Part shown: positions 1 through 64,000 of the stretch, piece after piece
Layout of the letters: each line of letters opens with the position of its first letter
Numbering within the stretch: the stretch's first letter is position 1
Assembly: GCA_902610815.1 (NCBI GenBank)
Contig: CACLXG010000001.1
Coordinates: forward strand, 76,775-140,774
Length of the DNA stretch: 64,000 nucleotides
Direction of reading: 5' to 3'
DNA from: an uncultured Candidatus Actinomarina sp.
GTDB lineage: Bacteria > Actinomycetota > Acidimicrobiia > Actinomarinales > Actinomarinaceae
Translations under genes and position numbers: made by a program
Notes under the pieces: generated by a model
Seen by the model: only the letters and a program-made list of their open reading frames with translations
Told to the model about the DNA's origin: nothing
Database searches by the model: none

Positions 1-24
1 TAATTAAACTATTAAAATGATTAT

Positions 25-159
25 ATGATACGTTTACCAGAACTTTTAATTATTTTGACAATATTGCTTTTACTTTTTGGTGCAAAAAGACTTCCTGGAT
101 TGGCTAAATCATTGGGAAGATCTACAAAAGAATTTAAATCTGCACTTGAAGAAGAGTAA
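25..159 (+). CDS. tatA: Sec-independent protein translocase subunit TatA/E (45 aa; hand-translated, below ORF-track length cut-off)
   Basis: ATG at 25, TAA at 157-159. Translation is MIRLPELLIILTILLLLFGAKRLPGLAKSLGRSTKEFKSALEEE: one TM helix, an FG-(x)K-LP hinge and an amphipathic helix, as in TatA. Confidence 0.8.
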   Translation: MIRLPELLIILTILLLLFGAKRLPGLAKSLGRSTKEFKSALEEE

Positions 160-454
160 TTTAAATAGAACCCTTTTAATAATTTTTGCAATGTTGTTTA
201 TTGCATGTTCATCAGATGTGGCTCAATCTTATACCACTGGTGAAGAAGTTTATGAAGCTAGATGTTCTTCTTGTCATGGTAGCGATTTTGAGGGTAGAGT
301 AGGTCCTGCTTTAGATGCGGCAAGTGAGTCCGCATCTATGCCAGATTCTTACTGGGTACAAACAATAACTAAAGGCAAAGGTTCAATGCCCGCTCAAAGG
401 CTAACTGACAATGAAGTAACAATGGTTATTGAGTATATTCGGTCTAATCACTAA
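146..454 (+). CDS. Monohaem c-type cytochrome, lipoprotein (CSSCHG haem-binding site)
   Basis: A TTG start at 146 gives the signal MKKSNLNRTLLIIFAMLFIAC with a lipobox Cys. The CxxCH motif is present. The ORF-track start at 77 overlaps tatA in another frame and is an artefact. An ATG at 191 is an alternative start. Confidence 0.6.
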   Translation: MKKSNLNRTLLIIFAMLFIACSSDVAQSYTTGEEVYEARCSSCHGSDFEGRVGPALDAASESASMPDSYWVQTITKGKGSMPAQRLTDNEVTMVIEYIRSNH

Positions 455-1925
455 TTCTTTTATTTACTTTGTTTAACTCTTTTAGAACCTCTAAAGGTTT
501 TATTAAATCATCTAAATCCTGAATTCTCCATTTCCAATTACCTTCTTGAGTTCCCGGTAAATTAAATCTTGCTTCATGATCAAGTTCTAATAAATCTTGA
601 ATTGTTGTGATTGCTAGCTGACATGGAGATTCCCAGACAAGTGTTATAAAATTCCATACGTCAGAGTCAAATTGTGATTCAATATCTTTTTTATAATCGT
701 AAAAAAATTCAAGTTGTACAGCATCAACTTCATTCAACCATTGCTTGACCGTAGGACTATCATGAGTGCCTGTATATGCTGCAATGTTATAATCCCAATT
801 TTTTGGATGTACTTCATCATGTATTTTATTATTAGGGATTCTTTGTTGTAATACTTTCATGCCTGGGATTACATATTGTTCTAAAATGCTCGCAGTCTCT
901 TCAAGAACTACACCTAAATCCTCAGCTAATAATTTATTGAAATCAACCTCTTGAGACACAGTATTGAAAAAAGTCTCCCAAGGACCTTTCCTCCAATGGC
1001 CATTTAGAGCTGATTCAGCAAATGGTATGGCCCAAAATTGGAAAAAACCAATAAAGTGATCAATTCTTAAGTAATCATAATTTTGTAAATTGTAATTTAA
1101 TTTATCAATCCAATATTTGTATCCCTCATCTTTGTGGTTGTCCCATTGGTACAAAGCTGTATTCCACACTTGACCTTCTACTGTGAAGTCATCTGGAACT
1201 GCACCTGATACAAAGCTCATATTATTAGCATCGTCTAGATCAAAAAGATGTTTGTTTAGCCATACATCTGCAGAGTTGTGGTTCACATATATTGGAATAT
1301 CGCCAAGTATTTTAACATTATTTGAATTTGCGTAAGATTTTAGATTTTGTAATTGCTTATCAAACTCAAATTGTAAAAATAAGTTTTTTGTAAAGATATT
1401 TTTATATTCATGAAAGACCATATCAAACAAATCCTCTGAATAATTTTGATAATCTTCTGACCACTCACTCCATGAATTTTCAAAAACTTCACTTAACGTT
1501 AAAAAGGTTAGGTGTCTTTTTTTTAAATCGTTTTCTAAAAATTTTTGATATTCATTGTCGCTATCACTTACCCTTTCAGAGATAAGGTTAAAAATTGTAT
1601 CTTTGTTTTTGTATACAGCTTTGTAATTTACTTCACTACTGATTGGTAGTTTTATTTTGTCCAATTCGTTATCGTTATAAATTTGGTTCTTTAAGTTATC
1701 TAACGAAACTATGTAGGGGTTACCCAAAATAGATGACTTACTAGAGTAAGGAGAAAATTCTATATTGTCTGTAATTCCTAAAGGAAGGACTTGCCATATT
1801 TTAGTTCCTGATTGGCTGAGAAGGTCAATAAATTCATAGCTCTCTTTACCTAAATCTCCAATACCGTATTTACTTGGTAAAGATGTAGGATGTAAAATTA
1901 ATCCACTACTTTTATTTATATCCAT
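444..1925 (-). CDS. malQ: 4-alpha-glucanotransferase (amylomaltase, GH77)
   Basis: 493 aa. The N-terminus LILHPTSLPSKYGIGDLG and the overall length and composition are typical of MalQ. Confidence 0.85.
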   Translation of the reverse strand: MDINKSSGLILHPTSLPSKYGIGDLGKESYEFIDLLSQSGTKIWQVLPLGITDNIEFSPYSSKSSILGNPYIVSLDNLKNQIYNDNELDKIKLPISSEVNYKAVYKNKDTIFNLISERVSDSDNEYQKFLENDLKKRHLTFLTLSEVFENSWSEWSEDYQNYSEDLFDMVFHEYKNIFTKNLFLQFEFDKQLQNLKSYANSNNVKILGDIPIYVNHNSADVWLNKHLFDLDDANNMSFVSGAVPDDFTVEGQVWNTALYQWDNHKDEGYKYWIDKLNYNLQNYDYLRIDHFIGFFQFWAIPFAESALNGHWRKGPWETFFNTVSQEVDFNKLLAEDLGVVLEETASILEQYVIPGMKVLQQRIPNNKIHDEVHPKNWDYNIAAYTGTHDSPTVKQWLNEVDAVQLEFFYDYKKDIESQFDSDVWNFITLVWESPCQLAITTIQDLLELDHEARFNLPGTQEGNWKWRIQDLDDLIKPLEVLKELNKVNKRISD

Positions 1926-1977
1926 ATGACTTTAAATATAGAGTATATAATGTCTATTTAATAGTAAATTAATTTTT

Positions 1978-3909
1978 ATGGTAGAAGAACATAGTCCAGA
2001 ATTTATAGATGCGGGTGAAAAGCAGAAGATCGATTTTTTCGATGGTGATGTTCATTTAGGTCATTACGATTTTAGATTTGATTTTAACGATAAAAAACAC
2101 TTTTCAATTTCGAGAGATGGCACTGGTCGAGTTAGAGTTCACTCTCAAAAAAATATTTCAAAACTTTGGATTCTATTGGAAGATGAAGATTTTAGACCAA
2201 TTGAACTTAGAAAATATGCCGAAACAGATAGGTTCATTTTTTGGGGCACTCAGGTACAGTTCAGATCATCAATAGCAAAATTTAGCTTCGCAGCTAGTAC
2301 TGATGAACAACTAAATCTTTACCTAGGCACAAGTGGTATAGCAAATTTCATATCACCTTCAGAAAAATGGATTTATGATTCTACTTCTTTCCAAAGACAT
2401 ACAATTCCCGACTGGGTATATGGAGGAGTAATGTACCAGATATTTCCCGATAGATTTGCAAATGGAGACAGTTCTATAAATCCAAAAAATACTGTTGAGT
2501 GGGGATCAATTCCTACAAGATTAGATTTTCAAGGTGGAGATTTATATGGGGTAATTCAAAAGCTTGACCACATCCAGTCTCTTGGAGTGAATATAATTTA
2601 TTTAAATCCAATCTTTTTATCATCTAGCACACATAAGTATGATGCATGGGATCATTTTAAAGTTGACCCAACCCTTGGGGGTGATGAGGCTTTAAAAGAA
2701 TTGATTGAATCTTGTCATGAAAGAAACATGAAAATAATCTTAGACTGTTCATTAAACCATGTTCACCCAAGACATTTTGCATTTCAAGATTTGGTTAAGA
2801 ATGGAGAAAAGTCAAAGTATAAGGATTGGTTTACAGTATTTGATTATCCTGTCAGGTTTATTCATAGACCACACTTATACTCAAATACTTACAAAGTAGG
2901 GTGGGATGGAAATCAAGAGGAGTATAAACAATATTTAGACAAAACGTTTGAAGAAACCATGGTACCAGTTGAAGTTAGGGAAGATGATGGCCCAATAGTT
3001 GAACCATCTTTTAAAGCTTGGTGGGGAGTTCCTGATATGCCTAAAGTAAATTTTGAATCTAGTGGAGCTAGAAAATGGGCTCTTGATGTCACAAAGCACT
3101 GGATTGAAAATTTTGATATTGATGGGTGGAGAATGGATGTCGCCAAAGAATTAGATTTCTCATTTTGGAAAGATTTTAGAGAAATCGCATATGAAACTAA
3201 AAAAGATGTACTGCTTATTTCTGAAATATTTGGAGATACTTCTCAGTGGCTTCAAGGAGATAGATTTGACGGTACCATGAATTACTCTTTTAGAGAAACT
3301 ATGACTGATTATTTTGCAACTAAAAGAATCAATAACAAAGAGTTTGCCGATTCGCTTGCTAATTTATATTCAATGTATTCTTTTGAAGCTCTTTCTTCAT
3401 GTCAGAATCTATTGAGTTCTCATGATGTAAAAAGATTTTTAAATCGATGTGGCAATAATCAGGATGGCATACTTGGCGCAATATTTTTACAAGCTACGTT
3501 TCCTGGCATAGCAGGTATTTATTATGGAGATGAAGTTGGGCTAGGGGGTGCTGATGATCCTTTCAATAGAGAACCATTTCCTTGGAGTAATGATGAATCG
3601 TGGAATGAAACAATTCTTGAATTTACAAAAACTATGATGAAAATCAAGAATGTTAATCCAATTTTAAAATACGGAAGATTTGAATTATTAGATTATAAAG
3701 AAGATGTTGTAATTTTTAGAAGAGTTTTACAGGACGAGTCATTTATTTGTATTGTTAATCGTGATAGATCTACTAATAACATCAGTATCTCTTCCAATGC
3801 ACATAGCATTGACGTTATTTATGGAGACTGTGAAGCAAATTTGGAAGATGGTCTTATCAAAGTCACTAAAATTTCAGGAGATATAGGCATAATTCTTCAC
3901 GAAAAATAG
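1978..3909 (+). CDS. GH13 alpha-amylase-family glycosidase (maltodextrin glucosidase / neopullulanase-like)
   Basis: 643 aa. GH13 region II motif GWRMDVAKEL, plus an N-terminal extra domain and a C-terminal beta domain. Confidence 0.75.
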   Translation: MVEEHSPEFIDAGEKQKIDFFDGDVHLGHYDFRFDFNDKKHFSISRDGTGRVRVHSQKNISKLWILLEDEDFRPIELRKYAETDRFIFWGTQVQFRSSIAKFSFAASTDEQLNLYLGTSGIANFISPSEKWIYDSTSFQRHTIPDWVYGGVMYQIFPDRFANGDSSINPKNTVEWGSIPTRLDFQGGDLYGVIQKLDHIQSLGVNIIYLNPIFLSSSTHKYDAWDHFKVDPTLGGDEALKELIESCHERNMKIILDCSLNHVHPRHFAFQDLVKNGEKSKYKDWFTVFDYPVRFIHRPHLYSNTYKVGWDGNQEEYKQYLDKTFEETMVPVEVREDDGPIVEPSFKAWWGVPDMPKVNFESSGARKWALDVTKHWIENFDIDGWRMDVAKELDFSFWKDFREIAYETKKDVLLISEIFGDTSQWLQGDRFDGTMNYSFRETMTDYFATKRINNKEFADSLANLYSMYSFEALSSCQNLLSSHDVKRFLNRCGNNQDGILGAIFLQATFPGIAGIYYGDEVGLGGADDPFNREPFPWSNDESWNETILEFTKTMMKIKNVNPILKYGRFELLDYKEDVVIFRRVLQDESFICIVNRDRSTNNISISSNAHSIDVIYGDCEANLEDGLIKVTKISGDIGIILHEK

Positions 3910-4037
3910 ATATTGTGCACTTGTGTAAAGTTTTTTTAATTTAACTAGAAAAAATTCTATTTACACAATAAAGTTGTCATTGACATTCTTAAGGGAGTAT
4001 AAAAGAGTGGATATACGTATATACGAAAGGGAAGTAT

Positions 4038-5342
4038 ATGAAAACAAATAAATTACGATTTATCGTATTTTTATTGATGTTCTCTATGGTTGCTGTAGCT
4101 TGTGGAGGTGACGCTGCTGAAGAAACTTCAGAAGCACCAGAAACAACTGAAGCGCCACAGGAAACTCTTGCAGCCCCAGCTACAACTGCTCCGCCACCGG
4201 AGAAGTTGGTAATTTGGGCTGAAGAAAAAATTGCTGTTGCATTAGATCCATTAGTGGGTGCTTATGAAAGTGCAGCAGGAGTTGATATTGAAGTCGTAAT
4301 ATATGATTTTGGTGCAATTAAAAATGACGTACTTACTGCTGGACCAGCAGGTGAGGGACCAGACTTGTTCGTTGGACCGCATGACATGGTTGGCGAAGTA
4401 GTAGCAAATGGTGTTGTCGCACCAATCGATTTAGGATCAATTTCAGATGATATATTTGATGTTGGTATTGCTGGCTTTAGTTATGGAGGAGATGTTTATG
4501 GATTTCCATATGCAACTGAAGCTATCGCAATGTATTACAATGCAGACTTAATTGGTGGGGTTCCATCAACTTGGGAAGATGTAAAAGCAGCTTGTGATGA
4601 AGCTGGCACAGAGTTATGTGTTGGTGCTCCAGGCGGTGGTGGAGGCGGAGACGCTTATCATAACCACCCATTCTTTGCTTCTGATGGTGGATATATATTT
4701 AAGTTTGATGGTGGTTTCGACCCATCTGATGTAGGACTTGACAATGCATCTGCATTAGCATCTGCAGAATATCTTGACTCCTTAGTCAAAAATGGAACAG
4801 TAGCCTCTACAGATTATGGTGCATCTATGACAGCCTTCCAAGAAGGCCGTTCATTATTTTGGATGACTGGACCATGGGCACGAAATGATGCTGCTGCTGT
4901 CAATTATGGTGTTGGTTTAATACCAACATTTAATGGCAATCCTGCAACTCCATTCGTTGGTGTAAGAGGAATGTTTGTTTCAGCATTCAGTGAGAAGAAA
5001 GTTTTAGCTCAAAGCTTTATTTTAGATTTCTTCGCAACTGTTGAGGTACAAGCAGCCATGTATGCAGAAGACCCAAGGCTTCCAGCTACAAAATCTTTGT
5101 TTGCTGTAGTAGAAGCTGAAGATCCAATTGCAGCTGCATTTGCAGATAGTGCGTCAAACGGTATTCCTATGCCAAATATACCTGAAATGGGTAATGTATG
5201 GGGTCCTGTTGGCGATGCAATGTTAATAATTAGAGATCAAAACTATGGAACTAATGAAGATACAGGAGTAACTGTAAATTCAGCTTCTGACGCTATGAAA
5301 TTAGCTGCTCAGCAAGTAAGAGATGCCATAGCTGGTGGCTAA
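4038..5342 (+). CDS. malE: Maltose/maltodextrin ABC transporter substrate-binding lipoprotein
   Basis: Lipoprotein signal MKTNKLRFIVFLLMFSMVAVACGG, an acidic/Pro/Thr-rich linker, then a family-1 SBP fold. RBS aaagggaag precedes the ATG. Confidence 0.85.
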   Translation: MKTNKLRFIVFLLMFSMVAVACGGDAAEETSEAPETTEAPQETLAAPATTAPPPEKLVIWAEEKIAVALDPLVGAYESAAGVDIEVVIYDFGAIKNDVLTAGPAGEGPDLFVGPHDMVGEVVANGVVAPIDLGSISDDIFDVGIAGFSYGGDVYGFPYATEAIAMYYNADLIGGVPSTWEDVKAACDEAGTELCVGAPGGGGGGDAYHNHPFFASDGGYIFKFDGGFDPSDVGLDNASALASAEYLDSLVKNGTVASTDYGASMTAFQEGRSLFWMTGPWARNDAAAVNYGVGLIPTFNGNPATPFVGVRGMFVSAFSEKKVLAQSFILDFFATVEVQAAMYAEDPRLPATKSLFAVVEAEDPIAAAFADSASNGIPMPNIPEMGNVWGPVGDAMLIIRDQNYGTNEDTGVTVNSASDAMKLAAQQVRDAIAGG

Positions 5343-5361
5343 ATATTCACATATAATTTAA

Positions 5362-5394
5362 AAATCGGGGCTCTTAATGAGCCCCGATTTTTTA
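5362..5394 (+). terminator. Rho-independent terminator/attenuator between malE and malF
   Basis: Perfect 12-bp stem aaatcggggctc / gagccccgattt with loop ttaat, followed by a T run (5388-5393). Confidence 0.75.
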
Positions 5395-5410
5395 TATGAT
5401 ATATTAAGTT

Positions 5411-7003
5411 ATGCAGTATTCGACTATATTTCGATATCTATTTTTAGGAATATTTAATGGTTTTGTAGTTTATTTAGTGCCATTAACTATTGCATTTGAA
5501 TCATGGTTTCTACTAATAATTACAACAATCATTACACTTCTTGTAAATTTTACATATGCGACAAATAGATTAAAACCACTTAAATGGATAACACCAGGAA
5601 TGATATTTCTTCTATCATTTGTAGTTTTCCCTGCGGCTTATAGTTTTTATGTTTCCTTTACAAATTGGTCAACAGGACATATTTTAACTAAACAACAAGC
5701 AATTGAGAGGCTAGAAGACCTGACATACACAAAAGACGATCAAAGAGGTATTGAATTTGATTTATATGTTTTACAAGATCAAAATTTGGAATATTATTTT
5801 CTTGCAGATCTTGATAATGAAAATTTATTATTCGGTAAAGCTGTTGAAGAAAATGAATTTAATGAAATTAACTTTGCTAATCATGAACCATCATTTAAAA
5901 ATCCTAATGGTGAAATTTTAATTCCAGATAATTTATATCTTTTATCTGGGAAAGAACAAATAGCTAATTCTTCTCAACTTCAAGAACTGTCACTCTTAGT
6001 AGATAAGAATACACGAATACAACTTTATAACATTTCAGTATTTGGAGCATCTAGTGGAAGGCTTTTATCAGCTCAACAAAAGTATTCATATAGTGCCGAA
6101 ACTGACACACTATATGACAATGTTAATGATTTAGCATGTACATTAGGAAATAGGGGAAATTTCATATGCAATGGTCAAACAATCGACCCAGGTTGGAGAA
6201 TTAATGTTGGTACTGAGAATTATCAGCGCATAGTAGATGATGAAAGATTTAGGGGGCCTCTGAGAATAGTAACTTTATGGACTTTTCAATTTGCTTTTTT
6301 TGCAGTTTTTTTAACTTTTTTTGTTGGCTTACTTTTAAGCGTCTCATTAAACAAAGATAATCTTAAATTTCAAAAAATTTATAGATCCATTTACATACTT
6401 CCATATGCTATTCCAGGTTTTATTTCAATTTTAGTTTTTAAAGGTCTATTTAATCCTGATTTTGGATTAGTCAATGATTGGTTTAGTCCTTTATATGAAT
6501 TACTTAATATTGAGCCTATAAATTGGTTTAGAACCAAAGAAAGTTCTAGGGCAGCAGTTTTGCTTGTGAATACTTGGCTTGGTTTTCCATATATGTTTCT
6601 TATTACTACAGGTGCACTTCAGTCAATACCAAAAGAACTACTTGAAGCTGCGAAAGTAGATGGTGCAACATCAAGGCAATCATTTTGGAAAATAACTTTC
6701 CCATTACTACTAGTCGCCATTTCACCATTACTTATTGGTGCATTTGCATACAATTTCAATAATTTTACGTTGATATTTTTGTTAACAAGTGGAGGCCCGC
6801 CTATAGTTGGGGCTGATGTTGCAGTTGGGTATACAGATATTTTAATTTCATTTACATATGACTTAGCTATTGCTGGTGGAAGAGGTTACCAATTTGGACT
6901 TGCAGCCAGTGTTACAACTATTATTTTTCTTATTGTTTTGCTTATTTCAGCAATATCATTTAGATACTCTAAAAGATTGGAGCGAGTTTATGGCAATTTA
7001 TAA
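5411..7003 (+). CDS. malF: Maltose ABC transporter permease with a long periplasmic loop
   Basis: 530 aa, multiple TM helices, an EAA-like region (ELLEAAKVDGATSRQ) and the large extracytoplasmic insertion typical of MalF. Confidence 0.85.
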   Translation: MQYSTIFRYLFLGIFNGFVVYLVPLTIAFESWFLLIITTIITLLVNFTYATNRLKPLKWITPGMIFLLSFVVFPAAYSFYVSFTNWSTGHILTKQQAIERLEDLTYTKDDQRGIEFDLYVLQDQNLEYYFLADLDNENLLFGKAVEENEFNEINFANHEPSFKNPNGEILIPDNLYLLSGKEQIANSSQLQELSLLVDKNTRIQLYNISVFGASSGRLLSAQQKYSYSAETDTLYDNVNDLACTLGNRGNFICNGQTIDPGWRINVGTENYQRIVDDERFRGPLRIVTLWTFQFAFFAVFLTFFVGLLLSVSLNKDNLKFQKIYRSIYILPYAIPGFISILVFKGLFNPDFGLVNDWFSPLYELLNIEPINWFRTKESSRAAVLLVNTWLGFPYMFLITTGALQSIPKELLEAAKVDGATSRQSFWKITFPLLLVAISPLLIGAFAYNFNNFTLIFLLTSGGPPIVGADVAVGYTDILISFTYDLAIAGGRGYQFGLAASVTTIIFLIVLLISAISFRYSKRLERVYGNL

Positions 7004-7856
7004 GTTTACAAATTGGTTTAGAGAGTTTGGTTGGAGACATTTAGTTGGTTTGTTATTTGTAACAATATCTTTATATCCAATTTTATACGTATTCACTAAT
7101 TCATTTGCTGACTTTGCTAACTTACAAAACTCTAAACTTATTCCAGATACATTTACCACTAAACATTATCAAAGCCTTACTGGTGATCCACTAATTCCAT
7201 ACTTTAAATGGCTTTTTAATACTTATAAAATTGCTGGTATAGCAGGATTTTTAAATGTTCTTTTAGGGACATTTGCTGCTTATGCTTTTGCTCGATTAAA
7301 ATTTAAGGGCAGAAGAGTTGGATTAATTACTTTGGTTTTAGTCCAAATGTTTCCATCCTTTCTCGCATTCGTAGCTATTTATTTACTATTTTTCCAGATT
7401 GGAGATGTTGCTCCATTAATAGGCCTAGGTACTCATATTGGTTTAATAATGGTTTACTTAGGTGGCTCTATTGGTTTTAATTCATGGTTAATTAAAGGCT
7501 TTATGGACACTATTCCAACATCTTTGGATGAAGCTGCAAAAGTTGATGGAGCTACTGACTTTCAAATTTTTTATAAAATTGTAGCTCCCTTATCAAGACC
7601 AATAATCGTAGTACTTTTTGTTATTACGTTTATAGGCATTTACTCAGACTATATACTTGCAGCAATATTTCTGAAAGATGCAAATCTCTATACAGTTGCA
7701 CTTGGAATCAATATAGTATTTATGGATGACTTTGCTAATGAATGGGGAAGTATTGCCGCCGCTTCAGTGATTGCGGCAACACCAATAGCTGTATTATTCA
7801 TATTCTTCCAAAAACAGATTACAGGGGGATTAACTGCAGGGTCAATCAAAGGATGA
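6990..7856 (+). CDS. malG: Maltose ABC transporter permease
   Basis: ATG at 6990 (MAIYKFTNWF...) overlaps the malF stop by 14 nt. EAA motif LDEAAKVDGATDFQ. The ORF-track start at 6870 is an upstream in-frame extension. Confidence 0.85.
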   Translation: MAIYKFTNWFREFGWRHLVGLLFVTISLYPILYVFTNSFADFANLQNSKLIPDTFTTKHYQSLTGDPLIPYFKWLFNTYKIAGIAGFLNVLLGTFAAYAFARLKFKGRRVGLITLVLVQMFPSFLAFVAIYLLFFQIGDVAPLIGLGTHIGLIMVYLGGSIGFNSWLIKGFMDTIPTSLDEAAKVDGATDFQIFYKIVAPLSRPIIVVLFVITFIGIYSDYILAAIFLKDANLYTVALGINIVFMDDFANEWGSIAAASVIAATPIAVLFIFFQKQITGGLTAGSIKG

Positions 7857-8521
7857 CAAAAAAAGCCCTTTTTTTGGCAGGTGGTTGGGAAGGTCACGAA
7901 CCCCAGGAAACTTCAAAGTTTATTTCAAATGAAATAGAAAAATATGATATTGAAAGTGAAATTATTAATGATTTAGATATTTTAGGTGAGAAGAATAAAT
8001 TAGAAAAATACGACATCATTTTACCAGTGTGGACAATGGGAATAGTTGATGACGGAAATTGGGATTTAAAAAACTCAAAGATTGGCAATTTACAAGAAGT
8101 AATTTATTCAGGAGTTGGATTAGCAGGTTGGCATGGTGGAATGGGAGATGCTTTTAGAGATAATACAAATTATCAATTTCTTGTTGGTAGTCAATTTGTC
8201 TGTCATCCAGGAGATTTTGTTGACTATTCAGTAATAATCAAAGATAGTAAACATAAAATTACTAGAGGATTAGAAAATTTTAAAGTTCATTCAGAACAAT
8301 ATTTTTTACATTATGATCCTTCTGTCGAAATAGTTGCATCAACAAAATTTGATAATAAACATCACGAATGGATTGATGGAGTTGAAATGCCTATTGCATA
8401 TACAAAAAAATGGGGAAACGGCAGAATTTTCTATTGTTCAATTGGTCATTATTTAAAAGATTTTGAAAATTTAAATGTTGTAAAGTTGATATCTCAAGGC
8501 ATTAATTGGGCTGTTAGGTAA
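7853..8521 (+). CDS. thuA: ThuA-family glutamine-amidotransferase-like protein (3-keto-disaccharide pathway)
   Basis: ATG at 7853 overlaps the malG TGA (ATGA). MTKKALFLAGGWEGHEP...AGWHGGMGDAF...VCHPG matches the ThuA (PF06283) pattern. Confidence 0.75.
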   Translation: MTKKALFLAGGWEGHEPQETSKFISNEIEKYDIESEIINDLDILGEKNKLEKYDIILPVWTMGIVDDGNWDLKNSKIGNLQEVIYSGVGLAGWHGGMGDAFRDNTNYQFLVGSQFVCHPGDFVDYSVIIKDSKHKITRGLENFKVHSEQYFLHYDPSVEIVASTKFDNKHHEWIDGVEMPIAYTKKWGNGRIFYCSIGHYLKDFENLNVVKLISQGINWAVR

Positions 8522-8523
8522 AC

Positions 8524-9570
8524 GTGAATATTGGAATAATTGGATGTGGTGCGATTTCAGGCCAATATATGATTGGATTCAGTAAATGCAAAGAAAATTT
8601 AAATGTTTTAGCTTGTGCTGATCAGGACTATGAAAAATCTAATTCTTTTGCAAAAGAACATAAAATCCTGAGCCTTTCGGTTGAAGATTTATTATTACAT
8701 AGCGAAATTGATATTGTTGTAAACTTAACACCTCCTTCCTCACATTTTGACATTTCCTATAAATCACTAAGAAATGGAAAGCATGTGTTTTCTGAAAAAC
8801 CAGTAGCTCTTTCAACAGATCAAGGTAAAAAATTATTAAATCAAATGAAATTAAATAATCTTTACTTGTATTCCGCACCCGATACTTTTCTAGGGCCAGC
8901 TTTTATAAAAGCAAAGGATCTAGTGTTTTCTGAAAAAATAGGAGAAATTATTGGTGGGTCAGTAAGCTTTGCAACACACGGTGTAGAAGGATGGCATCCA
9001 AATCCTGAATTTTATTATAAAAAAGGAGGAGGACCGTTGTATGATATGGGTCCTTATTACTTAACAGCACTTATAAAAATTCTTGGGCCGGTTGTTGAAG
9101 TTATTTCTTTTTCACAAAAAACTTTTGGTAATAGACAAGTTGATAATCCAAATATTAAATATAACAATATTGAAGTTGATGTAGATACACACTATATTGC
9201 GCTTTTGAAATTTCAATCTGGAGTTGTTGTCGATTTTCAAATTAGTTTTGATATATGGAAACCTTATGACCCTAAGTTGGAATTCTATGGCAAGATTTCA
9301 TCTATTAAATTTGCTGATCCAAATAATTATGATGGGGAAATTTCAATATTTAATAAAGAAAAATATGAGTGGGAGAATGTTTATTCTCCACCGAATAAAG
9401 ATAATAATTATTACAGAGGACTAGGGGTTATCCAAATGATAAAAGATATATCTGAAAATAATGTAAATAAAAATGATTTACTCATCCCGTTTCACGTTCT
9501 TGAAGTAATGAATGCAATAGATTCATATGATCAAGAAGGTAAATGGTCTATTTTAGAGCAACAATTTTGA
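8524..9570 (+). CDS. thuB: Gfo/Idh/MocA-family NAD(P) oxidoreductase (ThuB-like)
   Basis: GTG start. Rossmann N-terminus NIGIIGCGAISGQY. Adjacent to thuA, as in thuAB operons. Confidence 0.7.
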   Translation: MNIGIIGCGAISGQYMIGFSKCKENLNVLACADQDYEKSNSFAKEHKILSLSVEDLLLHSEIDIVVNLTPPSSHFDISYKSLRNGKHVFSEKPVALSTDQGKKLLNQMKLNNLYLYSAPDTFLGPAFIKAKDLVFSEKIGEIIGGSVSFATHGVEGWHPNPEFYYKKGGGPLYDMGPYYLTALIKILGPVVEVISFSQKTFGNRQVDNPNIKYNNIEVDVDTHYIALLKFQSGVVVDFQISFDIWKPYDPKLEFYGKISSIKFADPNNYDGEISIFNKEKYEWENVYSPPNKDNNYYRGLGVIQMIKDISENNVNKNDLLIPFHVLEVMNAIDSYDQEGKWSILEQQF

Positions 9571-9635
9571 TATAAAATTAGAGAAATTTTACATATTTCA
9601 TTAAAATCTTAATTATTACTTTATAGGAGGAAATA

Positions 9636-11561
9636 TTGTCTAAGCTACATGAATATTTAAAATCACAAGAAAATTTAATTACAGCATCAGTCGAAGGAAA
9701 AACACTCATTGATTTTATAGATAGAAACGCTGAAGAGTACCCTAACTACCCAGCTCTAAACACTCCAGCAAATAGTGAATACTCTGCTTGGGATTCTATT
9801 TCTTGGTCTGAATATAGAGATGTTTCAAAAAATTTAGCATCTGGTTTAATGTCTTTGGGTTTAGGGCCTGGTGATACAGCATTTATAATGTCAAATAACA
9901 CTAAAGAGCATAATATTTCTGATTTAGGAATAGTTTATTGCGGTGCAACACCATCTACTTTATATAAGCAGTTGAAGTCATCTCAAATAGAATATGTAGC
10001 AAACTTGATGGAAGCAAAGATTGCAATTGTTGGTGATTTAGAATTGTTTGCAGAGGTAAACGCAGCTAAAGAACAATGCCCTAAATTAGAAGCAATAGTT
10101 TTAGTGGATGGATACGAAGATAAAAGAGATTTAGATTATGTTCATAGCTATCAAGAATTAATTGAAAAGGGTAAAACCATAAACGATGAAGATAGTTCTA
10201 AATTAGATTCAGCTAGTTCTACTGTTACCCCAGATTCTTTAGCATGTTTAATATTTACTTCAGGTACAACTGGAAAGCCAAAAGGTGTAATGATTTCCCA
10301 CAGAAATGTTCTTTGGACAATAGAGAGCTTGTTTGGCCAGATGATTCCTGCAAGTAAATTTCCAAGAATTGTATCTTATTTGCCAATGGCACATATAGCA
10401 GCACGAGCAGGAGATCATTATCAGTCTATTTATAGAGTTGGACAAATCTTTCCAGTCCCCGTGTTAGACGACATGAAAGACGCTCTACCTACAATTAAAC
10501 CTTCCGTATTTCTAGCAGTTCCAAGAGTGTGGGAAAGGTTTAAGGCTGGCTTACAAGCAAGAATTGAAGAAAATCCTAAAAAAGACCTCATAGACAAGGC
10601 AATTGCAAATGGACTAGAAAAAGTAGATTATGAACAACGAGGAGAATCAGTACCGCTTGGTATCAAAATAAAAGACAAACTCTTTGCAAAACTTGTGTTC
10701 TCCAAATTTAAAGAAGGTCTAGGCATAATGGATACAGAGTATTTTGTAACAGCTGCTGCACCAATGAATAAAGATGTTCATAGATGGTTTCACGCGATTG
10801 GGATAGATGTAACTGAAATTTACGGCATGACAGAGGATACCGGACCTGCAACAATAGGGGTTCCGGGAAATGCTGTAGAATCTTTCGTAAAGAAATTAAA
10901 AGTAGATGGTATTGAAGTTCCTAGTGTTCTTAACCCTATTGGAAAAGTTGGGATTCCTATTCCAGGTACAGAAGTTAAAGTAATGGATGATGGAGAGCTG
11001 TGTATTAAAGGTAATCACGTTGCACAAGGATATTACAAATCCGAGGAACAGACTGCTGAAACATTTGATGAAGATGGATGGCTACATACTGGCGATTTAG
11101 CTGAAATAGATTCTGAAGGTTATGTGAAAATTATCGGGAGAAAAAAAGAAATCTTAATTACTTCTGCTGGAAAGAATATTGCTCCAGTAGAAATTGAGGA
11201 TTTAGTTAAACCCCATCCTTTAATTGGCCAAGTGTGTGTTGTGGGAGATGGTAAGAAATTTCTATCAGCACTAATTGTTCTTGATGGCGATGGTGGAGCT
11301 GAAACATGGGCTTCAGAAAATGGGGTTGAATACTCTATAAAAGACATGGCCAAAAATGAAAAAGTTATTCAAGCAGTACAAGAGCAAGTTGATAAAGCTA
11401 ATTCTCAAGTTGCTAACGTACAAGGAATAAAAAAGTTTGTTCTTCTTGAAAATGAATGGACAGACTCAAGTGGCGAGTTGACACCAACACTAAAACTAAA
11501 GAGAAGTGTTATCGCAGAGATGTATCATAATCAAATTGAATCAATGTACGAGGGGGTGTAA
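9636..11561 (+). CDS. fadD: Long-chain fatty-acid--CoA ligase (AMP-binding)
   Basis: TTG start 5 nt after RBS aggagg. AMP-binding motif FTSGTTGKPKGVMISHRN. Confidence 0.8.
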   Translation: MSKLHEYLKSQENLITASVEGKTLIDFIDRNAEEYPNYPALNTPANSEYSAWDSISWSEYRDVSKNLASGLMSLGLGPGDTAFIMSNNTKEHNISDLGIVYCGATPSTLYKQLKSSQIEYVANLMEAKIAIVGDLELFAEVNAAKEQCPKLEAIVLVDGYEDKRDLDYVHSYQELIEKGKTINDEDSSKLDSASSTVTPDSLACLIFTSGTTGKPKGVMISHRNVLWTIESLFGQMIPASKFPRIVSYLPMAHIAARAGDHYQSIYRVGQIFPVPVLDDMKDALPTIKPSVFLAVPRVWERFKAGLQARIEENPKKDLIDKAIANGLEKVDYEQRGESVPLGIKIKDKLFAKLVFSKFKEGLGIMDTEYFVTAAAPMNKDVHRWFHAIGIDVTEIYGMTEDTGPATIGVPGNAVESFVKKLKVDGIEVPSVLNPIGKVGIPIPGTEVKVMDDGELCIKGNHVAQGYYKSEEQTAETFDEDGWLHTGDLAEIDSEGYVKIIGRKKEILITSAGKNIAPVEIEDLVKPHPLIGQVCVVGDGKKFLSALIVLDGDGGAETWASENGVEYSIKDMAKNEKVIQAVQEQVDKANSQVANVQGIKKFVLLENEWTDSSGELTPTLKLKRSVIAEMYHNQIESMYEGV

Positions 11562-11563
11562 AA

Positions 11564-12469
11564 GTGGCTGAAGTTACATTCGAAAATAAGACTGTAATTG
11601 TTACTGGAGGGGGAAATGGTCTAGGTAAAGCATACGCTCTTGACATGGCTTCTCGTGGTGCAAAAGTTGTAGTTAATGATTTAGGCGGTGCAGTAGATGG
11701 TTCTGGATCTGGAAATACACCAGCAGATGAAGTCGTAAACGAAATTATAGCGAATGGAGGAGAGGCTGTTGCTAATTATGATTCTGTTGCAACTAAAGAA
11801 GGCGGTGAATCTATTGTGCAAACTGCAATTGATAATTTTGGCACAGTTGATGCAATTGTAAATAATGCAGGAATCTTAAGAGATAAAAGTTTTGCAAACA
11901 TGTCGGAAGAAGAGTTATCTTTAATTATAGATGTGCATCTAAAAGGAACTTTTTATGTTTCTCAGCCTGCTTTTAAAGTAATGAAAGAAAATGCATATGG
12001 AAGGATTGTGAACGTAGCTTCACCTTCTGGTTTATTTGGTAATTTTGGCCAATCTAATTATGGTGCAGCAAAAATGGGTATAGTTGGCCTAACTAATGTG
12101 TTAGCAATTGAAGGTGCAAAATATAACATCAAAGTAAATGTTATAGCTCCTACAGCTTATACAAGAATGACTGAAGCGCTTCTTCCAGAAGATGTAGGAA
12201 AATTATTTAGTTCCGAGTTAGTTACACCTATGGTTTCTTACCTAGCATCAGAGGCATGTGAGCCAAGTCATGAAATCTTTGGAGTTGCTGCTGGACGTTT
12301 TGCACGTATTGGAATTATTACTCATAAAGGATATGTAAATACAAATGCTTCTGCTGAAGATATTGCTGACAATATTGAAGAAATAAGAAATATTGAAAAT
12401 GGTACATATCCTCTCAGCAATGAAGATGAGCTAATGATCATTCAGCAAGCCATACAAGGTAATCAATAA
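11564..12469 (+). CDS. Short-chain dehydrogenase/reductase, MFE-2-type 3-hydroxyacyl-CoA dehydrogenase-like
   Basis: GTG start. TGGGNGLGKAY Rossmann motif, NNAGILRDKSF, and catalytic Y/K in SNYGAAK. Confidence 0.75.
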   Translation: MAEVTFENKTVIVTGGGNGLGKAYALDMASRGAKVVVNDLGGAVDGSGSGNTPADEVVNEIIANGGEAVANYDSVATKEGGESIVQTAIDNFGTVDAIVNNAGILRDKSFANMSEEELSLIIDVHLKGTFYVSQPAFKVMKENAYGRIVNVASPSGLFGNFGQSNYGAAKMGIVGLTNVLAIEGAKYNIKVNVIAPTAYTRMTEALLPEDVGKLFSSELVTPMVSYLASEACEPSHEIFGVAAGRFARIGIITHKGYVNTNASAEDIADNIEEIRNIENGTYPLSNEDELMIIQQAIQGNQ

Positions 12470-12493
12470 GATAAAATTGATGTATAATTTCGT

Positions 12494-13711
12494 ATGGTAA
12501 AAACTGAAACTAAATACTCTGATGCAGAACAGCTAGTAAGAAGCAAATTAGATGATCTAATTGAATTCAGAAGTCAAACGGATGACATTAAAGAATTTTG
12601 GGGTAAACAATTTGATCTTGGACTTGCTTGGGTACAATTTCCAGAAGGTGCTGGCGGATTAGGATTGAATCCAAAATATCAACTTTTAATTACTGAAACT
12701 TTGAGGAATGAAGGAATCTCTCAACAAAACAGAGTTGCAAATATTCTTGGTATAGGAATGGGTGCACCAACAATTGTTGAGTATGGCACTCCAGAACAAA
12801 TTCAAACATACTTAAGACCAATGTTCACCACCGAAGAAATATGGTGCCAATTATTTTCAGAGCCAGGTTCAGGATCAGATTTGGCAAGTTTATCAACTAA
12901 AGCAGTAGATGATGGTGATGGCTTCATTGTAAACGGTCAAAAAGTTTGGACAACACTTGGACACTTAGCTAAATGGGGGTTAATAGTGACCAGAACAGAT
13001 CCAGATGTTCCAAAGCATAGGGGATTAACATTCTTTATAGTTGATATGGAATCCGATGGTGTAGATGTTAGGCCACTTCGACAAATAACCGGTGAAGCTG
13101 AGTTTAATGAAGTTTATTTTACTGATGTTAAGATTCCAAAGCAAAACATTTTAGGAAGCCTTGGAGATGGTTGGAGAGTTTCACTTGCAATATTAATGAA
13201 TGAGAGAGTTGCAATTGGTGGGAATGTTCGTGAAAGAGGAAGTGGTGCACCTGGTCATTTAGTTCAACTTTGGAACGATAAAGAACTCGATGATCCAGTT
13301 TCAAGAGACAAGTTAATAAAACTTTGGATTGAACAAGAAGCAGTGAGGTTAACAAATATTAGAGCATTTGAAAATAGAGAAAAAGGTACACCTGGTCCAG
13401 AGGGCTCTACTAGTAAATTATATGAAGCTGAAATCAATAAAGCATCATATGAATTTGGTATGGAAATGCTTGGTAATGATGCGTTACTATTCCCAAGAGG
13501 TTACGAGTTGACCCAACCTGAATTAAATTTTGAAAATGAGACTTTTGGTTTTACAGATACTCAGAGTCTTTTTCTAAGATCAAGAGCTAACTCAATAGAA
13601 GGTGGGACATCTGAAATAATGAGAAATATTATTGCTGAAAGGGTTTTAGGACTCCCAAGTGAACCAAAATTAGATAAAGACAAAGCTTGGAAAGATATTC
13701 CAAGGTCCTAA
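12494..13711 (+). CDS. Acyl-CoA dehydrogenase family protein
   Basis: 405 aa with ACAD-like N, middle and C domains (WTTLGH..., GGTSEIMRNIIAE). Confidence 0.65.
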   Translation: MVKTETKYSDAEQLVRSKLDDLIEFRSQTDDIKEFWGKQFDLGLAWVQFPEGAGGLGLNPKYQLLITETLRNEGISQQNRVANILGIGMGAPTIVEYGTPEQIQTYLRPMFTTEEIWCQLFSEPGSGSDLASLSTKAVDDGDGFIVNGQKVWTTLGHLAKWGLIVTRTDPDVPKHRGLTFFIVDMESDGVDVRPLRQITGEAEFNEVYFTDVKIPKQNILGSLGDGWRVSLAILMNERVAIGGNVRERGSGAPGHLVQLWNDKELDDPVSRDKLIKLWIEQEAVRLTNIRAFENREKGTPGPEGSTSKLYEAEINKASYEFGMEMLGNDALLFPRGYELTQPELNFENETFGFTDTQSLFLRSRANSIEGGTSEIMRNIIAERVLGLPSEPKLDKDKAWKDIPRS

Positions 13712-14322
13712 TAAATTACGCTAAATAAACCCTCAGAACAACTTATCATTATTTGACTATTTGCTGATTCATTTCTAAGAGTTTTAGAACTACCAGCTTC
13801 AATATTTTCTTTATCTAAGCTCCACTTAGCTCCTGAGATAGTAAATGACTTCAAATTTGTTATTGGTATGATACTAAATTTTGTACCTTCATTGAGAAAA
13901 ATGGATACATTATTTTTGAAAACAATAGTTTTATCCTTGTAAAGCCATGTTACATTTGTCGCGAATTCATAATTGATTATTAATGAAAAGATAGAAAACA
14001 AATGATCGATTTCACCTTCTTCCCCTCCTATTATAAAAATATTTTTTTCTTTTGGTTTTTTAATACTTTCCAAAGAAAGTTCAAAGTCTGTTTTATCTTT
14101 ATTTGTTTGATATTGAATTAAATCTATATTCATGTTTTCTACTTTTTTTAATAAAACAGGTTTAATTGAATCTAGGTCTCCTAGAACTTTTGATGGAGTC
14201 AATGATCTATCAAATAAATGAGCCGTACCATTATCAACACCAATTATTTCGTCAAATTCTAAATCTTTAAGGTTATAGCCAGTAGAGCAATTTCCACTTA
14301 ATGAAATTAAAACATTATTCAT
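13708..14322 (-). CDS. Thiamine pyrophosphokinase
   Basis: GVDNGTAHL...VLGDLDSI matches the TPK catalytic motif (GDxDS). C-terminal thiamin-binding beta domain. 204 aa. Confidence 0.6.
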   Translation of the reverse strand: MNNVLISLSGNCSTGYNLKDLEFDEIIGVDNGTAHLFDRSLTPSKVLGDLDSIKPVLLKKVENMNIDLIQYQTNKDKTDFELSLESIKKPKEKNIFIIGGEEGEIDHLFSIFSLIINYEFATNVTWLYKDKTIVFKNNVSIFLNEGTKFSIIPITNLKSFTISGAKWSLDKENIEAGSSKTLRNESANSQIMISCSEGLFSVIY

Positions 14323-14395
14323 ATGTCAATTATATATAGCTACTTTAATTTATTAATTTCTCACATATCTCAAATAGGTTAAAATATATATATAT

Positions 14396-15022
14396 ATGAG
14401 TGAAGAATTTAAATTTAATATTGGCGATGAAGCGGTTAAAACTATTATTGATCTAAGAGATCAAGAACCTGGAGATAAGGAATATGCTTTATTCCTACAA
14501 ATCGATGGGGTACATGGTAATCAATTTACTTATGATCTTAGTTTTCTAGATATAAATCAAGCAAGATCAGATGACAAGAGAATTGATTTTGGGGATTTAG
14601 CTGTAATAATTGCTTCTAAAGATATTGATAAATTTGATGGTGCAAGCTTAGATATGTCTGAAGATCCAGACGCACCGGGATTAACTATGGACAACCCTAA
14701 TACACCAAGCCCTGCAATGATTGGTAATCCTGCTGATCTTCCAGAGTTGAAGGGTGAATTGGCTGAGAAAGTACAAGCAGTACTAGAAAATCAAATTAAT
14801 CCGGCTATTGCTTCCCACGGTGGTGCAGCGCAATTGATTGGTGTTGAAGGAAATGATATTTATCTAAGACTTGGTGGAGGTTGTCAAGGTTGTGGTATGG
14901 CACAAGTTACACTCACTCAAGGTATTGAAGCCTCGTTACGTGAAGCTGTTCCTGAAATAGGAAATATCATTGATGCTACCGATCATGCCGCTGGCGAGAA
15001 TCCATACTTTGCTTCTCACTAG
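14396..15022 (+). CDS. nfuA: NfuA-like Fe-S cluster carrier (degenerate A-type N-domain plus Nfu C-domain)
   Basis: C-terminal GGGCQGCGMAQVTL Nfu motif. No SD sequence. The ATG is directly preceded by (TA)7. Confidence 0.7.
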   Translation: MSEEFKFNIGDEAVKTIIDLRDQEPGDKEYALFLQIDGVHGNQFTYDLSFLDINQARSDDKRIDFGDLAVIIASKDIDKFDGASLDMSEDPDAPGLTMDNPNTPSPAMIGNPADLPELKGELAEKVQAVLENQINPAIASHGGAAQLIGVEGNDIYLRLGGGCQGCGMAQVTLTQGIEASLREAVPEIGNIIDATDHAAGENPYFASH

Positions 15023-15990
15023 ACACTAATAACAGTTTTACCTATATTTTTTCTACTCAGAAAGTTTTCTAAAGCTATAGAAGTTTCTTCTATTTTGTAA
15101 TTATTTTTTGGAACAATTTTAAGTTGTTCATTTTCAATATATGAAACTAATTCTTTAAAATCCTGGGCTGTTTCTTGTGGATAAGTATTTGTCCATCGAC
15201 CCCACCATACACCAACAATTGACACACCTTTAACGAGTGTTAAATTAAGGGATATTTTTGGAATCTGCCCGTTAGCAAATCCAATAACTAATAACCTACC
15301 ATTAAATGATGTTGCTCTTAACGCCTGTTCGGACATTTCACCACCTACGGGGTCTATAACTATATCTACACCTTTGCCGTCGGTTAATTCTTTTACTGTT
15401 TCTTTTAAATCAACTTGATCGTATCGTAATATTTCATCTCCACCCAAAGATTTGACATATTCGGCTTTATCTTCAGAACCAACAGCACATATAGTTTTTA
15501 ATCCCATAACTTTTGCTAATTGAATTGAGGCGGTACCAATTCCTCCAGAAGCTCCAAGAACTAAAAGAGTTTCTCCACTTTGTGCATTTGCACGCCTTTT
15601 AAGGGCATAGTAAGAAGTGCCGTAATTGATTGGTAGACTTGCTCCAGCTAAAGAACTAAAATTTTTGCTAACTGGAATTACTAAATTTTTATTTAGAGCA
15701 ACGAATTCAGCAAATCCTCCAATTGGAGGAATTCCAATTACCTTTGTTCCAACAGGGAAATCAACATTTTCACCTTTGTCTTCAATAATTCCACAAACTT
15801 CATTACCCGGAATAAATGGTGGATCAATTACAATTTGGTACTTTCCTTGAACTAAAAGAGCATCTGGGAAATTGACTCCAGCAACTTCAACTTTAATTAA
15901 TACTTCATCCTTACTAATAGCTGGTTTATCCAATTCTTTTATCTCTAATAAATTTGGCTCACCTAATTTTGTACATACGACAGCTTTCAT
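15019..15990 (-). CDS. Zn-independent MDR-family NADPH:quinone oxidoreductase
   Basis: GroES-like N-domain and GASGGIGTASIQLAK Rossmann motif. Confidence 0.75.
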   Translation of the reverse strand: MKAVVCTKLGEPNLLEIKELDKPAISKDEVLIKVEVAGVNFPDALLVQGKYQIVIDPPFIPGNEVCGIIEDKGENVDFPVGTKVIGIPPIGGFAEFVALNKNLVIPVSKNFSSLAGASLPINYGTSYYALKRRANAQSGETLLVLGASGGIGTASIQLAKVMGLKTICAVGSEDKAEYVKSLGGDEILRYDQVDLKETVKELTDGKGVDIVIDPVGGEMSEQALRATSFNGRLLVIGFANGQIPKISLNLTLVKGVSIVGVWWGRWTNTYPQETAQDFKELVSYIENEQLKIVPKNNYKIEETSIALENFLSRKNIGKTVISV

Positions 15991-17441
15991 TCTTCCCTCT
16001 TTGTAATTCCTGATAGTTTTTTAGCAAAATCTTTTTTTTCTTCAATATTTACTTTTCTTCTTATCTGCACTCTCTGTGCTTGTGGTGAGCCTGCGCCATG
16101 TAAAGATTCAGTTAAATAAGCAACCGCATTTCTACCTAAAGTCATATTTTCAATCAATCTTAAAATTTTTACGCGATCTTCTGAGTTAATATCTTTTTTT
16201 CCTTTTAAATACTTTTTTAGATCCTCAGACATTGAACCCTCATTAAAATCAATTCCTGAAGGCATTGACCCAACTAATCCACCTGCAAGGTCTTGTGCAA
16301 TTCGTCCAATCTCATAAGTTTCTTTTGTTACATGTTGTTTACATACATTTGCCAAAAGATCATCATTAATGAAGTTTCCTGACATAGTGCTTGATCCCTG
16401 AAGTGATGAAGCAATGCCAGTAGCATAAATTGTTTCATTGAGCTTATTCATTTCAACAATCTTATCTTTAATATGCGATGCTTCTTCAACACCATTGTAT
16501 TCTGCAATAGTAGCTGCAGCTCCAATAAGTACATCACCAACGCCTGATTTGCATACATAAGATCTTCTATGATATGTTGTAAATCTCTCAACTAACATAG
16601 ATGCAAATTCATACTCACCATTCATAAAAATGTATTCATTTGGTATGAATACATTATCAAAAATTACCATTGCTTCTTGGCCAGCAAAATATTTATTACC
16701 TACATCGTATTCACCAGGCTCCATACTCCTTGTATCGCATGACTGTCTACCATAGATATAGGTTATTCCTTCTGCATCAACTGGAATTGCACCAACTATT
16801 GCATAGTCCGTATCTTTATCAGATAGTCTCAAGGTAGGCATTACAACCATCCAGTGTGAATTTATACATCCAGTCTGATGTGCTTTCGCACCCTTAACAT
16901 AAACACCATCTTCTGTCCTTTTTACAATTCTTAAATACACATCTTCATCTTCTTGTTCGTGTGGTAATTTTGACCTATCACCTTTAACGTCCGTCATTGC
17001 ACCACCAATTACCAAATTGTATTTATGCATTTCAGTTAGAAAATTAATAAAATTCTTGTGATATTCAGTATTGTGTTTTTCATCAATTTCAAAAGTTACA
17101 GAATGAAGTGCATTGAACGCGTCCATGCCAACACATCTTTGAAAGCAGGTACCTGTTAGTTGACCAAGCTTTCTTTGCATTTTATTTTGTAAAAATAGAT
17201 CTTCATTGCTTTCTGCGATATGCAAAAATCTATTTATTTTTTCGCCAGTATATGGAGACGTTGCTGATGCCAATTCTGGTTCTCTAACAGCTAGTTCATA
17301 TGTTTCAGCCATCGCTTCAATGCTTGGTCTAATAATTGGATGATCTAAAGGTTCCTTAATGAGTTCACCCATAAGGTAAATTTTTAAATTTCTATTTTTA
17401 ATTGAATCCAAATAACTGTTTTTGTCAGTAATTTTATTCAT
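15987..17441 (-). CDS. HpaB / 4-hydroxybutyryl-CoA dehydratase-family flavoprotein (ACAD-fold)
   Basis: 484 aa. Family-level similarity only; exact reaction not assignable from sequence. Confidence 0.5.
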   Translation of the reverse strand: MNKITDKNSYLDSIKNRNLKIYLMGELIKEPLDHPIIRPSIEAMAETYELAVREPELASATSPYTGEKINRFLHIAESNEDLFLQNKMQRKLGQLTGTCFQRCVGMDAFNALHSVTFEIDEKHNTEYHKNFINFLTEMHKYNLVIGGAMTDVKGDRSKLPHEQEDEDVYLRIVKRTEDGVYVKGAKAHQTGCINSHWMVVMPTLRLSDKDTDYAIVGAIPVDAEGITYIYGRQSCDTRSMEPGEYDVGNKYFAGQEAMVIFDNVFIPNEYIFMNGEYEFASMLVERFTTYHRRSYVCKSGVGDVLIGAAATIAEYNGVEEASHIKDKIVEMNKLNETIYATGIASSLQGSSTMSGNFINDDLLANVCKQHVTKETYEIGRIAQDLAGGLVGSMPSGIDFNEGSMSEDLKKYLKGKKDINSEDRVKILRLIENMTLGRNAVAYLTESLHGAGSPQAQRVQIRRKVNIEEKKDFAKKLSGITKREE

Positions 17442-17492
17442 ATTTAATTATACGTTTAGATTTTATGTCAAGTCTTTTAAATACTTGTTAAT

Positions 17493-18680
17493 TTATATGA
17501 CTTCAAATAATCCAGCAGCACCCATTCCACCACCAACACACATTGTGACAACTACATATTTTGCACCTCTTCGTTTACCTTCCATAAGAGCATGCATTGT
17601 CATTCTTGCGCCGGTCATTCCGTATGGATGTCCTATAGATATTGAGCCGCCATTTACATTATAAATTTCATTATCAATACCTAAATAATCTCTGCAATAC
17701 AAAGCTTGTACAGCAAAAGCTTCGTTTAGTTCCCATAAACCTATGTCATCAACACTTAAGTTATATTTATCAAGCAATTTAGGAACAGCATATATTGGCC
17801 CAATTCCCATTTCTTCTGGTGCTAAACCTGCAACTGCCATTCCTCTGTAATAACCTAGGGGATTAAGGCCTTTGTTTTCAGCAACCTTTGATTCCATTAC
17901 AACTACAGATGCAGATCCATCAGATAACTGAGACGCATTTCCTGCAGTTATGAACTTTCCTTCACCATACACTGGGACTAATGATGACAGACCTTCTAAA
18001 TTTGTTTCTGGTCTGTTGCCTTCATCTTTTTCTAAGATAGCTTCTTGTTCAGAAATTTCACCGGATTCTTTGTCTTTAACTAACTTAGTAGTAGTAGTTG
18101 AAATGATTTCGTCTTTATAAAGATCTGCTTCTTGTGCAGCTGCTGTTCTTTGCTGACTTTGTAGGGAGTACTCGTCTTGACTTTCTCTTGTTACATTATA
18201 TTTTTCAGCAACATGATCAGCAGTCTCAATCATTGGCATGTATGCATGTTGTGCATGAGCAGTTACATTAGTATCAATATCCACTCTAAATTCTGCAGTC
18301 TGTACGAGTGAAATAGACTCAACTCCTCCAGCTACAACAACGTCCATATTATCTGTTACAACCTGTTTTGATGCAGTCGCAATTGCCATCATTCCCGATG
18401 AACATTGCCTGTCTATTGTCATGCCAGGAACATTATCAGGAAGCCCAGCTGCAATTCCAGCTAATCTTCCTATATTTATAGCTTGTGAGCCTTGTTGCTG
18501 TGCACACCCTAAAACAACATCTTCAACCTCTTTTGGCTCGATTCCAGCTCTTTCCACAGCTTCTTTTATAGAGTAAGAGGCTAGGGTTGGGGCCGCAGTG
18601 TTATTAAATGCACCTCTATAGGCTTTACCTATTGGTGTTCTTGCTGCTGATACAATTACTGCTTCTCTCATGAATATCAA
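17493..18680 (-). CDS. fadA: Acetyl-CoA C-acyltransferase (thiolase)
   Basis: Active-site Cys in DRQCSSGM and C-terminal CVGGGMGAA motif. Confidence 0.85.
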
Positions 18681-18692
18681 TATCTCCTTTTA

Positions 18693-19154
18693 CTATTCAT
18701 TTACAATATATAAAGTTAATGCTTCGACAACCGCTGCAGGTTTTTCTTTACCTTCAATTTCGATTGTGCAAGTTGTTTTCAAAAGCCATCTTCCATTTTT
18801 TTTATAATTAACTTCTGCAAGAACAAAACGACCTCTGATTTTACTATTTACAGGAACAGCTTCCATAAATCTGACTTTATCAGAACCGTAATTAATAGCC
18901 ATCTGAAATCCTTCTGGCATATATCCAATATCAGCTTGAAGGTAAGTAAGCAAGCTTAATGTTAAAAAACCATGAGCTATTGTTGTGCCCCATGGAGTTG
19001 CTTTTGCCATTTCAGGATCAACATGTATAAATTGGTGATCATTTGTTGCTTCTGCAAATTGATTAATTCTTTCCTGTGTAACTTCAAACCAATCAGAAAC
19101 ACCTACCTCTTCACCAATATGATTTTCTAGTTCATTTGCTGGAATAACTTTCAA
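18693..19154 (-). CDS. MaoC-like (R)-specific enoyl-CoA hydratase (hot-dog fold)
   Basis: 153 aa, MaoC dehydratase pattern. Confidence 0.7.
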   Translation of the reverse strand: MKVIPANELENHIGEEVGVSDWFEVTQERINQFAEATNDHQFIHVDPEMAKATPWGTTIAHGFLTLSLLTYLQADIGYMPEGFQMAINYGSDKVRFMEAVPVNSKIRGRFVLAEVNYKKNGRWLLKTTCTIEIEGKEKPAAVVEALTLYIVNE

Positions 19155-20173
19155 AATATCTCCTTAAGTAGATTCTTATTGGATGCTTTTTTTGCAAAAC
19201 TTAATGTGCTTTGACCAAATGCATCTACATCTTTCTTCTCAACATTACCATAATAACCAAGAGAATACCTTACGTAGACTCCCTCCATTATCATTGCATG
19301 TTTCCAAAAAGAAAGTCGTACATAGAATTCAATATTTTTTAAATCAAGGTCTGATTTAGATTCATATAGATTAATTATTTCTTGCCTACTTGGGAATCCA
19401 TCACTCAATGAGGGAGAATATATAAACGGAGTATCAGTTTCATTCTTATTTGACCAAGAAGCAATCACAGTTCCTAAATCAGCTAATGGATCACCTAATG
19501 TACAGAGTTCCCAATCAACAATTGCTGCAACTAAGTTATTATTTACCCTAACATTATCTAATCTATAATCTCCATGAGTAATACTTACTTTTTGTTGTGT
19601 GGGGATAGTATCGAATAATAATTTTGTAGCAATATCTAAATCGGTAATATCTCTTACTTTTTGTGCATTAAATTGTTTTGTCCATCTGTTTAACTGTCTT
19701 AAGACATAGTCTTCATGTTTTCCTAAATCATTTAATTTAGAATTTTTTACATCGAAAGTATGCAATTCAGCAAGTGTTGAAATAAATGAATTGGTAATTT
19801 CTTCTTTATCATTTTTCGAATAATTTTCAGCTATTACATTATCTGCAATAGTTACACCTTCAATATATTCCATAATATAAAAATCATCATCTGAAACTGT
19901 TCTATCGGTGCATAAAAGAATAGGTTTTGGAACTCTTATATTATTTTTACTCAGTTCACTAATAATTCTGTATTCACGTTGCATATTATGTGCAGACTCT
20001 AATTTATCTCCAAACGGAGGTCTTCTTAGAACATAAATTTGCATATCGTCAAAAATTTTAAAAGTAATGTTTGATCTACCTACTTTAAATTTTTCAAATT
20101 TAAATTGGTTATCCAAGTCAAGATTGGAAGCTATATAGTTTCTTATTTTTTCATTAAAAAATTCCATTAACAA
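19151..20173 (-). CDS. Phosphotransferase-family protein (APH-like kinase, ACAD-associated type)
   Basis: Brenner motif HGDYRLDNV and DWELCTLGDP. Diverges from the ACAD gene, mirroring ACAD10/11-type APH-ACAD fusions. Confidence 0.65.
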   Translation of the reverse strand: MLMEFFNEKIRNYIASNLDLDNQFKFEKFKVGRSNITFKIFDDMQIYVLRRPPFGDKLESAHNMQREYRIISELSKNNIRVPKPILLCTDRTVSDDDFYIMEYIEGVTIADNVIAENYSKNDKEEITNSFISTLAELHTFDVKNSKLNDLGKHEDYVLRQLNRWTKQFNAQKVRDITDLDIATKLLFDTIPTQQKVSITHGDYRLDNVRVNNNLVAAIVDWELCTLGDPLADLGTVIASWSNKNETDTPFIYSPSLSDGFPSRQEIINLYESKSDLDLKNIEFYVRLSFWKHAMIMEGVYVRYSLGYYGNVEKKDVDAFGQSTLSFAKKASNKNLLKEIF

Positions 20174-20225
20174 ATATCTTATGATTTAATTCTCTTGGTC
20201 TCAAGTTAATTGATAGAATAAAGCA

Positions 20226-21431
20226 ATGGATTTTAAATTTTCTCAAAAGTCATTAGATCTTCAAGAAAAAATGAATAAATTTTTTGAAGAACATATTTTT
20301 CCTAATGAAGAAGACTACGAAAAAGCAATATTAGATTCAGGAGACCCTTTGCACATTCCTGAATTACTTGATGAATTAAAAGAAAAAGCAAGAAAAGAAG
20401 ATTTATGGAACTTATTTCTACCCGACAATGAATACGGAGCTGGACTAACAAATGTTGACTATGCGCCATTAGCAGAAATAACAGGTCAGGTTTGGTGGGC
20501 TCCTGAGGTATTTAATTGTTCTGCACCAGATACTGGAAATATGGAAATACTTGCAGAATTTGGAACACAAGAGCAAAAAGACCAATGGTTAAGTCCGTTA
20601 CTTAATGGAGATATCCGTTCTTGTTTTGCTATGACCGAACCGGATGTTGCTTCATCTGATGCAACGAATATTTCAAGTTCAATAGTTTCTGATGGAGATA
20701 ATTATATTATCAATGGAAGAAAATGGTGGACTTCAAATGCAATCAATCCACGCGCCAAGATATGTATTTTTATGGGAATAACAAATCCTGAAAATCCTCC
20801 CCACACAAGACAAAGTCAAGTGCTTGTCCCTATGGATACAGAAGGGATAACTATAGTCAGACCGATGCATGTTTATGGCTATGATGACGGGTACACTGGC
20901 CATCCAGAATTAAATTTTGAAAATGTTGTCGTACCAAAATCAAATATTATAGGTGGGGAAGGTATGGGTTTTAAAATTGCCCAAGCAAGATTAGGGCCCG
21001 GAAGAATACATCACTGTATGAGAACAATAGGAATGGCTGAGAGAGCACTTGAATTAATGATAAAGAGAGCTTTGTCTAGAGAAACTTTTGGTACAAAAAT
21101 ATCTGATCATGGTGTTGTACAGGATTGGATTGCAAGGTCAAGAATTAAAATTGAAGAGGCTAGACTACTTACTTTAAAAACGGCATGGTTGATTGACAAT
21201 GTGGGTAAAGAACAAGCCAAAATTGAAATATCTGCAATAAAAGTTGGAGTCATTGAAGCTGCCTCCTATGTAATTGATAAAGCCATACAAGCGCATGGAG
21301 CTATGGGAGTTTCCCAAGATACTCCATTGGCGAAAATGTCAGCAGGTGTTAGAACTTTAAGAATTGCTGATGGTCCAGACGAAGTACACTTAAGATCTAT
21401 TGCAAGACGTGAAATAAACAAACACACATGA
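20226..21431 (+). CDS. Acyl-CoA dehydrogenase
   Basis: 401 aa, full ACAD architecture; catalytic region ...RIADGPDEVH. Confidence 0.85.
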   Translation: MDFKFSQKSLDLQEKMNKFFEEHIFPNEEDYEKAILDSGDPLHIPELLDELKEKARKEDLWNLFLPDNEYGAGLTNVDYAPLAEITGQVWWAPEVFNCSAPDTGNMEILAEFGTQEQKDQWLSPLLNGDIRSCFAMTEPDVASSDATNISSSIVSDGDNYIINGRKWWTSNAINPRAKICIFMGITNPENPPHTRQSQVLVPMDTEGITIVRPMHVYGYDDGYTGHPELNFENVVVPKSNIIGGEGMGFKIAQARLGPGRIHHCMRTIGMAERALELMIKRALSRETFGTKISDHGVVQDWIARSRIKIEEARLLTLKTAWLIDNVGKEQAKIEISAIKVGVIEAASYVIDKAIQAHGAMGVSQDTPLAKMSAGVRTLRIADGPDEVHLRSIARREINKHT

Positions 21432-22288
21432 ACGAAAAAATTGCAGTAATTGGTGGAGGGCAAATGGGAAGCCAAATAGCAGCTTTAGCTGCGATGGCTG
21501 GTTACAAAACAAATATTTATGACGAAAATAAAGAAAATTTAGAATATAGATATAAATTTGTTGAAGAAAATATCAAAAACTTAATAGACAAAAAAATATA
21601 CTCTGAAGATAAATTAGATTCCTATAAAGAAAATCTAGTCCTTAATTATTCACTTGAAGATGTAATAGAAGAAAAGACGTTTGTGATAGAAGCTGTAGTT
21701 GAAAGATTTGATGTAAAGCTTGAAATATTTGAACAAATTTCTAAATTGATGAATCAAGATGTTGTAATGGCAACTAATAGTTCTTTTATACAAGCTTCTG
21801 AAATTTCAAAACATTGCGACCATCCTGAAAGGTTTATAAATATGCATTTTTTCTATCCACCAATAAGAATGGATTTGATTGAAATTTCATATCCATCTAA
21901 TGTGTCGAAAGAAGTTTTAGAACGTACTAAAACTGTTAGTGAAAATATGGGCAGATCAGTGGTTGTCCTTAAAAAAGAAACTCCTGGATTTATTGTAAAC
22001 AGGATGTTGGCAGCCCTAGTAGATGAAGCTTATGAACTTTATGATGAAGGGATTGCAGATTTTGAAGATATAGATCTTGCTATTAAAAAAGGGTTAAATC
22101 ATCCTTTGGGGCCATTTGAACTTTCAGATTATTCTGGATTAGATATACATTACTATGCTAAATTGAAAAAATTTGAAGAATCTGGCAACCCTAAAGATGA
22201 ACCAAAAAAGTTTTTAGAAGAAAAAGTTATCAAAGGTGATTTAGGAGTAAAAACTGGCAAAGGATTTTACGAATACAAAAAAGACTAA
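21428..22288 (+). CDS. 3-hydroxyacyl-CoA / 3-hydroxybutyryl-CoA dehydrogenase
   Basis: IAVIGGGQMGSQIA Rossmann motif and 3HCDH C-domain. ATGA overlap with the upstream ACAD gene. Confidence 0.8.
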   Translation: MNEKIAVIGGGQMGSQIAALAAMAGYKTNIYDENKENLEYRYKFVEENIKNLIDKKIYSEDKLDSYKENLVLNYSLEDVIEEKTFVIEAVVERFDVKLEIFEQISKLMNQDVVMATNSSFIQASEISKHCDHPERFINMHFFYPPIRMDLIEISYPSNVSKEVLERTKTVSENMGRSVVVLKKETPGFIVNRMLAALVDEAYELYDEGIADFEDIDLAIKKGLNHPLGPFELSDYSGLDIHYYAKLKKFEESGNPKDEPKKFLEEKVIKGDLGVKTGKGFYEYKKD

Positions 22289-22289
22289 A

Positions 22290-22700
22290 TTACTCGAAAT
22301 CTTCGTCTTTTAGATTAAACATTACTTCCTTTTTCGGTTTTATTACCAATACAATTCTTTCGGTTTGTATTGGAAATGGATAAGGTTTCTTCCAATATTT
22401 TTGTGATAATTTATCAATATTATCTCTCGCATCTTGTCCAGTAATTTCTCCGATTACTTCACCTCTTATTTCAACGAATTTAAATGGGTCATCGTGCTTC
22501 CAAATCATAACTGTGACTCTGGGATCTTTTAAAATATTCTTATATTTGAATCTATGTATCTCTGTATTGATCAAGATATTTTCACCATCTGTATCAACCC
22601 ACATCACATGTGTTTGAGGAACACCATCCTTAAATAAAGTTGTTAACGCTGCATAATTCGGTCCAGATGCCATTTGAATTGTTTTATTGTCTAACCTCAT
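22290..22700 (-). CDS. PPOX-class (pyridoxamine-5-phosphate-oxidase-like) probable F420-dependent enzyme
   Basis: 136 aa split-barrel protein; the TTLFKDGVPQTHVMWV... pattern matches the PPOX class. Confidence 0.55.
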   Translation of the reverse strand: MRLDNKTIQMASGPNYAALTTLFKDGVPQTHVMWVDTDGENILINTEIHRFKYKNILKDPRVTVMIWKHDDPFKFVEIRGEVIGEITGQDARDNIDKLSQKYWKKPYPFPIQTERIVLVIKPKKEVMFNLKDEDFE

Positions 22701-22717
22701 CTGTTAAATTATAGTTT

Positions 22718-23182
22718 ATGAAAGTTGTTTTGCAGAGAGTTAAAAGTGCTTACGTAAAAGTTGATTCAGACGTTATTTCAGAAATTGATAATGGTTATTT
22801 ACTTTTATGGGGTATTGAAGATGAAGATTCTGAAGTTGAAAGTGAAATTTTGATAAATAAAATTTTAAATTTCAGAGTTTTTTCTGACGAAAATTTGAAA
22901 ATGAATAAATCAATAATAGATATTTCAGGAAAGATACTAATTGTTAGTCAATTTACATTAGCTGGAAAATTTCTAAAAGGAAACAGGCCTTCGTTTGTAA
23001 ATGCAAAATCTCCAGAAATAGCTGAAAAGATGATTTTAAAAATTGTTGAAGAATTTTCTAAGCATGTAACTGTAAAAACTGGAAGCTTTGGAGCCATGAT
23101 GGATGTAGGTTTAGTCAATGATGGACCGGCAACTTTTGTATTAACTGCTAGAAATGGGCAATTAATTGATCAAGCAGACTGA
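22718..23182 (+). CDS. dtd: D-aminoacyl-tRNA deacylase
   Basis: SQFTL motif, 154 aa. Confidence 0.85.
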   Translation: MKVVLQRVKSAYVKVDSDVISEIDNGYLLLWGIEDEDSEVESEILINKILNFRVFSDENLKMNKSIIDISGKILIVSQFTLAGKFLKGNRPSFVNAKSPEIAEKMILKIVEEFSKHVTVKTGSFGAMMDVGLVNDGPATFVLTARNGQLIDQAD

Positions 23183-23598
23183 AGTTTAGTTTTTTTTCCT
23201 ATTTCTTTTTTATCAAGTTGCTTATCAAGATAATATTCTTCTCCAGCCCATAAATGTAATCCAAGCCCAAGTTTCATTGCACATCTCTTGAAAGAATCCG
23301 ATTCTGCATGTTTTGCATTGCTTCCATCATTTTTTTGATCATGTTCTACGTCGCCGATAGATGTTACGGTGACTAATTTACCATCAATTTCTACGGTTAA
23401 TTTACCAAAGCAACCAACGACTGCTCCAGTAGATTCTTGTCTAATCAACTCAACTACTTCCCAATCAAAAGGGCCACAAACTTCTAAAAGACGCTGGGTA
23501 ATCACTGGGTGTGGAACATAATTTCCAAATTTACCCTTCGGTGCTTTTTTGATCCAATCTTTTGGAAATTTTCTTGATAGTTCATACAATTGTTTCAT
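23170..23598 (-). CDS. Rad52/Rad22-Sak-family single-strand annealing protein (short, about 142 aa)
   Basis: YVPHPVITQRLLEVCGPFDWEVVE, TSIGDVEH and ESDSFKRCAMKLGLGLHLW match the Rad52 N-domain signature (x-DA-x-KR-x-x-x-fG-x-G-x-x-LY-like). The start at M13 (ATG 23598-23596) overlaps the upstream TGA as ATGA. Confidence 0.6.
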   Translation of the reverse strand: MKQLYELSRKFPKDWIKKAPKGKFGNYVPHPVITQRLLEVCGPFDWEVVELIRQESTGAVVGCFGKLTVEIDGKLVTVTSIGDVEHDQKNDGSNAKHAESDSFKRCAMKLGLGLHLWAGEEYYLDKQLDKKEIGKKTKLQSA

Positions 23599-24116
23599 TT
23601 TCTTCTCTCCATTTCTTTTAAACCTTTTGCCCACACCGGAGCAGTATCGTTACTTGTTTTAATAACTTGTAATTTAGGCTCTTCATCCCAAACTTTTTCT
23701 ATAAAAGTATCTCTTGCTAATTGTTTATCCATTCCTTTTTTTTCTGCAACTGCATCTAAGCCCCTCAATTTAGGGACAAAAGTACTTCCACAAAGTGCTA
23801 CCAAATTTTCAATATCATCTTCTGAGAGTTTTTTGCTTGTAGCCCAATCAATTAATCTTTTTAAATCTATTGTTTTTGATTTATAACTTTTTGAGTAATT
23901 AAATACAGTATCAGATATTTTTATAGCACCTTTTTCCTGAACATCGAGAGCAATTTTATTATCAACAAATTTATTTATTTTATAAGTACTATCTTTTGCT
24001 TCTAGAGAAACTCCTCTTGCAATAAACAATTCTTTTGGCTCTTCAATAGATTGCAATTCAGTATTTTCTAAAGTTTCTTCACCACTTTTAGCGATATCCC
24101 AGATCAAATCTTTCAT
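23595..24116 (-). CDS. Hypothetical protein, translationally coupled partner of the Rad52-like gene
   Basis: 173 aa. Strong RBS taggagaataaATG. No recognisable motifs. Confidence 0.5.
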   Translation of the reverse strand: MKDLIWDIAKSGEETLENTELQSIEEPKELFIARGVSLEAKDSTYKINKFVDNKIALDVQEKGAIKISDTVFNYSKSYKSKTIDLKRLIDWATSKKLSEDDIENLVALCGSTFVPKLRGLDAVAEKKGMDKQLARDTFIEKVWDEEPKLQVIKTSNDTAPVWAKGLKEMERRK

Positions 24117-24328
24117 TTATTCTCCTATAACTTATGCTGCTTCATCATATATTCTATGACAATCACATCGGTCATTATGGTCTAAACAAATAAAATTTGC
24201 TTTTATCCCAGATCTTTCAAGTAATTTAAGTATTTCTTTTTCTTTCATAATTTATAATTTAGAAATGCAGTGTGACAAAAAAAATAAAATAACAATCTTT
24301 CTAACAAAAACCTATATATGATGAGCTA

Positions 24329-25594
24329 GTGATAGTTGAAAATAATCTCTTTGACTCACATATGTATAAAGAAGTCATCAGGCAGTATGATGAAGTTTCT
24401 GATTTAATCAATCTTGATTCAAATATAAGAGAAAGACTTAAATTACCTCAAAGGTCTCTTGTAGTGACTTTTCCATTTAGAAGAGATGAATATGATGAAG
24501 TTGAGACAGTAACTGGATATAGAGTTCAACATGTTTTATCAATGGGCCCTACTAAGGGTGGTATTCGGTACGCACCAGATGTAAATTTAGGTGAAGTTAC
24601 AGCACTAGCTATTCTTATGTCTTGGAAGTCTGCAATTGTAGGATTACCTTATGGTGGAGCAAAAGGTGGAGTTGCGATAGATCCCAATCCTCTCACTCGA
24701 GCTGAAAAGCAACGCGTTACTAGAAGGTATACGGCTGAATTATTACCAATTATTGGTGTTGACAAAGATATACCTGCTCCTGATTTAGGCACAGATGAGC
24801 AAACAATGGCATGGATTATGGACACATACAGTAACTTTGTTGGCTCACCTCAGCCTGGGATAGTAACTGGAAAACCTGTTTCTCTTGGTGGGTCAATAAC
24901 TAGACGGGAATCAACTGGCAGAGGTGCAGTAGCTGTTGGCCAGGCCGCTATGGAGAAAATAGGTAAAAATTATAAAGATTCAAGAGTTGTAATTCAAGGA
25001 TTTGGAAATGTTGGAAGGTATGCAGCCCTAGATTCATATGAAAGGGGTGCAAAAGTAATTGCAGTAAATGATTTGGGCGGTGCAGTGATGAATAAAGATG
25101 GCCTCAATATCCCAGAACTTTTTAAACACATCGCTAAAAGTCCATCAGTCAAAGGCTTCTCAGGGGGAGAAGACTTTGATGGGGAAATCCTTGAAACTGA
25201 TTGTGATGTCTTAATACCTGCAGCTGTAGGAGGAGTTATTACCTCTAGTAACGCTGAAAAAATTAAAGCAAATGTATTAATTGAAGGTGCTAACTCTCCG
25301 ACAACTTTAAATGCAGATAAAATCTTAAGAGATAATGGCGTAATGATAATTCCAGATATCCTAGCTAATGCCGGCGGTATAACTGCAAGCTACTTTGAAT
25401 GGGTGCAAAATACACAAAATTATTTATGGAAAGAAACTGAGTTATTTGAGAAATTAATTGATGTAATGATTACTTCTTTTGAAGAAGTTTGGACTATCTC
25501 TCAGAAACAAAATTGTGATTTAAGAACAGCTGCACTAATAAAAGGAATAAAGAGAGTAGCCGCAGCAAAACTAACTAGAGGCTTATTTCCGTAA
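24329..25594 (+). CDS. gdhA: NAD(P)-dependent glutamate dehydrogenase
   Basis: GPTKGGIRY, PYGGAKGG and a GFGNVG Rossmann motif. Start is GTG at 24329 or ATG at 24362. Confidence 0.85.
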   Translation: MIVENNLFDSHMYKEVIRQYDEVSDLINLDSNIRERLKLPQRSLVVTFPFRRDEYDEVETVTGYRVQHVLSMGPTKGGIRYAPDVNLGEVTALAILMSWKSAIVGLPYGGAKGGVAIDPNPLTRAEKQRVTRRYTAELLPIIGVDKDIPAPDLGTDEQTMAWIMDTYSNFVGSPQPGIVTGKPVSLGGSITRRESTGRGAVAVGQAAMEKIGKNYKDSRVVIQGFGNVGRYAALDSYERGAKVIAVNDLGGAVMNKDGLNIPELFKHIAKSPSVKGFSGGEDFDGEILETDCDVLIPAAVGGVITSSNAEKIKANVLIEGANSPTTLNADKILRDNGVMIIPDILANAGGITASYFEWVQNTQNYLWKETELFEKLIDVMITSFEEVWTISQKQNCDLRTAALIKGIKRVAAAKLTRGLFP

Positions 25595-26554
25595 AAGTTT
25601 TTCTATTTCTGCTTGGATATTATTTTTTTGATCCTCTAATTTTGATATCTGAATTTTAATTTGCTCTTTGTCTTTGCTTCCAATTGGACTTTCTTTTGGA
25701 ACTTCATTTTCGTTTTTGAACATATCTAGTACCTCAATTTCTTCTTCTAAATCTGAAATGGATTCATTTATCATTCTTAGTTCTTCGGTATTAGGAGGGT
25801 TGTCGTTAAATACCGGACAAATTGGTTTATAGTAACACCAGTCACAGAGTGTATTTTTAATTGCTGGAAAATCATCACTCTCATAAGCTTTTTTGATATT
25901 TTCCCAGATTTCTAAAATTTCTTTTTTCGCTTCTATTAAGTCTTCTTCATTGATTTTTAATGTATGAATAGTTGAGTTTTTGAGATATATTAATTTTAAT
26001 TCTGCAGGCATTTCTCCAAGTTCCTCATTTATCAATAAAGCATATAGTTTTAGGGCAAAAAATCTTGGTTCTTTATATTTAGCCATTGGAGCTTTACCAC
26101 TTTTGTAATCAACAATTATTAGTTCACCCTTTTGATTTCTATCCATTCTGTCGAGAATCCCTCTTAAATTTAAATCTTCTATACTTCCTCTAACCCATCG
26201 CTCTCTCTCAAGTGGATCAAAACTAGTAGGATCCTCAATAGTCATATAGTTATTGAGCAACTTTAGACCATCAACACCCCATTCTCTCTCTTCTTCTACA
26301 GTAGAAAAAAGATTATGATGTTCATCTGTGCCTCTTACTTTTGTCCAAGCTTCACGAAATAAATTATGGAGTTTTTCTATATTTCTTTCTTCTTTTGGTA
26401 AATCAAACAAGTCTTCGAGAGCTTGATGAACTGTTGTACCTTTAGCTTGCACTTCATTTGTTGGCTCTTTTAATTTATCTACATTTGCATATTTAAATTG
26501 CTTTGGACATGTTTTAAATTGAGATGCTCTAGAAGGAGATAAATTTTTAATCAT
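25583..26554 (-). CDS. Cas4/AddB-like PD-(D/E)XK nuclease with [4Fe-4S] Cys ligands and a C-terminal coiled-coil tail
   Basis: N-terminal LSPSRASQFKTCPKQFKY, GILDRMD, IVDYKSGK, and a C-terminal CDWCYYKPIC cluster, plus a ~70-aa acidic/Lys coiled-coil tail. Its stop overlaps the gdhA stop (convergent). Confidence 0.7.
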   Translation of the reverse strand: MIKNLSPSRASQFKTCPKQFKYANVDKLKEPTNEVQAKGTTVHQALEDLFDLPKEERNIEKLHNLFREAWTKVRGTDEHHNLFSTVEEEREWGVDGLKLLNNYMTIEDPTSFDPLERERWVRGSIEDLNLRGILDRMDRNQKGELIIVDYKSGKAPMAKYKEPRFFALKLYALLINEELGEMPAELKLIYLKNSTIHTLKINEEDLIEAKKEILEIWENIKKAYESDDFPAIKNTLCDWCYYKPICPVFNDNPPNTEELRMINESISDLEEEIEVLDMFKNENEVPKESPIGSKDKEQIKIQISKLEDQKNNIQAEIEKLLRK

Positions 26555-26755
26555 ACATAAATTATATCTATATTATTTTGAATATTTGTAAAATGTAATA
26601 GTGACTAAGTTTATAAAAATATTACAAATTATAGGAATAATAACTTTTGTAATGTATTTTGTGATTGGAATGCTTTACAACTCTTTTAGTTGGTTTAATC
26701 ATCTCTTTAATTAACCTTGTAAAAATATAAAACTCACATTTGCTAAAGTAAAAAA

Positions 26756-27829
26756 ATGGAAAAAAATATAAAAGTTGCGATATTAGGCGTCGGTAACTGT
26801 GCTAGTTCATTTGTTCAAGGAATCGTACACTATAGTAATTCCGACAATGAAGATGGTTTAATCTCTGATGTCATAGGGGGATACAAAGTCTCCAATATTG
26901 AAGTAGTCGCAGCATATGATATTAATACTACAAAAGTTGGTAAAGATCTCAGCGAAGCTATTTTTTCTGAACCAAATAACACAATTAAATTTTCTGATGT
27001 TCCAAAAACTGATGTCATAGTTCAGCCAGGAGTTGTGAAGGATGGAGTAGGTAAGTTCGTCAAAGATATTATTACAACTTCACCTGACTCTGAGAATTTT
27101 GAAGATTCATTAAGAGATTCAGGAGCGGAGATACTTATTAATCTACTACCAGTAGGATCTGACGAGGCTGTGAAGTTTTATGCCCAATCTGCTATTAACG
27201 TAGGTATAGGATTTATTAACTGTATACCAGTTTTCATAGCTAGAGATAAAGAATGGTATCAAAAGTTTAGAGAAGCTGGAGTCCCTCTTATTGGTGATGA
27301 TATTAAGAGTCAAGTTGGGGCAACAATTGTTCATAGGGTTTTAGCTCAGTTATTTTCTGATAGAGGTGTAAATCTTGAAAATACCTATCAATTAAATGTT
27401 GGTGGAAATATGGACTTTCTAAATATGCTTGAAGAAGATCGTTTAGAAACCAAAAGAACAAGTAAAACTTCTTCAGTTACTTCTGTAGCTAATAAAGGAA
27501 AAGGCATTTCATCTGAAAATGTAAGAATTGGCCCATCTGATTATGTAAAGTGGCTTGAAGACAGAAAGAAAGCATTCATTAGGCTTGAAGGTAAAGGATT
27601 TGGAGGAGCTCCACTTAATTTAGAAGTTCAATTAGAAGTATGGGATTCACCAAACAGTGCAGGGGTTACTATCGACGCTATTAGGTATATGAAGTTTTTT
27701 AAAGAAAAAAATGATTTAGACTCTTTAGATTTAGTATCCGCTTGGCTAATGAAAGCACCATTTAAACCTGTAAAAGATGGAGATGTCTTAAATCAGCTTC
27801 ATGAGCTAACTCATATTGAATCTGACTAA
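26756..27829 (+). CDS. ino1: myo-Inositol-1-phosphate synthase (archaeal/actinobacterial type)
   Basis: KVAILGVGNCASSFVQG NAD-binding N-terminus. 357 aa. Confidence 0.8.
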   Translation: MEKNIKVAILGVGNCASSFVQGIVHYSNSDNEDGLISDVIGGYKVSNIEVVAAYDINTTKVGKDLSEAIFSEPNNTIKFSDVPKTDVIVQPGVVKDGVGKFVKDIITTSPDSENFEDSLRDSGAEILINLLPVGSDEAVKFYAQSAINVGIGFINCIPVFIARDKEWYQKFREAGVPLIGDDIKSQVGATIVHRVLAQLFSDRGVNLENTYQLNVGGNMDFLNMLEEDRLETKRTSKTSSVTSVANKGKGISSENVRIGPSDYVKWLEDRKKAFIRLEGKGFGGAPLNLEVQLEVWDSPNSAGVTIDAIRYMKFFKEKNDLDSLDLVSAWLMKAPFKPVKDGDVLNQLHELTHIESD

Positions 27830-29088
27830 ATTAGAGATTCGCTAAATATTTCTAATGCTTCTTCTACCTGTTCAATCGGTGTCGTTAAAGGGCCCATAAA
27901 TCTAATTACATTTCCAAACTCACCACATGAAACAAGGAGTAAACCTTTTTCTTTACAGTTTGAGATAATTTCTTGAGTTTTTTCCTTATTAGGATTTTTA
28001 GATTCTTTGTCACTTACAATTTCAACACCAATCATTGGTCCGTAACCTCTTACATCCCCAATAAAATCAAAATCATTCGTTAAGCTTGATAAAACTGTAT
28101 TCATTGTCTTTGCTTGTTTGTTTGCATTTTTTAAAATATCCTCATTATCAAAAGCATCTAACACACCTAATGCTGCAGCACAAGACACAGGTGAGGCCCC
28201 AAATGTACTTCCTATACCAGCCTCATGAATAGAATCCATTATTTCTGATTTACCCAAAACTGCAGCTAGAGGAAAACCGCCAGCAATTCCCTTAGCTAAC
28301 GTAACAATGTCTGGTTTTACACCGACAGTCTCTGCACCAAACATATTTCCAGTACGTCCGTAACCTGTTTGAACTTCATCAAAAATTAATAAGATATTAT
28401 TTTTATCACAAATATCTCTCAGTTGTGATAAAAAATTACTTGAGGCTGGAATATATCCACCTTCACCAAGTTCAACTTCAATCACAATTGCTGCTGTGTC
28501 ATTAGGATCAAGTTCATTGTTGAGTACATCTTTGACGCTCATCAATGCATCTTCATCTGAAATATCTCTATAACTATATGGATAAACAGCATGCTTTACA
28601 AATTCTGGAAACGGTCCAAAACCTTCTTTGTAAGGTTTGTCCTTTCCTGTTAATCCCATTGCAAGGTATGTTCTTCCGTGGAATCCACCTTTAAAAGATA
28701 AAATTGCTTTTTTATTTGTATAATATCTTGCAATCTTGACTGCATTTTCCACAGCCTCAGCACCACTATTGACCATAAAGGTTTTAGTTTCAGAATCTAT
28801 GGGATACCTTTTATTAAGTTCTTCGGATAGTCTTACTGCGTTTTCATGTGGTGCAAAAGCAAAACAAGAATGTGAAAAATTATCAAGTTGGTTTTTGACT
28901 CTATCAACAACTCTTGGATGAAGGTGGCCAGTGTTTAGAACTGCATATCCTCCTACATAATCTAAATATCGATTACCTTCAGAATCCCAGATTTCAGCAT
29001 TTTTACCCTTAACAATAAAATTTTCTAAGGAGCTATACCAAGCACTTGGCACATTTGATTGTATTTGATCATTTTGAATGTATACCAT
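27826..29088 (-). CDS. Class-III (PLP) aminotransferase, GabT/ornithine aminotransferase-like
   Basis: 420 aa, PLP lysine in VTLAKGIAGG. Confidence 0.8.
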   Translation of the reverse strand: MVYIQNDQIQSNVPSAWYSSLENFIVKGKNAEIWDSEGNRYLDYVGGYAVLNTGHLHPRVVDRVKNQLDNFSHSCFAFAPHENAVRLSEELNKRYPIDSETKTFMVNSGAEAVENAVKIARYYTNKKAILSFKGGFHGRTYLAMGLTGKDKPYKEGFGPFPEFVKHAVYPYSYRDISDEDALMSVKDVLNNELDPNDTAAIVIEVELGEGGYIPASSNFLSQLRDICDKNNILLIFDEVQTGYGRTGNMFGAETVGVKPDIVTLAKGIAGGFPLAAVLGKSEIMDSIHEAGIGSTFGASPVSCAAALGVLDAFDNEDILKNANKQAKTMNTVLSSLTNDFDFIGDVRGYGPMIGVEIVSDKESKNPNKEKTQEIISNCKEKGLLLVSCGEFGNVIRFMGPLTTPIEQVEEALEIFSESLI

Positions 29089-29150
29089 TACTAATTCACT
29101 GTAACTGAATAATTATTAATACTCAATTTTGTAACTACTAAAATAAAAAT

Positions 29151-29519
29151 ATGGAGTTTTATTTTTTAGAATTACCTTCTTATATAAGCCTTGTTATTTG
29201 TGGTTTTGTAGGGTTGATATTTTTGGCAATTCATTTTTCCAAATTTGAACTGTCTTTTAATTTTTCAAACAAATTAATCCTGCTGTCTTGTTCTACTGTG
29301 CTCTTACAAGTTTTAGTGGTTATTTACTATACACAAAACAATGAAATAGGCTCATTCAGCCTATTTTATAATATTGTTAATCTTTTCATTTTGACATTTC
29401 TTTATATTTACAGAAACGAAATGAAAGTGAATTATCATCTTTATTGGTCATTTGCATTACTCTTTTTGATGGGTATGGAAATCAGAGCAATTCAGACAAT
29501 TGGGCAAGGACTTAGCTAA
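29151..29519 (+). CDS. Small polytopic membrane protein (about 4 TM), first gene of the operon
   Basis: 122 aa, hydrophobic; its stop overlaps the next ATG (TAATG). Confidence 0.4.
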   Translation: MEFYFLELPSYISLVICGFVGLIFLAIHFSKFELSFNFSNKLILLSCSTVLLQVLVVIYYTQNNEIGSFSLFYNIVNLFILTFLYIYRNEMKVNYHLYWSFALLFLMGMEIRAIQTIGQGLS

Positions 29520-30226
29520 TGGCGTATAAAATATTGAATGATGACTTAACATTTGCCAATGTAAATTCAGAGAATCCTAAAGTGTGTTTCTTACATGGAT
29601 GGGGTACAAGCGGTAAAGATTTTAACAAGATTGAAACGCACTTTGATTTTATAACTATTGATATACCTGGATTTGGCAAGTCTGTACCATTTACAAAAAG
29701 TTTTTCACCAAGAAGCTATGCTGAGTACCTTATTAAATTAATACCAGAATCAGTTGATGTTATTGTTGGCCATTCTTTTGGAGGAAGAATAGCAGTACAC
29801 CTTTCACAAATGCAAAATTACAGAAAAATAGTGATTATTGCATCACCACTTATTAGAAAATTAAAACCGAACAGTGGTTTTTCTGTTTTTAAATTATATA
29901 AATTTATTAATAAATTAAATATTATTAGTGACAGTAGGCTTGATGAATTAAAAAATAAATATGGTTCTGAAGATTATAGAAATGCTAACAAAGTTTTAAA
30001 AGATACATTAGTTATGGCAGTGAATGATGATTTGACTGAAATTCTTCCAAAAATCTCTACAAAAGTTGAACTTATTTATGGACAAGATGATTTGGTGGTA
30101 CCTGTAAAAGTTGGTATCGACTCAAGCAGTATAATTCGTGATTCTGAATTAACGATAATTCCTGACGAAGGTCACAATATGCTTAGAAGCAGTGCAGAAA
30201 AAATAGTGGAAATTATAAAAAGATGA
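29519..30226 (+). CDS. Alpha/beta-hydrolase-fold esterase
   Basis: HGWG oxyanion motif, nucleophile elbow GHSFGG, C-terminal DEGHN. Confidence 0.7.
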   Translation: MAYKILNDDLTFANVNSENPKVCFLHGWGTSGKDFNKIETHFDFITIDIPGFGKSVPFTKSFSPRSYAEYLIKLIPESVDVIVGHSFGGRIAVHLSQMQNYRKIVIIASPLIRKLKPNSGFSVFKLYKFINKLNIISDSRLDELKNKYGSEDYRNANKVLKDTLVMAVNDDLTEILPKISTKVELIYGQDDLVVPVKVGIDSSSIIRDSELTIIPDEGHNMLRSSAEKIVEIIKR

Positions 30227-31746
30227 ATTTACTTTATATATTTGTTTTAATTTTGCTCACTTTGAGTTCATGCTTGAATTCAATAAGGTGGGGAAGAATT
30301 GCTCAAAGAGAACATTATATCTCGGGATATGTCACTAAATTTTATTTCAGATGGGTTAGGTTAGTCCCATTTAATAATCTTTATTTTTTTCTTGCTGTCA
30401 TCCTGGCTTTATTAAGTTTATGGTCACCATACCCAGCATTATTACTATCAGTCTTAACTCTAGTAACACCATTTGGATTAGATTTTAAATACAGAACAAC
30501 CAAAGTGAACCTAACGGAAAGGCTTAAAAGGCTAAATATAATATATTACATTCTTATAGTTTTGATTTCCATTGTATCTTTAACAATGGATTTAGGTTAC
30601 TTTATTGCCTTAGTTGCTAATTTATTTTCTTTTTATGTCTATGACCAAGCTCTAAGGTTTACAAAGGGTTATGAAAAAAATAAATCCGAAAAATTTATTA
30701 TTGATGCAGAAAATGAATTAAAAAAGTTTGATGGCCCAATAATTGCAATTACTGGTTCATACTCAAAAACTACAACTAAAAATATATTGTCTCAGATTCT
30801 TTCTCAAAAAAATAAAACTTTTGTAACACCAGAAAGTTTTAATAATCGTTTAGGTATAGCAAAAGCAATCAATGAAAATCTAAAAAATGATGACGAAATT
30901 TCAATTATTGAAATGGGCACTTATGGTTTTGGAGAGATCAGAGAAATGTGTTCATGGGTCAGACCTCACATATCAGTAATAACAGGAATAGCACCAGTTC
31001 ACCTTGAAAGAATGAAAACTTTGGAAAATATACTTGATGCAAAGTCTGAAATAGTCGACTTAACTGGTTCTGTAGTTATCAATGGTGATGATCCACTTTT
31101 GTTGAATCAAGCAAGACTTTGGACTGCCCAGAAGATGGTTATAGATTGCTCTACGACTTCTGAAAGAGCTGCAGTTTTTGTAGACTACAAAAATAAATTA
31201 CATAGTGTTTACATTGGAGGAGAGTTTATAGGTAATGTTGAAGGCCCTAAAATCCTACAATTATCTATATCCTTATCAGTTGGAGTTATGGTTGCACTAG
31301 AACTTAATGTTAAATCTTATCTTGAAAGTCTTGGTGAGTTAGAAAAAACTGATCATCGTCAAACTATTCTTCAGGGAAGTATGGGTCAAACAATTATAGA
31401 TAATTCATTTAATTCGAATCCTATTTCATTTATTTCTTCGCTTGAAACATTAGAAGATTTTAATGGTGCTGGTAAAAAGTATCTTATAACTCCTGGAATG
31501 GTCGAGCTAGGTTCTGAACAATTTAGTTATAATTATGAATTTGCTCATTATGCAAGTGAAGTTGTTGATGAAGCACTTATCGTTGGTTACACCAACAAGG
31601 GACCATTAATACTTGCATTTGAGGAAAATAACATTCCAGTAAAATATTTTAAAAATAGAGATTTAGCTGTTTCTTATCTAAACTCTGTTGTGAATGAAAA
31701 TGATATTGTATTATTTGAAAACGATTTACCAGATCATCATCCTTAA
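30223..31746 (+). CDS. Membrane-anchored Mur-ligase-family enzyme (MurF/CapB-like central and C-domains; UDP-binding N-domain replaced by about 4 TM helices)
   Basis: Residues 1-140 are hydrophobic helices, followed by PIIAITGSYSKTTTKNIL (P-loop) and the Mur ligase middle and C domains. ATGA overlap with the upstream gene. Confidence 0.65.
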   Translation: MNLLYIFVLILLTLSSCLNSIRWGRIAQREHYISGYVTKFYFRWVRLVPFNNLYFFLAVILALLSLWSPYPALLLSVLTLVTPFGLDFKYRTTKVNLTERLKRLNIIYYILIVLISIVSLTMDLGYFIALVANLFSFYVYDQALRFTKGYEKNKSEKFIIDAENELKKFDGPIIAITGSYSKTTTKNILSQILSQKNKTFVTPESFNNRLGIAKAINENLKNDDEISIIEMGTYGFGEIREMCSWVRPHISVITGIAPVHLERMKTLENILDAKSEIVDLTGSVVINGDDPLLLNQARLWTAQKMVIDCSTTSERAAVFVDYKNKLHSVYIGGEFIGNVEGPKILQLSISLSVGVMVALELNVKSYLESLGELEKTDHRQTILQGSMGQTIIDNSFNSNPISFISSLETLEDFNGAGKKYLITPGMVELGSEQFSYNYEFAHYASEVVDEALIVGYTNKGPLILAFEENNIPVKYFKNRDLAVSYLNSVVNENDIVLFENDLPDHHP

Positions 31747-31749
31747 AAT

Positions 31750-32832
31750 ATGACAGAATCAATTGCCGTAATATTTGGTGGCCCATCTGACGAGCATGAT
31801 ATATCTATATTGACTGGGCTACAGTCTTCCAGGATTTTATCCAATAAATATGATGTAAAAAATATTTATTGGTCAAAAGACAATAAATGGTATTTGGTAA
31901 ATAATGCCTTAGAATCAATAGATTTTGTTGATAATGACGATATTTTCAAGAAAGAATTAACGATAAAATATGATTCAGAGCCAGGATTTTATTTAAAAAA
32001 GAAAAAAATTTCATTTGAAGTAGCAGTTAATGCTTGTCATGGAGGGCCAGGGGAAGATGGAACACTTCAAAGTTTATTAAGTTTATTAAATATTAATTAT
32101 ACAGGACCCTCATTGACTACTTCACAGATAGGTATGGATAAGTACGTTTTCTTTACATTAATGAAAGAAATTGGAATACCTGTTTTAGATAAACACTTAG
32201 TTAGCAAAAATACTAAACCTAATTTTTCTGGACCTTATATTTTAAAACCTAGATTTGGAGGGTCCTCTATCGGGGTAGAGGTTGTTGAAGACTACGAAAC
32301 AGCTTTAAAACTCTCTAGAAATTCAAAAATTTACAGTCAAGGAGCAACTGTAGAAAAATTACTTGAAAACTCTAACGATCTTCTTATTGGAATTAGGACA
32401 TACCCAAACTTAGATTTCTCAGAAATTGAAAAACCAATTAGAACAAGTAGTTTTGAATTGTTTTCATACAACGATAAATATCTTGATAATGGAGGATTAG
32501 AAGGATCTAAAAGAGAATTACCTGCAACTATTAATTCAGAAATTGAATCTCAAATTAAAACAATACTTACATTATTCGTTGAAAAAATTGAAATAAGAGG
32601 AATATCAAGAGTAGATTTTTTACTTCACAGTGAAAATTTATATTTAAATGAAGTTAATACAATTCCTGGAAGCCATGCATTATATCTTTGGCAGAATATT
32701 GGTAAAAGTAAGTTTGAACTTTTAAATGACATGATAGAAGAGGCAAAAAATAGTGTTACCCATTGGAGCACAGAGGGATCAGATGGAGTAGCTTTAAAAA
32801 GCGCTAAAGACATACAAAGCAAATTAGGTTAA
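31750..32832 (+). CDS. ddl: D-alanine--D-alanine ligase-like ATP-grasp enzyme
   Basis: N-terminal IAVIFGGPSDEHDISILTG and C-terminal VDFLL...YLNEVNTIPG match Ddl. Confidence 0.75.
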   Translation: MTESIAVIFGGPSDEHDISILTGLQSSRILSNKYDVKNIYWSKDNKWYLVNNALESIDFVDNDDIFKKELTIKYDSEPGFYLKKKKISFEVAVNACHGGPGEDGTLQSLLSLLNINYTGPSLTTSQIGMDKYVFFTLMKEIGIPVLDKHLVSKNTKPNFSGPYILKPRFGGSSIGVEVVEDYETALKLSRNSKIYSQGATVEKLLENSNDLLIGIRTYPNLDFSEIEKPIRTSSFELFSYNDKYLDNGGLEGSKRELPATINSEIESQIKTILTLFVEKIEIRGISRVDFLLHSENLYLNEVNTIPGSHALYLWQNIGKSKFELLNDMIEEAKNSVTHWSTEGSDGVALKSAKDIQSKLG

Positions 32833-32838
32833 AAATTT

Positions 32839-33474
32839 ATGAACGGTATTTATTGGGACTGTGATGGCACTTTAATGGATACCGAAACATCATATGGATT
32901 AGCATGGAAAGAACATCTGAGTGATTTTGGACTTGAGATATCTGAAGAGGAAACTAGACAATGGGTGGGTATTGACGATAGATTGGTTCACAGCTTTTAT
33001 GCAAAAAATGTTGATTTAGAAAATTTTGAGAAAACTATGGCATCTCTTGGAAAAATTATAGAAGGGACGTTGAACGAAAAACTAATGTTTCAAGATGCAA
33101 AAATACTACTCGAGGAGACAAACAACAGGGGATGGACGTCAGCATGTGCCTCAGCAAGCCCTTATGAGTTATTAAAAAATAAATTAATAAAAGCAAATAT
33201 TTTTGATTATTTCTCATATGTTATAGGAGGTGATCAAGTTGAAAGAAATAAACCATATCCAGATATTTACAATAAAGCGATCAGTGAACTTCAAACTACT
33301 AAGAATATAGTTATTGAAGACAGTCCTCCTGGAATATCATCTGGGAAGGCATCCGGTTCTTTTGTAGTTGCAATTGATAGAGGAATATTTTCAAAAGATG
33401 AATTAAATAAAGCTGACTTAATTGTTGATAATTTATCTATAGATATCATAGAAACAGTTTTTAATAGCCTTTAA
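32839..33474 (+). CDS. HAD-superfamily phosphatase (beta-phosphoglucomutase-like subfamily IA)
   Basis: Motif I DCDGTLMDTE; 211 aa. Confidence 0.7.
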   Translation: MNGIYWDCDGTLMDTETSYGLAWKEHLSDFGLEISEEETRQWVGIDDRLVHSFYAKNVDLENFEKTMASLGKIIEGTLNEKLMFQDAKILLEETNNRGWTSACASASPYELLKNKLIKANIFDYFSYVIGGDQVERNKPYPDIYNKAISELQTTKNIVIEDSPPGISSGKASGSFVVAIDRGIFSKDELNKADLIVDNLSIDIIETVFNSL

Positions 33475-33527
33475 ACATTGATGAAATTCAAAATAGATTA
33501 CAAAACTGACTTAGGCGCAAAAATAGA

Positions 33528-33977
33528 CTAAGACAAATTTAAAATTAATACAGGTATTTTTCGTTTTGTTCTTTGTTGGTAATTGGAATATCCACCTTTA
33601 TTCATGTAATCCATTTTTGACCACCAGTCTTCACGCTCTTCATCAAAGACTTCTTTAGCGACTGCAGTGTATTTCTTTCTTCCAATTTGAATTTCACATT
33701 TAGGGTTAGCTTTTAAATTATGATACCAGCCTGGATTAGTAGGACTTCCACCTTTAGATGCTACTAAACAAATTTCATTACCTTCTTTCATGAAAACAAG
33801 TACATTTTTTCTTAACAAATTAGTCTTAGCACCAGTTGAGAAAAGAATTAAACACGGTCTTCCCTGTAGAAATTTTCCTATTCTGCCATTTGAATAGATA
33901 TAAATATAATTGTGAAAAAACAAGAATGTAAAAATTAAATATCTTCTCATATATTTAACTTTATCTTTTTTCTCCAT
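33528..33977 (-). CDS. Deazaflavin-dependent nitroreductase-family protein (DDN / DUF385)
   Basis: VASKGGSPTNPGWYHNLKANP...YQQRTKRKIPVLIL matches the DDN family. The likely start is M10, overlapping the stop of the upstream photolyase-like gene. Confidence 0.7.
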   Translation of the reverse strand: MEKKDKVKYMRRYLIFTFLFFHNYIYIYSNGRIGKFLQGRPCLILFSTGAKTNLLRKNVLVFMKEGNEICLVASKGGSPTNPGWYHNLKANPKCEIQIGRKKYTAVAKEVFDEEREDWWSKMDYMNKGGYSNYQQRTKRKIPVLILNLS

Positions 33978-35146
33978 GAACTGAAACTTGTAGGGTAAAA
34001 ATTAATGGGATCTGCAAGTCGTAATGCCGGGAATTCTACAGATGGAATATTTCTTTCTGTAATTTTTTTGTATTTTGGTACTGGTGCAAATGTTGATGCA
34101 AAATTTTTATTTTGTAAATAATCATCTGGATTGGTTAAATGTACTTGCAGCTCCCTTTTGTTATTAATTTCTTTAAGGCAATCAAGTAAAAAATTAATTC
34201 TCTTTGTTGATAATTGCAATTTACTTAACAGCTTTATATCAAATATAAAAATTACTGGTAGTTCGTGATAATGAATCATTGCTGGATCATTGTCTCCGAT
34301 AGATTCACCTGTAATCCATACACAGGATGGTTTAGTACTATTATTTTCTCTTATGTTTTTTGGACCGAAAACTTTTTCTTCATCTATTTTAAAATCATTA
34401 TTTAATTTTTCAGAAATATTTGTTTGCGGCCATTCTTGAATTGGGCAGTCATATTTTAATTCACAATTATTACATAATTGGGGTGCTCTTTTTTCAACTT
34501 GGAATTTGGAAAATCCATATGGCTTTCCTGTTTGTGATCCCATGACCCAATGCCATCCTAACCTGTTTGCAAAACGAGACCCATCTAATAAATGTTGAAA
34601 CATATAGTCCTCATATTGATTCCAGTCGTTACCTACCCTTAAAGAATTATGAGATGCATACCACATTCTTGTCTGATTAACCATATAACCTGTTTTTTCC
34701 AATTCTTTTTCGATAGTTGATACACAATTCATATTTTTATAAATATCTGCATTCGATTGAGGTTTTTCTATTTTGTAATTTAGATATTTTCTTGATTTTT
34801 TACCAACTATTGCATATAAATGTCTTGCAAATTCTTGCCAAAGCAACTCATCTTGGAATTTAGTTCTATCTTTGTATTCAAATTTCTCAACTGCTTTCCA
34901 TACATCTGAAAGACTAAGTAAACCATGTCGTATATAGGGGGATAGATAAGATGAACCTCTGGAATCTTTGGGGTAAACGTTGTTTCTTTTCGTAGCATAC
35001 TTATTAATATTTAGCTGATTTAATGCATTATCTGCGTTTGATTGGCCACCAGACACAAATGGATAAGTGAAATCATCACAACAAAGGCCACTAAAATATT
35101 TTTGTATTATTTCTTTATTATCAAGTTGTAGATCAATTAAAGACAT
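33947..35146 (-). CDS. Photolyase/cryptochrome homologue with permuted domain order (FAD domain then alpha/beta antenna domain)
   Basis: N-terminal part carries SYLSPYIRHG, LLWQEFARHLY and RMWYASHNSLRVGNDW...GWHWVMG (FAD_binding_7-like). C-terminal part carries CVWITGESIGDNDPAM, LPVIFIFD and FYPTSFSSWRKK (photolyase N-domain-like). Confidence 0.7.
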   Translation of the reverse strand: MSLIDLQLDNKEIIQKYFSGLCCDDFTYPFVSGGQSNADNALNQLNINKYATKRNNVYPKDSRGSSYLSPYIRHGLLSLSDVWKAVEKFEYKDRTKFQDELLWQEFARHLYAIVGKKSRKYLNYKIEKPQSNADIYKNMNCVSTIEKELEKTGYMVNQTRMWYASHNSLRVGNDWNQYEDYMFQHLLDGSRFANRLGWHWVMGSQTGKPYGFSKFQVEKRAPQLCNNCELKYDCPIQEWPQTNISEKLNNDFKIDEEKVFGPKNIRENNSTKPSCVWITGESIGDNDPAMIHYHELPVIFIFDIKLLSKLQLSTKRINFLLDCLKEINNKRELQVHLTNPDDYLQNKNFASTFAPVPKYKKITERNIPSVEFPALRLADPINFYPTSFSSWRKKIKLNI

Positions 35147-35155
35147 TAAATGTAA

Positions 35156-35371
35156 TTAGTATTTATCTTGTCCGATTCGTATATTTACAACAGTTAAAAC
35201 TTCTTCTATATTTTCTATATCGAAATTTACTCTTTGTCCCTGTCTTAGAGTTCTAAAAATAGATCCCTTTAAGGATCCTGGTGCAAGAAAGACTTCTGAT
35301 TTGTCCGTGTCTAGTAAGATAATTCCATTACCCGTATTTGGATCATAGGATTTTACAACACCCTGAGCCAT
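35156..35371 (-). CDS. Cold-shock-domain protein
   Basis: GVVKSYDPNTGNGIILLDTDKSEVFL resembles the CspA RNP motifs. 71 aa. Confidence 0.55.
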   Translation of the reverse strand: MAQGVVKSYDPNTGNGIILLDTDKSEVFLAPGSLKGSIFRTLRQGQRVNFDIENIEEVLTVVNIRIGQDKY

Positions 35372-35607
35372 TAAACTTTTTCGCCTCTACTTCTTATTTC
35401 TTTAACAACAGACTCAATACCGCGTTTGTCTATTACTTTATTACCTTTTGTACTAACTTTAAGCTTTACCCACCTGTTTTCACTTTCAAGCCAGTATTTT
35501 TTAGTTTGAATATTTGGTTTGAACCATCGATTGTTTCTTTTATGAGAAAAAGATACATGTTTACCTGATCTTGGCTCTCTTCCAGTTACTTGACATCTAT
35601 TTGACAT
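35371..35607 (-). CDS. rpmB: 50S ribosomal protein L28
   Basis: MSNRCQVTGREPRSGKHVSFSHKRNNRWFKPN is an L28 signature. Confidence 0.85.
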   Translation of the reverse strand: MSNRCQVTGREPRSGKHVSFSHKRNNRWFKPNIQTKKYWLESENRWVKLKVSTKGNKVIDKRGIESVVKEIRSRGEKV

Positions 35608-35692
35608 AATATTTTCCTCTAAATTACATTTATAACTATAACTAATTTATTAATTTGTAGGTACTTTCATTTTAAAACTTTTTAGGTAATGT

Positions 35693-37819
35693 TTGATTGT
35701 GGTTGAAAGAAGTTTAAGTTACTTAGATAATATAAAGTTAGATTCTTTAAAAGGATTTGGTGAGAAAAGATATTCAAATCTTAAAAAGAGTAATTTATCA
35801 TCCATTACCGATTTAATTAGATTTTATCCAAGAAAACACATTGATAGATCAAAAATAAAAACAATAAATCAAATTGATCAATCAGATATTGAAAAAGAAG
35901 TAACAATGATTGGTACGATCAGTAATGTTTCAGTATTTACAACTAAATCAAGATTAAGGATAACGACGCTTTCAATAAAAGACAGCACAGGCTTGGTAAA
36001 AGCAAAGTGGTTTGGACCTCAATATATAGAATCGAGATTTAAAGAGGGTGAAGATGTTGCTCTTTCTGGAAAGCCTGATATTAAAAAAACTGGATCAATA
36101 GAATTTAAAAATCCCACAATTGAAAAATTTGCTGATATAGATGAACTGAGCGAGACGGGATCTTTAATTCCTATATATCCAAAAGTTGATGGTGTATCTA
36201 GTGGTGTAATAAGAAAAGCAATAAAAGACGCATTGTCAATCATTGATACACCTAAAGAAGAGTTTGAACCTGGAATTGAAGACATGCTTACTAGTGAGGT
36301 TGTAGATAAAAATTCAATTTTTTCTAGAACTGAAAGTTTTAAATCAATTCATTTCCCTAAAACCATTGAAGAATTCCAAAAAGCAAGAGAAAGGCTTGCT
36401 CTTGATGAATTTATATATTTACGTTCTATATTTGAAAATTTAAAATCTGAATTTAAAAATAAAAACAAAGGGCCAAAATATATTTTTGAAAATTCATTAA
36501 TAGACACTTTTGTTGCAGACTTACCATTTCAACTCACAGAATCTCAAACAAAAGCCTATAAAGAGATTCTAGAAGATTTAAAAAATGATTATCCCATGAA
36601 AAGACTTCTTCAAGGCGATGTCGGCTCAGGAAAGACAGTTGTGGCTGCAATTTCTATATATGCTGTAATAAATTCCGGTTACCAAGTGGCACTAATGGCT
36701 CCAACGGAAGTATTGGCTGAACAACATTTAAATTCATTAAATGCATTTTTAAAAAATTCAGATGTAGAGGTTAATTTTCTTACTTCCTCTGTCAAAGATA
36801 GAAGCGAAGTAATGAATAATATATCTGATGGTAAGCCTGGATTATATATAGGTACTCATGCCTTAATTCAAGACAAAGTATTCTTTAGTAATTTAGGTCT
36901 CGTAATTATTGACGAGCAACAGAGATTTGGTGTTGATCAAAGAAAAAAATTAATATCAGATTCAGAAATAACTCCCGACCAACTTGTTATGACTGCAACT
37001 CCAATACCAAGAACTACTGCTCTATCTATATATGGTGACTTAGAGATATCTTCAATAAATGAATTACCTCCGGGCAGAAAGCCAATTGTTTCACATTTAT
37101 ATAGTGGTTTAAAAAAAGACAATGAGAAAGTTTTTGAAATGTGTTACAAACATTTAGATGATGATTCGCAAATATTTGTAGTTTGTCCCTATATAGAAGA
37201 GAGTGAGTCTTCTGATATACAGGCAGCAGAAAAAGTTTTTTTGGAATATTCTAAAAAATTTTCGGATTACAAGGTTGTTCTTCTACATGGAAAGATGTCT
37301 TATGAGGAAAAAGAAAATATAATGCGATCAATGCAGGATGGCTCTATAGACATACTTGTCTCTACTGTAGTTATAGAGGTTGGTATAGACATTCCAAATG
37401 CCTCTCTTATGATTATTGAAAGTGCAGAAAGATTTGGTCTTAATCAACTGCACCAGCTCAGAGGAAGAGTAGGTAGAGGAGAAAAACAATCAGAGTGCAT
37501 TTTTCATATTACAAATAAAAAATCTCTCAGCACTATCAGCGAAGAAGGTGTTAAAAGATTAGAGGCTATATCAACAATGAGTGATGGATTTAAATTATCA
37601 GAGATAGATTTAGAAATTCGGGGTGAAGGAAAGGTAACCGGTAAAAACCAATCAGGTAGGTCTGACTTAAAAATTGCTGATTTACGTTTTGATTATGGTT
37701 TACTTATTCAATCCAAAGATATTTATGATGATATCAAAAGTTCAAATTCATCGAATAAAGTATTTGAAGAAGCAAAATTATTATTTCCTAATTATTTTCA
37801 AGCAGACGGGACTACATGA
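35693..37819 (+). CDS. recG: ATP-dependent DNA helicase RecG
   Basis: Wedge/OB N-domain, Walker A GDVGSGKT, DEQQRFGV, and motif VI QLRGRVGRG. Confidence 0.85.
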   Translation: MIVVERSLSYLDNIKLDSLKGFGEKRYSNLKKSNLSSITDLIRFYPRKHIDRSKIKTINQIDQSDIEKEVTMIGTISNVSVFTTKSRLRITTLSIKDSTGLVKAKWFGPQYIESRFKEGEDVALSGKPDIKKTGSIEFKNPTIEKFADIDELSETGSLIPIYPKVDGVSSGVIRKAIKDALSIIDTPKEEFEPGIEDMLTSEVVDKNSIFSRTESFKSIHFPKTIEEFQKARERLALDEFIYLRSIFENLKSEFKNKNKGPKYIFENSLIDTFVADLPFQLTESQTKAYKEILEDLKNDYPMKRLLQGDVGSGKTVVAAISIYAVINSGYQVALMAPTEVLAEQHLNSLNAFLKNSDVEVNFLTSSVKDRSEVMNNISDGKPGLYIGTHALIQDKVFFSNLGLVIIDEQQRFGVDQRKKLISDSEITPDQLVMTATPIPRTTALSIYGDLEISSINELPPGRKPIVSHLYSGLKKDNEKVFEMCYKHLDDDSQIFVVCPYIEESESSDIQAAEKVFLEYSKKFSDYKVVLLHGKMSYEEKENIMRSMQDGSIDILVSTVVIEVGIDIPNASLMIIESAERFGLNQLHQLRGRVGRGEKQSECIFHITNKKSLSTISEEGVKRLEAISTMSDGFKLSEIDLEIRGEGKVTGKNQSGRSDLKIADLRFDYGLLIQSKDIYDDIKSSNSSNKVFEEAKLLFPNYFQADGTT

Positions 37820-38352
37820 GAGTTTTGGCAGGTATTTACAAATCTAAAAAGATTGAAACAATTAATAGTGCTGATACAAGACCAATGATGAGTAAAGTTA
37901 GAGAAGCAATTTTCAACTCCATTCAGTTCATGGTTGAAGAAAAAGATGTTCTTGATTTATATTCTGGTTCTGGAAGCTTAGGCATTGAAGCATTAAGTAG
38001 GGGAGCAAATTATGTTACATTTGTTGAACTCTCTAAAGAGTGCATATTAGTACTTAAGAAAAACATTGAAAATATGTCAAGTAATCTTAATATTGTAAAT
38101 TCACCCGTAAATTCTTTTATTCAAAATTCTATTAATAAATATCATCTAATTTTTTATGATCCTCCTTTTGAACTTGATGCAAATCAAGTAAATGAAGAAG
38201 TTTTAAGCATAGAGAACATATTAAACGATCATGGGCTTTTAATTATTCATAGGCATAAAGCCTCTGGGGATATAAAGTTTTCAAAAAATTATGAATTACA
38301 TAGGGAAAAAAACTATGGGCAAAGTAAAATTCTTATATTGAGGAGAATATGA
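37816..38352 (+). CDS. rsmD: 16S rRNA (guanine966-N2)-methyltransferase
   Basis: TRPMMSKVREAIFNS...LDLYSGSGSLGIEALSRGA. Confidence 0.75.
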   Translation: MRVLAGIYKSKKIETINSADTRPMMSKVREAIFNSIQFMVEEKDVLDLYSGSGSLGIEALSRGANYVTFVELSKECILVLKKNIENMSSNLNIVNSPVNSFIQNSINKYHLIFYDPPFELDANQVNEEVLSIENILNDHGLLIIHRHKASGDIKFSKNYELHREKNYGQSKILILRRI

Positions 38353-38813
38353 AAATTTTAATTCCTGGTTCATTTGACCCACCTACTAATGGACATATTG
38401 ATGTTATCAACAGATGTTCTGAAATATTTAGTGAGATTATTGTTGGAGTCGTTGTTAATCCCTCAAAGAACTCTTTATTTACACCAGAGGAAAGATTAGA
38501 AATGCTTGAACAAATTTGTAAAGAAAAAGAGAATGTAAAAGTAAAAAGTTTTGAAGGTCTGTTAGTTGACTTTGCTTCATCAGAGTCAGTAAACGCTATA
38601 GTTAAAGGATTAAGAGCCATGACGGATTTTGACTATGAATTTCAAATGGCACAAGCTAACTCAACTTTAAAAGGGTTTGAAACAATATTTATTCCATCTT
38701 CTCCTGAATATGGATACTTATCAAGTTCAATGGTGAAAGAAATACATTCATATGGTGGAGACATCAAGTCTTTAGTACCTGCTTATGTATTAGAGAGAAT
38801 GAACAATGGCTGA
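38349..38813 (+). CDS. coaD: Phosphopantetheine adenylyltransferase
   Basis: GSFDPPTNGHIDVI motif. Confidence 0.85.
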   Translation: MKILIPGSFDPPTNGHIDVINRCSEIFSEIIVGVVVNPSKNSLFTPEERLEMLEQICKEKENVKVKSFEGLLVDFASSESVNAIVKGLRAMTDFDYEFQMAQANSTLKGFETIFIPSSPEYGYLSSSMVKEIHSYGGDIKSLVPAYVLERMNNG

Positions 38814-39303
38814 AGCAGAAATTAATTTTGAAGACATTGCAAAGGGTAATGTCAGAATAGATATAGTTGATAAATTAGAAAATTTAAGGGCAAGTCTCGA
38901 GTCGAATTCTCTTACAGGAAGGGTGAATAAAAAAGAAATTATTAACAATATAGATGAGATCATTGACACAATTCCAGTTGAACTAAGAACAGCAAGGTGG
39001 ATTGTTAGAGAGCAGGAGTCATTTATAAGCAAGGCAAAGGATGATTCCAAAGAGATTGTTGAAGAAGCTAGGCGTGAATCCGAAAAGTTAATTCAAGAAT
39101 CTTATGTTTTGCAAGAGGCAGTAGTCGAAGCAAATGCAATAATTAAGCAAACTGAGTTAGAAGCTCAATCTTATAGAGCAAGTATTGAAGATGCTGTGGA
39201 TAAAAAAATGGAAGAAATTCAAAGCAAAATTAATCAGCTAAAGGATTTTTTGGATCAAGAGAGAACAAAACTCAGGCAACCACGCGACATAGAGAAACCT
39301 TAA
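38806..39303 (+). CDS. Coiled-coil hypothetical protein (ATP-synthase-b/DivIVA-like composition)
   Basis: 165 aa, heptad-rich and charged; no motifs. Confidence 0.4.
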   Translation: MAEAEINFEDIAKGNVRIDIVDKLENLRASLESNSLTGRVNKKEIINNIDEIIDTIPVELRTARWIVREQESFISKAKDDSKEIVEEARRESEKLIQESYVLQEAVVEANAIIKQTELEAQSYRASIEDAVDKKMEEIQSKINQLKDFLDQERTKLRQPRDIEKP

Positions 39304-39304
39304 A

Positions 39305-39802
39305 ATGAAATTAAATACCAAGATTAAGTCAATTGACTTGATCTCTTCAAAGGATAAGATACATTTCGACAGTGAAGGTAAATTTCCCATTAATTACGGT
39401 AATAATTTTATTGATGAGAATGAGCTAATTAATTTTCATTCAGAAATTGAACTGTTTGACGGGAGGCTGTCTTTTTCAATTTATGTTAATTTTAAATATC
39501 AGAGAAATTGTGGGAGATGTTTAACAATTTCAAATAACGATGATGAAAGTTCATCATTTATAACCTTGAATTTAAATGAAGAAAACGATTATGACATAAA
39601 TTATGACGATGAATATTATGATTTAGAACCTTTTATTTCTGAAATTATTATTGAAAAAATGGAAATAAATTATGTTTGTGAGAAAAAATGTAAGGGTCTT
39701 TGTTCTTTTTGTGGGATAAACTTAAATAAATTAAGTTGCAGTCATAAAGAAAAAAATTTAAAAGAAAGTCCATTTTCTTCTCTAAGTCAGCTAGATTTGT
39801 AG
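39305..39802 (+). CDS. yceD: YceD/DUF177 large-ribosomal-subunit accumulation protein
   Basis: Cys cluster CGRCL...CKGLCSFCG. Conserved position upstream of rpmF-plsX. Confidence 0.65.
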   Translation: MKLNTKIKSIDLISSKDKIHFDSEGKFPINYGNNFIDENELINFHSEIELFDGRLSFSIYVNFKYQRNCGRCLTISNNDDESSSFITLNLNEENDYDINYDDEYYDLEPFISEIIIEKMEINYVCEKKCKGLCSFCGINLNKLSCSHKEKNLKESPFSSLSQLDL

Positions 39803-39820
39803 TTTGAAAGGAATATAACT

Positions 39821-40003
39821 ATGGCAGTGCCAAAGAAAAAAATGTCTAAATCTAGAACTAGACGTAGAAAAGCAACTCATAAAGTTTCAAAACCGCATTT
39901 TGTAGTTGACCCAGAGACCGGCGTCGCAAAACAGTCGCATAGGGTTAATCCTACAGATGGAACTTATAATGGCCGACAAGTTAAAGAACCAGAAGTAAGC
40001 TAA
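39821..40003 (+). CDS. rpmF: 50S ribosomal protein L32
   Basis: MAVPKKKMSKSRTRRRKATHK. Confidence 0.85.
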   Translation: MAVPKKKMSKSRTRRRKATHKVSKPHFVVDPETGVAKQSHRVNPTDGTYNGRQVKEPEVS

Positions 40004-40010
40004 AAAAATT

Positions 40011-40982
40011 ATGAATACTATTGCCGTAGATGCAATGGGTGGTGATTCAGCACCTGTAGAAATTGTTAAAGGTGCAATTAAAGCAAAAGAAAATGGTGTC
40101 AATGTTGTTTTATGTGGTGATGAAAATCTCATTAAACCGTATCTAGGATCCACAGAAATACCTGTCTATCATTTTCCACAAGTAATTTCTATGGACGAAG
40201 ATCCACTTAAAGCTGTAAGGTCCAAAAAAGAAGCATCAATAAATGGATGCATGCAATTGTTAAAAGATAAAAAAGTTGAAGCAGTATTTTCTGCAGGTTC
40301 TACTGGAGCAACTTTAATCAGTGCAATTACAATTTTGGGTAAACAAAAAAGTGTAATTAGGCCTGCAATTGCATCCGTCTTGCCAACTGTTGACAAAAGT
40401 GTAGTATTGCTTGATTCAGGAGCAAGTTTAGATGTTAAACCAAAAGTCCTTTTTCAATTTGCAGTTATGGGGTCAAAGCTTGCTGAAGCTTTATTTGATA
40501 TAGAGTCTCCAAAAATAGGACTATTAAACAATGGAGAAGAAGAGTCTAAAGGTAGAGAACTAGAAAAGTCTGCATTTAAATTATTAAATTCAAGTTCTTT
40601 AAATTTTATTGGAAATGTAGAAGGTAGAGATTTTGCAACAAGCAAAGTTGATGTATTTGTTACTGATGGGTTTACAGGTAATGTTGTATTAAAAACTTTA
40701 GAAGGAACTGCTAAACTTCAGCAGTATCTCATCTCAGACTCTTTAAAGAAAAATCTATTTAAACCCTTCATACCGTCAGTTAAAAAAGCATTAAAGCCTG
40801 TAAAAGATCAATTAAACCCTGATAAAACGAATGCATCTTATTTATTAGGTGTCAATGGTTTAGTAACAATTGGTCATGGATCATCTAAGCAAGAAGCAAT
40901 TATGAATGGTATTAATTACACAAATGAATCTATAAACAAGGATTTTATAGGGAAGTTTTCAGATGCCATTAGAGAGTTATGA
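40011..40982 (+). CDS. plsX: Phosphate acyltransferase PlsX
   Basis: 323 aa with the PlsX family pattern (IAVDAMGGD...). Confidence 0.85.
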   Translation: MNTIAVDAMGGDSAPVEIVKGAIKAKENGVNVVLCGDENLIKPYLGSTEIPVYHFPQVISMDEDPLKAVRSKKEASINGCMQLLKDKKVEAVFSAGSTGATLISAITILGKQKSVIRPAIASVLPTVDKSVVLLDSGASLDVKPKVLFQFAVMGSKLAEALFDIESPKIGLLNNGEEESKGRELEKSAFKLLNSSSLNFIGNVEGRDFATSKVDVFVTDGFTGNVVLKTLEGTAKLQQYLISDSLKKNLFKPFIPSVKKALKPVKDQLNPDKTNASYLLGVNGLVTIGHGSSKQEAIMNGINYTNESINKDFIGKFSDAIREL

Positions 40983-41656
40983 GTAATTTAGAAGACTTAC
41001 AAAAAGATATTGGATATAAATTTAAAAATATAACATTTTTAAAGATTGCTTTAACTCACAAATCATATATTGACGATTATCCAAAATTACAATCAAATCA
41101 AAGGTATGAATTTTTTGGTGATGCAATACTAGATTTCGATCTAACTGAATATTTATTTGAAAATTATCCAGAATTGGACGAAGGAAGTCTTACGAAAATT
41201 AGATCGAGCGCTGTTAATCAGTTTTATCTTGTTGAGCTAGGAAAAAAAATCAATATTGGTAAGTATCTTTATTTAGGTTCAGCAGAAGATTCTACCGGAG
41301 GAAGATATAAAGACTCAATTATTGAAGATGCTCTGGAAGCTTTAATTGCTGCTTTATATTTTGATGGTGGTTTAAAAGCTGTAAATGATTTTGTTTCAAA
41401 ATTTATTTATCCAAGCATAAAGGACCTATCTCTAAATCCTGGACAAAAAGATTACAAAACAAGATTGCAAGAATACTTTGCTAAAAAGGGGTTAAAAGTA
41501 ATTTATCAAGATAGTTCACACGGACCTGATCATAATAAAAATTTTTCATCTGAAGTTTTATTAAATGATGAGGTAATAGGCGCTGGAGATGGAAAATCTA
41601 AAAAAAGTGCTCAACAATCTGCTGCAAAAGATGCTTTAGCAAAGTTAGATGCCTGA
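40979..41656 (+). CDS. rnc: Ribonuclease III
   Basis: RNase III signature YEFFGDAILD and a C-terminal dsRBD. Confidence 0.85.
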   Translation: MSNLEDLQKDIGYKFKNITFLKIALTHKSYIDDYPKLQSNQRYEFFGDAILDFDLTEYLFENYPELDEGSLTKIRSSAVNQFYLVELGKKINIGKYLYLGSAEDSTGGRYKDSIIEDALEALIAALYFDGGLKAVNDFVSKFIYPSIKDLSLNPGQKDYKTRLQEYFAKKGLKVIYQDSSHGPDHNKNFSSEVLLNDEVIGAGDGKSKKSAQQSAAKDALAKLDA

Positions 41657-42452
41657 ATTACCCGAAGTTGAATCTATACGAAGGGTTTTAAAAAATTCTT
41701 TAATAAATCAGAAATTACAAAAATATAAAATATTTGATCAACGAATAAATAGATTTAACAGTGCTAATCCAAGAAACTTAGGAGTTTTGCTTGATATATA
41801 TAGAAAAGGAAAGATTTTACAATTTAACTTTAAAAACAATTCAATTTTTTTTCATTTAGGAATGAGCGGAAGATTAGATCTAAATGGTATAAAAAATAAA
41901 CATACACATGGTATATTTTTTTTTGATGAAGACGTTTTGCTATATGATGATATTCGAAAGTTTGGTTATATAAAGATTCTTAAAAATGACTTAGCAGACA
42001 AACAATTTTCCACCCTAGGTCCAGACGCACTTTCATTATCAAAACTAGATAAAATCTTTGTAATGAATAAAGCAAACAAAAGTTCGACTAGTATTAAAAA
42101 ATTCTTGCTAAATCAGAAAAATTTAAGCGGACTTGGAAATATTTATGTTAATGAAATTTTATTTCTTACAGGTATTCATCCACATTCAACATCTTTTAAA
42201 TTAAAAGATACAAATTGGAATGATATATTTTCATATACGAAGAAAGTTTTACAAAAGGCTATTAAAAATAATGGAACAACCTTAAGTGATATGACTTATG
42301 TTCTACCGCAAGGTGTATATGGTAACAACCAAAATAATTTGTATATTTATGCAAAAGATAAGTGTTTTTCATGTTCAAATAAAATTGATAAAATGTTTAT
42401 AGATTCTAGAGCTACCTATGTGTGTAAAAAATGTCAGAAGAAAATAAATTAA
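41649..42452 (+). CDS. mutM: Formamidopyrimidine-DNA glycosylase
   Basis: N-terminal MPELPEVE and a C-terminal zinc finger CxxC...CxxC. Confidence 0.8.
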   Translation: MPELPEVESIRRVLKNSLINQKLQKYKIFDQRINRFNSANPRNLGVLLDIYRKGKILQFNFKNNSIFFHLGMSGRLDLNGIKNKHTHGIFFFDEDVLLYDDIRKFGYIKILKNDLADKQFSTLGPDALSLSKLDKIFVMNKANKSSTSIKKFLLNQKNLSGLGNIYVNEILFLTGIHPHSTSFKLKDTNWNDIFSYTKKVLQKAIKNNGTTLSDMTYVLPQGVYGNNQNNLYIYAKDKCFSCSNKIDKMFIDSRATYVCKKCQKKIN

Positions 42453-43366
42453 CAGTTAAATTATATAGGGATGGTTCTATAGAGTCTTCTCATGAAGTAA
42501 AGCTTTACTCAAATAATTCACAATATGACGATTATTTTTTTCCTAGGTCTTCAGTCAAACCAATGCAAGTAATCCCTTTATTGCTTGAGTCATCAAATCA
42601 AAATATTGAATTTACTTCACAAGAGATAGCATTGTTTGCGGCATCACATTCTGGTCAAGTTGAGCATATAGAACTATTAAGAGAAACAGCAAAAAAATTT
42701 AAAGTTGATTTAGATAACATAATTTGTGGGCCTCAGCGACCTTTTCATGATGAAACTGCAGATAATTTGCTAATTTTAGGTGAGAAATATACTAAGTTGC
42801 ACAACAATTGTTCTGGCAAGCATTTATCAATGTTGATATTTTCTAAATTATTATCTGTTGATAGCAGTAATTACTATGAGTTAACTCATAAAACTCAAGA
42901 AATAACTAAACAGTACTTTATCGAAATATTTGAAAATGAAGATATTGGATTTGGTATTGATGGTTGTGGTCTGCCAGCAATAAATTTAAATGTAACAAAT
43001 TTTTTAAATTCTATAAAATTTATGCAGAAAAGTCGAAGTGCTGAATCTTGGAATAAGGTTTTTCAAGCTTATACAACTCATCCGGAAATAATAGGTGGTG
43101 AAAATAGAACGGATACAAATATAATTATTAATTCAGAACGAAAACTTTTAGCAAAATCAGGTGCAGAAGGAGTATTATTTGTTACTGATAATAATGAATC
43201 CTTTATATTTAACTGTATAGACGGTAGCAAAAGAGGAGTAGATTTGGCTGCATCTTACTTTCTATATTCAAATGGCTGGATAAGTAAAAAGCCTTTTGAA
43301 TATCTTGATAATATATACACATCTAACAGGCAAAATACGCGTGCTGTGGAAATAGAAGTAGTTTAA
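42431..43366 (+). CDS. Asparaginase-II (AnsA, PF06089-like) family protein
   Basis: IESSHEV, ASHSGQVEH and NNCSGKH motifs. Confidence 0.55.
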   Translation: MSEENKLTVKLYRDGSIESSHEVKLYSNNSQYDDYFFPRSSVKPMQVIPLLLESSNQNIEFTSQEIALFAASHSGQVEHIELLRETAKKFKVDLDNIICGPQRPFHDETADNLLILGEKYTKLHNNCSGKHLSMLIFSKLLSVDSSNYYELTHKTQEITKQYFIEIFENEDIGFGIDGCGLPAINLNVTNFLNSIKFMQKSRSAESWNKVFQAYTTHPEIIGGENRTDTNIIINSERKLLAKSGAEGVLFVTDNNESFIFNCIDGSKRGVDLAASYFLYSNGWISKKPFEYLDNIYTSNRQNTRAVEIEVV

Positions 43367-43432
43367 AAAAAATTCAAAAATAAGAAATTTATTCCAATTA
43401 TTACTAATATGTAAGTAACAACAGGGTAATAA

Positions 43433-46078
43433 ATGTATTTAAAATCATTAGACATTAATGGGTTCAAGTCTTTTGCAGAAAAGACAACTATTCAATTATC
43501 AGACGAAGTAAATGTTATTGTTGGACCTAATGGTTCTGGAAAGTCAAATGTAGTAGATGCAATATCTTGGGTATTGGGAACTCAAAGCCCCGCCACTCTT
43601 AGAACTAACAAGATGGAAGATGTGATATTTGCTGGTACTGAAAAATTATCAGAAAAAGGATTTGCTGAGGTCTATTTAAATTTCGAAGTTGATGAACAAA
43701 AATTTAACGGAAATAGTGAAATTTCCATAGGAAGAAAACTGTTTAGAGATGGTACTTCTGAATATTTTATGAATGGCTTAAATTGCAGATTGTTAGATAT
43801 TCAAGAGTTTTTAAGTGACGTAGGTATAGGTAAACAGCAACACATTATAATTTCACAAGGTCAAATCGCTGAAATATTGAATTCAAAGCCTGAGGATCAC
43901 AGATTAACAATTGAAGAAGCTTCAGGAATTTTACCTTTAAGATCGAAAAAAGAAAAAGCGCTTAAGAGAATTGAATCTGGTGATAAAGAAATCAAAAGAG
44001 CTAAAGATGTTTTACGTGAGATTAGAAAACAACTGAAGCCTCTGCAAGAACAAGCTGAGCAGGCAAGGCTTCATGAAGATGTAACAAATCAATTAAAAGA
44101 TAGAAACATAAAACTACACACTTTGCTTTATAGAAAATTTCAAAATGAATATGAAGATTTAAAAATTAAAGAAAATGAACTTTCAAATTCAATTGATTCT
44201 ATTGAGTTAAAAGTTGAAAATTTGAAAAAAGAAAAACTAAGAATAAATAATGAACTTGGCGATGGAGTTTCCATTGGCTCTACATTTAAAGAACATTCTT
44301 CAAAAATCAACAATGTTACTGAACAATTAAGATCAATTGCTCAAGTGGCAAATGAAAGAAAAGATAATTTAGAACGTGAAGATTTTAGGAATATAGAGCA
44401 AATTAATAAAATTTCAAAAAAAATAGATCAAAATTCAGATCAGATAAATATGCTTTCTAATCAGTTGGTGTCTAAACAATTTTCTTTAAAGAATCTTCAA
44501 TCAACTTATGATGTTTTAAAAACTCAACTGGAGTCTGTTATTAAGAAGTCTTCTGCATCAAAAGAAGTAAATGAAGCTTTGCTAGAAAATGAAATTAAGT
44601 CATTACAAAAGTACATATCTGAAACATCACAAGATTTAGGAGTACTAAATCTTGAACTTAGTAAGTGGGAGAGCGATGTTAAAAATTCAGAAGACCTTTT
44701 ACAGAAATTTAATAATGATATTAAAAGCAATGAATTTAATATTTCTTCAAAAGATGAATATGTTACTTTTCATCAAAATATCTTAAATAGGGAATTTAAC
44801 TCATCAAAAGAAAAAATAGATCAAATAACTTCTAAGAATGAATCTATGGAAAGAGAATTAAGTCAAAAAGAAGTATTGCTTTCTGGAATTAATCAAAATG
44901 AAGAGTTTAAAATTGATATAAATAATCAGAAGATTGATTTAGAAAAACAGATTGAAAATTTAGAAAATCAAATAAGTTCAATTTCTAACCAATTAGTTAC
45001 TTCTCACGAAAGAATCAAAAATCTTACGGAACAAAATAATGAATTTCTTAATGAAAAAGAAAAAATTTCATTTACTAAAAATGCCACTTCAAAATCAGAT
45101 TTAGAAAAGCTTGTTTCTGAAATAAAAGACTTCATTACATTTACAAATAAAACTAGTAATTTATTAGCTCAAAAATCTGAAGAGTTTGATGATAAGTATG
45201 GAAATACTAATAAAAAAATTCAGAAAATTGATTCAGAAATTGAACAGTTAAATAAAAATTATTTTGATATAAAAGAGGAAAAAACCGCAGTAGTAATTAA
45301 ACTATCTGAAAATCAAGTTTCTACTTCATCTCATTTTTCTACATTAAAAAATATTTATGGTTTGAATGACGAAAGTCTTGTTCATGTCCAAACTGATGGA
45401 TTGATTCAACATACTTTAGAAAATGAAATAAAAAATTATGAGATTCAATTAGAAAATATAGGTACAGTAAATTATTTAGCTAAAGAAGATTTTGAAACTT
45501 TAAATTCAAGACATGAAGAAATAACAGGAAACATAGAAGACTTAAATTTAGCCAAAAAAGAATTGAATTCACACATTAAAGAAATTGAAAATGAAATATC
45601 ATTTAGAATTGAGTCTTCATTTAATTCAATTTCAGTACATTTTTCTGAAATATTTGAAACTTTGTTCCCTGGAGGAAAAGGATCTTTGTCATTCACAGAT
45701 AAAGAAAATATTTTAGAAACTGGAATTGATATTTCGGTACAACCTAAAGGTAAAAAGGTTAAAAAATTAAGTTTATTATCTGGTGGAGAAAGATCTTTAG
45801 CTGCAATAGCATTCTTGTTCTCTATATTTAAGTCATTCCCAAGCCCTTTTTATATACTTGATGAAGTTGAAGCTGCACTAGATGATGCTAATTTACATAG
45901 AATGATTAACTTATTAAAGCATGTAAAGGGAGATGCTCAATATATTATTGTTACACACCAACAGCAGACTATGCATGCTGGTGATGTTTTATATGGGGTT
46001 ACTATGGAGCCAGGTTCTGGATCAAGAGTGTTTACAAAAACTAAAGCAGATTTTGAAGAGTTGATAAACAAATCATGA
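43433..46078 (+). CDS. smc: Chromosome segregation protein SMC (short form, 881 aa)
   Basis: N-terminal Walker A GPNGSGKSN, C-terminal signature LSGGERSLAAIAF and Walker B YILDEVEAALD. The long middle region is low-complexity coiled coil with no obvious hinge motif. Confidence 0.75.
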   Translation: MYLKSLDINGFKSFAEKTTIQLSDEVNVIVGPNGSGKSNVVDAISWVLGTQSPATLRTNKMEDVIFAGTEKLSEKGFAEVYLNFEVDEQKFNGNSEISIGRKLFRDGTSEYFMNGLNCRLLDIQEFLSDVGIGKQQHIIISQGQIAEILNSKPEDHRLTIEEASGILPLRSKKEKALKRIESGDKEIKRAKDVLREIRKQLKPLQEQAEQARLHEDVTNQLKDRNIKLHTLLYRKFQNEYEDLKIKENELSNSIDSIELKVENLKKEKLRINNELGDGVSIGSTFKEHSSKINNVTEQLRSIAQVANERKDNLEREDFRNIEQINKISKKIDQNSDQINMLSNQLVSKQFSLKNLQSTYDVLKTQLESVIKKSSASKEVNEALLENEIKSLQKYISETSQDLGVLNLELSKWESDVKNSEDLLQKFNNDIKSNEFNISSKDEYVTFHQNILNREFNSSKEKIDQITSKNESMERELSQKEVLLSGINQNEEFKIDINNQKIDLEKQIENLENQISSISNQLVTSHERIKNLTEQNNEFLNEKEKISFTKNATSKSDLEKLVSEIKDFITFTNKTSNLLAQKSEEFDDKYGNTNKKIQKIDSEIEQLNKNYFDIKEEKTAVVIKLSENQVSTSSHFSTLKNIYGLNDESLVHVQTDGLIQHTLENEIKNYEIQLENIGTVNYLAKEDFETLNSRHEEITGNIEDLNLAKKELNSHIKEIENEISFRIESSFNSISVHFSEIFETLFPGGKGSLSFTDKENILETGIDISVQPKGKKVKKLSLLSGGERSLAAIAFLFSIFKSFPSPFYILDEVEAALDDANLHRMINLLKHVKGDAQYIIVTHQQQTMHAGDVLYGVTMEPGSGSRVFTKTKADFEELINKS

Positions 46079-46467
46079 ACGATAAAGAATTAGCACAATT
46101 AGCTAGAGATACTGCAAAAAAAGCTTATGCACCATATTCAAATTTTAGAGTTGGAGCAGCACTTATTGCAGATTCAGGAAATGTATATACAGGTTGTAAT
46201 ATAGAAAATGTATCTTATCCTGCAACTGTTTGTGGAGAGGATGTAGCTGTACTCAAAGCCATTTCAGAAGGTGAAACAAAAATTAATATATTAGCTGTAG
46301 CATGTATTGATGCAGAAGAAGAAGCAATATTTCCTTGTGGTGTTTCTAGGCAGCGAATGTCAGAGTTTGGTGTTGAGGATGTAATTGTTGTTCATAAGGA
46401 CAGTTTTGAAAAATATAAATTCGACGATGTGCTCCCGTACAATAATAAAATTCAGTTTAAAGATTAA
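46075..46467 (+). CDS. cdd: Cytidine deaminase (homotetrameric type)
   Basis: CGEDVAV (C-x-E) and FPCGVSRQ; the second Cys of the usual PCGxCRQ is Ser. Confidence 0.6.
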   Translation: MNDKELAQLARDTAKKAYAPYSNFRVGAALIADSGNVYTGCNIENVSYPATVCGEDVAVLKAISEGETKINILAVACIDAEEEAIFPCGVSRQRMSEFGVEDVIVVHKDSFEKYKFDDVLPYNNKIQFKD

Positions 46468-47381
46468 ATATTGTCGTTCAATTTAGGTATAACACTTAGC
46501 GTGTCACCGACTATGCCTAAATCTGCTAATTGGAAAATAGGGGCTTCCTCATCCTTGTTAATAGCTATCACAAATTTTGAATCTTTCATACCAACTTGAT
46601 GCTGAGTTGCTCCAGAAATTCCACATGCAATATATACATCTGGCTTTACAGTTTTTCCTGTTTGTCCTACTTGTTGTGAATAGGGCATCCAACCAGCATC
46701 AACTATTGCTCTAGTACCACCAATAGCTGCATTCAATTTTGAAGCTAAAGTTTCAATTAATTCTAAATTCTCTTTGTCGACCATGCCTCTACCAGCTGAT
46801 ATGACAACTTTAGAATCTTCAAGCTGTGGACCAGATTTTTCTTCAATAAATATATCAAAAACTTCTAAATCACTGCTATCTAAATCAATAGATTCAAAAT
46901 CGTCATTAAAATTTACCTCAACAGGATCAAATGCTTTTGGTCTTATTAGTAATAGTGCTTGATCTGAATTAATCTTTGTTTTGTATAAACTTTCTCCACC
47001 ATTTATAGAATTCACTGTAGATACATTTCCTGATGCGACATCAAAATCAATAACATTTGATACTGGACTACTGTTTAAATCTACAGACAAAAATGAAATT
47101 AAATCCCTGCACATGTATGTTGAAGATCCCAGAATTAAACTGATTTCCTCATTTTTAATTATTTCAGAAATTTTTGTTGCAGCTTTTGACAAATTTAATG
47201 AATTGTTTTGTCTTTTGAGATAGGTTTGTTTACAAAGATCAAGACCGATTGATGGATTTTCATCACTACCGATAGTTACAACTTGAACATCTAAATCTAA
47301 GGACTTTGCTTTGCCTAATATTTCCAAAGTTCCAGAACTTAGGTTGTTGTTTATAATTTCACCAATTATTAAAGTTTTCAT
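46464..47381 (-). CDS. etfA: Electron transfer flavoprotein alpha subunit
   Basis: 305 aa; FAD-binding C-domain ...ACGISGATQHQVGMKDSKFVIAINKD. Confidence 0.85.
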   Translation of the reverse strand: MKTLIIGEIINNNLSSGTLEILGKAKSLDLDVQVVTIGSDENPSIGLDLCKQTYLKRQNNSLNLSKAATKISEIIKNEEISLILGSSTYMCRDLISFLSVDLNSSPVSNVIDFDVASGNVSTVNSINGGESLYKTKINSDQALLLIRPKAFDPVEVNFNDDFESIDLDSSDLEVFDIFIEEKSGPQLEDSKVVISAGRGMVDKENLELIETLASKLNAAIGGTRAIVDAGWMPYSQQVGQTGKTVKPDVYIACGISGATQHQVGMKDSKFVIAINKDEEAPIFQLADLGIVGDTLSVIPKLNDNI

Positions 47382-48127
47382 ATTACTTTTAACTCTTTCA
47401 ATTTATTTACAATTTCTTGATAGGCTTCACCTTCATCAATAATTTTCTCACCGGATTTAGAATTTTCGACTGTTTCAATATCTATGAATTCAAGGTTCTG
47501 AGTTGTGTTAATGGTTAAGTCACTGATTGAAACCTGTTCTATTGGTTTGGACTTAGCTGCCATAATATCTTTAAAGTTTGGGTATCTTGGTTCAACCCCA
47601 CCTGCAGTTACAGATATAACACATTTTTCAGGCATATTTAATTTTTCAGAGCCTTCTACAGTTTGTCTAGTTAAAGTCACGTTATCATTAATTTCAACTG
47701 CTTTTACATATGAAATACATTCTAAGTCAAGATATCTTGAAACTTGCTGTGGAACCGTGCCAGAATAACCATCTGTAGACTCAGTGCCAAATATTACAAT
47801 ATCTGCCGACAGGGATTTTGCTAATTCACTAAGCACATTTGCAGTCATTAATGAGTTCGCACCTTTTAAGGATTCGTCATCAACAAATACAGCTTTGTCT
47901 GCACCCATTTGAAGTGCTTGTTGAAGACCTTTCTGTGTTCCAGATGGCCCCATTGAGATTATTGTGACTTCTGCATCAAATTTTTCTTTTAACTGGAGAG
48001 CAACTTCAATTCCATATCTGTCGGTATCATCTAAGACTTGTTCTTCAGGTCTTTCAATTGTTCCATTACTGTAGGTAACTTCATTTGCTGGATCAGGAAT
48101 TTGTTTAGCACAAACTGCAATTTTCAT
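47378..48127 (-). CDS. etfB: Electron transfer flavoprotein beta subunit
   Basis: 249 aa with the ETF beta pattern (MKIAVCAKQIPD). Confidence 0.85.
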   Translation of the reverse strand: MKIAVCAKQIPDPANEVTYSNGTIERPEEQVLDDTDRYGIEVALQLKEKFDAEVTIISMGPSGTQKGLQQALQMGADKAVFVDDESLKGANSLMTANVLSELAKSLSADIVIFGTESTDGYSGTVPQQVSRYLDLECISYVKAVEINDNVTLTRQTVEGSEKLNMPEKCVISVTAGGVEPRYPNFKDIMAAKSKPIEQVSISDLTINTTQNLEFIDIETVENSKSGEKIIDEGEAYQEIVNKLKELKVI

Positions 48128-48149
48128 ATCTATATATTAATTTATGTTT

Positions 48150-48974
48150 TTAATTATCTGAATTTAATTTAGATAAAAATTCCTTCATAAACCCTTGTAG
48201 TTTTTGTTTTGACTTATCAGCTATTTCAACAACTTCTTCATGGTTTAGTGGATCTTTACTTATTCCTGCTGCAAGATTTGTAACTAGAGAAAAAGCACTG
48301 ATTTCCATACCAGCATGTTTGGCAACTATTGCTTCTGGAACAGTTGACATTCCAACTAAGTCAGCTCCAATATTTTTTGCATATTGAACTTCTGCAGGCG
48401 TTTCGTACGATGGTCCCGTGAACCATGCATATATTCCTGTCTTAAATTCAAAATGATTTTCTGATGCTTTTTCGGCAAGTTTTAAGAAATTTCTACTATA
48501 AACTTCAGACATATCTGGAAATCTTGGACCAAATGTATCAAGGTTCTTGCCAATTAATGGATTATCTCCGGTTAAATTTATATGGTCCGTGATTGAAATT
48601 ATGTCTCCCGGAACATAATTATCTGATATACCACCAGCTGCATTTGTTAGTACAAGGTTTTTTACACCAAGCAATGAGAAAGCTCTAATAGGAATTACGA
48701 GGTCTTGGATAGGGTATCCTTCATAATAATGTGCTCTTCCTGACAAAATTGCAGTTAATTTATTATTAATGGACACTAGAGATAACTTACCGGCATGTCC
48801 TTCAATTGATGGAGTTAAAAAATTAGGAATATCTGAGTAATCTACTTGGCTTAATGGTTCATAGTTATCCTCAAAGCCCCCCATCCCTGAACCTAAAACA
48901 ATCATCGTATCTATGTTTTTATTATTGGTAAAAGTACTTATAAAGTCTTTAGCTTCGTTTATTTTTTCAATCAT
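48150..48974 (-). CDS. punA: Purine nucleoside phosphorylase (trimeric PNP/MTAP family)
   Basis: 274 aa with the PNP-I family pattern (GSGMGGF...HAGKLSL...). Confidence 0.8.
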   Translation of the reverse strand: MIEKINEAKDFISTFTNNKNIDTMIVLGSGMGGFEDNYEPLSQVDYSDIPNFLTPSIEGHAGKLSLVSINNKLTAILSGRAHYYEGYPIQDLVIPIRAFSLLGVKNLVLTNAAGGISDNYVPGDIISITDHINLTGDNPLIGKNLDTFGPRFPDMSEVYSRNFLKLAEKASENHFEFKTGIYAWFTGPSYETPAEVQYAKNIGADLVGMSTVPEAIVAKHAGMEISAFSLVTNLAAGISKDPLNHEEVVEIADKSKQKLQGFMKEFLSKLNSDN

Positions 48975-48993
48975 ATGTTTACAGATTAATAAT

Positions 48994-50145
48994 CTATATT
49001 TGATTTAAAAAGCTTTTACCAGGGAATATATTTTCTAAATTAAAAAATTCTGAAACAGTAGAGGCTATATTTGCAAAGCTTTCAACATCGCCAATATAAT
49101 TTGCTTTACCGTTATTTTTATATGCAACAAACGGAACATATTCCCTTGAGTGATCAGTTTTTCCATCTGTTGGGTCTGTGCCGTGATCTCCAGTTAAAAT
49201 AAGCAAGTCATTTTCGTTTAATAATTCAATAACTTTTCCTATACCTTTATCTATTATTTGTAAACCTTTGTAGTAACCATCAGGGTCTTCTCTGTGACCA
49301 TACAACATATCTAGATCTACTAAATTAACAAAAGTAAAATCATTATCTCCGGACTCAACTTCTTTTAACAAACATTCAATACCATTTTGATCGCCTTCAG
49401 TATGGACATAACTATTAAGAAATTCAATACCAAACAAATCAGAAATCTTTCCTATTCCATAAGTTTTTAAATTATTTTTTGATGCATAACTTAGAAGCGT
49501 TTCTCCAGGTGGATTCATTCCATAATCTTTCCTATCATAAGTTCGTTCAAAAGCGTTAATAGGACCTCTAAATGGTCGAGCAATTACTCTACCTATGTTG
49601 TACTGATTACAGTGTTTTCTAGAAATCTCACAAATTCTATAAAGCTCTTCAAGACTGCATACATCTTCATGAGCAGCGATTTGAAAAACTGAGTCACCAG
49701 ATGTGTATAAAATAAGTTCTTTGGTTTGCATATGTTGTTCACCAAGGTCTTTAATAATTTCAGTACCTGAAGCATGAATATTCCCAATAAATTTAAAATT
49801 AATTTCATCTTCTATCTTGCTGATAAGTTCATGAGGAAATCCATCTGGAAATGTTTCAAATTCCTTTGTTGTTATTAAACCTGCAATTTCCCAATGTCCT
49901 GTGGTTGAGTCGTTTCCTATAGATACTTCAGAAAGCCTACCAACAGTTGCTGCATGCTCAGTACCTAGTCCTAAAACATTAGTAATCTTTCCAAAACCTA
50001 ATTTATCAAAAGTGGGTAAATCAACACCTTGAACATGTTTTGCGACATTACCAAGTGTATTTACACCTTCGTCTCCGTATTGTTTTGCATCTGGTGCTTC
50101 ACCAACACCTAAAGAATCTATTACAACAAGAAAACATCTTTTCAT
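48994..50145 (-). CDS. deoB: Phosphopentomutase
   Basis: 383 aa with metal-binding DSLGVGEA..., TGDHGTDPT. Confidence 0.85.
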   Translation of the reverse strand: MKRCFLVVIDSLGVGEAPDAKQYGDEGVNTLGNVAKHVQGVDLPTFDKLGFGKITNVLGLGTEHAATVGRLSEVSIGNDSTTGHWEIAGLITTKEFETFPDGFPHELISKIEDEINFKFIGNIHASGTEIIKDLGEQHMQTKELILYTSGDSVFQIAAHEDVCSLEELYRICEISRKHCNQYNIGRVIARPFRGPINAFERTYDRKDYGMNPPGETLLSYASKNNLKTYGIGKISDLFGIEFLNSYVHTEGDQNGIECLLKEVESGDNDFTFVNLVDLDMLYGHREDPDGYYKGLQIIDKGIGKVIELLNENDLLILTGDHGTDPTDGKTDHSREYVPFVAYKNNGKANYIGDVESFANIASTVSEFFNLENIFPGKSFLNQI

Positions 50146-50768
50146 TAGGTTGTTCCGAAAAGCCTGTCTCCCATATCACCCAGTCCAGGAACTATGTACC
50201 AATTCTCATTAAGTTTTTCATCTATTTTTGCAGTTACTAAGGTAATGTCACTGTGTTCCTTTTTCAATCTTTCAATACCTTCTGGAGCAGAAATAACTGT
50301 TAAAGCAATTATGCTTTTAGGATTGTGTTCTTTGACCTTGTCTATTGCAAATGAAAGAGAACCACCAGTAGCAAGCATAGGTTCTAGAATAAAAACATTT
50401 TTGTTTTCTAAGTTTGGTAAATTCTCGTAATAATACTCAGGCGTAGCGGTCTCTTCATTTCTTTGAACTCCGATGTATCCAAATGATGTACTAGGTAGTA
50501 GGTTCTTAACACCATCAACAAGACCTAAACCTGCTCTTAAAACTGCAATAGCAACATTCTCATTTTCAATTTCTAAACCATCAATACTGGTTAAAGGAGT
50601 CTCTATAGGTTTTACTTTTGTCGATATATTTTTTGTACCTTCAATAAAAAGCAGATATGACAATTTAGAGGAGTATTCTCTAAAATTTTCGAAATCTGTT
50701 TCCTTGTCTCTAATTATTGTTAGATAGTGATCTTTTAAAGGATGTGAAATTTCAATTACTTGCATCAA
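50145..50768 (-). CDS. upp: Uracil phosphoribosyltransferase
   Basis: 207 aa; PRPP-binding ILEPMLATGGS. Confidence 0.85.
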   Translation of the reverse strand: MMQVIEISHPLKDHYLTIIRDKETDFENFREYSSKLSYLLFIEGTKNISTKVKPIETPLTSIDGLEIENENVAIAVLRAGLGLVDGVKNLLPSTSFGYIGVQRNEETATPEYYYENLPNLENKNVFILEPMLATGGSLSFAIDKVKEHNPKSIIALTVISAPEGIERLKKEHSDITLVTAKIDEKLNENWYIVPGLGDMGDRLFGTT

Positions 50769-50892
50769 AATTAGGTTAGCAAAACATTAAATCTTTTCTA
50801 GTTATTTTTATGAAGAAGTTAATCTATTTAATGTACATTTTATGTCTCACTTCATGTAAGATAATGTATTGCAATTTAAATAAAGGAAATTA

Positions 50893-51297
50893 ATGCCTGT
50901 AAGAATAAGACTTGCTCAAAGAGGTAAGAAAAAAAATAGAACTTTCCGTGTGATTGTTGCTGACTCTCGTTCACCAAGAGATGGCAAATTTATAGAAGAT
51001 TTAGGTTATTACGATCCACATCACAATCCATCTATGGTTGAAATTGATGTAGACAAAGCTGTTGCTTGGTTAGATAAAGGAGCACAACCTTCTGAAAGGG
51101 CGCAAAAAATATTAGAAATTTCAGGTGCATGGGCACAGTGGCGTTCGACTAAAGGAGAGGTTGTTCCCGTACCACAAGCTCCTGAAGAAAAAATTAAAAG
51201 CAGTTCAAAAGCTAATAAAAAACAACAAGAAGAAAATTTAGACGAAGAGAATAACAATGAGCCTTCTGAAGAGTCCACTGATAAGGAAGAGGAATAA
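50893..51297 (+). CDS. rpsP: 30S ribosomal protein S16 with an acidic/Lys-rich C-terminal tail
   Basis: MPVRIRLAQRGKKKNRTFRVIVADSRSPRDGKFIEDLGYYDP. Confidence 0.85.
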   Translation: MPVRIRLAQRGKKKNRTFRVIVADSRSPRDGKFIEDLGYYDPHHNPSMVEIDVDKAVAWLDKGAQPSERAQKILEISGAWAQWRSTKGEVVPVPQAPEEKIKSSSKANKKQQEENLDEENNNEPSEESTDKEEE

Positions 51298-51548
51298 TGG
51301 CTTCAGGCACAATTGTTAAAAATGTTGTTGAGTACATCGTAAACCAGATTGTAGAAGATACTAAATCTGTAAAAGTTGATGTTGCAGACTCTGATGATGA
51401 AAATGTAACTATAGAGGTTAGAACTTCACCTGATGATATGGGAAGAGTTATTGGTAAAAGAGGAAGAGTCGCAAGAGCAATCAGAACTGTTGCACAAGCT
51501 GCAGCTGATGAAGAAGGCTTACAATCTTCTGTAGAATTTATTGACTAA
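51297..51548 (+). CDS. KH-domain RNA-binding protein (YlqC-like)
   Basis: GRVIGKRGRVARAIRTV KH motif; TAATG overlap with rpsP. Confidence 0.7.
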   Translation: MASGTIVKNVVEYIVNQIVEDTKSVKVDVADSDDENVTIEVRTSPDDMGRVIGKRGRVARAIRTVAQAAADEEGLQSSVEFID

Positions 51549-52020
51549 TCAAAACTATTTTATTGTAGGTAAGTTAGGTAAACCACATTCCTTAAAAGGT
51601 TTTCAATATATAAATATTGAATATTTTTTTCGAAATTTTGATTTAAAAGAAATTTCATTACAAATTGAAGGTATAAATTTTGTTGTTGAGGAATTTAAAA
51701 AACATTTAAAAAATAGAAATTTAATAAAATTCAAATCTTATGACACAATTGAATCAATTAGTAAATTAAGAAATATGGATGTAAAAATTAATAGAGACTT
51801 ACTTGATACATTTCTTAATGAAAATAAATTACCTTGGCCTGGTTTTTTTATAGGACAAGAATTAAAAGGTAATGATTACAAGTTGTTAAGTTATGAGGTC
51901 TTAAATAATATGTATTTTCTCAAAATTAGTGGTGTAGAAATGGTTGTCCCTTACAACAGTGATTTTTTTATTTATGAAAACGATAACTTAACTTTATTGG
52001 ACAGTAGCTTAACTATTTAA
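51541..52020 (+). CDS. rimM: Ribosome maturation factor RimM
   Basis: TTG start; YFIVGKLGKPHSLKG N-terminus. Confidence 0.7.
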   Translation: MTNQNYFIVGKLGKPHSLKGFQYINIEYFFRNFDLKEISLQIEGINFVVEEFKKHLKNRNLIKFKSYDTIESISKLRNMDVKINRDLLDTFLNENKLPWPGFFIGQELKGNDYKLLSYEVLNNMYFLKISGVEMVVPYNSDFFIYENDNLTLLDSSLTI

Positions 52021-52725
52021 CCATTCAAACAATTTAATACTTACATTATCTTCAAGCATGTTTTCAGGATGCCACTGCACTCCAATTGCATTCCAACCAT
52101 TTGTGACCTCTACACCCTCAATAACACCATCAGATGATTTAGCAGTTATTTTTAAGTCATTACCAATTTTGTTTATTGCCTGATGATGAATTGAATTGAC
52201 TTGTATTTCATTTTCTTGAATTATTTTATATAATTTTGAGTTACTTTCTATATTTACATCATGAACATGTGAACGCGCATCATCAAATGGTTTATCATGT
52301 TCGATTTGACTAAATCCACTATCTTTGAGGTCTTGATAAAGTGTTCCACCTTTAAAAACATTTAATAATTGATGTCCTCTACATATAGCAAGAGTTTTTA
52401 TATTATGTTCTTCTGCAGATTTAAGCATTGCCAATTCGGTGCTATCTCTATAATCCGAAATTCTTATTGTTTTTTCGAGTTTTTCTTCTCCATAGATATT
52501 TGGGTTAATATCACCACCACCAGAAATTACAATTGCATCAAATTTTGATACGTCTATCATCTCTAAATTTTCTTGTGGCCCAAAGATAACAGCAGTATTT
52601 CCATAGTTGTTACATGCTTTAACAAAATCACTATTAATAACAACGCATGGAATATTACCAGGTGCCATGTCTACATTTTTAAGACCAGTGGATATTCCTA
52701 TTAATTTACCCATCGATAAAAACAC
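52009..52725 (-). CDS. Class-I glutamine amidotransferase-like gamma-glutamyl hydrolase (PuuD / peptidase C26 family)
   Basis: Catalytic ICRGHQLLN; C-terminal His in QWHPE. Confidence 0.7.
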   Translation of the reverse strand: MFLSMGKLIGISTGLKNVDMAPGNIPCVVINSDFVKACNNYGNTAVIFGPQENLEMIDVSKFDAIVISGGGDINPNIYGEEKLEKTIRISDYRDSTELAMLKSAEEHNIKTLAICRGHQLLNVFKGGTLYQDLKDSGFSQIEHDKPFDDARSHVHDVNIESNSKLYKIIQENEIQVNSIHHQAINKIGNDLKITAKSSDGVIEGVEVTNGWNAIGVQWHPENMLEDNVSIKLFEWLNS

Positions 52726-53122
52726 ACTGTACTTCTACACATACATTTAACGGTAAGCTAGCAACACCTACAGCTGATCGTGTCGACTTTTCAATAAAGT
52801 ATTCTGAAAGTTTATCTGTAAACCCATTGAGGACTTTTGCGTGATCCCCAAAACCTTCATTAGCATTTACAAAACCAATAACATTTACAGGTTGTAAGTT
52901 TTCAATAGATCCATGTTTTTTAATTGTTGCAATAGTAAGTTCAGCACATAACTCTGCCGCTTTATAGGCTTCATCTACTGAAATTTCAGTTGGTACCTTT
53001 CCTATATATTTTTTTTGTTCTGTAATAGGTACATGTCCAGATGTGTACACATAGTTTCCAATTTTTTTATATGTTACATAATTTCCAATTGCTTCCGGAG
53101 CGATTGGAAGATTGTTATCCAT
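52706..53122 (-). CDS. ridA: RidA/YjgF-family reactive-intermediate deaminase
   Basis: 138 aa; C-terminal AVGVASLPLNVCVEVQCVF. Confidence 0.7.
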   Translation of the reverse strand: MDNNLPIAPEAIGNYVTYKKIGNYVYTSGHVPITEQKKYIGKVPTEISVDEAYKAAELCAELTIATIKKHGSIENLQPVNVIGFVNANEGFGDHAKVLNGFTDKLSEYFIEKSTRSAVGVASLPLNVCVEVQCVFIDG

Positions 53123-54119
53123 TATTTAATAGATTTCCAATAAGATCTACAACTCTATTTGAGTAACCCCATTCGTTGTCGTACCAACATACAACTTTGA
53201 CGTGATTTTTGTCTATTAATTGTGTTGAAGATGCATCATAAATACTTGAATGTGGGTTATTTAATATATCGGTAGATACAAGAGGAACTTCAGAGTACTC
53301 TAAAATACCTTTCAGTTCGTGATCTGCAGCTTCTTTAACAGCTTTATTTATATCATCTATAGAAACAGACTTTTCTAATTCCACCACTAAATCAACTACA
53401 CTTCCATCTGGCACAGGAACTCTCATTGCCATACCATCTAATTTGCCGTTTAATTCAGGTAAAACCATACCAACTGCTTTAGCTGCGCCTGTTGAAGTAG
53501 GAATTATATTTTGCGTAGCACTTCTGCCTCTTCTAAAATCACTATGTGTTGTTTCAGCTAGTGCTTGATCATTAGTGTATGCATGTACTGTGGTCATAAG
53601 ACCAGATTTGATTCCAAAATTATCATCCAATACTTTAGCTATGGGTGCTAAACAGTTTGTAGTACATGATGCATTAGAGACAATTTTATCATCTGGCTTC
53701 AAGTCATTGTCATTTACACCTAAAACTATTGTTGCGTCAATTTCATCTTTGGGCGGTACAGTAAGTAATACTTTTTTAGCACCAGCAGATATGTGTTTAT
53801 TAAGGGATTCATTATCTCTAAAAATTCCAGTTGATTCAATTACAACATCCACATCTAATTCGCTCCATGGAAGCTCAGATGGATCTTTTATTGAGGTAAG
53901 TTTAATAACTCTGTCTCCAACTAAAAGATTGTCTCCATCAACATTTACATCGCTATCCAAAATGCCCATTACAGAATCATGTTTTAAAAGATATGCAAGA
54001 TTTTCATAATTACCGAGGTCATTAATTGCAACAACATTTATATCAGAATTATTTTCAACAATTATTCTTAATATAGAACGTCCAATTCTTCCAAAACCAT
54101 TTATTGCTACATTACCCAT
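53115..54119 (-). CDS. gap: Glyceraldehyde-3-phosphate dehydrogenase (canonical)
   Basis: NGFGRIGR and active site SNASCTTNCLAP are intact. Confidence 0.85.
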   Translation of the reverse strand: MGNVAINGFGRIGRSILRIIVENNSDINVVAINDLGNYENLAYLLKHDSVMGILDSDVNVDGDNLLVGDRVIKLTSIKDPSELPWSELDVDVVIESTGIFRDNESLNKHISAGAKKVLLTVPPKDEIDATIVLGVNDNDLKPDDKIVSNASCTTNCLAPIAKVLDDNFGIKSGLMTTVHAYTNDQALAETTHSDFRRGRSATQNIIPTSTGAAKAVGMVLPELNGKLDGMAMRVPVPDGSVVDLVVELEKSVSIDDINKAVKEAADHELKGILEYSEVPLVSTDILNNPHSSIYDASSTQLIDKNHVKVVCWYDNEWGYSNRVVDLIGNLLNNG

Positions 54120-55125
54120 TTATAAAACCTGACCGAGCTTTTTCACTGTATCGACAATTCTAGCTGCATAACCCCAACCATTATCAAACCAAATAATGAG
54201 TTTAATTTTTTTATTATTAATACCCATTGTTGCTAACCCGTCCACTAAACCAGAGAATGTACTTCTTACAACATCAGAAGAAACAATTGGATCATATGTT
54301 AATCCGATAATGTTTTTTAAATCAGAATTGGAAGCATCCTCAATTATTTTATTGATATCTTCAATACTTGTTTCGTTTTTTGATATCAATTGTCAAATCA
54401 ACTGTACTTCCGTCAGGAATTGGTACTGTCATTGAAGATGAAGCTATCTTTCCTTCTATGAATGGAAGAACATTTGATATTACCTCAGAAGACTTGGTAA
54501 TACTTGGGATAATATTTTCACCAGCTGCTCTGTTAAGTCTAAAACCTTCACCTGCTACATCTGCTAAACGGTTTGAATTTGAATATCCATGAACAGTCGT
54601 GAGAAATGCTCTTTCAACCCCAACTTTACTATCTAAAGCTTTAATAATTGGTGCAACTGCATTTGCTGTATTGGAACCTAAGGAAAATACACTTGAGTTT
54701 AAATCTATATTTTCATCGTTTGCACCAGGCACATATATTTGTATATCTTCAAAATTTTCGGGAGTTGAGGCAACGATAACTTTTTTACAACCTTTTGATA
54801 AATGTTTATCAACTTCTTCTTTAGTCTTTGGTCTGCCAGTTGCAAGAACTACGATGTCAGTGTTTAGTTCATCCCAATTTGCTTCGTCACCATTTTTCCA
54901 AGAATTAAATATGATTTCTTTACCATTAACAACAATACCAGTTTCAGTTTCCTCAATTTCTGCATCTAACTTTCCGTAAATTGAGTCGTACTTTAATAAA
55001 TAAATTAAGTTAGCTTTATCAGCGGTGTCAGAAATAGATACAATATTTATATCATTATCATCCAATGTTTGCCTAAATAGATCTCTTCCTATTCTTCCAA
55101 AGCCAACTAAAGATACATTTGCCAT
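54120..55125 (-). pseudogene. GAPDH-like paralogue, frameshifted and lacking both active-site cysteines
   Basis: Two ORFs (54361-55125 N part, 54120-54389 C part) overlap in different frames at a T6 run (54376-54381). The active-site region reads SLGSNTANAVAP instead of SxxSCTTNCLAP. Confidence 0.55.
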
Positions 55126-55194
55126 TAACCCTCACAAGATTATTGAATAATTGTTGTTACAATCAACTAATAATATACCTTAAAAACATTATTT

Positions 55195-56316
55195 ATGACA
55201 GAATTAACGAGAAAAATTAATGATTCCATCTTTGGAGCAGTTTCAACTGAAGAATTGTTAGCTACTGCTTTTGAAAAGAAAATAGATTACTTTGGCAACA
55301 ATATTACATATAGTCCTAAAGTTTTTATTCCACTAACAACAATGTGTAGAGACAATTGTGGATATTGTACATTTGTAAAATCTCCCAAAGAGGGTGGAAC
55401 TTATTTAAATCAAGAAGAGGTTCTCTCAATAGCAGAAGCTGGTAATGAAGCTGGTTGCTATGAAGCTTTGTTTACTTTAGGAGATAAGCCAGAGCTCAAA
55501 TGGGATTTTGCTTTAACCCAACTTAAAGAATTAGGCCATTCCTCAACACATGATTATTTAATTAGTTCGATGAAGGTTGTAAATGAGAAATTTAATCTTT
55601 TTCCTCACGCCAACCCTGGTTTAATGAGCAAAAAAGAGATAAAGGAGTTAAAAAATCACTCACCATCTGGTGGGATTATGATTGAGTCATTTTCAAAAAA
55701 AATATACGACAAGGGAAAAGCTCATTACAAAACAGATACTAAATATATTGATTTAAGGTTGGACACCCTTAACAATGCATTAGAAGAGAAATATCCATTC
55801 ACAACTGGATTACTTCTTGGTTTAACTTCAACAAAAGAAGAAATTGTGAATGATATATCTAATTTAATTGATTATGTTAAAAAGAACTCTGCAATTCAGG
55901 AATTAATATTACAAAATTTTAGAGCAAAGAAAAATACATTAATGAAGAATAGTTCTGAAATAACAAATGATTTATTTTTAAGAATCATTGCAACGACTAG
56001 AATTTATGCCCCTTCACATATATCTCTCCAAGTTCCACCAAATCTTTCACCGGACATAACAATATTTTTAAAAAGTGGCATTAATGATTTAGGTGGAATA
56101 TCTCCATTAACTATTGATTGGGTAAATCCAGATCATTTATGGCCAAATATAAATAAATTAAAATTAGATATTTCAAGTACAGATCAAGTCCTTAAAAAGA
56201 GGTTACCTGTTTATCCCGAATTTATAAAAAAAGAATGGTTAAATAGTAAAATTTTTGAAAAAGTTAATAATATTATTGATACAGATGGATATCCAAAAGA
56301 ACACAATGAACAATAA
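55195..56316 (+). CDS. cofG: FO synthase subunit 1 (7,8-didemethyl-8-hydroxy-5-deazariboflavin synthase, radical SAM)
   Basis: CRDNCGYCTF radical-SAM cluster motif. 373 aa. Confidence 0.8.
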   Translation: MTELTRKINDSIFGAVSTEELLATAFEKKIDYFGNNITYSPKVFIPLTTMCRDNCGYCTFVKSPKEGGTYLNQEEVLSIAEAGNEAGCYEALFTLGDKPELKWDFALTQLKELGHSSTHDYLISSMKVVNEKFNLFPHANPGLMSKKEIKELKNHSPSGGIMIESFSKKIYDKGKAHYKTDTKYIDLRLDTLNNALEEKYPFTTGLLLGLTSTKEEIVNDISNLIDYVKKNSAIQELILQNFRAKKNTLMKNSSEITNDLFLRIIATTRIYAPSHISLQVPPNLSPDITIFLKSGINDLGGISPLTIDWVNPDHLWPNINKLKLDISSTDQVLKKRLPVYPEFIKKEWLNSKIFEKVNNIIDTDGYPKEHNEQ

Positions 56317-58141
56317 CATTTCTTTTCTTCGAATCAGACCATGTGATAACGACAATGAAATATATTTAAATTCAAGAAAAAAAGAGGGAACTTCTGCATT
56401 CTTAATAAAAAGTGATGTGTCAGTAAATACAGATAATTTACATAATAAAGATTTTCAAACAGTATCAAAGGATATCACCATAAATTCAGACGCATGGATT
56501 GTTACTGATGAAAACTGGAAGAAATTTAAATCTGTTCATCCAAAAAGATTGATTTACATTTTTAAAAATAATATTGAAATCGCATTAGAAGTTATCGATA
56601 GACTAAAGCCACACACTATTTTAATTTCTACTAATTCAGATTTACAATTCCTTAAATCTATCAACTCAAAAACAAGTTTTATAACATCGACATATGTTGA
56701 AACAATTGAGGAAGCAATTGAATTTGCTAATGCAGGAGTTTCAGATTTACTCCTCAGGGACTGGAGTTCCGAACAGATATTAGAACTTCAAAATCTAGAA
56801 GGACTAAATTTCTATGAACGAACTTTACTTTCTCCAGTATTTTCTATTGATGAAGCAAGAGAAGAATTTGATAAAGAAAGATTTTTTAGATTCTTAAAAA
56901 CTAGAAATATCCGAGGTTTTAGAAGAGAAGAGACAAGTTGGTTTCCTGGTAGTGGAAAAAATATTCCAAATTTAAATAATTTTGTCTTTAACAACAAAAG
57001 CCAAATTAACCATTCTGAATTTGACTCAATATTGAAAAGGGTATTAGATGGATATCAAATTAATAATGATGATCTGAAAGTATTGTTTAATACCGCAGGA
57101 GAAAAAATAAATGATATTGCAAATGTTGCTAATGAGTTAAATTTTTTAAAAAACGGAAATAATGTTTCTTATGTAAAGAATAGAAATATTAATTATACAA
57201 ATCAATGCTATTACAAATGTGGTTTCTGTGGATTTTCTAAAGGTCCTAATAGTTTAAATTTAAAAGAAAAACCATACAGCATTGATATACAAGAAGTAGT
57301 TGAAAGAACTGTCGAAGCATATGAAATGGGTGCATCAGAAGTGTGTTTACAAGGCGGCATTCATCCTGACTATACGGGAGAGTTTTATTTAAAGATGGTA
57401 GAAGATATAAAAGCTTCTGTTCCGGAAATGCATATTCACGGTTTCACTCCTTTAGAAATTTGGCAAGGAGCAGAGACTATTGGTTTGAATGTTGAAGAGT
57501 ACTTAAGTCTGTTAAAAAAAGCTGGGCTAAACACACTCCCCGGTACTGCAGCTGAAATATTAGACGATAGAGTTAGAAAATATCTTTGCCCTGATAAAAT
57601 AACTTCTTCACAATGGGCATATGTCATGGAAGTAGCTCATAACTTAGGGATAAAATCTACAGCAACAATTATGTTTGGTCATATTGATGATATAGATTCA
57701 TGGGTTAATCATTTTTCATTAATTAAAAATGTTCAAAGCAAAACAAATGGATTTACTGAAGTTGTACCTCTTCCTTTTGTTCATATGGGTTCTCCTATTT
57801 ACTTACAAGGTAAAAGTATGCCAGGACCTACTTGGGATGAGGTAGTTCTTATTCACTCATTAGCACGAATTTATTTTGTAAATTCAATAGACAACATTCA
57901 AGCAAGCTGGGTGAAATTGGGTCATGATGGAGCAGGGAAACTACTTCATGCTGGTGTTAATGATTTAGGTGGTACTTTGATCAATGAAAACATTAGCAGA
58001 GCTTCAGGAGCAGATCATGGGCAAGAAACAACTGAAGATCAATTTATTCAAATAATTGAGTCTGAAAATAAAAATCCAATTTTGAGAAATACTCTATATA
58101 CAAAATTCACTGAAACAAAAAATACTTTAGAAAAAAGATGA
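56306..58141 (+). CDS. cofH: FO synthase subunit 2 (radical SAM) with a ~230-aa N-terminal extension
   Basis: ATG at 56306 overlaps the cofG TAA by 11 nt. The CofH-like region with CYYKCGFCGF starts at about residue 235. The preceding region is uncharacterised. Confidence 0.7.
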   Translation: MNNNISFLRIRPCDNDNEIYLNSRKKEGTSAFLIKSDVSVNTDNLHNKDFQTVSKDITINSDAWIVTDENWKKFKSVHPKRLIYIFKNNIEIALEVIDRLKPHTILISTNSDLQFLKSINSKTSFITSTYVETIEEAIEFANAGVSDLLLRDWSSEQILELQNLEGLNFYERTLLSPVFSIDEAREEFDKERFFRFLKTRNIRGFRREETSWFPGSGKNIPNLNNFVFNNKSQINHSEFDSILKRVLDGYQINNDDLKVLFNTAGEKINDIANVANELNFLKNGNNVSYVKNRNINYTNQCYYKCGFCGFSKGPNSLNLKEKPYSIDIQEVVERTVEAYEMGASEVCLQGGIHPDYTGEFYLKMVEDIKASVPEMHIHGFTPLEIWQGAETIGLNVEEYLSLLKKAGLNTLPGTAAEILDDRVRKYLCPDKITSSQWAYVMEVAHNLGIKSTATIMFGHIDDIDSWVNHFSLIKNVQSKTNGFTEVVPLPFVHMGSPIYLQGKSMPGPTWDEVVLIHSLARIYFVNSIDNIQASWVKLGHDGAGKLLHAGVNDLGGTLINENISRASGADHGQETTEDQFIQIIESENKNPILRNTLYTKFTETKNTLEKR

Positions 58142-58773
58142 ATTCTTACAATGTAATAACATTATTTCCAAATCTAATTGAAGAATGGAAAAATACCGGG
58201 ATTATTAATCAAGCATTAAAAAATAATTTAGTAGCTATAAATTCAACAAACCTAAGAGATTTTGGCATAGGAACATATAAACAAGTTGATGATGCTCCAT
58301 ATGGCGGTGGGCCAGGAATGGTTTTGATGCCAGAACCATTAGACAAAGCTATAACTTCCAGCAAGGCAGATATTAATGTTTTCCTGACTCCATCAGGTCA
58401 GCAATTAAATGAAAACCTTATAAGTGAATTACTTGAATATAAGTCAATTAATCTGGTGTGTGGTAGATACGAAGGATTTGATCAAAGAATTTTAGAAATT
58501 CATTCTGATTATGAAATTTCAATTGGTCAAGCTGTTGTTTCTGGTGGAGAAGTACCAGCTTTGTATTTATTAGAAGCATTGATTAGGAAAATCCCAGATG
58601 TTTTAGGAAATCCTGAATCACTAATAAGTGAAACATTTACAGATAACAAAATTGATTATCCAGTCTATACAAGACCTGAAATCTTTAAAAATAAGGAAGT
58701 TCCAGAGGTACTTTTGTCTGGAAATCATCAAAAAATAGATGAATGGAAAAAGAATAATTTAAAAGACATATAA
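58138..58773 (+). CDS. trmD: tRNA (guanine37-N1)-methyltransferase
   Basis: ITLFPNLIE N-terminus and SPOUT fold pattern. Confidence 0.85.
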   Translation: MNSYNVITLFPNLIEEWKNTGIINQALKNNLVAINSTNLRDFGIGTYKQVDDAPYGGGPGMVLMPEPLDKAITSSKADINVFLTPSGQQLNENLISELLEYKSINLVCGRYEGFDQRILEIHSDYEISIGQAVVSGGEVPALYLLEALIRKIPDVLGNPESLISETFTDNKIDYPVYTRPEIFKNKEVPEVLLSGNHQKIDEWKKNNLKDI

Positions 58774-58810
58774 ACCTGACTTAATTATATAATTCTCATC
58801 TGGAGCAACT

Positions 58811-59155
58811 ATGGACTTAATTAAAAGCATTGAAAATGAATTCTTAAAGGAAGACTTACCTTCTTTTGGTCCTGGTGATGCTGTAAAAGTAAATGTAAAA
58901 GTATCAGAAGGAAACAGAGAAAGAATTCAGACCTTCGAAGGTGTAATTATTGCTATTAATGGTGTAGGTATAAATAAAACTATTACTGTTAGAAAGCTAT
59001 CTTTCGGAGTTGGTGTTGAAAGAATTTTTCCAGTTCATGCACCAATTGTTGACTCAATTGAAGTTATTAGAAAAGGTAAAGTAAGAAGATCTAAACTCTA
59101 CTATCTCAGAGATCGTGTTGGTAAATCAGCAAAAATAAAAGAAGATCGTAATTAA
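58811..59155 (+). CDS. rplS: 50S ribosomal protein L19
   Basis: [28 protein letters not shown]. Confidence 0.85.
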
Positions 59156-59164
59156 ACTTACTTT

Positions 59165-59752
59165 ATTATAAAAAATTTTTTTAAATCACTACTTATAATT
59201 TTTGTAGCTATTGTTGCAGCGACATTAGTTAGAACTTTTCTTATACAAATTTACTTCATTCCATCATCTTCTATGGAGCCAACCCTAGAAGTTAATGACA
59301 GAGTTTTAGTAATAAAGAATACTTTCATAGAAACAGAGATATCAACTGATGATATTGTTGTCTTTTATGGCCCTCAAACAAAGTTTGACAAAAATTATTA
59401 TGATCAATTTATAGAGTCTTTACAGATTTGGAAATTGACCACTGATCAGACTTATTTAAATACTGCATTAATTAAACGAGTTGTGGGCACCGGTGGTGAT
59501 GAAGTAGTTATTAAACAATCCGGTGAAGTGTTTGTAAATAACAATAGATTTTTAGTCCTTAACATTGAAGAAGGTAGATACTTCAAAGACCTAACATACA
59601 TTGTCCCTGATGGTGAGATATTTGTATTAGGTGATAACAGAATAAATAGTCAAGACTCTAGATACATCGGAACAATACCTTACGAAAATATTGTTGGAAA
59701 AGCTTACTATGTTATTTACCCATTTGAAAACTTTAGAAATATAAATGATTGA
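59165..59752 (+). CDS. lepB: Signal peptidase I (start codon non-canonical or uncertain)
   Basis: The TM anchor and the catalytic-Ser box (LLIIFVAIVAATLVRTFLIQIYFIPSSSMEPTL) lie upstream of the first ATG (59273). The only in-frame candidate starts are ATT/ATA at 59165/59168. The frame is continuous with rplS except for one TAA. Confidence 0.65.
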   Translation: MIKNFFKSLLIIFVAIVAATLVRTFLIQIYFIPSSSMEPTLEVNDRVLVIKNTFIETEISTDDIVVFYGPQTKFDKNYYDQFIESLQIWKLTTDQTYLNTALIKRVVGTGGDEVVIKQSGEVFVNNNRFLVLNIEEGRYFKDLTYIVPDGEIFVLGDNRINSQDSRYIGTIPYENIVGKAYYVIYPFENFRNIND

Positions 59753-60332
59753 AGATAAAGTTTGGTCAGAAAATCCAAGTAAATACATTATAGGAGCAGA
59801 TGAAGTTGGTAGAGGTTCCTTTGCTGGTCCAATATGTGCTGCAGCAGTGAAAATTAATTATTCACATTTAGAACTGCTAGCTAATGTAAAAGACTCAAAA
59901 AAACTTAGTGCAAAAAAAAGAGAAGAAATATTTTTAATTGTTCAAGAAAATAACATTGAGTATTCATTTAATGAATCATCAAACAACTTTATTGATCAAT
60001 TTGGAATCAAAAACGCTAATGAAAAAGTATTAACTGATTCAATCTCAGATATCTACACTGGCAATGAAATAGTATATGTTGATCATTTTAAAATTAATGA
60101 TTTCAAATCTATCTCTGTGGTACGTGGAGAAGATAATTGCAGAGCAATAGCTTTAGCAAGTATTGTAGCAAAAGTGCTCAGAGATAATTTAATGATTAAA
60201 TTTTCAGAAAAATATCCTGAATATTCATTTGAAAAGAATAAAGGCTATGGAACAAAAGATCACAGAGAGGCTATTTCAAAATATGGTTTATCTAATATTC
60301 ACAGAAAATCTTTTAGCTTAAAGCCCATATAA
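59745..60332 (+). CDS. rnhB: Ribonuclease HII
   Basis: IIGADEVGRGSFAGPICAAAV. Confidence 0.8.
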   Translation: MIEDKVWSENPSKYIIGADEVGRGSFAGPICAAAVKINYSHLELLANVKDSKKLSAKKREEIFLIVQENNIEYSFNESSNNFIDQFGIKNANEKVLTDSISDIYTGNEIVYVDHFKINDFKSISVVRGEDNCRAIALASIVAKVLRDNLMIKFSEKYPEYSFEKNKGYGTKDHREAISKYGLSNIHRKSFSLKPI

Positions 60333-60457
60333 CAACTATTGCCGTAAGTATGAAAGCAAAAATAATATTGATATAGTCAGTCTTATTTGCCTTATAAGGT
60401 CTATTTGGATCAAATCCCATAACTACATTCTAAATTAAAATATATTAAACTTGAAAT

Positions 60458-61213
60458 ATGGTTCTTGAATCAAAAATTGAAAACGATATTAAGTATTTAT
60501 ATTTTAATGATGAGACTTCTCTAAATGCTATAAGTTCAGGAGATTGGAAGTCATTAAAAACTGAAATAGAGTCTTTTGAAAAAAGTGATCAGAAGTACTT
60601 AGTAATTAAGCATATTAATGGTAATTATTCTGCAGGAGCACAGTTAGGTGAAAATATTAACTCCTTAATGGAAGATGTTTCAAATGCCGCTCAAGCATTA
60701 TGGAATTGTAAAAAACCAGTTATCTCACTTGTTAATGGCATAGCTGCTGGAGCTGGTTCCAATATGATGCTTTTAAGTGATTTTATTATTGCTACACCAG
60801 AGACAAGATTTATTGAAGTTTTTGTTAGGAGAGGGTTAGTTGTAGATTTTGGTGGTTCGTGGGTACTACCAAGAATCATTGGAATTCAAAAAGCAAAATC
60901 TTTAATGATGTCATCTAATGAAATTAATGGTACCGAACTAAATAACCTTGGAGTTTTATATAAGCTTTGTTTACTCGAAGAGATGGATCAAGAATTTGAA
61001 TCATTAATTGAAAGCTTAAACAAACAAAGTTTTATATCTATTTGTATGATTAAGCAACAAATAAGAGAAGGTTTAGATAAAACATTCAGTGAATCATTAG
61101 ATCTCGAAACAGTTAACCAAAATAAAAGGTTTTTACATTCAGATGCAGCTGAAGGAATGTCAGCATTTCTAGAGAAAAGACAACCAGTTTATAAAAATAC
61201 ATTGGATGAATAA
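60458..61213 (+). CDS. Enoyl-CoA hydratase/isomerase family protein
   Basis: Crotonase fold; oxyanion region NGIAAGAGSNMML. Confidence 0.75.
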   Translation: MVLESKIENDIKYLYFNDETSLNAISSGDWKSLKTEIESFEKSDQKYLVIKHINGNYSAGAQLGENINSLMEDVSNAAQALWNCKKPVISLVNGIAAGAGSNMMLLSDFIIATPETRFIEVFVRRGLVVDFGGSWVLPRIIGIQKAKSLMMSSNEINGTELNNLGVLYKLCLLEEMDQEFESLIESLNKQSFISICMIKQQIREGLDKTFSESLDLETVNQNKRFLHSDAAEGMSAFLEKRQPVYKNTLDE

Positions 61214-61287
61214 AAAAAATGTATAATTATTCATCTATATGAATTTTTATGCAATAATCATTACTTAAGAAAACGGAGGTTTACTAA

Positions 61288-62175
61288 GTGAAAACTAAGA
61301 AATCACTCCTTTTAATTTTTGTTCTCGCATTGGTTGCAGCTGCGTGTGGAGGCGCTGAAGCTACACCTTGTGATGAGGTAGAAATTACAACAGGAGAAAA
61401 CGGATTACCTGATCTAGGTGGATGTGAATTTACATTTGCTGTAGAAAATGCGTATCTTCCATTTAACTATATTGATGCCGCTGATGGTGTAGCAAAAGGT
61501 TGGGACTACGATGTCTTCAATCACATGGGTGAATTGATGAACTTCACACCAGTTTATATACCTGCAGCATGGGATGGAATGATACAAGCAGTTTCTGATG
61601 GTCAATTCATGGTTGCAGGCGATGGAATTACTATTACAGCTGAAAGAGATGAAATCATCGACTTTTCAGATGGATATATTAATTTAGCACAAAGAGTACT
61701 TGTAGCAGTTGGAAATACTGAAATTACAAGTATCGATGATCTCAAAAATGGAGATTATACAGTAGCAACTCAAAAGGGTACAACAAACTACGAGTTTGCA
61801 GTTTCAGAACTTGGAGAAGATAAAGTCCAAGCTTTTGATGATTTTAACTTTGCAATCCAAGCTGTTATTTCTGGTGATGCAGATGCATCAATCATTGATG
61901 AAACAGCTGGTTTAGGTTACATGGGAGCCAACAAAGACCAAGTAAAATTGGTTGGTGGCGACTTAACTTCTGAACAACTCGGTTTTGCATTTCCTAATGG
62001 AAGCCCATTAGTAGATGTAGTTAACAAAGGGTTGGCAGCAATGAAGGAAAGTGGAAAATTAGCAGAAATCAATGCTAAGTTCTTCTCACCTGACTTCTCA
62101 GTAACCTATGATGATATTGCAGAATGTGATGCTAGCATTCCAGAAGAATATCTTCCAGAGGACTGCGAAGTATAA
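61288..62175 (+). CDS. Polar amino-acid ABC transporter substrate-binding lipoprotein (family 3)
   Basis: GTG start with RBS ggagg. Lipoprotein signal ...LVAAACGG. SBP_bac_3 fold. Confidence 0.75.
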   Translation: MKTKKSLLLIFVLALVAAACGGAEATPCDEVEITTGENGLPDLGGCEFTFAVENAYLPFNYIDAADGVAKGWDYDVFNHMGELMNFTPVYIPAAWDGMIQAVSDGQFMVAGDGITITAERDEIIDFSDGYINLAQRVLVAVGNTEITSIDDLKNGDYTVATQKGTTNYEFAVSELGEDKVQAFDDFNFAIQAVISGDADASIIDETAGLGYMGANKDQVKLVGGDLTSEQLGFAFPNGSPLVDVVNKGLAAMKESGKLAEINAKFFSPDFSVTYDDIAECDASIPEEYLPEDCEV

Positions 62176-62203
62176 GTAAAAGTTTACTTATATTTAAATT
62201 TGT

Positions 62204-62229
62204 AATAGGCACGGAAATCCGTGCCTATT
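62204..62229 (+). terminator. Hairpin (attenuator/terminator-like) between the SBP and permease genes
   Basis: Perfect 11-bp stem aataggcacgg / ccgtgcctatt with loop aaat; the downstream U-tract is weak (gcttta). Confidence 0.45.
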
Positions 62230-62247
62230 GCTTTACTATGGATACAA

Positions 62248-63003
62248 ATGAAAATAAAAAATCTACTTAAACCAGATAATTGGTGGATTCTTATTCTAAG
62301 TGGAGTTATAGCTTATATGCTATTCATGATCTATTCGGAACCTGAATACAACAAAGCTTTTAATTTTATACTTCCTGGACTTACAATTACTTTTCTTTCA
62401 ACTTTTATATCATTCATAATTGCTTTGTTTCTTGGATTAATTTCTGGAATTGGAAGGATATCTAAAAATAAATTTGCACGTACAATTTCAAGAACATACA
62501 TCGAATTTATACGTGGAGTTCCCGTTCTTATACTTATATTTACAATTGCTTTCGTAGTGGTCGTTAGAGCTGCTGAATTTTTTAACATTAATAATGGTAA
62601 TGTGCCAATGTTGGTTAGAGCAATAATTGCACTTTCAGTATTTTACGGTGCATATATAGCAGAAGTATTTAGAGCTGGAATTGAATCTGTTCCTGTAGGT
62701 CAAAGAGAGGGTGGTGCATCACTAGGTCTATCTGATAGACAAGTAATGAGACATATAGTTTTGCCTCAAGCTTTTCGTAATATGCTTCCTGCACTCGGAA
62801 ATGATTTTATTTCTATGATGAAAGATTCCTCACTGTTATCAGTATTAGCAGTAGAAGACCTAACCTATAGAGGCAGATTGTATTCAGGAAGTACATTTAG
62901 GTTTGCAGAAACTTATCTTGTTCTTACTGTTATGTATTTAATTATTACACTCATCCTTTCTGGATTACAAAGAAGACTTGAGAAAAGACTTGAAGCTAGA
63001 TAA
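62248..63003 (+). CDS. Polar amino-acid ABC transporter permease
   Basis: Probable ATG at 62248 (MKIKNLLKPDNWW...). The ORF-track start at 62221 lies inside the hairpin. The EAA-like region GASLGLSDRQVMRHIVLPQA is present. Confidence 0.7.
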   Translation: MKIKNLLKPDNWWILILSGVIAYMLFMIYSEPEYNKAFNFILPGLTITFLSTFISFIIALFLGLISGIGRISKNKFARTISRTYIEFIRGVPVLILIFTIAFVVVVRAAEFFNINNGNVPMLVRAIIALSVFYGAYIAEVFRAGIESVPVGQREGGASLGLSDRQVMRHIVLPQAFRNMLPALGNDFISMMKDSSLLSVLAVEDLTYRGRLYSGSTFRFAETYLVLTVMYLIITLILSGLQRRLEKRLEAR

Positions 63004-63847
63004 TAGAAGCAATCAAGAAGAAATTCTAAATCAATATTTAAATACACTTGAAAAAATTAAAAATTATTCGCAAAACACAATTAAGTCATACAAAAATGAC
63101 ATTACTCAGTATTTGAATGAAGAGAACAATCTTGGAGAATTTTCAAATTTTTTAAAAATCTGTTCTAAAAAAAATTACTCAAAATCTACTATTAACAGAA
63201 AAATTACATCTATTAGGTCTTTTTTGTTTTGGAGTGCAGAAAATGATTATTTTGAAAGAGATTTAATAAAACCGGTTACAAGTTTAAAAACAGATAAAAA
63301 ACTTCCAAATGTCTTAACAGCAAATTATATTAATGAACTACTTGATTCTTTACCTGTAAGTAACAATAAAGAGATAAGAGACAAAGCCATATTAGAACTA
63401 ATGTATTCTTCTGGTCTTCGAGTTAGTGAAGTTAGCAATCTTATGATTAAAGATATTAGAAGCAATAAATCTATTAAAGTTTTAGGGAAAGGAAGTAAGG
63501 AGAGAGTTTTACCATTAACTGATCGTGCATTTAATAGTATTAATAACTATTTAAAAATTGCTAGAGAAATATTTGCTAATGAAAAATCTGGTCAATTTTT
63601 ATTTTTAGGTATAAGGGGCGGTAAATTAAGTGATAGAGAAATAAGAAGAATTGTAAAGCTAAGAGTTGGAACTTTTCCACACAGCTTAAGACACACTTTT
63701 GCAACACATCTTTTAGACGGGGGTGCAGATTTGCGAATAGTTCAGGAGCTACTTGGTCACAATGACCCAAATACAACACAGATATATACACATGTTTCAA
63801 AAAAACAATTGAAGAAAAAATACAAACAATCTCACCCAAGGGGTTGA
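62978..63847 (+). CDS. xerC: Tyrosine site-specific recombinase XerC/XerD
   Basis: C-terminal LRHTFATHLLDGGADLRIVQELLGH...Y. Housekeeping position upstream of rpsB. Exact start uncertain (TTG). Confidence 0.75.
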   Translation: MRKDLKLDNRSNQEEILNQYLNTLEKIKNYSQNTIKSYKNDITQYLNEENNLGEFSNFLKICSKKNYSKSTINRKITSIRSFLFWSAENDYFERDLIKPVTSLKTDKKLPNVLTANYINELLDSLPVSNNKEIRDKAILELMYSSGLRVSEVSNLMIKDIRSNKSIKVLGKGSKERVLPLTDRAFNSINNYLKIAREIFANEKSGQFLFLGIRGGKLSDREIRRIVKLRVGTFPHSLRHTFATHLLDGGADLRIVQELLGHNDPNTTQIYTHVSKKQLKKKYKQSHPRG

Positions 63848-63976
63848 TTAATACAGCATTAATATTAGAATTTTAAAGAAAATAGACACCACATTTACAA
63901 GTTTCCTTGGTGAACGAAAGTTTGGAAACCGCTTAGGCAAGGAATGTGGGATGAATTAACCAAAGGAGAAATTAGA

Positions 63977-64000
63977 TGTCTACATCAATGAAAGACCTGT
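63977..64000 (+). CDS. rpsB: Probable 5-prime end of the 30S ribosomal protein S2 gene (truncated by the window edge)
   Basis: RBS aaaggag then ATG; MSTSMKDL resembles the S2 N-terminus; only 8 codons are visible. Confidence 0.35.

Follow-up and report, generated by a model that had tools for sequence, protein, structure and literature searches.

A three-gene operon in the chromosome of the marine bacterium Candidatus Actinomarina encodes a Rad52-type single-strand annealing protein (SSAP), its partner p173 and the micro-protein p38. On balance, sequence and predicted structure favor reading this trio as a domesticated, phage-derived and probably damage-inducible single-strand-annealing repair module that is now fixed in the order Actinomarinales as a core locus passed on by vertical inheritance. 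The operon occupies positions 23170-24277 on the minus strand of the window, meaning the whole 64,000-nucleotide stretch of DNA that was analyzed, and its genes run in the order p38, p173 and SSAP. Bacterial Rad52-type annealing proteins are usually seen as phage cargo, with Deinococcus DdrA as the usual exception. Actinomarina is a tiny and very abundant bacterium of the surface ocean, where few photoheterotrophs outnumber it, and its streamlined 1-Mb genome has shed most dispensable functions.

Organization of the locus

The trio is flanked by dtd (22718..23182) and gdhA (24329..25594), both on the plus strand. A first-pass annotation had placed a two-gene module between these genes, consisting of a 173-aa ORF (23595..24116) and a Rad52-like ORF (23170..23598). 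Both ORFs are present there on the minus strand, but the unit comprises three genes, a 38-aa ORF upstream of the 173-aa ORF having been overlooked. This ORF, p38 (24132..24248, minus strand), lies 15 nt upstream of p173. The p173 start codon is preceded at a distance of 4 nt by the Shine-Dalgarno sequence AGGAGA (24121-24126, minus strand), and the strong ribosome-binding site proposed earlier is thereby borne out by the sequence itself. Direct reading likewise bears out the proposed ATGA overlap (23595..23598, minus strand), in which the ATG of the Rad52-like gene (23598-23596) shares its TG with the TGA stop codon of the 173-aa ORF (23597-23595), an arrangement that points to translational coupling. 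Other lineages have a similarly tight junction between the two genes, in the form of GTGA, ATGA, or TAA-N-ATG.

The 3′ ends of the SSAP gene and dtd are convergent and overlap by 13 bp. A Cas4/AddB-like protein with a Pfam PDDEXK_1 domain is encoded on the minus strand at 25583..26554. The same annotation had remarked on this nuclease, 2 kb away, but no evidence ties it to the pair, and gdhA intervenes on the other strand. An Rfam search of positions 22600-24600 finds no RNA family.

The Rad52-type annealing protein

The SSAP has 142 residues and consists of the N-terminal annealing domain only. Some gene callers use a longer ORF, the longest available, which begins at an upstream GTG and encodes 154 aa. 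Membership in the Rad52 family, suggested at first from the sequence alone, is upheld by three kinds of search. Residues 6-121 of 142 score 25.6 bits (E 1.3e-5) with the Pfam family PF04098 (Rad52_Rad22), above its curated cut-off of 20.3, and homologues of the protein also have a precomputed PF04098 match. The best PHROG is 3290, “single strand annealing protein” (E 2.3e-12). The AlphaFold model (pLDDT 88) contains the elements H30-41, E45-53, E60-71, E74-83 and H91-109, which is the Rad52 N-terminal fold of a beta-beta-beta-alpha core with a flanking helix, and Foldseek matches this model to yeast Mgm101 (E 2.7e-6, TM 0.61) and human RAD52 (E 9e-6) with a probability of 1.0.

The core of the model superposes on Rad52 and Mgm101 structures (PDB 5JRB, 8BJM and 9YI9) with E values of 1e-5 to 1e-6 and a TM of about 0.6. 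Compared to these proteins, however, the SSAP has only 142 residues and 14–19% identity, is of bacterial or phage origin, and is without the C-terminal region that binds RPA or Rad51. Two phage relatives, gp63 of the cluster S mycobacteriophage Marvin and proteins of Polaribacter phages, are about 30% identical to it. A conserved signature, SD(A/S)FKRC...GLGLHLW, is shared in the form KRC...GLGL(H/Y)L(W/Y) with DUF1071 (Sak3), although the match to the corresponding structure (PDB 8QE9) is not by itself significant (E 0.22). DdrA is not found among the sequence matches of the SSAP. By analogy with the family, the SSAP is assumed to form rings and to anneal complementary strands.

The micro-protein p38 and its predicted promoter

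The first gene of the operon is a conserved ORF encoding the 38-aa micro-protein p38 (MKEKEILKLLERSGIKANFICLDHNDRCDCHRIYDEAA). It features an invariant C-x2-H-x3-C-x-C-H motif, suggesting putative zinc binding, as well as a C-terminal AA. In all Actinomarinales lineages examined, even where identity drops to about 40%, both the ORF and the motif persist, and metagenome annotators have also called the ORF as a gene. Its dN/dS ranges from 0.12 to 0.9, a noisy estimate for so short a gene. No family match to p38 is found in Pfam, PHROG, NCBIfam, or PADLOC.

Upstream of p38, conservation and consensus together point to a promoter of the PafBC (RecA-NDp) type, which in Actinobacteria belongs to the DNA-damage response, TGTCACACTGCATTTCTAAATT (24256..24277, minus strand), in which a -26 element and a -10 element form the pattern TGTC-N12-TANNNT. 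Among 77 Actinomarinales loci, this pattern is present in all 55 distinct upstream sequences, at the same position and 6–8 nt ahead of the first ATG. The -10 element is invariant, as is the GTC triplet, while the remaining spacer has diverged. In the window, 7 nt separate the end of the -10 element from the p38 ATG, and no ribosome-binding site precedes p38; together these features imply a leaderless mRNA. The published PafBC consensus is tGTCgg(N10)tA(N3)T, and PafB makes its base-specific contact with the GTC triplet (PMC8635444). The p38 promoter has exactly this spacing and departs from the consensus at the “gg” following TGTC, where A/T-C/T is found instead; these two positions are at most 50% conserved in the consensus (PMC8635444).

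No -35 element is found at the canonical distance in the p38 promoter. A sigma-70 promoter, TTGTCA-18-TAAATT, was considered and dropped, since its -10 directly adjoins the start codon and lacks conservation; the TANNNT that is conserved sits 7 nt before the ATG and only 11–12 nt from TGTC. The window holds 11 copies of the motif, of which the p38 copy alone precedes a gene start, and no motif of the PafBC type is found upstream of the Cas4-like nuclease gene. By itself, the motif shows no enrichment in the window (7 occurrences versus 5.7 expected), and the weight of the promoter assignment comes entirely from positional conservation. Judged by this promoter, the operon is probably damage-inducible.

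The partner protein p173

The second gene encodes p173 (23595..24116, minus strand), a 173-aa protein of an undescribed family. Its AlphaFold model is confident (pLDDT 93) and predicts, from N to C terminus, helices, a 36-residue helix, a three-stranded beta-meander, a four-helix bundle, and a beta-hairpin. The family is rare, forming 49 clusters at 50% identity among 1.84 billion representatives, and mildly acidic, with a pI of about 5–6. Between genera, p173 diverges faster than all neighboring genes.

The earlier observation that p173 has no recognizable motifs agrees with the searches, which find no match in Pfam, PHROG, NCBIfam, PADLOC, or PDB sequences. A tblastn search with p173 and two high-GC relatives against 50,697 GenBank phages finds no match, and neither do scans of IMG/VR using the high-GC relatives. 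A homologue search with one family alignment (A2) recovers close relatives only. Foldseek finds no similar fold in the PDB, and matches in BFVD are weak (TM 0.3–0.48). We had presumed a resemblance between the p173 segment LRGLDAVAEKKGM and the Mu Gam segment IRGMDAVMETLERLGL; hhalign does align the segment, but at E 0.1–0.26, and this candidate was rejected.

Across the family alignment there are no invariant acidic or lysine residues, and no Pfam nuclease HMM matches the window protein or 10 distant members. From these features and the pI of 5–6 we infer that p173 is a non-enzymatic accessory subunit, and we infer its mechanistic role from gene position only. The idea that p173 is a partner of the SSAP has held up, in that this undescribed family adjoins the SSAP in both chromosomes and phages.

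Phage relatives of the module

The pair had been regarded as cellular, but it is instead a phage recombination module, found adjacent in marine and high-GC phage contigs as well. In one set of marine phage contigs (L030, L033, L034 and L047-L060), p173 (40–46% identity) is directly followed by the SSAP (39–42%), with an exonuclease (phrog_284) upstream and an SSB-like gene downstream. In the high-GC contig L068 the order is reversed, and the SSAP precedes p173. In sister SSAP clades, represented by L005, about 20 of 29 metagenome loci, and mycobacteriophage Marvin, a PD-(D/E)XK exonuclease occupies the slot of p173. The group-2 phages hold a metallophosphatase-type exonuclease two genes upstream, in addition to p173. 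In L005, which carries the closest phage SSAP, the 246-aa gene preceding that SSAP was considered as a homologue of p173 and rejected; BLAST finds no homology, and the gene is a phrog_298 exonuclease.

A further set of contigs, the group-3 phages (L035-L046) and L066, have p173 with no adjacent Rad52-like gene. This means that p173 can function independently of the SSAP, or can at least be encoded without it. The group-3 phages also hold a terminase, a replication initiator, and an SSB. Their p173 is 61–70% identical to that of Actinomarina, compared to only 41–46% for the chromosomal partners of sister genera, which indicates a recent host-phage exchange of p173 alone.

p173 could also be a degenerate, catalytically dead exonuclease, left over from the PD-(D/E)XK partner that stands before the SSAP in sister phages and kept solely as a scaffold that binds the SSAP. 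The position is equivalent to that of the phrog_298 exonuclease of L005, of about 20 metagenome loci and of Marvin (gp62), and the topology of p173 (long helix, three-stranded meander, helices, strand) loosely recalls the PD-(D/E)XK core. BFVD matches include RecB-like exonucleases of Arthrobacter phage KellEzio (probability 1.0, TMq 0.48) and Tsukamurella phage TIN4, and there is a weak hhalign match within the KellEzio PDDEXK domain (E 0.005 as a single comparison, probability 7%). However, neither a D...(D/E)xK nor a QxxxY motif is found in any member of the p173 family, no PDDEXK HMM matches the family, no solved PD-(D/E)XK nuclease appears among the Foldseek PDB matches, and BLAST against the L005 exonuclease finds nothing. 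The separate exonuclease of the group-2 phages also speaks against such an origin, which we regard as quite unlikely.

Phage modules with other occupants of the slot offer a second comparison. In Firmicutes phages, Mu-Gam-like, Gp157, DUF1351 or DUF2483 genes lie directly upstream of erf/sak4-ssb (PMC8093625). Like p173, these proteins (Gp157 being Sipho_Gp157, PF05565) have a tight or overlapping junction with the SSAP, followed by an SSB, a similar size and an occasionally swapped order, whereas no sequence or profile similarity between p173 and them is detected and structural similarity is weak. p173 may accordingly be an end-protection or host-nuclease-inhibitor protein of the Gam/Gp157 type, as a very remote homologue or an analogue, which would bind DNA ends or mimic DNA and thereby shield the ends, during annealing by the SSAP, from nucleases of the RecBCD or AdnAB type. 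Such a function would be a specific form of an accessory role and would leave the view of the operon the same. Its gene has the slot of theirs, directly upstream of and overlapping an SSAP gene that in the phages is itself followed by an SSB, as in Sfi21 (orf157-Sak4), phiNIH1.1, BK5-T, and A2 (PMC8093625), and the swapped order SSAP-Gp157-SSB of Vibrio phage 1.148.O parallels that of L068. The proteins are similar in size (157–174 aa), the p173 model has a long helix toward the N terminus with beta strands after it, the p173 family is acidic like DNA mimics, and BFVD matches of the p173 model include “Siphovirus Gp157” (E 0.07). Yet p173 has an additional four-helix bundle between its two beta elements, PF05565 and PF07352 do not match the window protein or 10 distant members at E<=10, and Foldseek against the PDB finds no Gam or Ku structure. 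Alignment of the p173 profile by hhalign with Gp157 (9 sequences) and Gam (3 sequences) gives E about 0.2, a comparison of low power in which the control, Gp157 versus Gam, reaches only E 0.012. A nuclease inhibitor encoded in the host's own core genome is also harder to rationalize. We therefore consider this form of the accessory role rather improbable, though a better candidate than a dead exonuclease.

Fixation in the chromosome

The order gdhA-trio-dtd is found in every Actinomarinales locus recovered, that is, in 31 fetched loci (L001-L029, L069 and L071) and in all 47 chromosomal loci from metagenomes that are intact on the upstream side, and it spans several genus-level lineages of the order. 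No recovered locus has a disrupted reading frame in the trio. In comparisons between genera, identity is 75–80% for the SSAP, 74–80% for gdhA, and 41–46% for chromosomal p173 orthologues. With dS saturated, dN/dS is 0.02–0.07 for the SSAP, 0.05–0.13 for p173, 0.02–0.07 for gdhA, and 0.09–0.26 for dtd. The G+C content of the trio is 0.33, like that of its surroundings.

No att-like repeats flank the trio, where the only repeats are short chance ones, no tRNA is found there, and no phage genes adjoin it, the neighbors being metabolic. This check covered about 6 kb on each side with full Pfam annotation, and the rest of the window with a 446-kb mini-library of phage loci and one Pfam check. The first-pass statement that the 64 kb contain no integrase needs amendment, since the ORF at 62978..63847 is a tyrosine recombinase with Phage_integrase and SAM-like domains; it is the only one found, however, is XerC-like and lies 39 kb away. 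It stands beside trmD, lepB, rnhB and an ABC transporter, a setting that we take, from actinobacterial gene order, to be the housekeeping context of XerC. The invariant position, the housekeeping-like purifying selection, the uniform G+C, and the lack of flanking att repeats, tRNA or phage genes argue that the pair is chromosomal, as first supposed, and not the edge of a prophage.

That the trio is a decaying remnant of a cryptic prophage with no cellular function is hardly credible. Its genes do have phage relatives, but the intact frames, the dN/dS of 0.02–0.13, the same position across genera, the conserved promoter, the native G+C, and the absence of att repeats and adjoining phage genes all contradict decay.

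The first-pass annotation had left open whether the pair is a domesticated repair module like DdrA or serves defence or anti-defence. The repair option gains from the conserved PafBC-type promoter, while defence and anti-defence are unsupported. As an anti-phage or phage-interference device, the operon might, for instance, use the host SSAP and p173 to exclude or sabotage the recombination-dependent replication of phages, or else phage p173 would hijack or neutralize the host SSAP. The close similarity of group-3 phage p173 to that of Actinomarina fits such a conflict, and rapid divergence of p173 relative to its neighbors between genera is a pattern also seen in arms-race genes. However, PADLOC has no match for p38, p173, or the SSAP, and the neighboring nuclease matches only generic Cas4/DruK PD-(D/E)XK models. 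The trio has no toxin, nuclease, or sensor component and belongs to the conserved core genome instead of the hypervariable island. Within the genus the dN/dS of p173 is low, and the p38 promoter matches the DNA-damage type. The probability of an interference device is, in our judgment, small.

A proposed mechanism

In the favored reading, a domesticated repair module, DNA damage that exposes single-stranded DNA would activate a PafBC-like WYL regulator, which would recruit RNA polymerase to the -26/-10 promoter and yield a leaderless tricistronic mRNA. Translational coupling would then provide p173 and the SSAP in a fixed proportion. The SSAP would oligomerize like Rad52 and Mgm101, bind single-stranded DNA at resected breaks or gaps, and anneal complementary strands. 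As a non-enzymatic accessory subunit, in the slot held by exonucleases or Gam/Gp157-type proteins in other phage modules, p173 would most likely bind the SSAP, DNA ends, or both, and so load, protect, or restrain annealing. A 1-Mb genome in which repair pathways are few would thereby gain single-strand-annealing repair that is independent of RecA.

A bolder form of this proposal, which we offer only tentatively, is that p38-p173-Rad52 constitutes an unrecognized, PafBC-controlled and RecA-independent annealing pathway, core to the whole order and descended from a domesticated phage module. In it, p173 (a new fold) and p38 might be dedicated cofactors of the SSAP, and phages with only a host-like p173 might commandeer or disable the host annealase.

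Relation to known systems and significance

The phage SSAPs Sak, Sak3 and Erf likewise occur in replication and recombination modules beside an exonuclease and an SSB. In contrast to phage SSAPs of the Rad52 superfamily, that of Actinomarina is fixed in the chromosome as a core gene of an order of free-living bacteria, and its partner p173 is not an exonuclease. The exonuclease-annealase pairs of the lambda Red and RecET type are two-component, translationally coupled systems in which the upstream gene partners the annealase, as in the p173-SSAP pair, although p173 has no nuclease motifs. As a precedent for the domestication of a Rad52-like repair factor in bacteria, Deinococcus DdrA comes closest; it is a chromosomal, damage-induced member of the Rad52 family that protects 3′ single-stranded DNA ends. 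DdrA is a single gene of the RDRM/DdrO regulon, while the Actinomarina SSAP belongs to a three-gene operon with p38 and p173 under a PafBC-type promoter. We know of no Rad52-type gene described as a member of the PafBC regulon. No literature linking Actinomarina with Rad52 was found, and two Actinomarina genome papers are silent on the locus.

Strict conservation as a core gene in a streamlined 1-Mb genome argues that the SSAP has a role essential for genome maintenance. In p173, the locus provides a new protein family whose structure is confidently predicted and for which no relatives are known. Its genetic link to an annealase makes this family a concrete candidate for the loading or regulation of minimal Rad52-like proteins. 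The PafBC-type promoter offers a testable link between the LexA-independent damage response of actinobacteria and single-strand annealing. Compact sets of an SSAP and its cofactors are also of practical interest for recombineering in Actinobacteria.

Gene organization of the trio

Three closely packed open reading frames (ORFs) on the minus strand fill the interval between dtd (22718..23182, plus strand) and gdhA (24329..25594, plus strand). The first encodes a 38-aa micro-protein, p38 (24132..24248). The second, 15 nt beyond it, encodes the 173-aa protein p173 (23595..24116) and is preceded by a Shine-Dalgarno sequence, AGGAGA, at 24121-24126 on the minus strand. The third encodes a 142-aa Rad52-like single-strand annealing protein (SSAP; 23170..23598), with its ATG and the stop codon of p173 overlapping as ATGA. 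The ORF reading bears out the two longer ORFs, the AGGAGA and the ATGA overlap described in the first-pass annotation, and p38 turns its two-gene unit into one of three genes. At 23170-23182, the 3′ ends of the convergent Rad52-like gene and dtd overlap by 13 bp, an arrangement retained in close relatives such as the chromosomal locus L001. No terminator-like hairpin lies between these two genes.

Chromosomal fixation of the locus

A species-level scan with one genome per species recovered 24 Ca. Actinomarina / Actinomarinales genomes, in which p173 is 73-99% identical to that of the window. Every one of these genome loci has the order ino1, Cas4-like nuclease, gdhA, p38, p173, Rad52-like gene, dtd, PNPOx-like gene and 3HCDH, and the same order from ino1 to 3HCDH occurs in four metagenome contigs encoding a p173 identical to the window's. 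Two more distant lineages, L069 (a 155-kb contig) and L071, retain the locus with SSAPs that are 75-80% identical and gdhA that is 74-80% identical. Scanning metagenomes with the SSAP alignment yielded 80 loci, 51 of them chromosomal as judged from their gdhA/dtd flanks, and a p173-family gene stands directly upstream of the SSAP in all 47 chromosomal loci with an intact upstream side. The pair noted in the first-pass annotation is kept throughout the related genomes, L069, L071 and these 47 metagenome loci. Gene order has been described as poorly conserved between Actinomarina species (bioRxiv 10.64898/2026.04.03.716425), whereas the segment running from ino1 to 3HCDH, trio included, is collinear in every recovered locus (L001-L029, L069 and L071), other genera included.

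Measured against six diverged orthologous loci, dN/dS is 0.02-0.07 for the SSAP, 0.05-0.13 for p173, 0.02-0.07 for gdhA and 0.09-0.26 for dtd. The G+C content of the trio, which the first-pass annotation had proposed comparing with its surroundings, equals the local average. No tRNA was found in the window, no att-like repeats flank the trio, and no Rfam family was found in the trio region. The conserved synteny, low dN/dS, native G+C and lack of tRNA and att repeats exclude a recent island as well as the possibility, raised at first pass, of a prophage edge, and the chromosomal status of the trio is solidly established.

The earlier statement that the 64 kb contain no integrase is contradicted by a 289-aa tyrosine recombinase (62978-63847, plus strand; Phage_integrase and N-terminal SAM-like domains), which lies 39 kb from the trio. 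It adjoins an ABC transporter, rnhB (59745-60332), lepB (59273-59752) and trmD (58138-58773), and looks like a housekeeping XerC rather than a phage integrase.

The Cas4/AddB-like PD-(D/E)XK protein (25583-26554, minus strand) matches PDDEXK_1 with 117 bits, scores below the Cas4 equivalog cut-off, and has a Cys at the N-terminus and CxxCx5C at the C-terminus. Its gene is syntenic in all Actinomarinales loci, with 61-98% identity, and overlaps the gdhA 3′ end by 12 bp. This nuclease, 2 kb from the pair, is at most a possible functional partner of it. Other genome-maintenance genes in the window encode a photolyase/cryptochrome-like FAD protein (33947-35146, minus strand), RecG (35693-37819, plus strand) and an SMC-family ATPase (43433-46078, plus strand). 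A gap of 546 nt separates the photolyase-like gene from RecG.

The SSAP and its phage relatives

The Rad52-family assignment made at first pass is solid. The SSAP scores 25.6 bits against Pfam Rad52_Rad22 (gathering score 20.3) and its PHROG match (E 2.3e-12) is 3290, “single strand annealing protein”. Its AlphaFold model, built with 27 homologues as input (pLDDT 88), retrieves yeast Mgm101 (E 2.7e-6, TM 0.61) and human RAD52 (E 9e-6) in Foldseek. The SSAP is one more member of an already known kind; the novelty sits in the module.

The p173 and SSAP genes are of phage type. A group of marine phage contigs (group 2; IMG/VR contigs L033, L034 and L047-L060, plus L030) encodes p173 homologues with 40-46% identity followed at once by Rad52-like genes with 39-42% identity. 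The module order is a metallophosphatase exonuclease (phrog_284), an 84-97-aa gene, p173, the SSAP and an SSB-like gene (phrog_378). The 84-97-aa product is a conserved basic protein with the motif “...KWV.LLSVK.KKRQKIYN.ASYF...”, always encoded between exonuclease and p173 (L030:5597-5890, L047:3925-4179 and equivalents); PHROGs contain no match to it, and the chromosomal operon has no equivalent gene. L030 (PAEL01000130.1), labelled “MAG: Gammaproteobacteria bacterium MED855”, is clearly a phage fragment, with genes for a RepB-type primase, the metallophosphatase exonuclease, p173-like, Rad52-like and SSB-like proteins, a phrog_1501 protein and an acidic repeat protein, and was probably mis-binned in a gammaproteobacterial MAG.

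In the high-GC contig L068 the order is reversed, with the SSAP (phrog_3290) preceding a p173-like gene, VRR_NUC and a replication initiator, and in high-GC L066 a p173-like gene has a replication initiator on one side and a NinG/HNH endonuclease on the other. p173 stays with the SSAP even where the gene order is swapped, which is good genomic evidence that the two are functionally linked. The closest non-chromosomal SSAPs (51-58% identity), L005 among them, are never accompanied by p173; a phrog_298 PD-(D/E)XK exonuclease takes the upstream position or one close to it. In mycobacteriophage Marvin, likewise, the gp62 exonuclease overlaps the gp63 SSAP, which makes p173 and the exonuclease alternative occupants of one position.

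Family, fold and possible role of p173

The p173 family is rare: among 1.84 billion representatives, a profile search returned 49 clusters, about 13 of them full-length distant members. The window's p173 and 10 distant members have no Pfam match at E<=10, and p173 has none in PHROGs, NCBIfam, PADLOC, PDB sequences or 50,697 GenBank phage genomes. Its confident AlphaFold model (pLDDT 93) begins with two short helices at the N-terminus; a helix of 36 residues, a meander of three strands, a four-helix bundle and a beta-hairpin follow, and a conserved C-terminal tail, “AP.WA..L..GERR”, ends the chain. Foldseek finds nothing in the PDB (best E 1.3) and only low-TM matches in BFVD, namely uncharacterised Caudovirales proteins, a “Siphovirus Gp157” and the RecB-like exonucleases of two actinophages. 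Only L30, G63, A124, G128, T137, F138 and P160 are nearly invariant in the family alignment, in which neither D...(D/E)xK nor any other catalytic signature is conserved, and the proteins are mildly acidic. We conclude that p173 is, by these features, a putative non-enzymatic binding protein.

In Firmicutes phages, Mu-Gam-like, Gp157, DUF1351 or DUF2483 genes lie directly upstream of erf/sak4-ssb, and an analogous function has been inferred for them (PMC8093625). We confirmed this arrangement in Sfi21, phiNIH1.1, BK5-T, A2 and others; in a Vibrio phage the order is swapped. By position p173 is an analogue of this class. When its profile was compared with those of Gp157 and Gam alignments assembled for this analysis, a test of low power, no signal emerged. 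p173 is a new accessory protein derived from phage, for which an SSAP loader or regulator, a Gam-like end protector and a dead exonuclease are candidate mechanisms.

Exchange of p173 between host and phage

Within the genus, p173 (73-76% identity) is better conserved than dtd (62-63%). Between genera it falls to 41-46%, lower than every neighbouring gene. Another set of bona fide marine phages (group 3; L035-L046, IMG/VR contigs up to 85 kb) encodes p173 with 61-70% identity to that of Actinomarina (e.g., L035:6081-6602), more than is shown by the chromosomal partners in sister genera, which indicates exchange more recent than the genus split. The route could be phage capture or in situ replacement in the host. 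The exchange is compatible with, and not proof of, phages exploiting the host annealase. These phages encode a terminase, replication initiator, SSB, ParB, several DNA methyltransferases and PAPS-reductase-like proteins, and none has an adjacent Rad52-like gene. In the three contigs read on that side (L035, L036 and L039), a gene of about 300 aa lies on the opposite strand (L035:3186-4100, phrog_19042); the L035 protein aligns weakly with the Rad52-like profile, at a non-significant E of 0.046 for a single comparison.

Promoter and p38

The 60 nt upstream of p38 were aligned from 77 Actinomarinales loci (55 distinct sequences). TGTC-N12-TANNNT is present in 55/55, ending 6-8 nt before the ATG (7 nt in 43), while the spacer around it has diverged beyond recognition between genera. 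The copy in the window is TGTCACACTGCATTTCTAAATT (24277..24256, minus strand). Its spacing and invariant core agree with the PafBC (RecA-NDp) promoter, tGTCgg(N10)tA(N3)T, in which PafB reads the GTC triplet that replaces the -35 element (PMC8635444, PMC6789036). Taken by itself, the motif shows no enrichment in the window (7 vs 5.7 expected), so the promoter argument rests on positional conservation; among 11 TGTC-N12-TANNNT copies in the window, only that of p38 stands before a gene start. No PafBC-type motif lies upstream of the Cas4/AddB-like gene. By this element, the trio may be damage-inducible. The position of the -10 and the absence of an RBS before p38 imply a putative leaderless mRNA beginning at the p38 ATG. 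The divergent promoter region is flanked by an inverted repeat of 31 nt (24210-24240 and 24427-24457), whose arms, 84% complementary and separated by 186 nt, lie in the 5′ parts of p38 and gdhA.

In every lineage, even at about 40% identity, p38 retains C-x2-H-x3-C-x-C-H and ends in AA, which suggests that it is a small peptide that binds zinc. The shortness of the gene makes its dN/dS values noisy. The phage modules examined contain no p38 counterpart, and p38 may be a cellular addition accompanying domestication.

A probable domesticated recombination module

Of the functions first proposed, a domesticated DdrA-like repair module or a defence or anti-defence role, the repair reading gains support, and a defence role is unsupported, with no PADLOC match. 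The best-supported interpretation is that the trio is a domesticated phage recombination module serving as a damage-responsive single-strand-annealing repair system, comparable in concept to DdrA. Such a module would be new in its partner family, its micro-protein, its fixation in the core genome and its PafBC-type promoter.

Follow-up and report, generated by a model that had tools for sequence, protein, structure and literature searches.

The locus described here, from the low-GC, marine acidimicrobiial Candidatus Actinomarina, raises the question of what a MurF-type ligase does when a membrane domain stands in place of its UDP-binding domain and a Ddl-type enzyme is encoded beside it. Within the window, i.e., the whole 64,000-nucleotide stretch that was analysed, five plus-strand open reading frames follow one another, and their coordinates, junctions and Pfam/NCBIfam domain content agreed with the original prediction:

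29151-29519, plus strand: small membrane protein of 122 aa, without a Pfam family match
29519-30226, plus strand: ABH, alpha/beta-fold serine hydrolase of 235 aa (Pfam Abhydrolase_1/6, GHSFGG)
30223-31746, plus strand: TM-MurF, MurF-type Mur ligase of 507 aa (Mur_ligase_M 93.9 bits, Mur_ligase_C 31.8 bits)
30223-30732, plus strand: N-terminal membrane domain of TM-MurF, residues 1-170, five predicted transmembrane helices
30748-30780, plus strand: P-loop of TM-MurF, ITGSYSKTTTK, residues 176-186, aligned to E. coli MurF
31711-31734, plus strand: C-terminal signature of TM-MurF, L-x-E-N-D-L-P-D, residues 497-504, from the family alignment
31750-32832, plus strand: Ddl, D-alanine--D-alanine ligase-type ATP-grasp enzyme of 360 aa (Pfam Dala_Dala_lig_N, Dala_Dala_lig_C)
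32839-33474, plus strand: HAD-IA phosphatase of 211 aa (Pfam HAD_2)

Read from the sequence in gene order, the junctions are TAATG (1-nt overlap), ATGA (4-nt overlap), a 3-nt gap and a 6-nt gap. The flanks are also as first stated, with a class-III aminotransferase gene upstream and the DDN and photolyase-like genes downstream.

Judged by sequence and predicted fold, TM-MurF is MurF-like. Its central domain matched Mur ligase HMMs (Mur_ligase_M, 93.9 bits), and profiles, alignment and fold all bore out a Mur-family ligase with a MurF P-loop and the middle and C-terminal domains. The murF model TIGR01143 gave 179.4 bits (cut-off 288.6) over model positions 65-403 of 418, and residues 1-161 had no match among Pfam and NCBIfam profiles; domain 1 of MurF is therefore absent, and the expected replacement of this UDP-binding domain by a membrane domain was confirmed. 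For every member tested, the murF HMM was the best model (164-263 bits), always below the curated MurF cut-off, and JGI annotation pipelines label these proteins MurF. The PDB sequence matches were MurF as well (3zl8, 4cvk, 2am1, 1gg4), as were all of the ten best Foldseek PDB matches of the AlphaFold2 (AF2) model (pLDDT 89.2), over about 360 columns. With 179 bits for murF against 33 for cyanophycin synthetase, and with these ten structures, the earlier suggestion of a closer relationship to CapB/PgsB or cyanophycin synthetase than to MurF had to be abandoned. T177, G178, S179, K182, T183 and K186 of the P-loop, which aligns with LTGSSGKTSVK of E. coli MurF, are invariant in the family alignment, and the motifs HLE, AKxEI and DDxxNxNP align with the E. 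coli enzyme too, AKxEI marking what we take to be the carbamylated-lysine position of other Mur ligases. The C-terminal signature, conserved at 93-98% in 79 sequences, lies opposite 'LVKGSRSA' of E. coli MurF; having ENDLPD instead of the canonical KGSR ending could point to a different incoming substrate or partner interface.

The N-terminal hydrophobic segment might have been a mis-called upstream reading frame, but its conservation from residue 1 among homologues only 35-40% identical shows that it is not. A transmembrane N-terminus is present as proposed, with five helices rather than about four in the AF2 model (residues 3-18, 49-64, 70-81, 99-121 and 127 to about 148), accompanied by two amphipathic cytoplasmic helices (20-29 and 36-47). 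The predicted topology places the N-terminus outside and the C-terminus inside, with basic cytoplasmic loops at residues 19-48 and 82-103. Q28, Y32, W44, T98, R100 and E151 are invariant across phyla and lie on the predicted cytoplasmic face; together with the high-confidence model, they indicate a real domain.

The functional unit comprises three genes, not five. Using two peptide patterns, one of them the C-terminal ENDLPD-type motif, we retrieved the family from genome contigs, and the order ABH, TM-MurF, Ddl recurred across the 80 related loci fetched, which came from Actinomycetota, Poribacteria, Bacteroidota and Bacillota; the homologues of TM-MurF measured 500-560 aa in all 80. ABH lies directly 5' of TM-MurF in 73 of these loci and Ddl is the next gene after it in 63, while the ABH stop overlaps the TM-MurF start by 4 nt in 33/69 loci and lies within 30 nt of it in 65/69. 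Beyond Actinomarinales only these three genes travel together, which contradicts a single conserved five-gene unit. No polymerase, flippase or lipid-synthesis gene was conserved with the module in the 80 loci. Nocardioides, Microbacteriaceae and many Bacillaceae have the module too, and members of the TM-MurF family are frequent among cultured halophilic Bacillaceae and Paenibacillus, groups that possess a canonical ddl-murF pair. Given this frequency and the isolated triad of Gracilibacillus, flanked by nitrate-reductase/BioY genes on one side and AraC/GH127 genes on the other, the module looks accessory in Bacilli. It is widespread yet undescribed in the literature, where we found no paper on an ABH/TM-MurF/Ddl module.

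The two outer genes behave differently. The 122-aa protein is hydrophobic and membrane-bound as anticipated, with three to four hydrophobic segments seen where four had been assigned. Homologues were found in 11/80 genome loci, all from Acidimicrobiia or from unclassified MAGs sharing the synteny, and, except in Actinomarina (L001), their genes lie 1.6-5.6 kb from TM-MurF, mostly about 3.4 kb upstream and after a FadD-like gene; in L022 the distance is 1.6 kb upstream, in L007 the gene lies downstream, and in L005 it immediately precedes fabI. It abuts ABH only in Actinomarinales (L001, L082, L085) and probably stands outside the module. The HAD phosphatase, whose best NCBIfam match is a beta-phosphoglucomutase-family hydrolase model, stands behind Ddl in Actinomarinales alone (L001, L082-L086); it was absent from that place in the remaining 79 genome loci and does not belong to the conserved module.

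Both partners of TM-MurF keep their active-site residues. ABH revealed neither a signal peptide nor a transmembrane segment and is cytoplasmic; among 74 homologues, conservation is 97-100% both for its triad, S86 (in GHSFGG), D191 and H219, and for a family-specific motif, G-S150-x-D152-Y153, and its best NCBIfam matches are lipase- or esterase-like, e.g., EstV and BioH. To our knowledge, there is no precedent for a serine hydrolase taking part in the addition of D-Ala-D-Ala. The pairing of the ligase with a genuine Ddl-type ATP-grasp enzyme was substantiated, as the equivalents of DdlB E15, S150, K215, Y216, R255, D257, E270, N272, G276 and L282 are all conserved, including the specificity residue Tyr216. 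The Actinomarina Ddl scored 197.2 bits against TIGR01205, and the actinobacterial module proteins (158-197 bits) all fall under its curated cut-off of 245.65, whereas those of Poribacteria, Muribaculaceae, Clostridia and Gracilibacillus clear the curated NCBIfam Ddl cut-offs. These low actinobacterial scores, together with a Tyr opposite DdlB Ser281 in 56/61 module members, suggest that the dipeptide might be one other than D-Ala-D-Ala. A second gene, of the DdlB type, adjoins the module in some Actinomycetota.

Genomic context ties the module to the cell wall. In four Poribacteria genomes the gene order is rsmH-ftsL-ftsI-murE-ABH-TM-murF-ddl-mraY-murD-ftsW-murG, so that between murE and mraY the module fills the place that murF has in the dcw cluster; this links it to peptidoglycan precursor synthesis and makes a precursor of peptidoglycan a likelier acceptor than an unrelated polymer. 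The statement that the locus is not in a cell-wall context thus holds for the 64-kb window, which displayed no dcw genes, but not for these Poribacteria. Within Actinomarina, a sister population carries a ligase allele with Y180, a P-loop residue, changed to TAG in at least five samples, and other contigs of the same 99% identical population show G175 changed to TGA and a frameshift. Several independent nonsense and frameshift alleles in one population suggest that the ligase is probably dispensable there, which makes the proposed accessory status plausible for this lineage, although TAG or TGA read-through could in principle rescue such alleles.

We give an even chance to the reading that the module carries out an auxiliary, membrane-bound addition of D-Ala-D-Ala to peptidoglycan precursors, with a UDP- or lipid-linked acceptor. 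Ddl would produce D-Ala-D-Ala, and TM-MurF, held in the cytoplasmic membrane by its five-helix domain while its ATP-binding and C-terminal domains extend into the cytoplasm, would activate a MurNAc-tripeptide-type precursor by converting its free carboxylate into an acyl phosphate, and would then ligate the dipeptide to it. Q28, Y32, W44, T98, R100 and E151 might recognise the acceptor 'handle' in place of domain 1, and ABH, apparently translationally coupled to TM-MurF, would most likely prepare or proof-read the acceptor, e.g., by cutting back an aberrant end of the stem peptide. For Actinomarina this would mean a non-essential auxiliary route, encoded beside the recG region, and we infer a canonical murF elsewhere in that genome; in Poribacteria it would have taken over the murF position in the dcw operon.

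As a tentative sub-case, the acceptor may be undecaprenyl-PP-MurNAc-tripeptide (lipid I/II) at the inner membrane face, so that the module would complete or repair stems entering the membrane steps without D-Ala-D-Ala, after the hydrolase had trimmed damaged termini. The missing domain 1, the integral membrane domain with invariant Arg, Gln, Tyr, Thr and Glu at its cytoplasmic surface, and the immediate neighbourhood of mraY in Poribacteria are consistent with this, as is the precedent of MurT, which has no UDP domain and acts on lipid II; a repair function would moreover be dispensable, fitting the null alleles. However, no structural relative of the membrane domain that binds polyprenyl phosphates was found, and should Poribacteria have no MurF other than this module, their MraY would need to accept UDP-MurNAc-tripeptide routinely.

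It is unlikely that Actinomarina, and Acidimicrobiia generally, have no MurF and Ddl besides TM-MurF and its adjacent Ddl, with TM-MurF an ordinary UDP-MurNAc-tripeptide:D-Ala-D-Ala ligase merely tethered next to MraY. The Poribacteria murF slot and the JGI labels would suit such a housekeeping pair, as would the position of the Actinomarina Ddl near recG-rsmD-coaD, which is presumably that of ddlA in Mycobacterium. Redundant genes are also unexpected in a streamlined genome of about 1.1 Mb (PMC7771536). The independent null alleles speak against it, as do the invariant polar residues of the membrane domain, which argue for more than tethering, and the second DdlB-type gene beside some modules. 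Moreover, Nocardioides, Microbacteriaceae and Bacillaceae have a canonical murF in addition to the module. Highly doubtful is a non-peptidoglycan acceptor, with the dipeptide going onto a lipid, a teichoic-type or an amino-acid polymer (CapB/CphA) and the esterase and phosphatase tailoring it: the window without dcw genes, the ENDLPD end, the divergent actinobacterial Ddl proteins and the lipase-like hydrolase would allow it, but beside its resemblance to MurF, that of the ligase to CapB/PgsB, CphA and MurT is negligible, four Poribacteria carry the module within a dcw operon, no gene for a polymerase, a flippase or lipid synthesis is conserved alongside it, and the phosphatase is not conserved beyond Actinomarinales.

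An auxiliary addition to peptidoglycan precursors thus remains our preferred reading, and the module suggests a second, membrane-bound way of finishing the peptidoglycan stem peptide. TM-MurF shares the central ATP-binding and C-terminal domains of MurF (TIGR01143; PDB 1GG4, 4QF5, 3ZL8, 4CVM), its fold and motifs, the pairing with Ddl and, in Poribacteria, the place between murE and mraY; it differs in its five-helix domain instead of domain 1, its ENDLPD ending, its upstream hydrolase gene and its scores under the MurF cut-off. PgsB/CapB and the Mur-like domain of cyanophycin synthetase also have the Mur-ligase fold without a UDP domain, and PgsB carries an N-terminal membrane anchor, but a single one compared with a conserved five-helix domain. 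The NCBIfam matches of TM-MurF included no PgsB/CapB model, the cyanophycin synthetase models reached 26-33 bits (cut-offs 850-877), and the locus is devoid of PgsC/PgsA-type partner genes.

Actinomycetes also possess an accessory MurF paralogue associated with vanHAX, beside a D-Ala-D-X ligase gene as in our module, and van-like genes were not found in Actinomarinales (PMC8698665). A Streptomyces plasmid example of this canonical MurF has domain 1, ends in KASRG and lacks transmembrane helices, unlike TM-MurF, whose module in turn has no vanH, vanX, vanR or vanS. MurT/GatD is the lipid II isoglutaminyl synthase, in which MurT, a Mur-ligase homologue without the UDP-binding N-domain, works on a membrane-bound precursor together with a partner enzyme encoded in its operon. 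The reaction is an amidation and not the addition of a dipeptide, the enzyme beside MurT is a glutaminase instead of a serine hydrolase, MurT has no transmembrane helices where TM-MurF has five, and TM-MurF scores 20 bits against the MurT model (cut-off 800); the likeness is one of functional analogy, a Mur ligase working at a membrane step.

The locus is made up of five plus-strand genes. The sources named for near-identical loci and proteins assign the window to Candidatus Actinomarina, a marine lineage of low GC content within the Acidimicrobiia.

Genes of the five-gene block in the window
29151-29519, plus strand, 122-aa membrane protein (ORF; no family match in Pfam or NCBIfam)
29519-30226, plus strand, ABH, a 235-aa alpha/beta hydrolase with a GHSFGG motif (Pfam and NCBIfam)
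30223-31746, plus strand, TM-MurF, a 507-aa Mur ligase with Mur_ligase_M and Mur_ligase_C domains and a membrane domain instead of MurF domain 1 (Pfam and NCBIfam)
31750-32832, plus strand, Ddl, 360 aa, with both Ddl domains (Pfam and NCBIfam)
32839-33474, plus strand, HAD-IA hydrolase (HAD), 211 aa (Pfam and NCBIfam)

The coordinates of the original prediction proved exact for all five ORFs, and Pfam and NCBIfam agreed with its domain content; the tight packing it described is likewise visible in the DNA, where successive genes overlap at TAATG and at ATGA and are then separated by 3 and by 6 nt. Upstream, the block is flanked by genes for a class-III aminotransferase, an inositol-1-phosphate synthase, and a PD-(D/E)XK nuclease, and downstream by genes for an F420H2-dependent reductase of the DDN family and a photolyase-like protein, followed by recG, rsmD, and coaD. 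The ends of the window are occupied by genes for sugar and amino-acid transport, and no genes of the division/cell-wall (dcw) cluster were found within its 64 kb. ARAGORN revealed no tRNA genes and Rfam no family at gathering score over the same 64 kb, and promoter and terminator scans were of no help, given the AT-richness of the DNA (31 observed vs 25 expected promoter-like sites). None of the five proteins matched any family of the PADLOC defence-system models; by this measure, TM-MurF is not a defence gene.

Some neighbouring genes deserve mention in their own right. The DDN-family reductase gene (33528-33977, minus strand) adjoins the block, and an FbiC-like radical-SAM gene pair of the CofG/CofH type (55195-58141, plus strand) lies 22 kb downstream, so the host probably makes and uses coenzyme F420. 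As called, the DDN ORF shares 31 nt with the end of the photolyase-like gene (33947-35146, minus strand, 399 aa); the product of the latter shows FAD_binding_7 as its sole, weak domain match (35 bits, residues 98-208) and is, by its sequence, perhaps not a standard photolyase but a divergent photolyase or cryptochrome relative. At the window end, a Xer-type tyrosine recombinase gene (62978-63847, plus strand; Phage_integrase plus an N-terminal SAM-like domain) directly follows amino-acid ABC transporter genes and, as called, overlaps the permease gene.

TM-MurF carries the Mur ligase central ATP-binding domain (PF08245, 93.9 bits; cut-off 24) and the Mur ligase C-terminal domain (PF02875, 31.8 bits; cut-off 28.4). 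Its best NCBIfam match is murF (TIGR01143), spanning model positions 65-403 of 418 and TM-MurF residues 162-498, with 179.4 bits and thus below the cut-off of 288.6, as are the homologues from other phyla with 164-263 bits. The UDP-binding domain 1 of MurF is absent, there being no PF01225 match and the HMM match beginning only at residue 162. The P-loop, HLE, and AK-x-E motifs are in register with E. coli MurF and invariant across 79 homologues, and E-x-G, A-K-x-E-I, DDxxNxNP, and G-M-x-E-L-G are aligned with it as well; the lysine of A-K-x-E-I is presumably the carbamylated-lysine position, as in other Mur ligases. Sequence comparison with the PDB brought up MurF structures first, and the top Foldseek matches of an AlphaFold2 model (mean pLDDT 89.2) were MurF of Acinetobacter, Thermotoga, Pseudomonas, and E. 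coli, with about 360 columns aligned. At the C-terminus, where canonical MurF has KGSR, the family displays a signature of its own, L-x-E-N-D-L-P-D, which is 93-98% conserved. Because it lacks domain 1 and stays below the curated HMM cut-off, TM-MurF is filed here as a variant of MurF, not as a member; apart from these two MurF-defining features, it is predicted to be MurF-like in its working.

A closer relationship to CapB/PgsB or cyanophycin synthetase than to MurF, as originally suggested, was not borne out by the profile scores, in which murF with its 179.4 bits far exceeds cyanophycin synthetase (33) and MurT (20). The cyanophycin synthetase match (TIGR02068, 33.3 bits, cut-off 850) covers residues 239-349 only, and that enzyme has its ATP-grasp and Mur-like domains fused, whereas the ATP-grasp enzyme of the window is a separate Ddl-type protein. 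A PgsB/CapB model is absent among the 18 NCBIfam matches of TM-MurF (E <= 0.01), and pgsC or pgsA partner genes were found neither in the window nor in the 80 loci of the family survey described below.

Judged by their conservation, the N-terminal 170 residues are a true domain, neither an artefact nor a simple anchor. Homologues at only 35-40% identity align with TM-MurF from residue 1, which argues against a mis-called upstream ORF as the source of this segment. Q28, Y32, W44, T98, R100, and E151 are 97-100% conserved in a set of 79 family members that covers four phyla, and G149 of the window protein occupies a position where 94% of these members have Pro. The prediction of about four transmembrane helices held for the presence of a membrane domain, not for the count: the model places five within residues 1-170 (3-18, 49-64, 70-81, 99-121, and 127 to about 148), in addition to two amphipathic helices at residues 20-29 and 36-47. 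Since loops 19-48 and 82-103 contain six Lys/Arg residues each and loops 65-69 and 122-126 none, the positive-inside rule predicts an outside N-terminus and catalytic domains inside. In the model, this topology would bring all invariant polar residues to the cytoplasmic membrane surface, beside the active-site region of the ligase.

To survey the family, one genome per species was scanned, which returned 80 loci, all of them encoding a ligase of about 490-570 aa in which 2-6 hydrophobic helices are predicted ahead of the P-loop. When the flanking ORFs were compared all against all, only two further families, ABH and Ddl, proved to be conserved across phyla beside TM-MurF, the former directly upstream in 73 and the latter directly downstream in 63 of the 80 loci. 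The conserved unit is therefore the three-gene module ABH, TM-MurF, and Ddl. The five-gene block originally proposed keeps its order within the Actinomarinales (L001, the Actinomarina locus, and L082-L086), and beyond them only the three genes are conserved. At least four phyla contain members of the TM-MurF family, whose carriers range from gut Bacteroidales and Clostridia and cultured Bacillaceae to abundant marine Actinobacteria; its actinobacterial hosts are Acidimicrobiia, Nocardioides, Microbacteriaceae, Frankiales, and Propionibacteriaceae, and its other hosts Poribacteria, Bacteroidales, Clostridia, Tissierellia, and Bacilli.

The 122-aa protein and the HAD are regarded as lineage-specific neighbours, since homologues of the former occur in 11 of the 80 loci, all from Acidimicrobiia or unclassified MAGs with the same synteny, and a HAD gene after Ddl is found in Actinomarinales only. 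In all 11 except Actinomarina, the 122-aa homologue lies 1.6-5.6 kb from the TM-MurF gene, mostly about 3.4 kb upstream and after a FadD-like gene; it is 1.6 kb upstream in L022, where the ABH ORF directly follows it, and downstream in L007. The stretch L005:1700-6793 comprises a FadD-like AMP-binding enzyme, the 122-aa homologue, fabI (assigned by score), and an unannotated 381-aa ORF, a gene order seen also in L013, L014, L016, and L018 by ORF clustering only. Loss or relocation of the FadD-like/fabI stretch in Actinomarina would have brought the gene of the 122-aa protein next to that of ABH.

The Ser-Asp-His triad of ABH is 97-100% kept, as is a family-specific GSxDY motif, and comparison with the PDB yielded generic BioH-like esterases only. 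In 33 of 69 loci, the ABH stop and the TM-MurF start overlap by 4 nt, and in 65 of the 69 they lie at most 30 nt apart, which speaks for translational coupling. Four apparently natural ABH-TM-MurF fusions from the profile search (P0189, P0239, P0259, and P0267) were set aside, as their residue-level reading looks like frameshifted high-GC gene calls.

The Ddl of the window matches PF01820 (82.9 bits) and PF07478 (78.4 bits), reaches 197.2 bits against TIGR01205 (cut-off 245.65), and retains E15, S150, K215, Y216, R255, D257, E270, and N272 (E. coli DdlB numbering), the same eight residues being kept in at least 59 of 61 module Ddl proteins. In Poribacteria, Muribaculaceae, Clostridia/Clostridiales, and Gracilibacillus, the module Ddl passes the Ddl cut-off with 258-300 bits. 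Scored against the catalytic and specificity residues of DdlB, the window Ddl departs only at the position of Ser281, where the alignment is uncertain and most module Ddl proteins have Tyr; the Tyr216 equivalent, a mark of D-Ala-D-Ala and D-Ala-D-Ser ligases, is present. Several high-GC Actinomycetota have a second, short DdlB-type gene right beside the module (L019:5914-7101; L031:10767-11723, minus strand; L032:6341-7294; L036:9547-10536, minus strand), additional to the longer and more divergent module Ddl. The second gene of L019 passes the curated Ddl cut-off, but the scored actinomycetotal module Ddl proteins (window, L005, and L031) do not.

In four Poribacteria genomes, the module is embedded in a dcw cluster with the order rsmH, ftsL, ftsI, murE, ABH, TM-MurF, ddl, mraY, murD, ftsW, murG (L034, L039, L040, and L044; e.g., L039:4900-11658), as assigned by NCBIfam matches above cut-off and by BLAST comparison with dcw proteins of E. 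coli. There it holds the usual place of murF between murE and mraY, unlike in the window with its lack of dcw genes, and no canonical murF was found in the dcw stretch of these four loci. An IS5-family transposase gene is located just upstream of rsmH in L039.

Outside the Poribacteria, we favour an accessory role of the module, on account of its context in Gracilibacillus and other Bacilli, the second DdlB-type genes, and, most directly, null alleles in Actinomarina. In Gracilibacillus, the triad stands alone, with nitrate-reductase/BioY genes on one side and AraC/GH127 genes on the other. Family members are frequent among cultured Bacillaceae, halophilic and alkaliphilic, and among Paenibacillus, groups which carry a canonical ddl-murF pair. 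Within one Actinomarina population, metagenomic contigs of 98.3-100% nucleotide identity (L082-L084 and L089-L097) revealed several different inactivating TM-MurF mutations: Tyr180 in the P-loop (window 30760-30762) changed from TAT to TAG in contigs of at least five samples, Gly175 from GGA to TGA in another sample, and, near codon 213, a +1 frameshift in a contig from Global Ocean Sampling. The mutated genes are otherwise intact, the adjoining ABH and Ddl genes are undisturbed, and sequences of the intact allele (P0062, 845 members) far outnumber those of the 278-aa restart product (P0102, 54 members). This is not the pattern expected of a sole, essential MurF, and it suggests dispensability of TM-MurF, recurrent selection for its loss, or stop-codon read-through. 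Other 278-aa proteins were rejected as cases of a conserved split gene or recoding, P0104 and P0119 being assembly or frameshift artefacts and P0100 deriving from a 1-kb contig with two stops; among them, the P0102 population alone gives solid independent null alleles.

The reading with most support, built on predicted functions, is a scheme of three steps. Ddl would supply D-Ala-D-Ala or a close analogue, and TM-MurF, at the inner membrane face, would join this dipeptide to a MurNAc-tripeptide-type precursor through the latter's free carboxylate. ABH would act on the same substrate family; it may, for example, trim an aberrant terminal residue off the stem to allow renewed addition of the dipeptide, and such a trimming role could explain why the three activities travel together. 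A lipid-linked acceptor is an attractive possibility by analogy, since the UDP domain is swapped for a membrane domain that presents invariant Arg, Gln, Tyr, Thr, and Glu residues at its predicted membrane surface, much as Mur-fold enzymes like MurT, which acts on lipid II, work without nucleotide substrates. A more far-reaching version, which we consider rather unlikely though worth stating, is that TM-MurF provides a second, membrane-level route of stem completion, adding D-Ala-D-Ala to undecaprenyl-PP MurNAc-tripeptide and not to the UDP-linked precursor after ABH has trimmed defective termini; this "trim-and-rebuild" module for lipid I/II repair would play an auxiliary part in most hosts, and in Poribacteria it would have taken over from cytoplasmic MurF.

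MurF is a textbook cytoplasmic enzyme and a long-standing antibiotic target, and the TM-MurF family represents a MurF-type integral membrane protein without the nucleotide-binding domain, coupled to a serine hydrolase. A lipid-linked acceptor would call for a change in the accepted sequence of peptidoglycan synthesis steps and would reveal quality control acting on lipid II; with a UDP-linked one, TM-MurF would still be a MurF isozyme, one that recognizes its substrate through a different module. In the latter case, inhibitors directed at MurF domain 1 or at domain interfaces might miss TM-MurF, which could add to tolerance. Annotation pipelines differ on these proteins, naming them either "MurF" or "Mur ligase family protein", and the MurF step may consequently be mis-assigned in metabolic reconstructions of Acidimicrobiia and Poribacteria. 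The cultured hosts Gracilibacillus, Evansella cellulosilytica, Paenibacillus, and Nocardioides make the question open to direct testing.

Within the literature searched, the module is undescribed: full-text searches returned neither a transmembrane MurF nor the three-gene module, and a paper on MurE-MurF architecture, which surveyed dcw order and naturally occurring Mur fusion proteins (chimeras), mentions no transmembrane MurF and no hydrolase partner. The Actinomarinales genome paper gives the cell-wall structure of these organisms as unknown (PMC7771536). On the plasmids of PLSDB, no TM-type ligase was found, and the best partial match was a canonical MurF beside vanH-vanO-vanX on a Streptomyces plasmid. 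On this 1.27-Mb linear plasmid of Streptomyces sp. NBC_01591 (L088, 179801-192889), the canonical murF lies divergently beside vanH-vanO-vanX and a two-component system, and it belongs to the known van-associated accessory MurF type, unrelated to the TM type. The vanHAX-associated accessory MurF is a canonical MurF, and the TM-MurF module is different from that system (PMC8698665).
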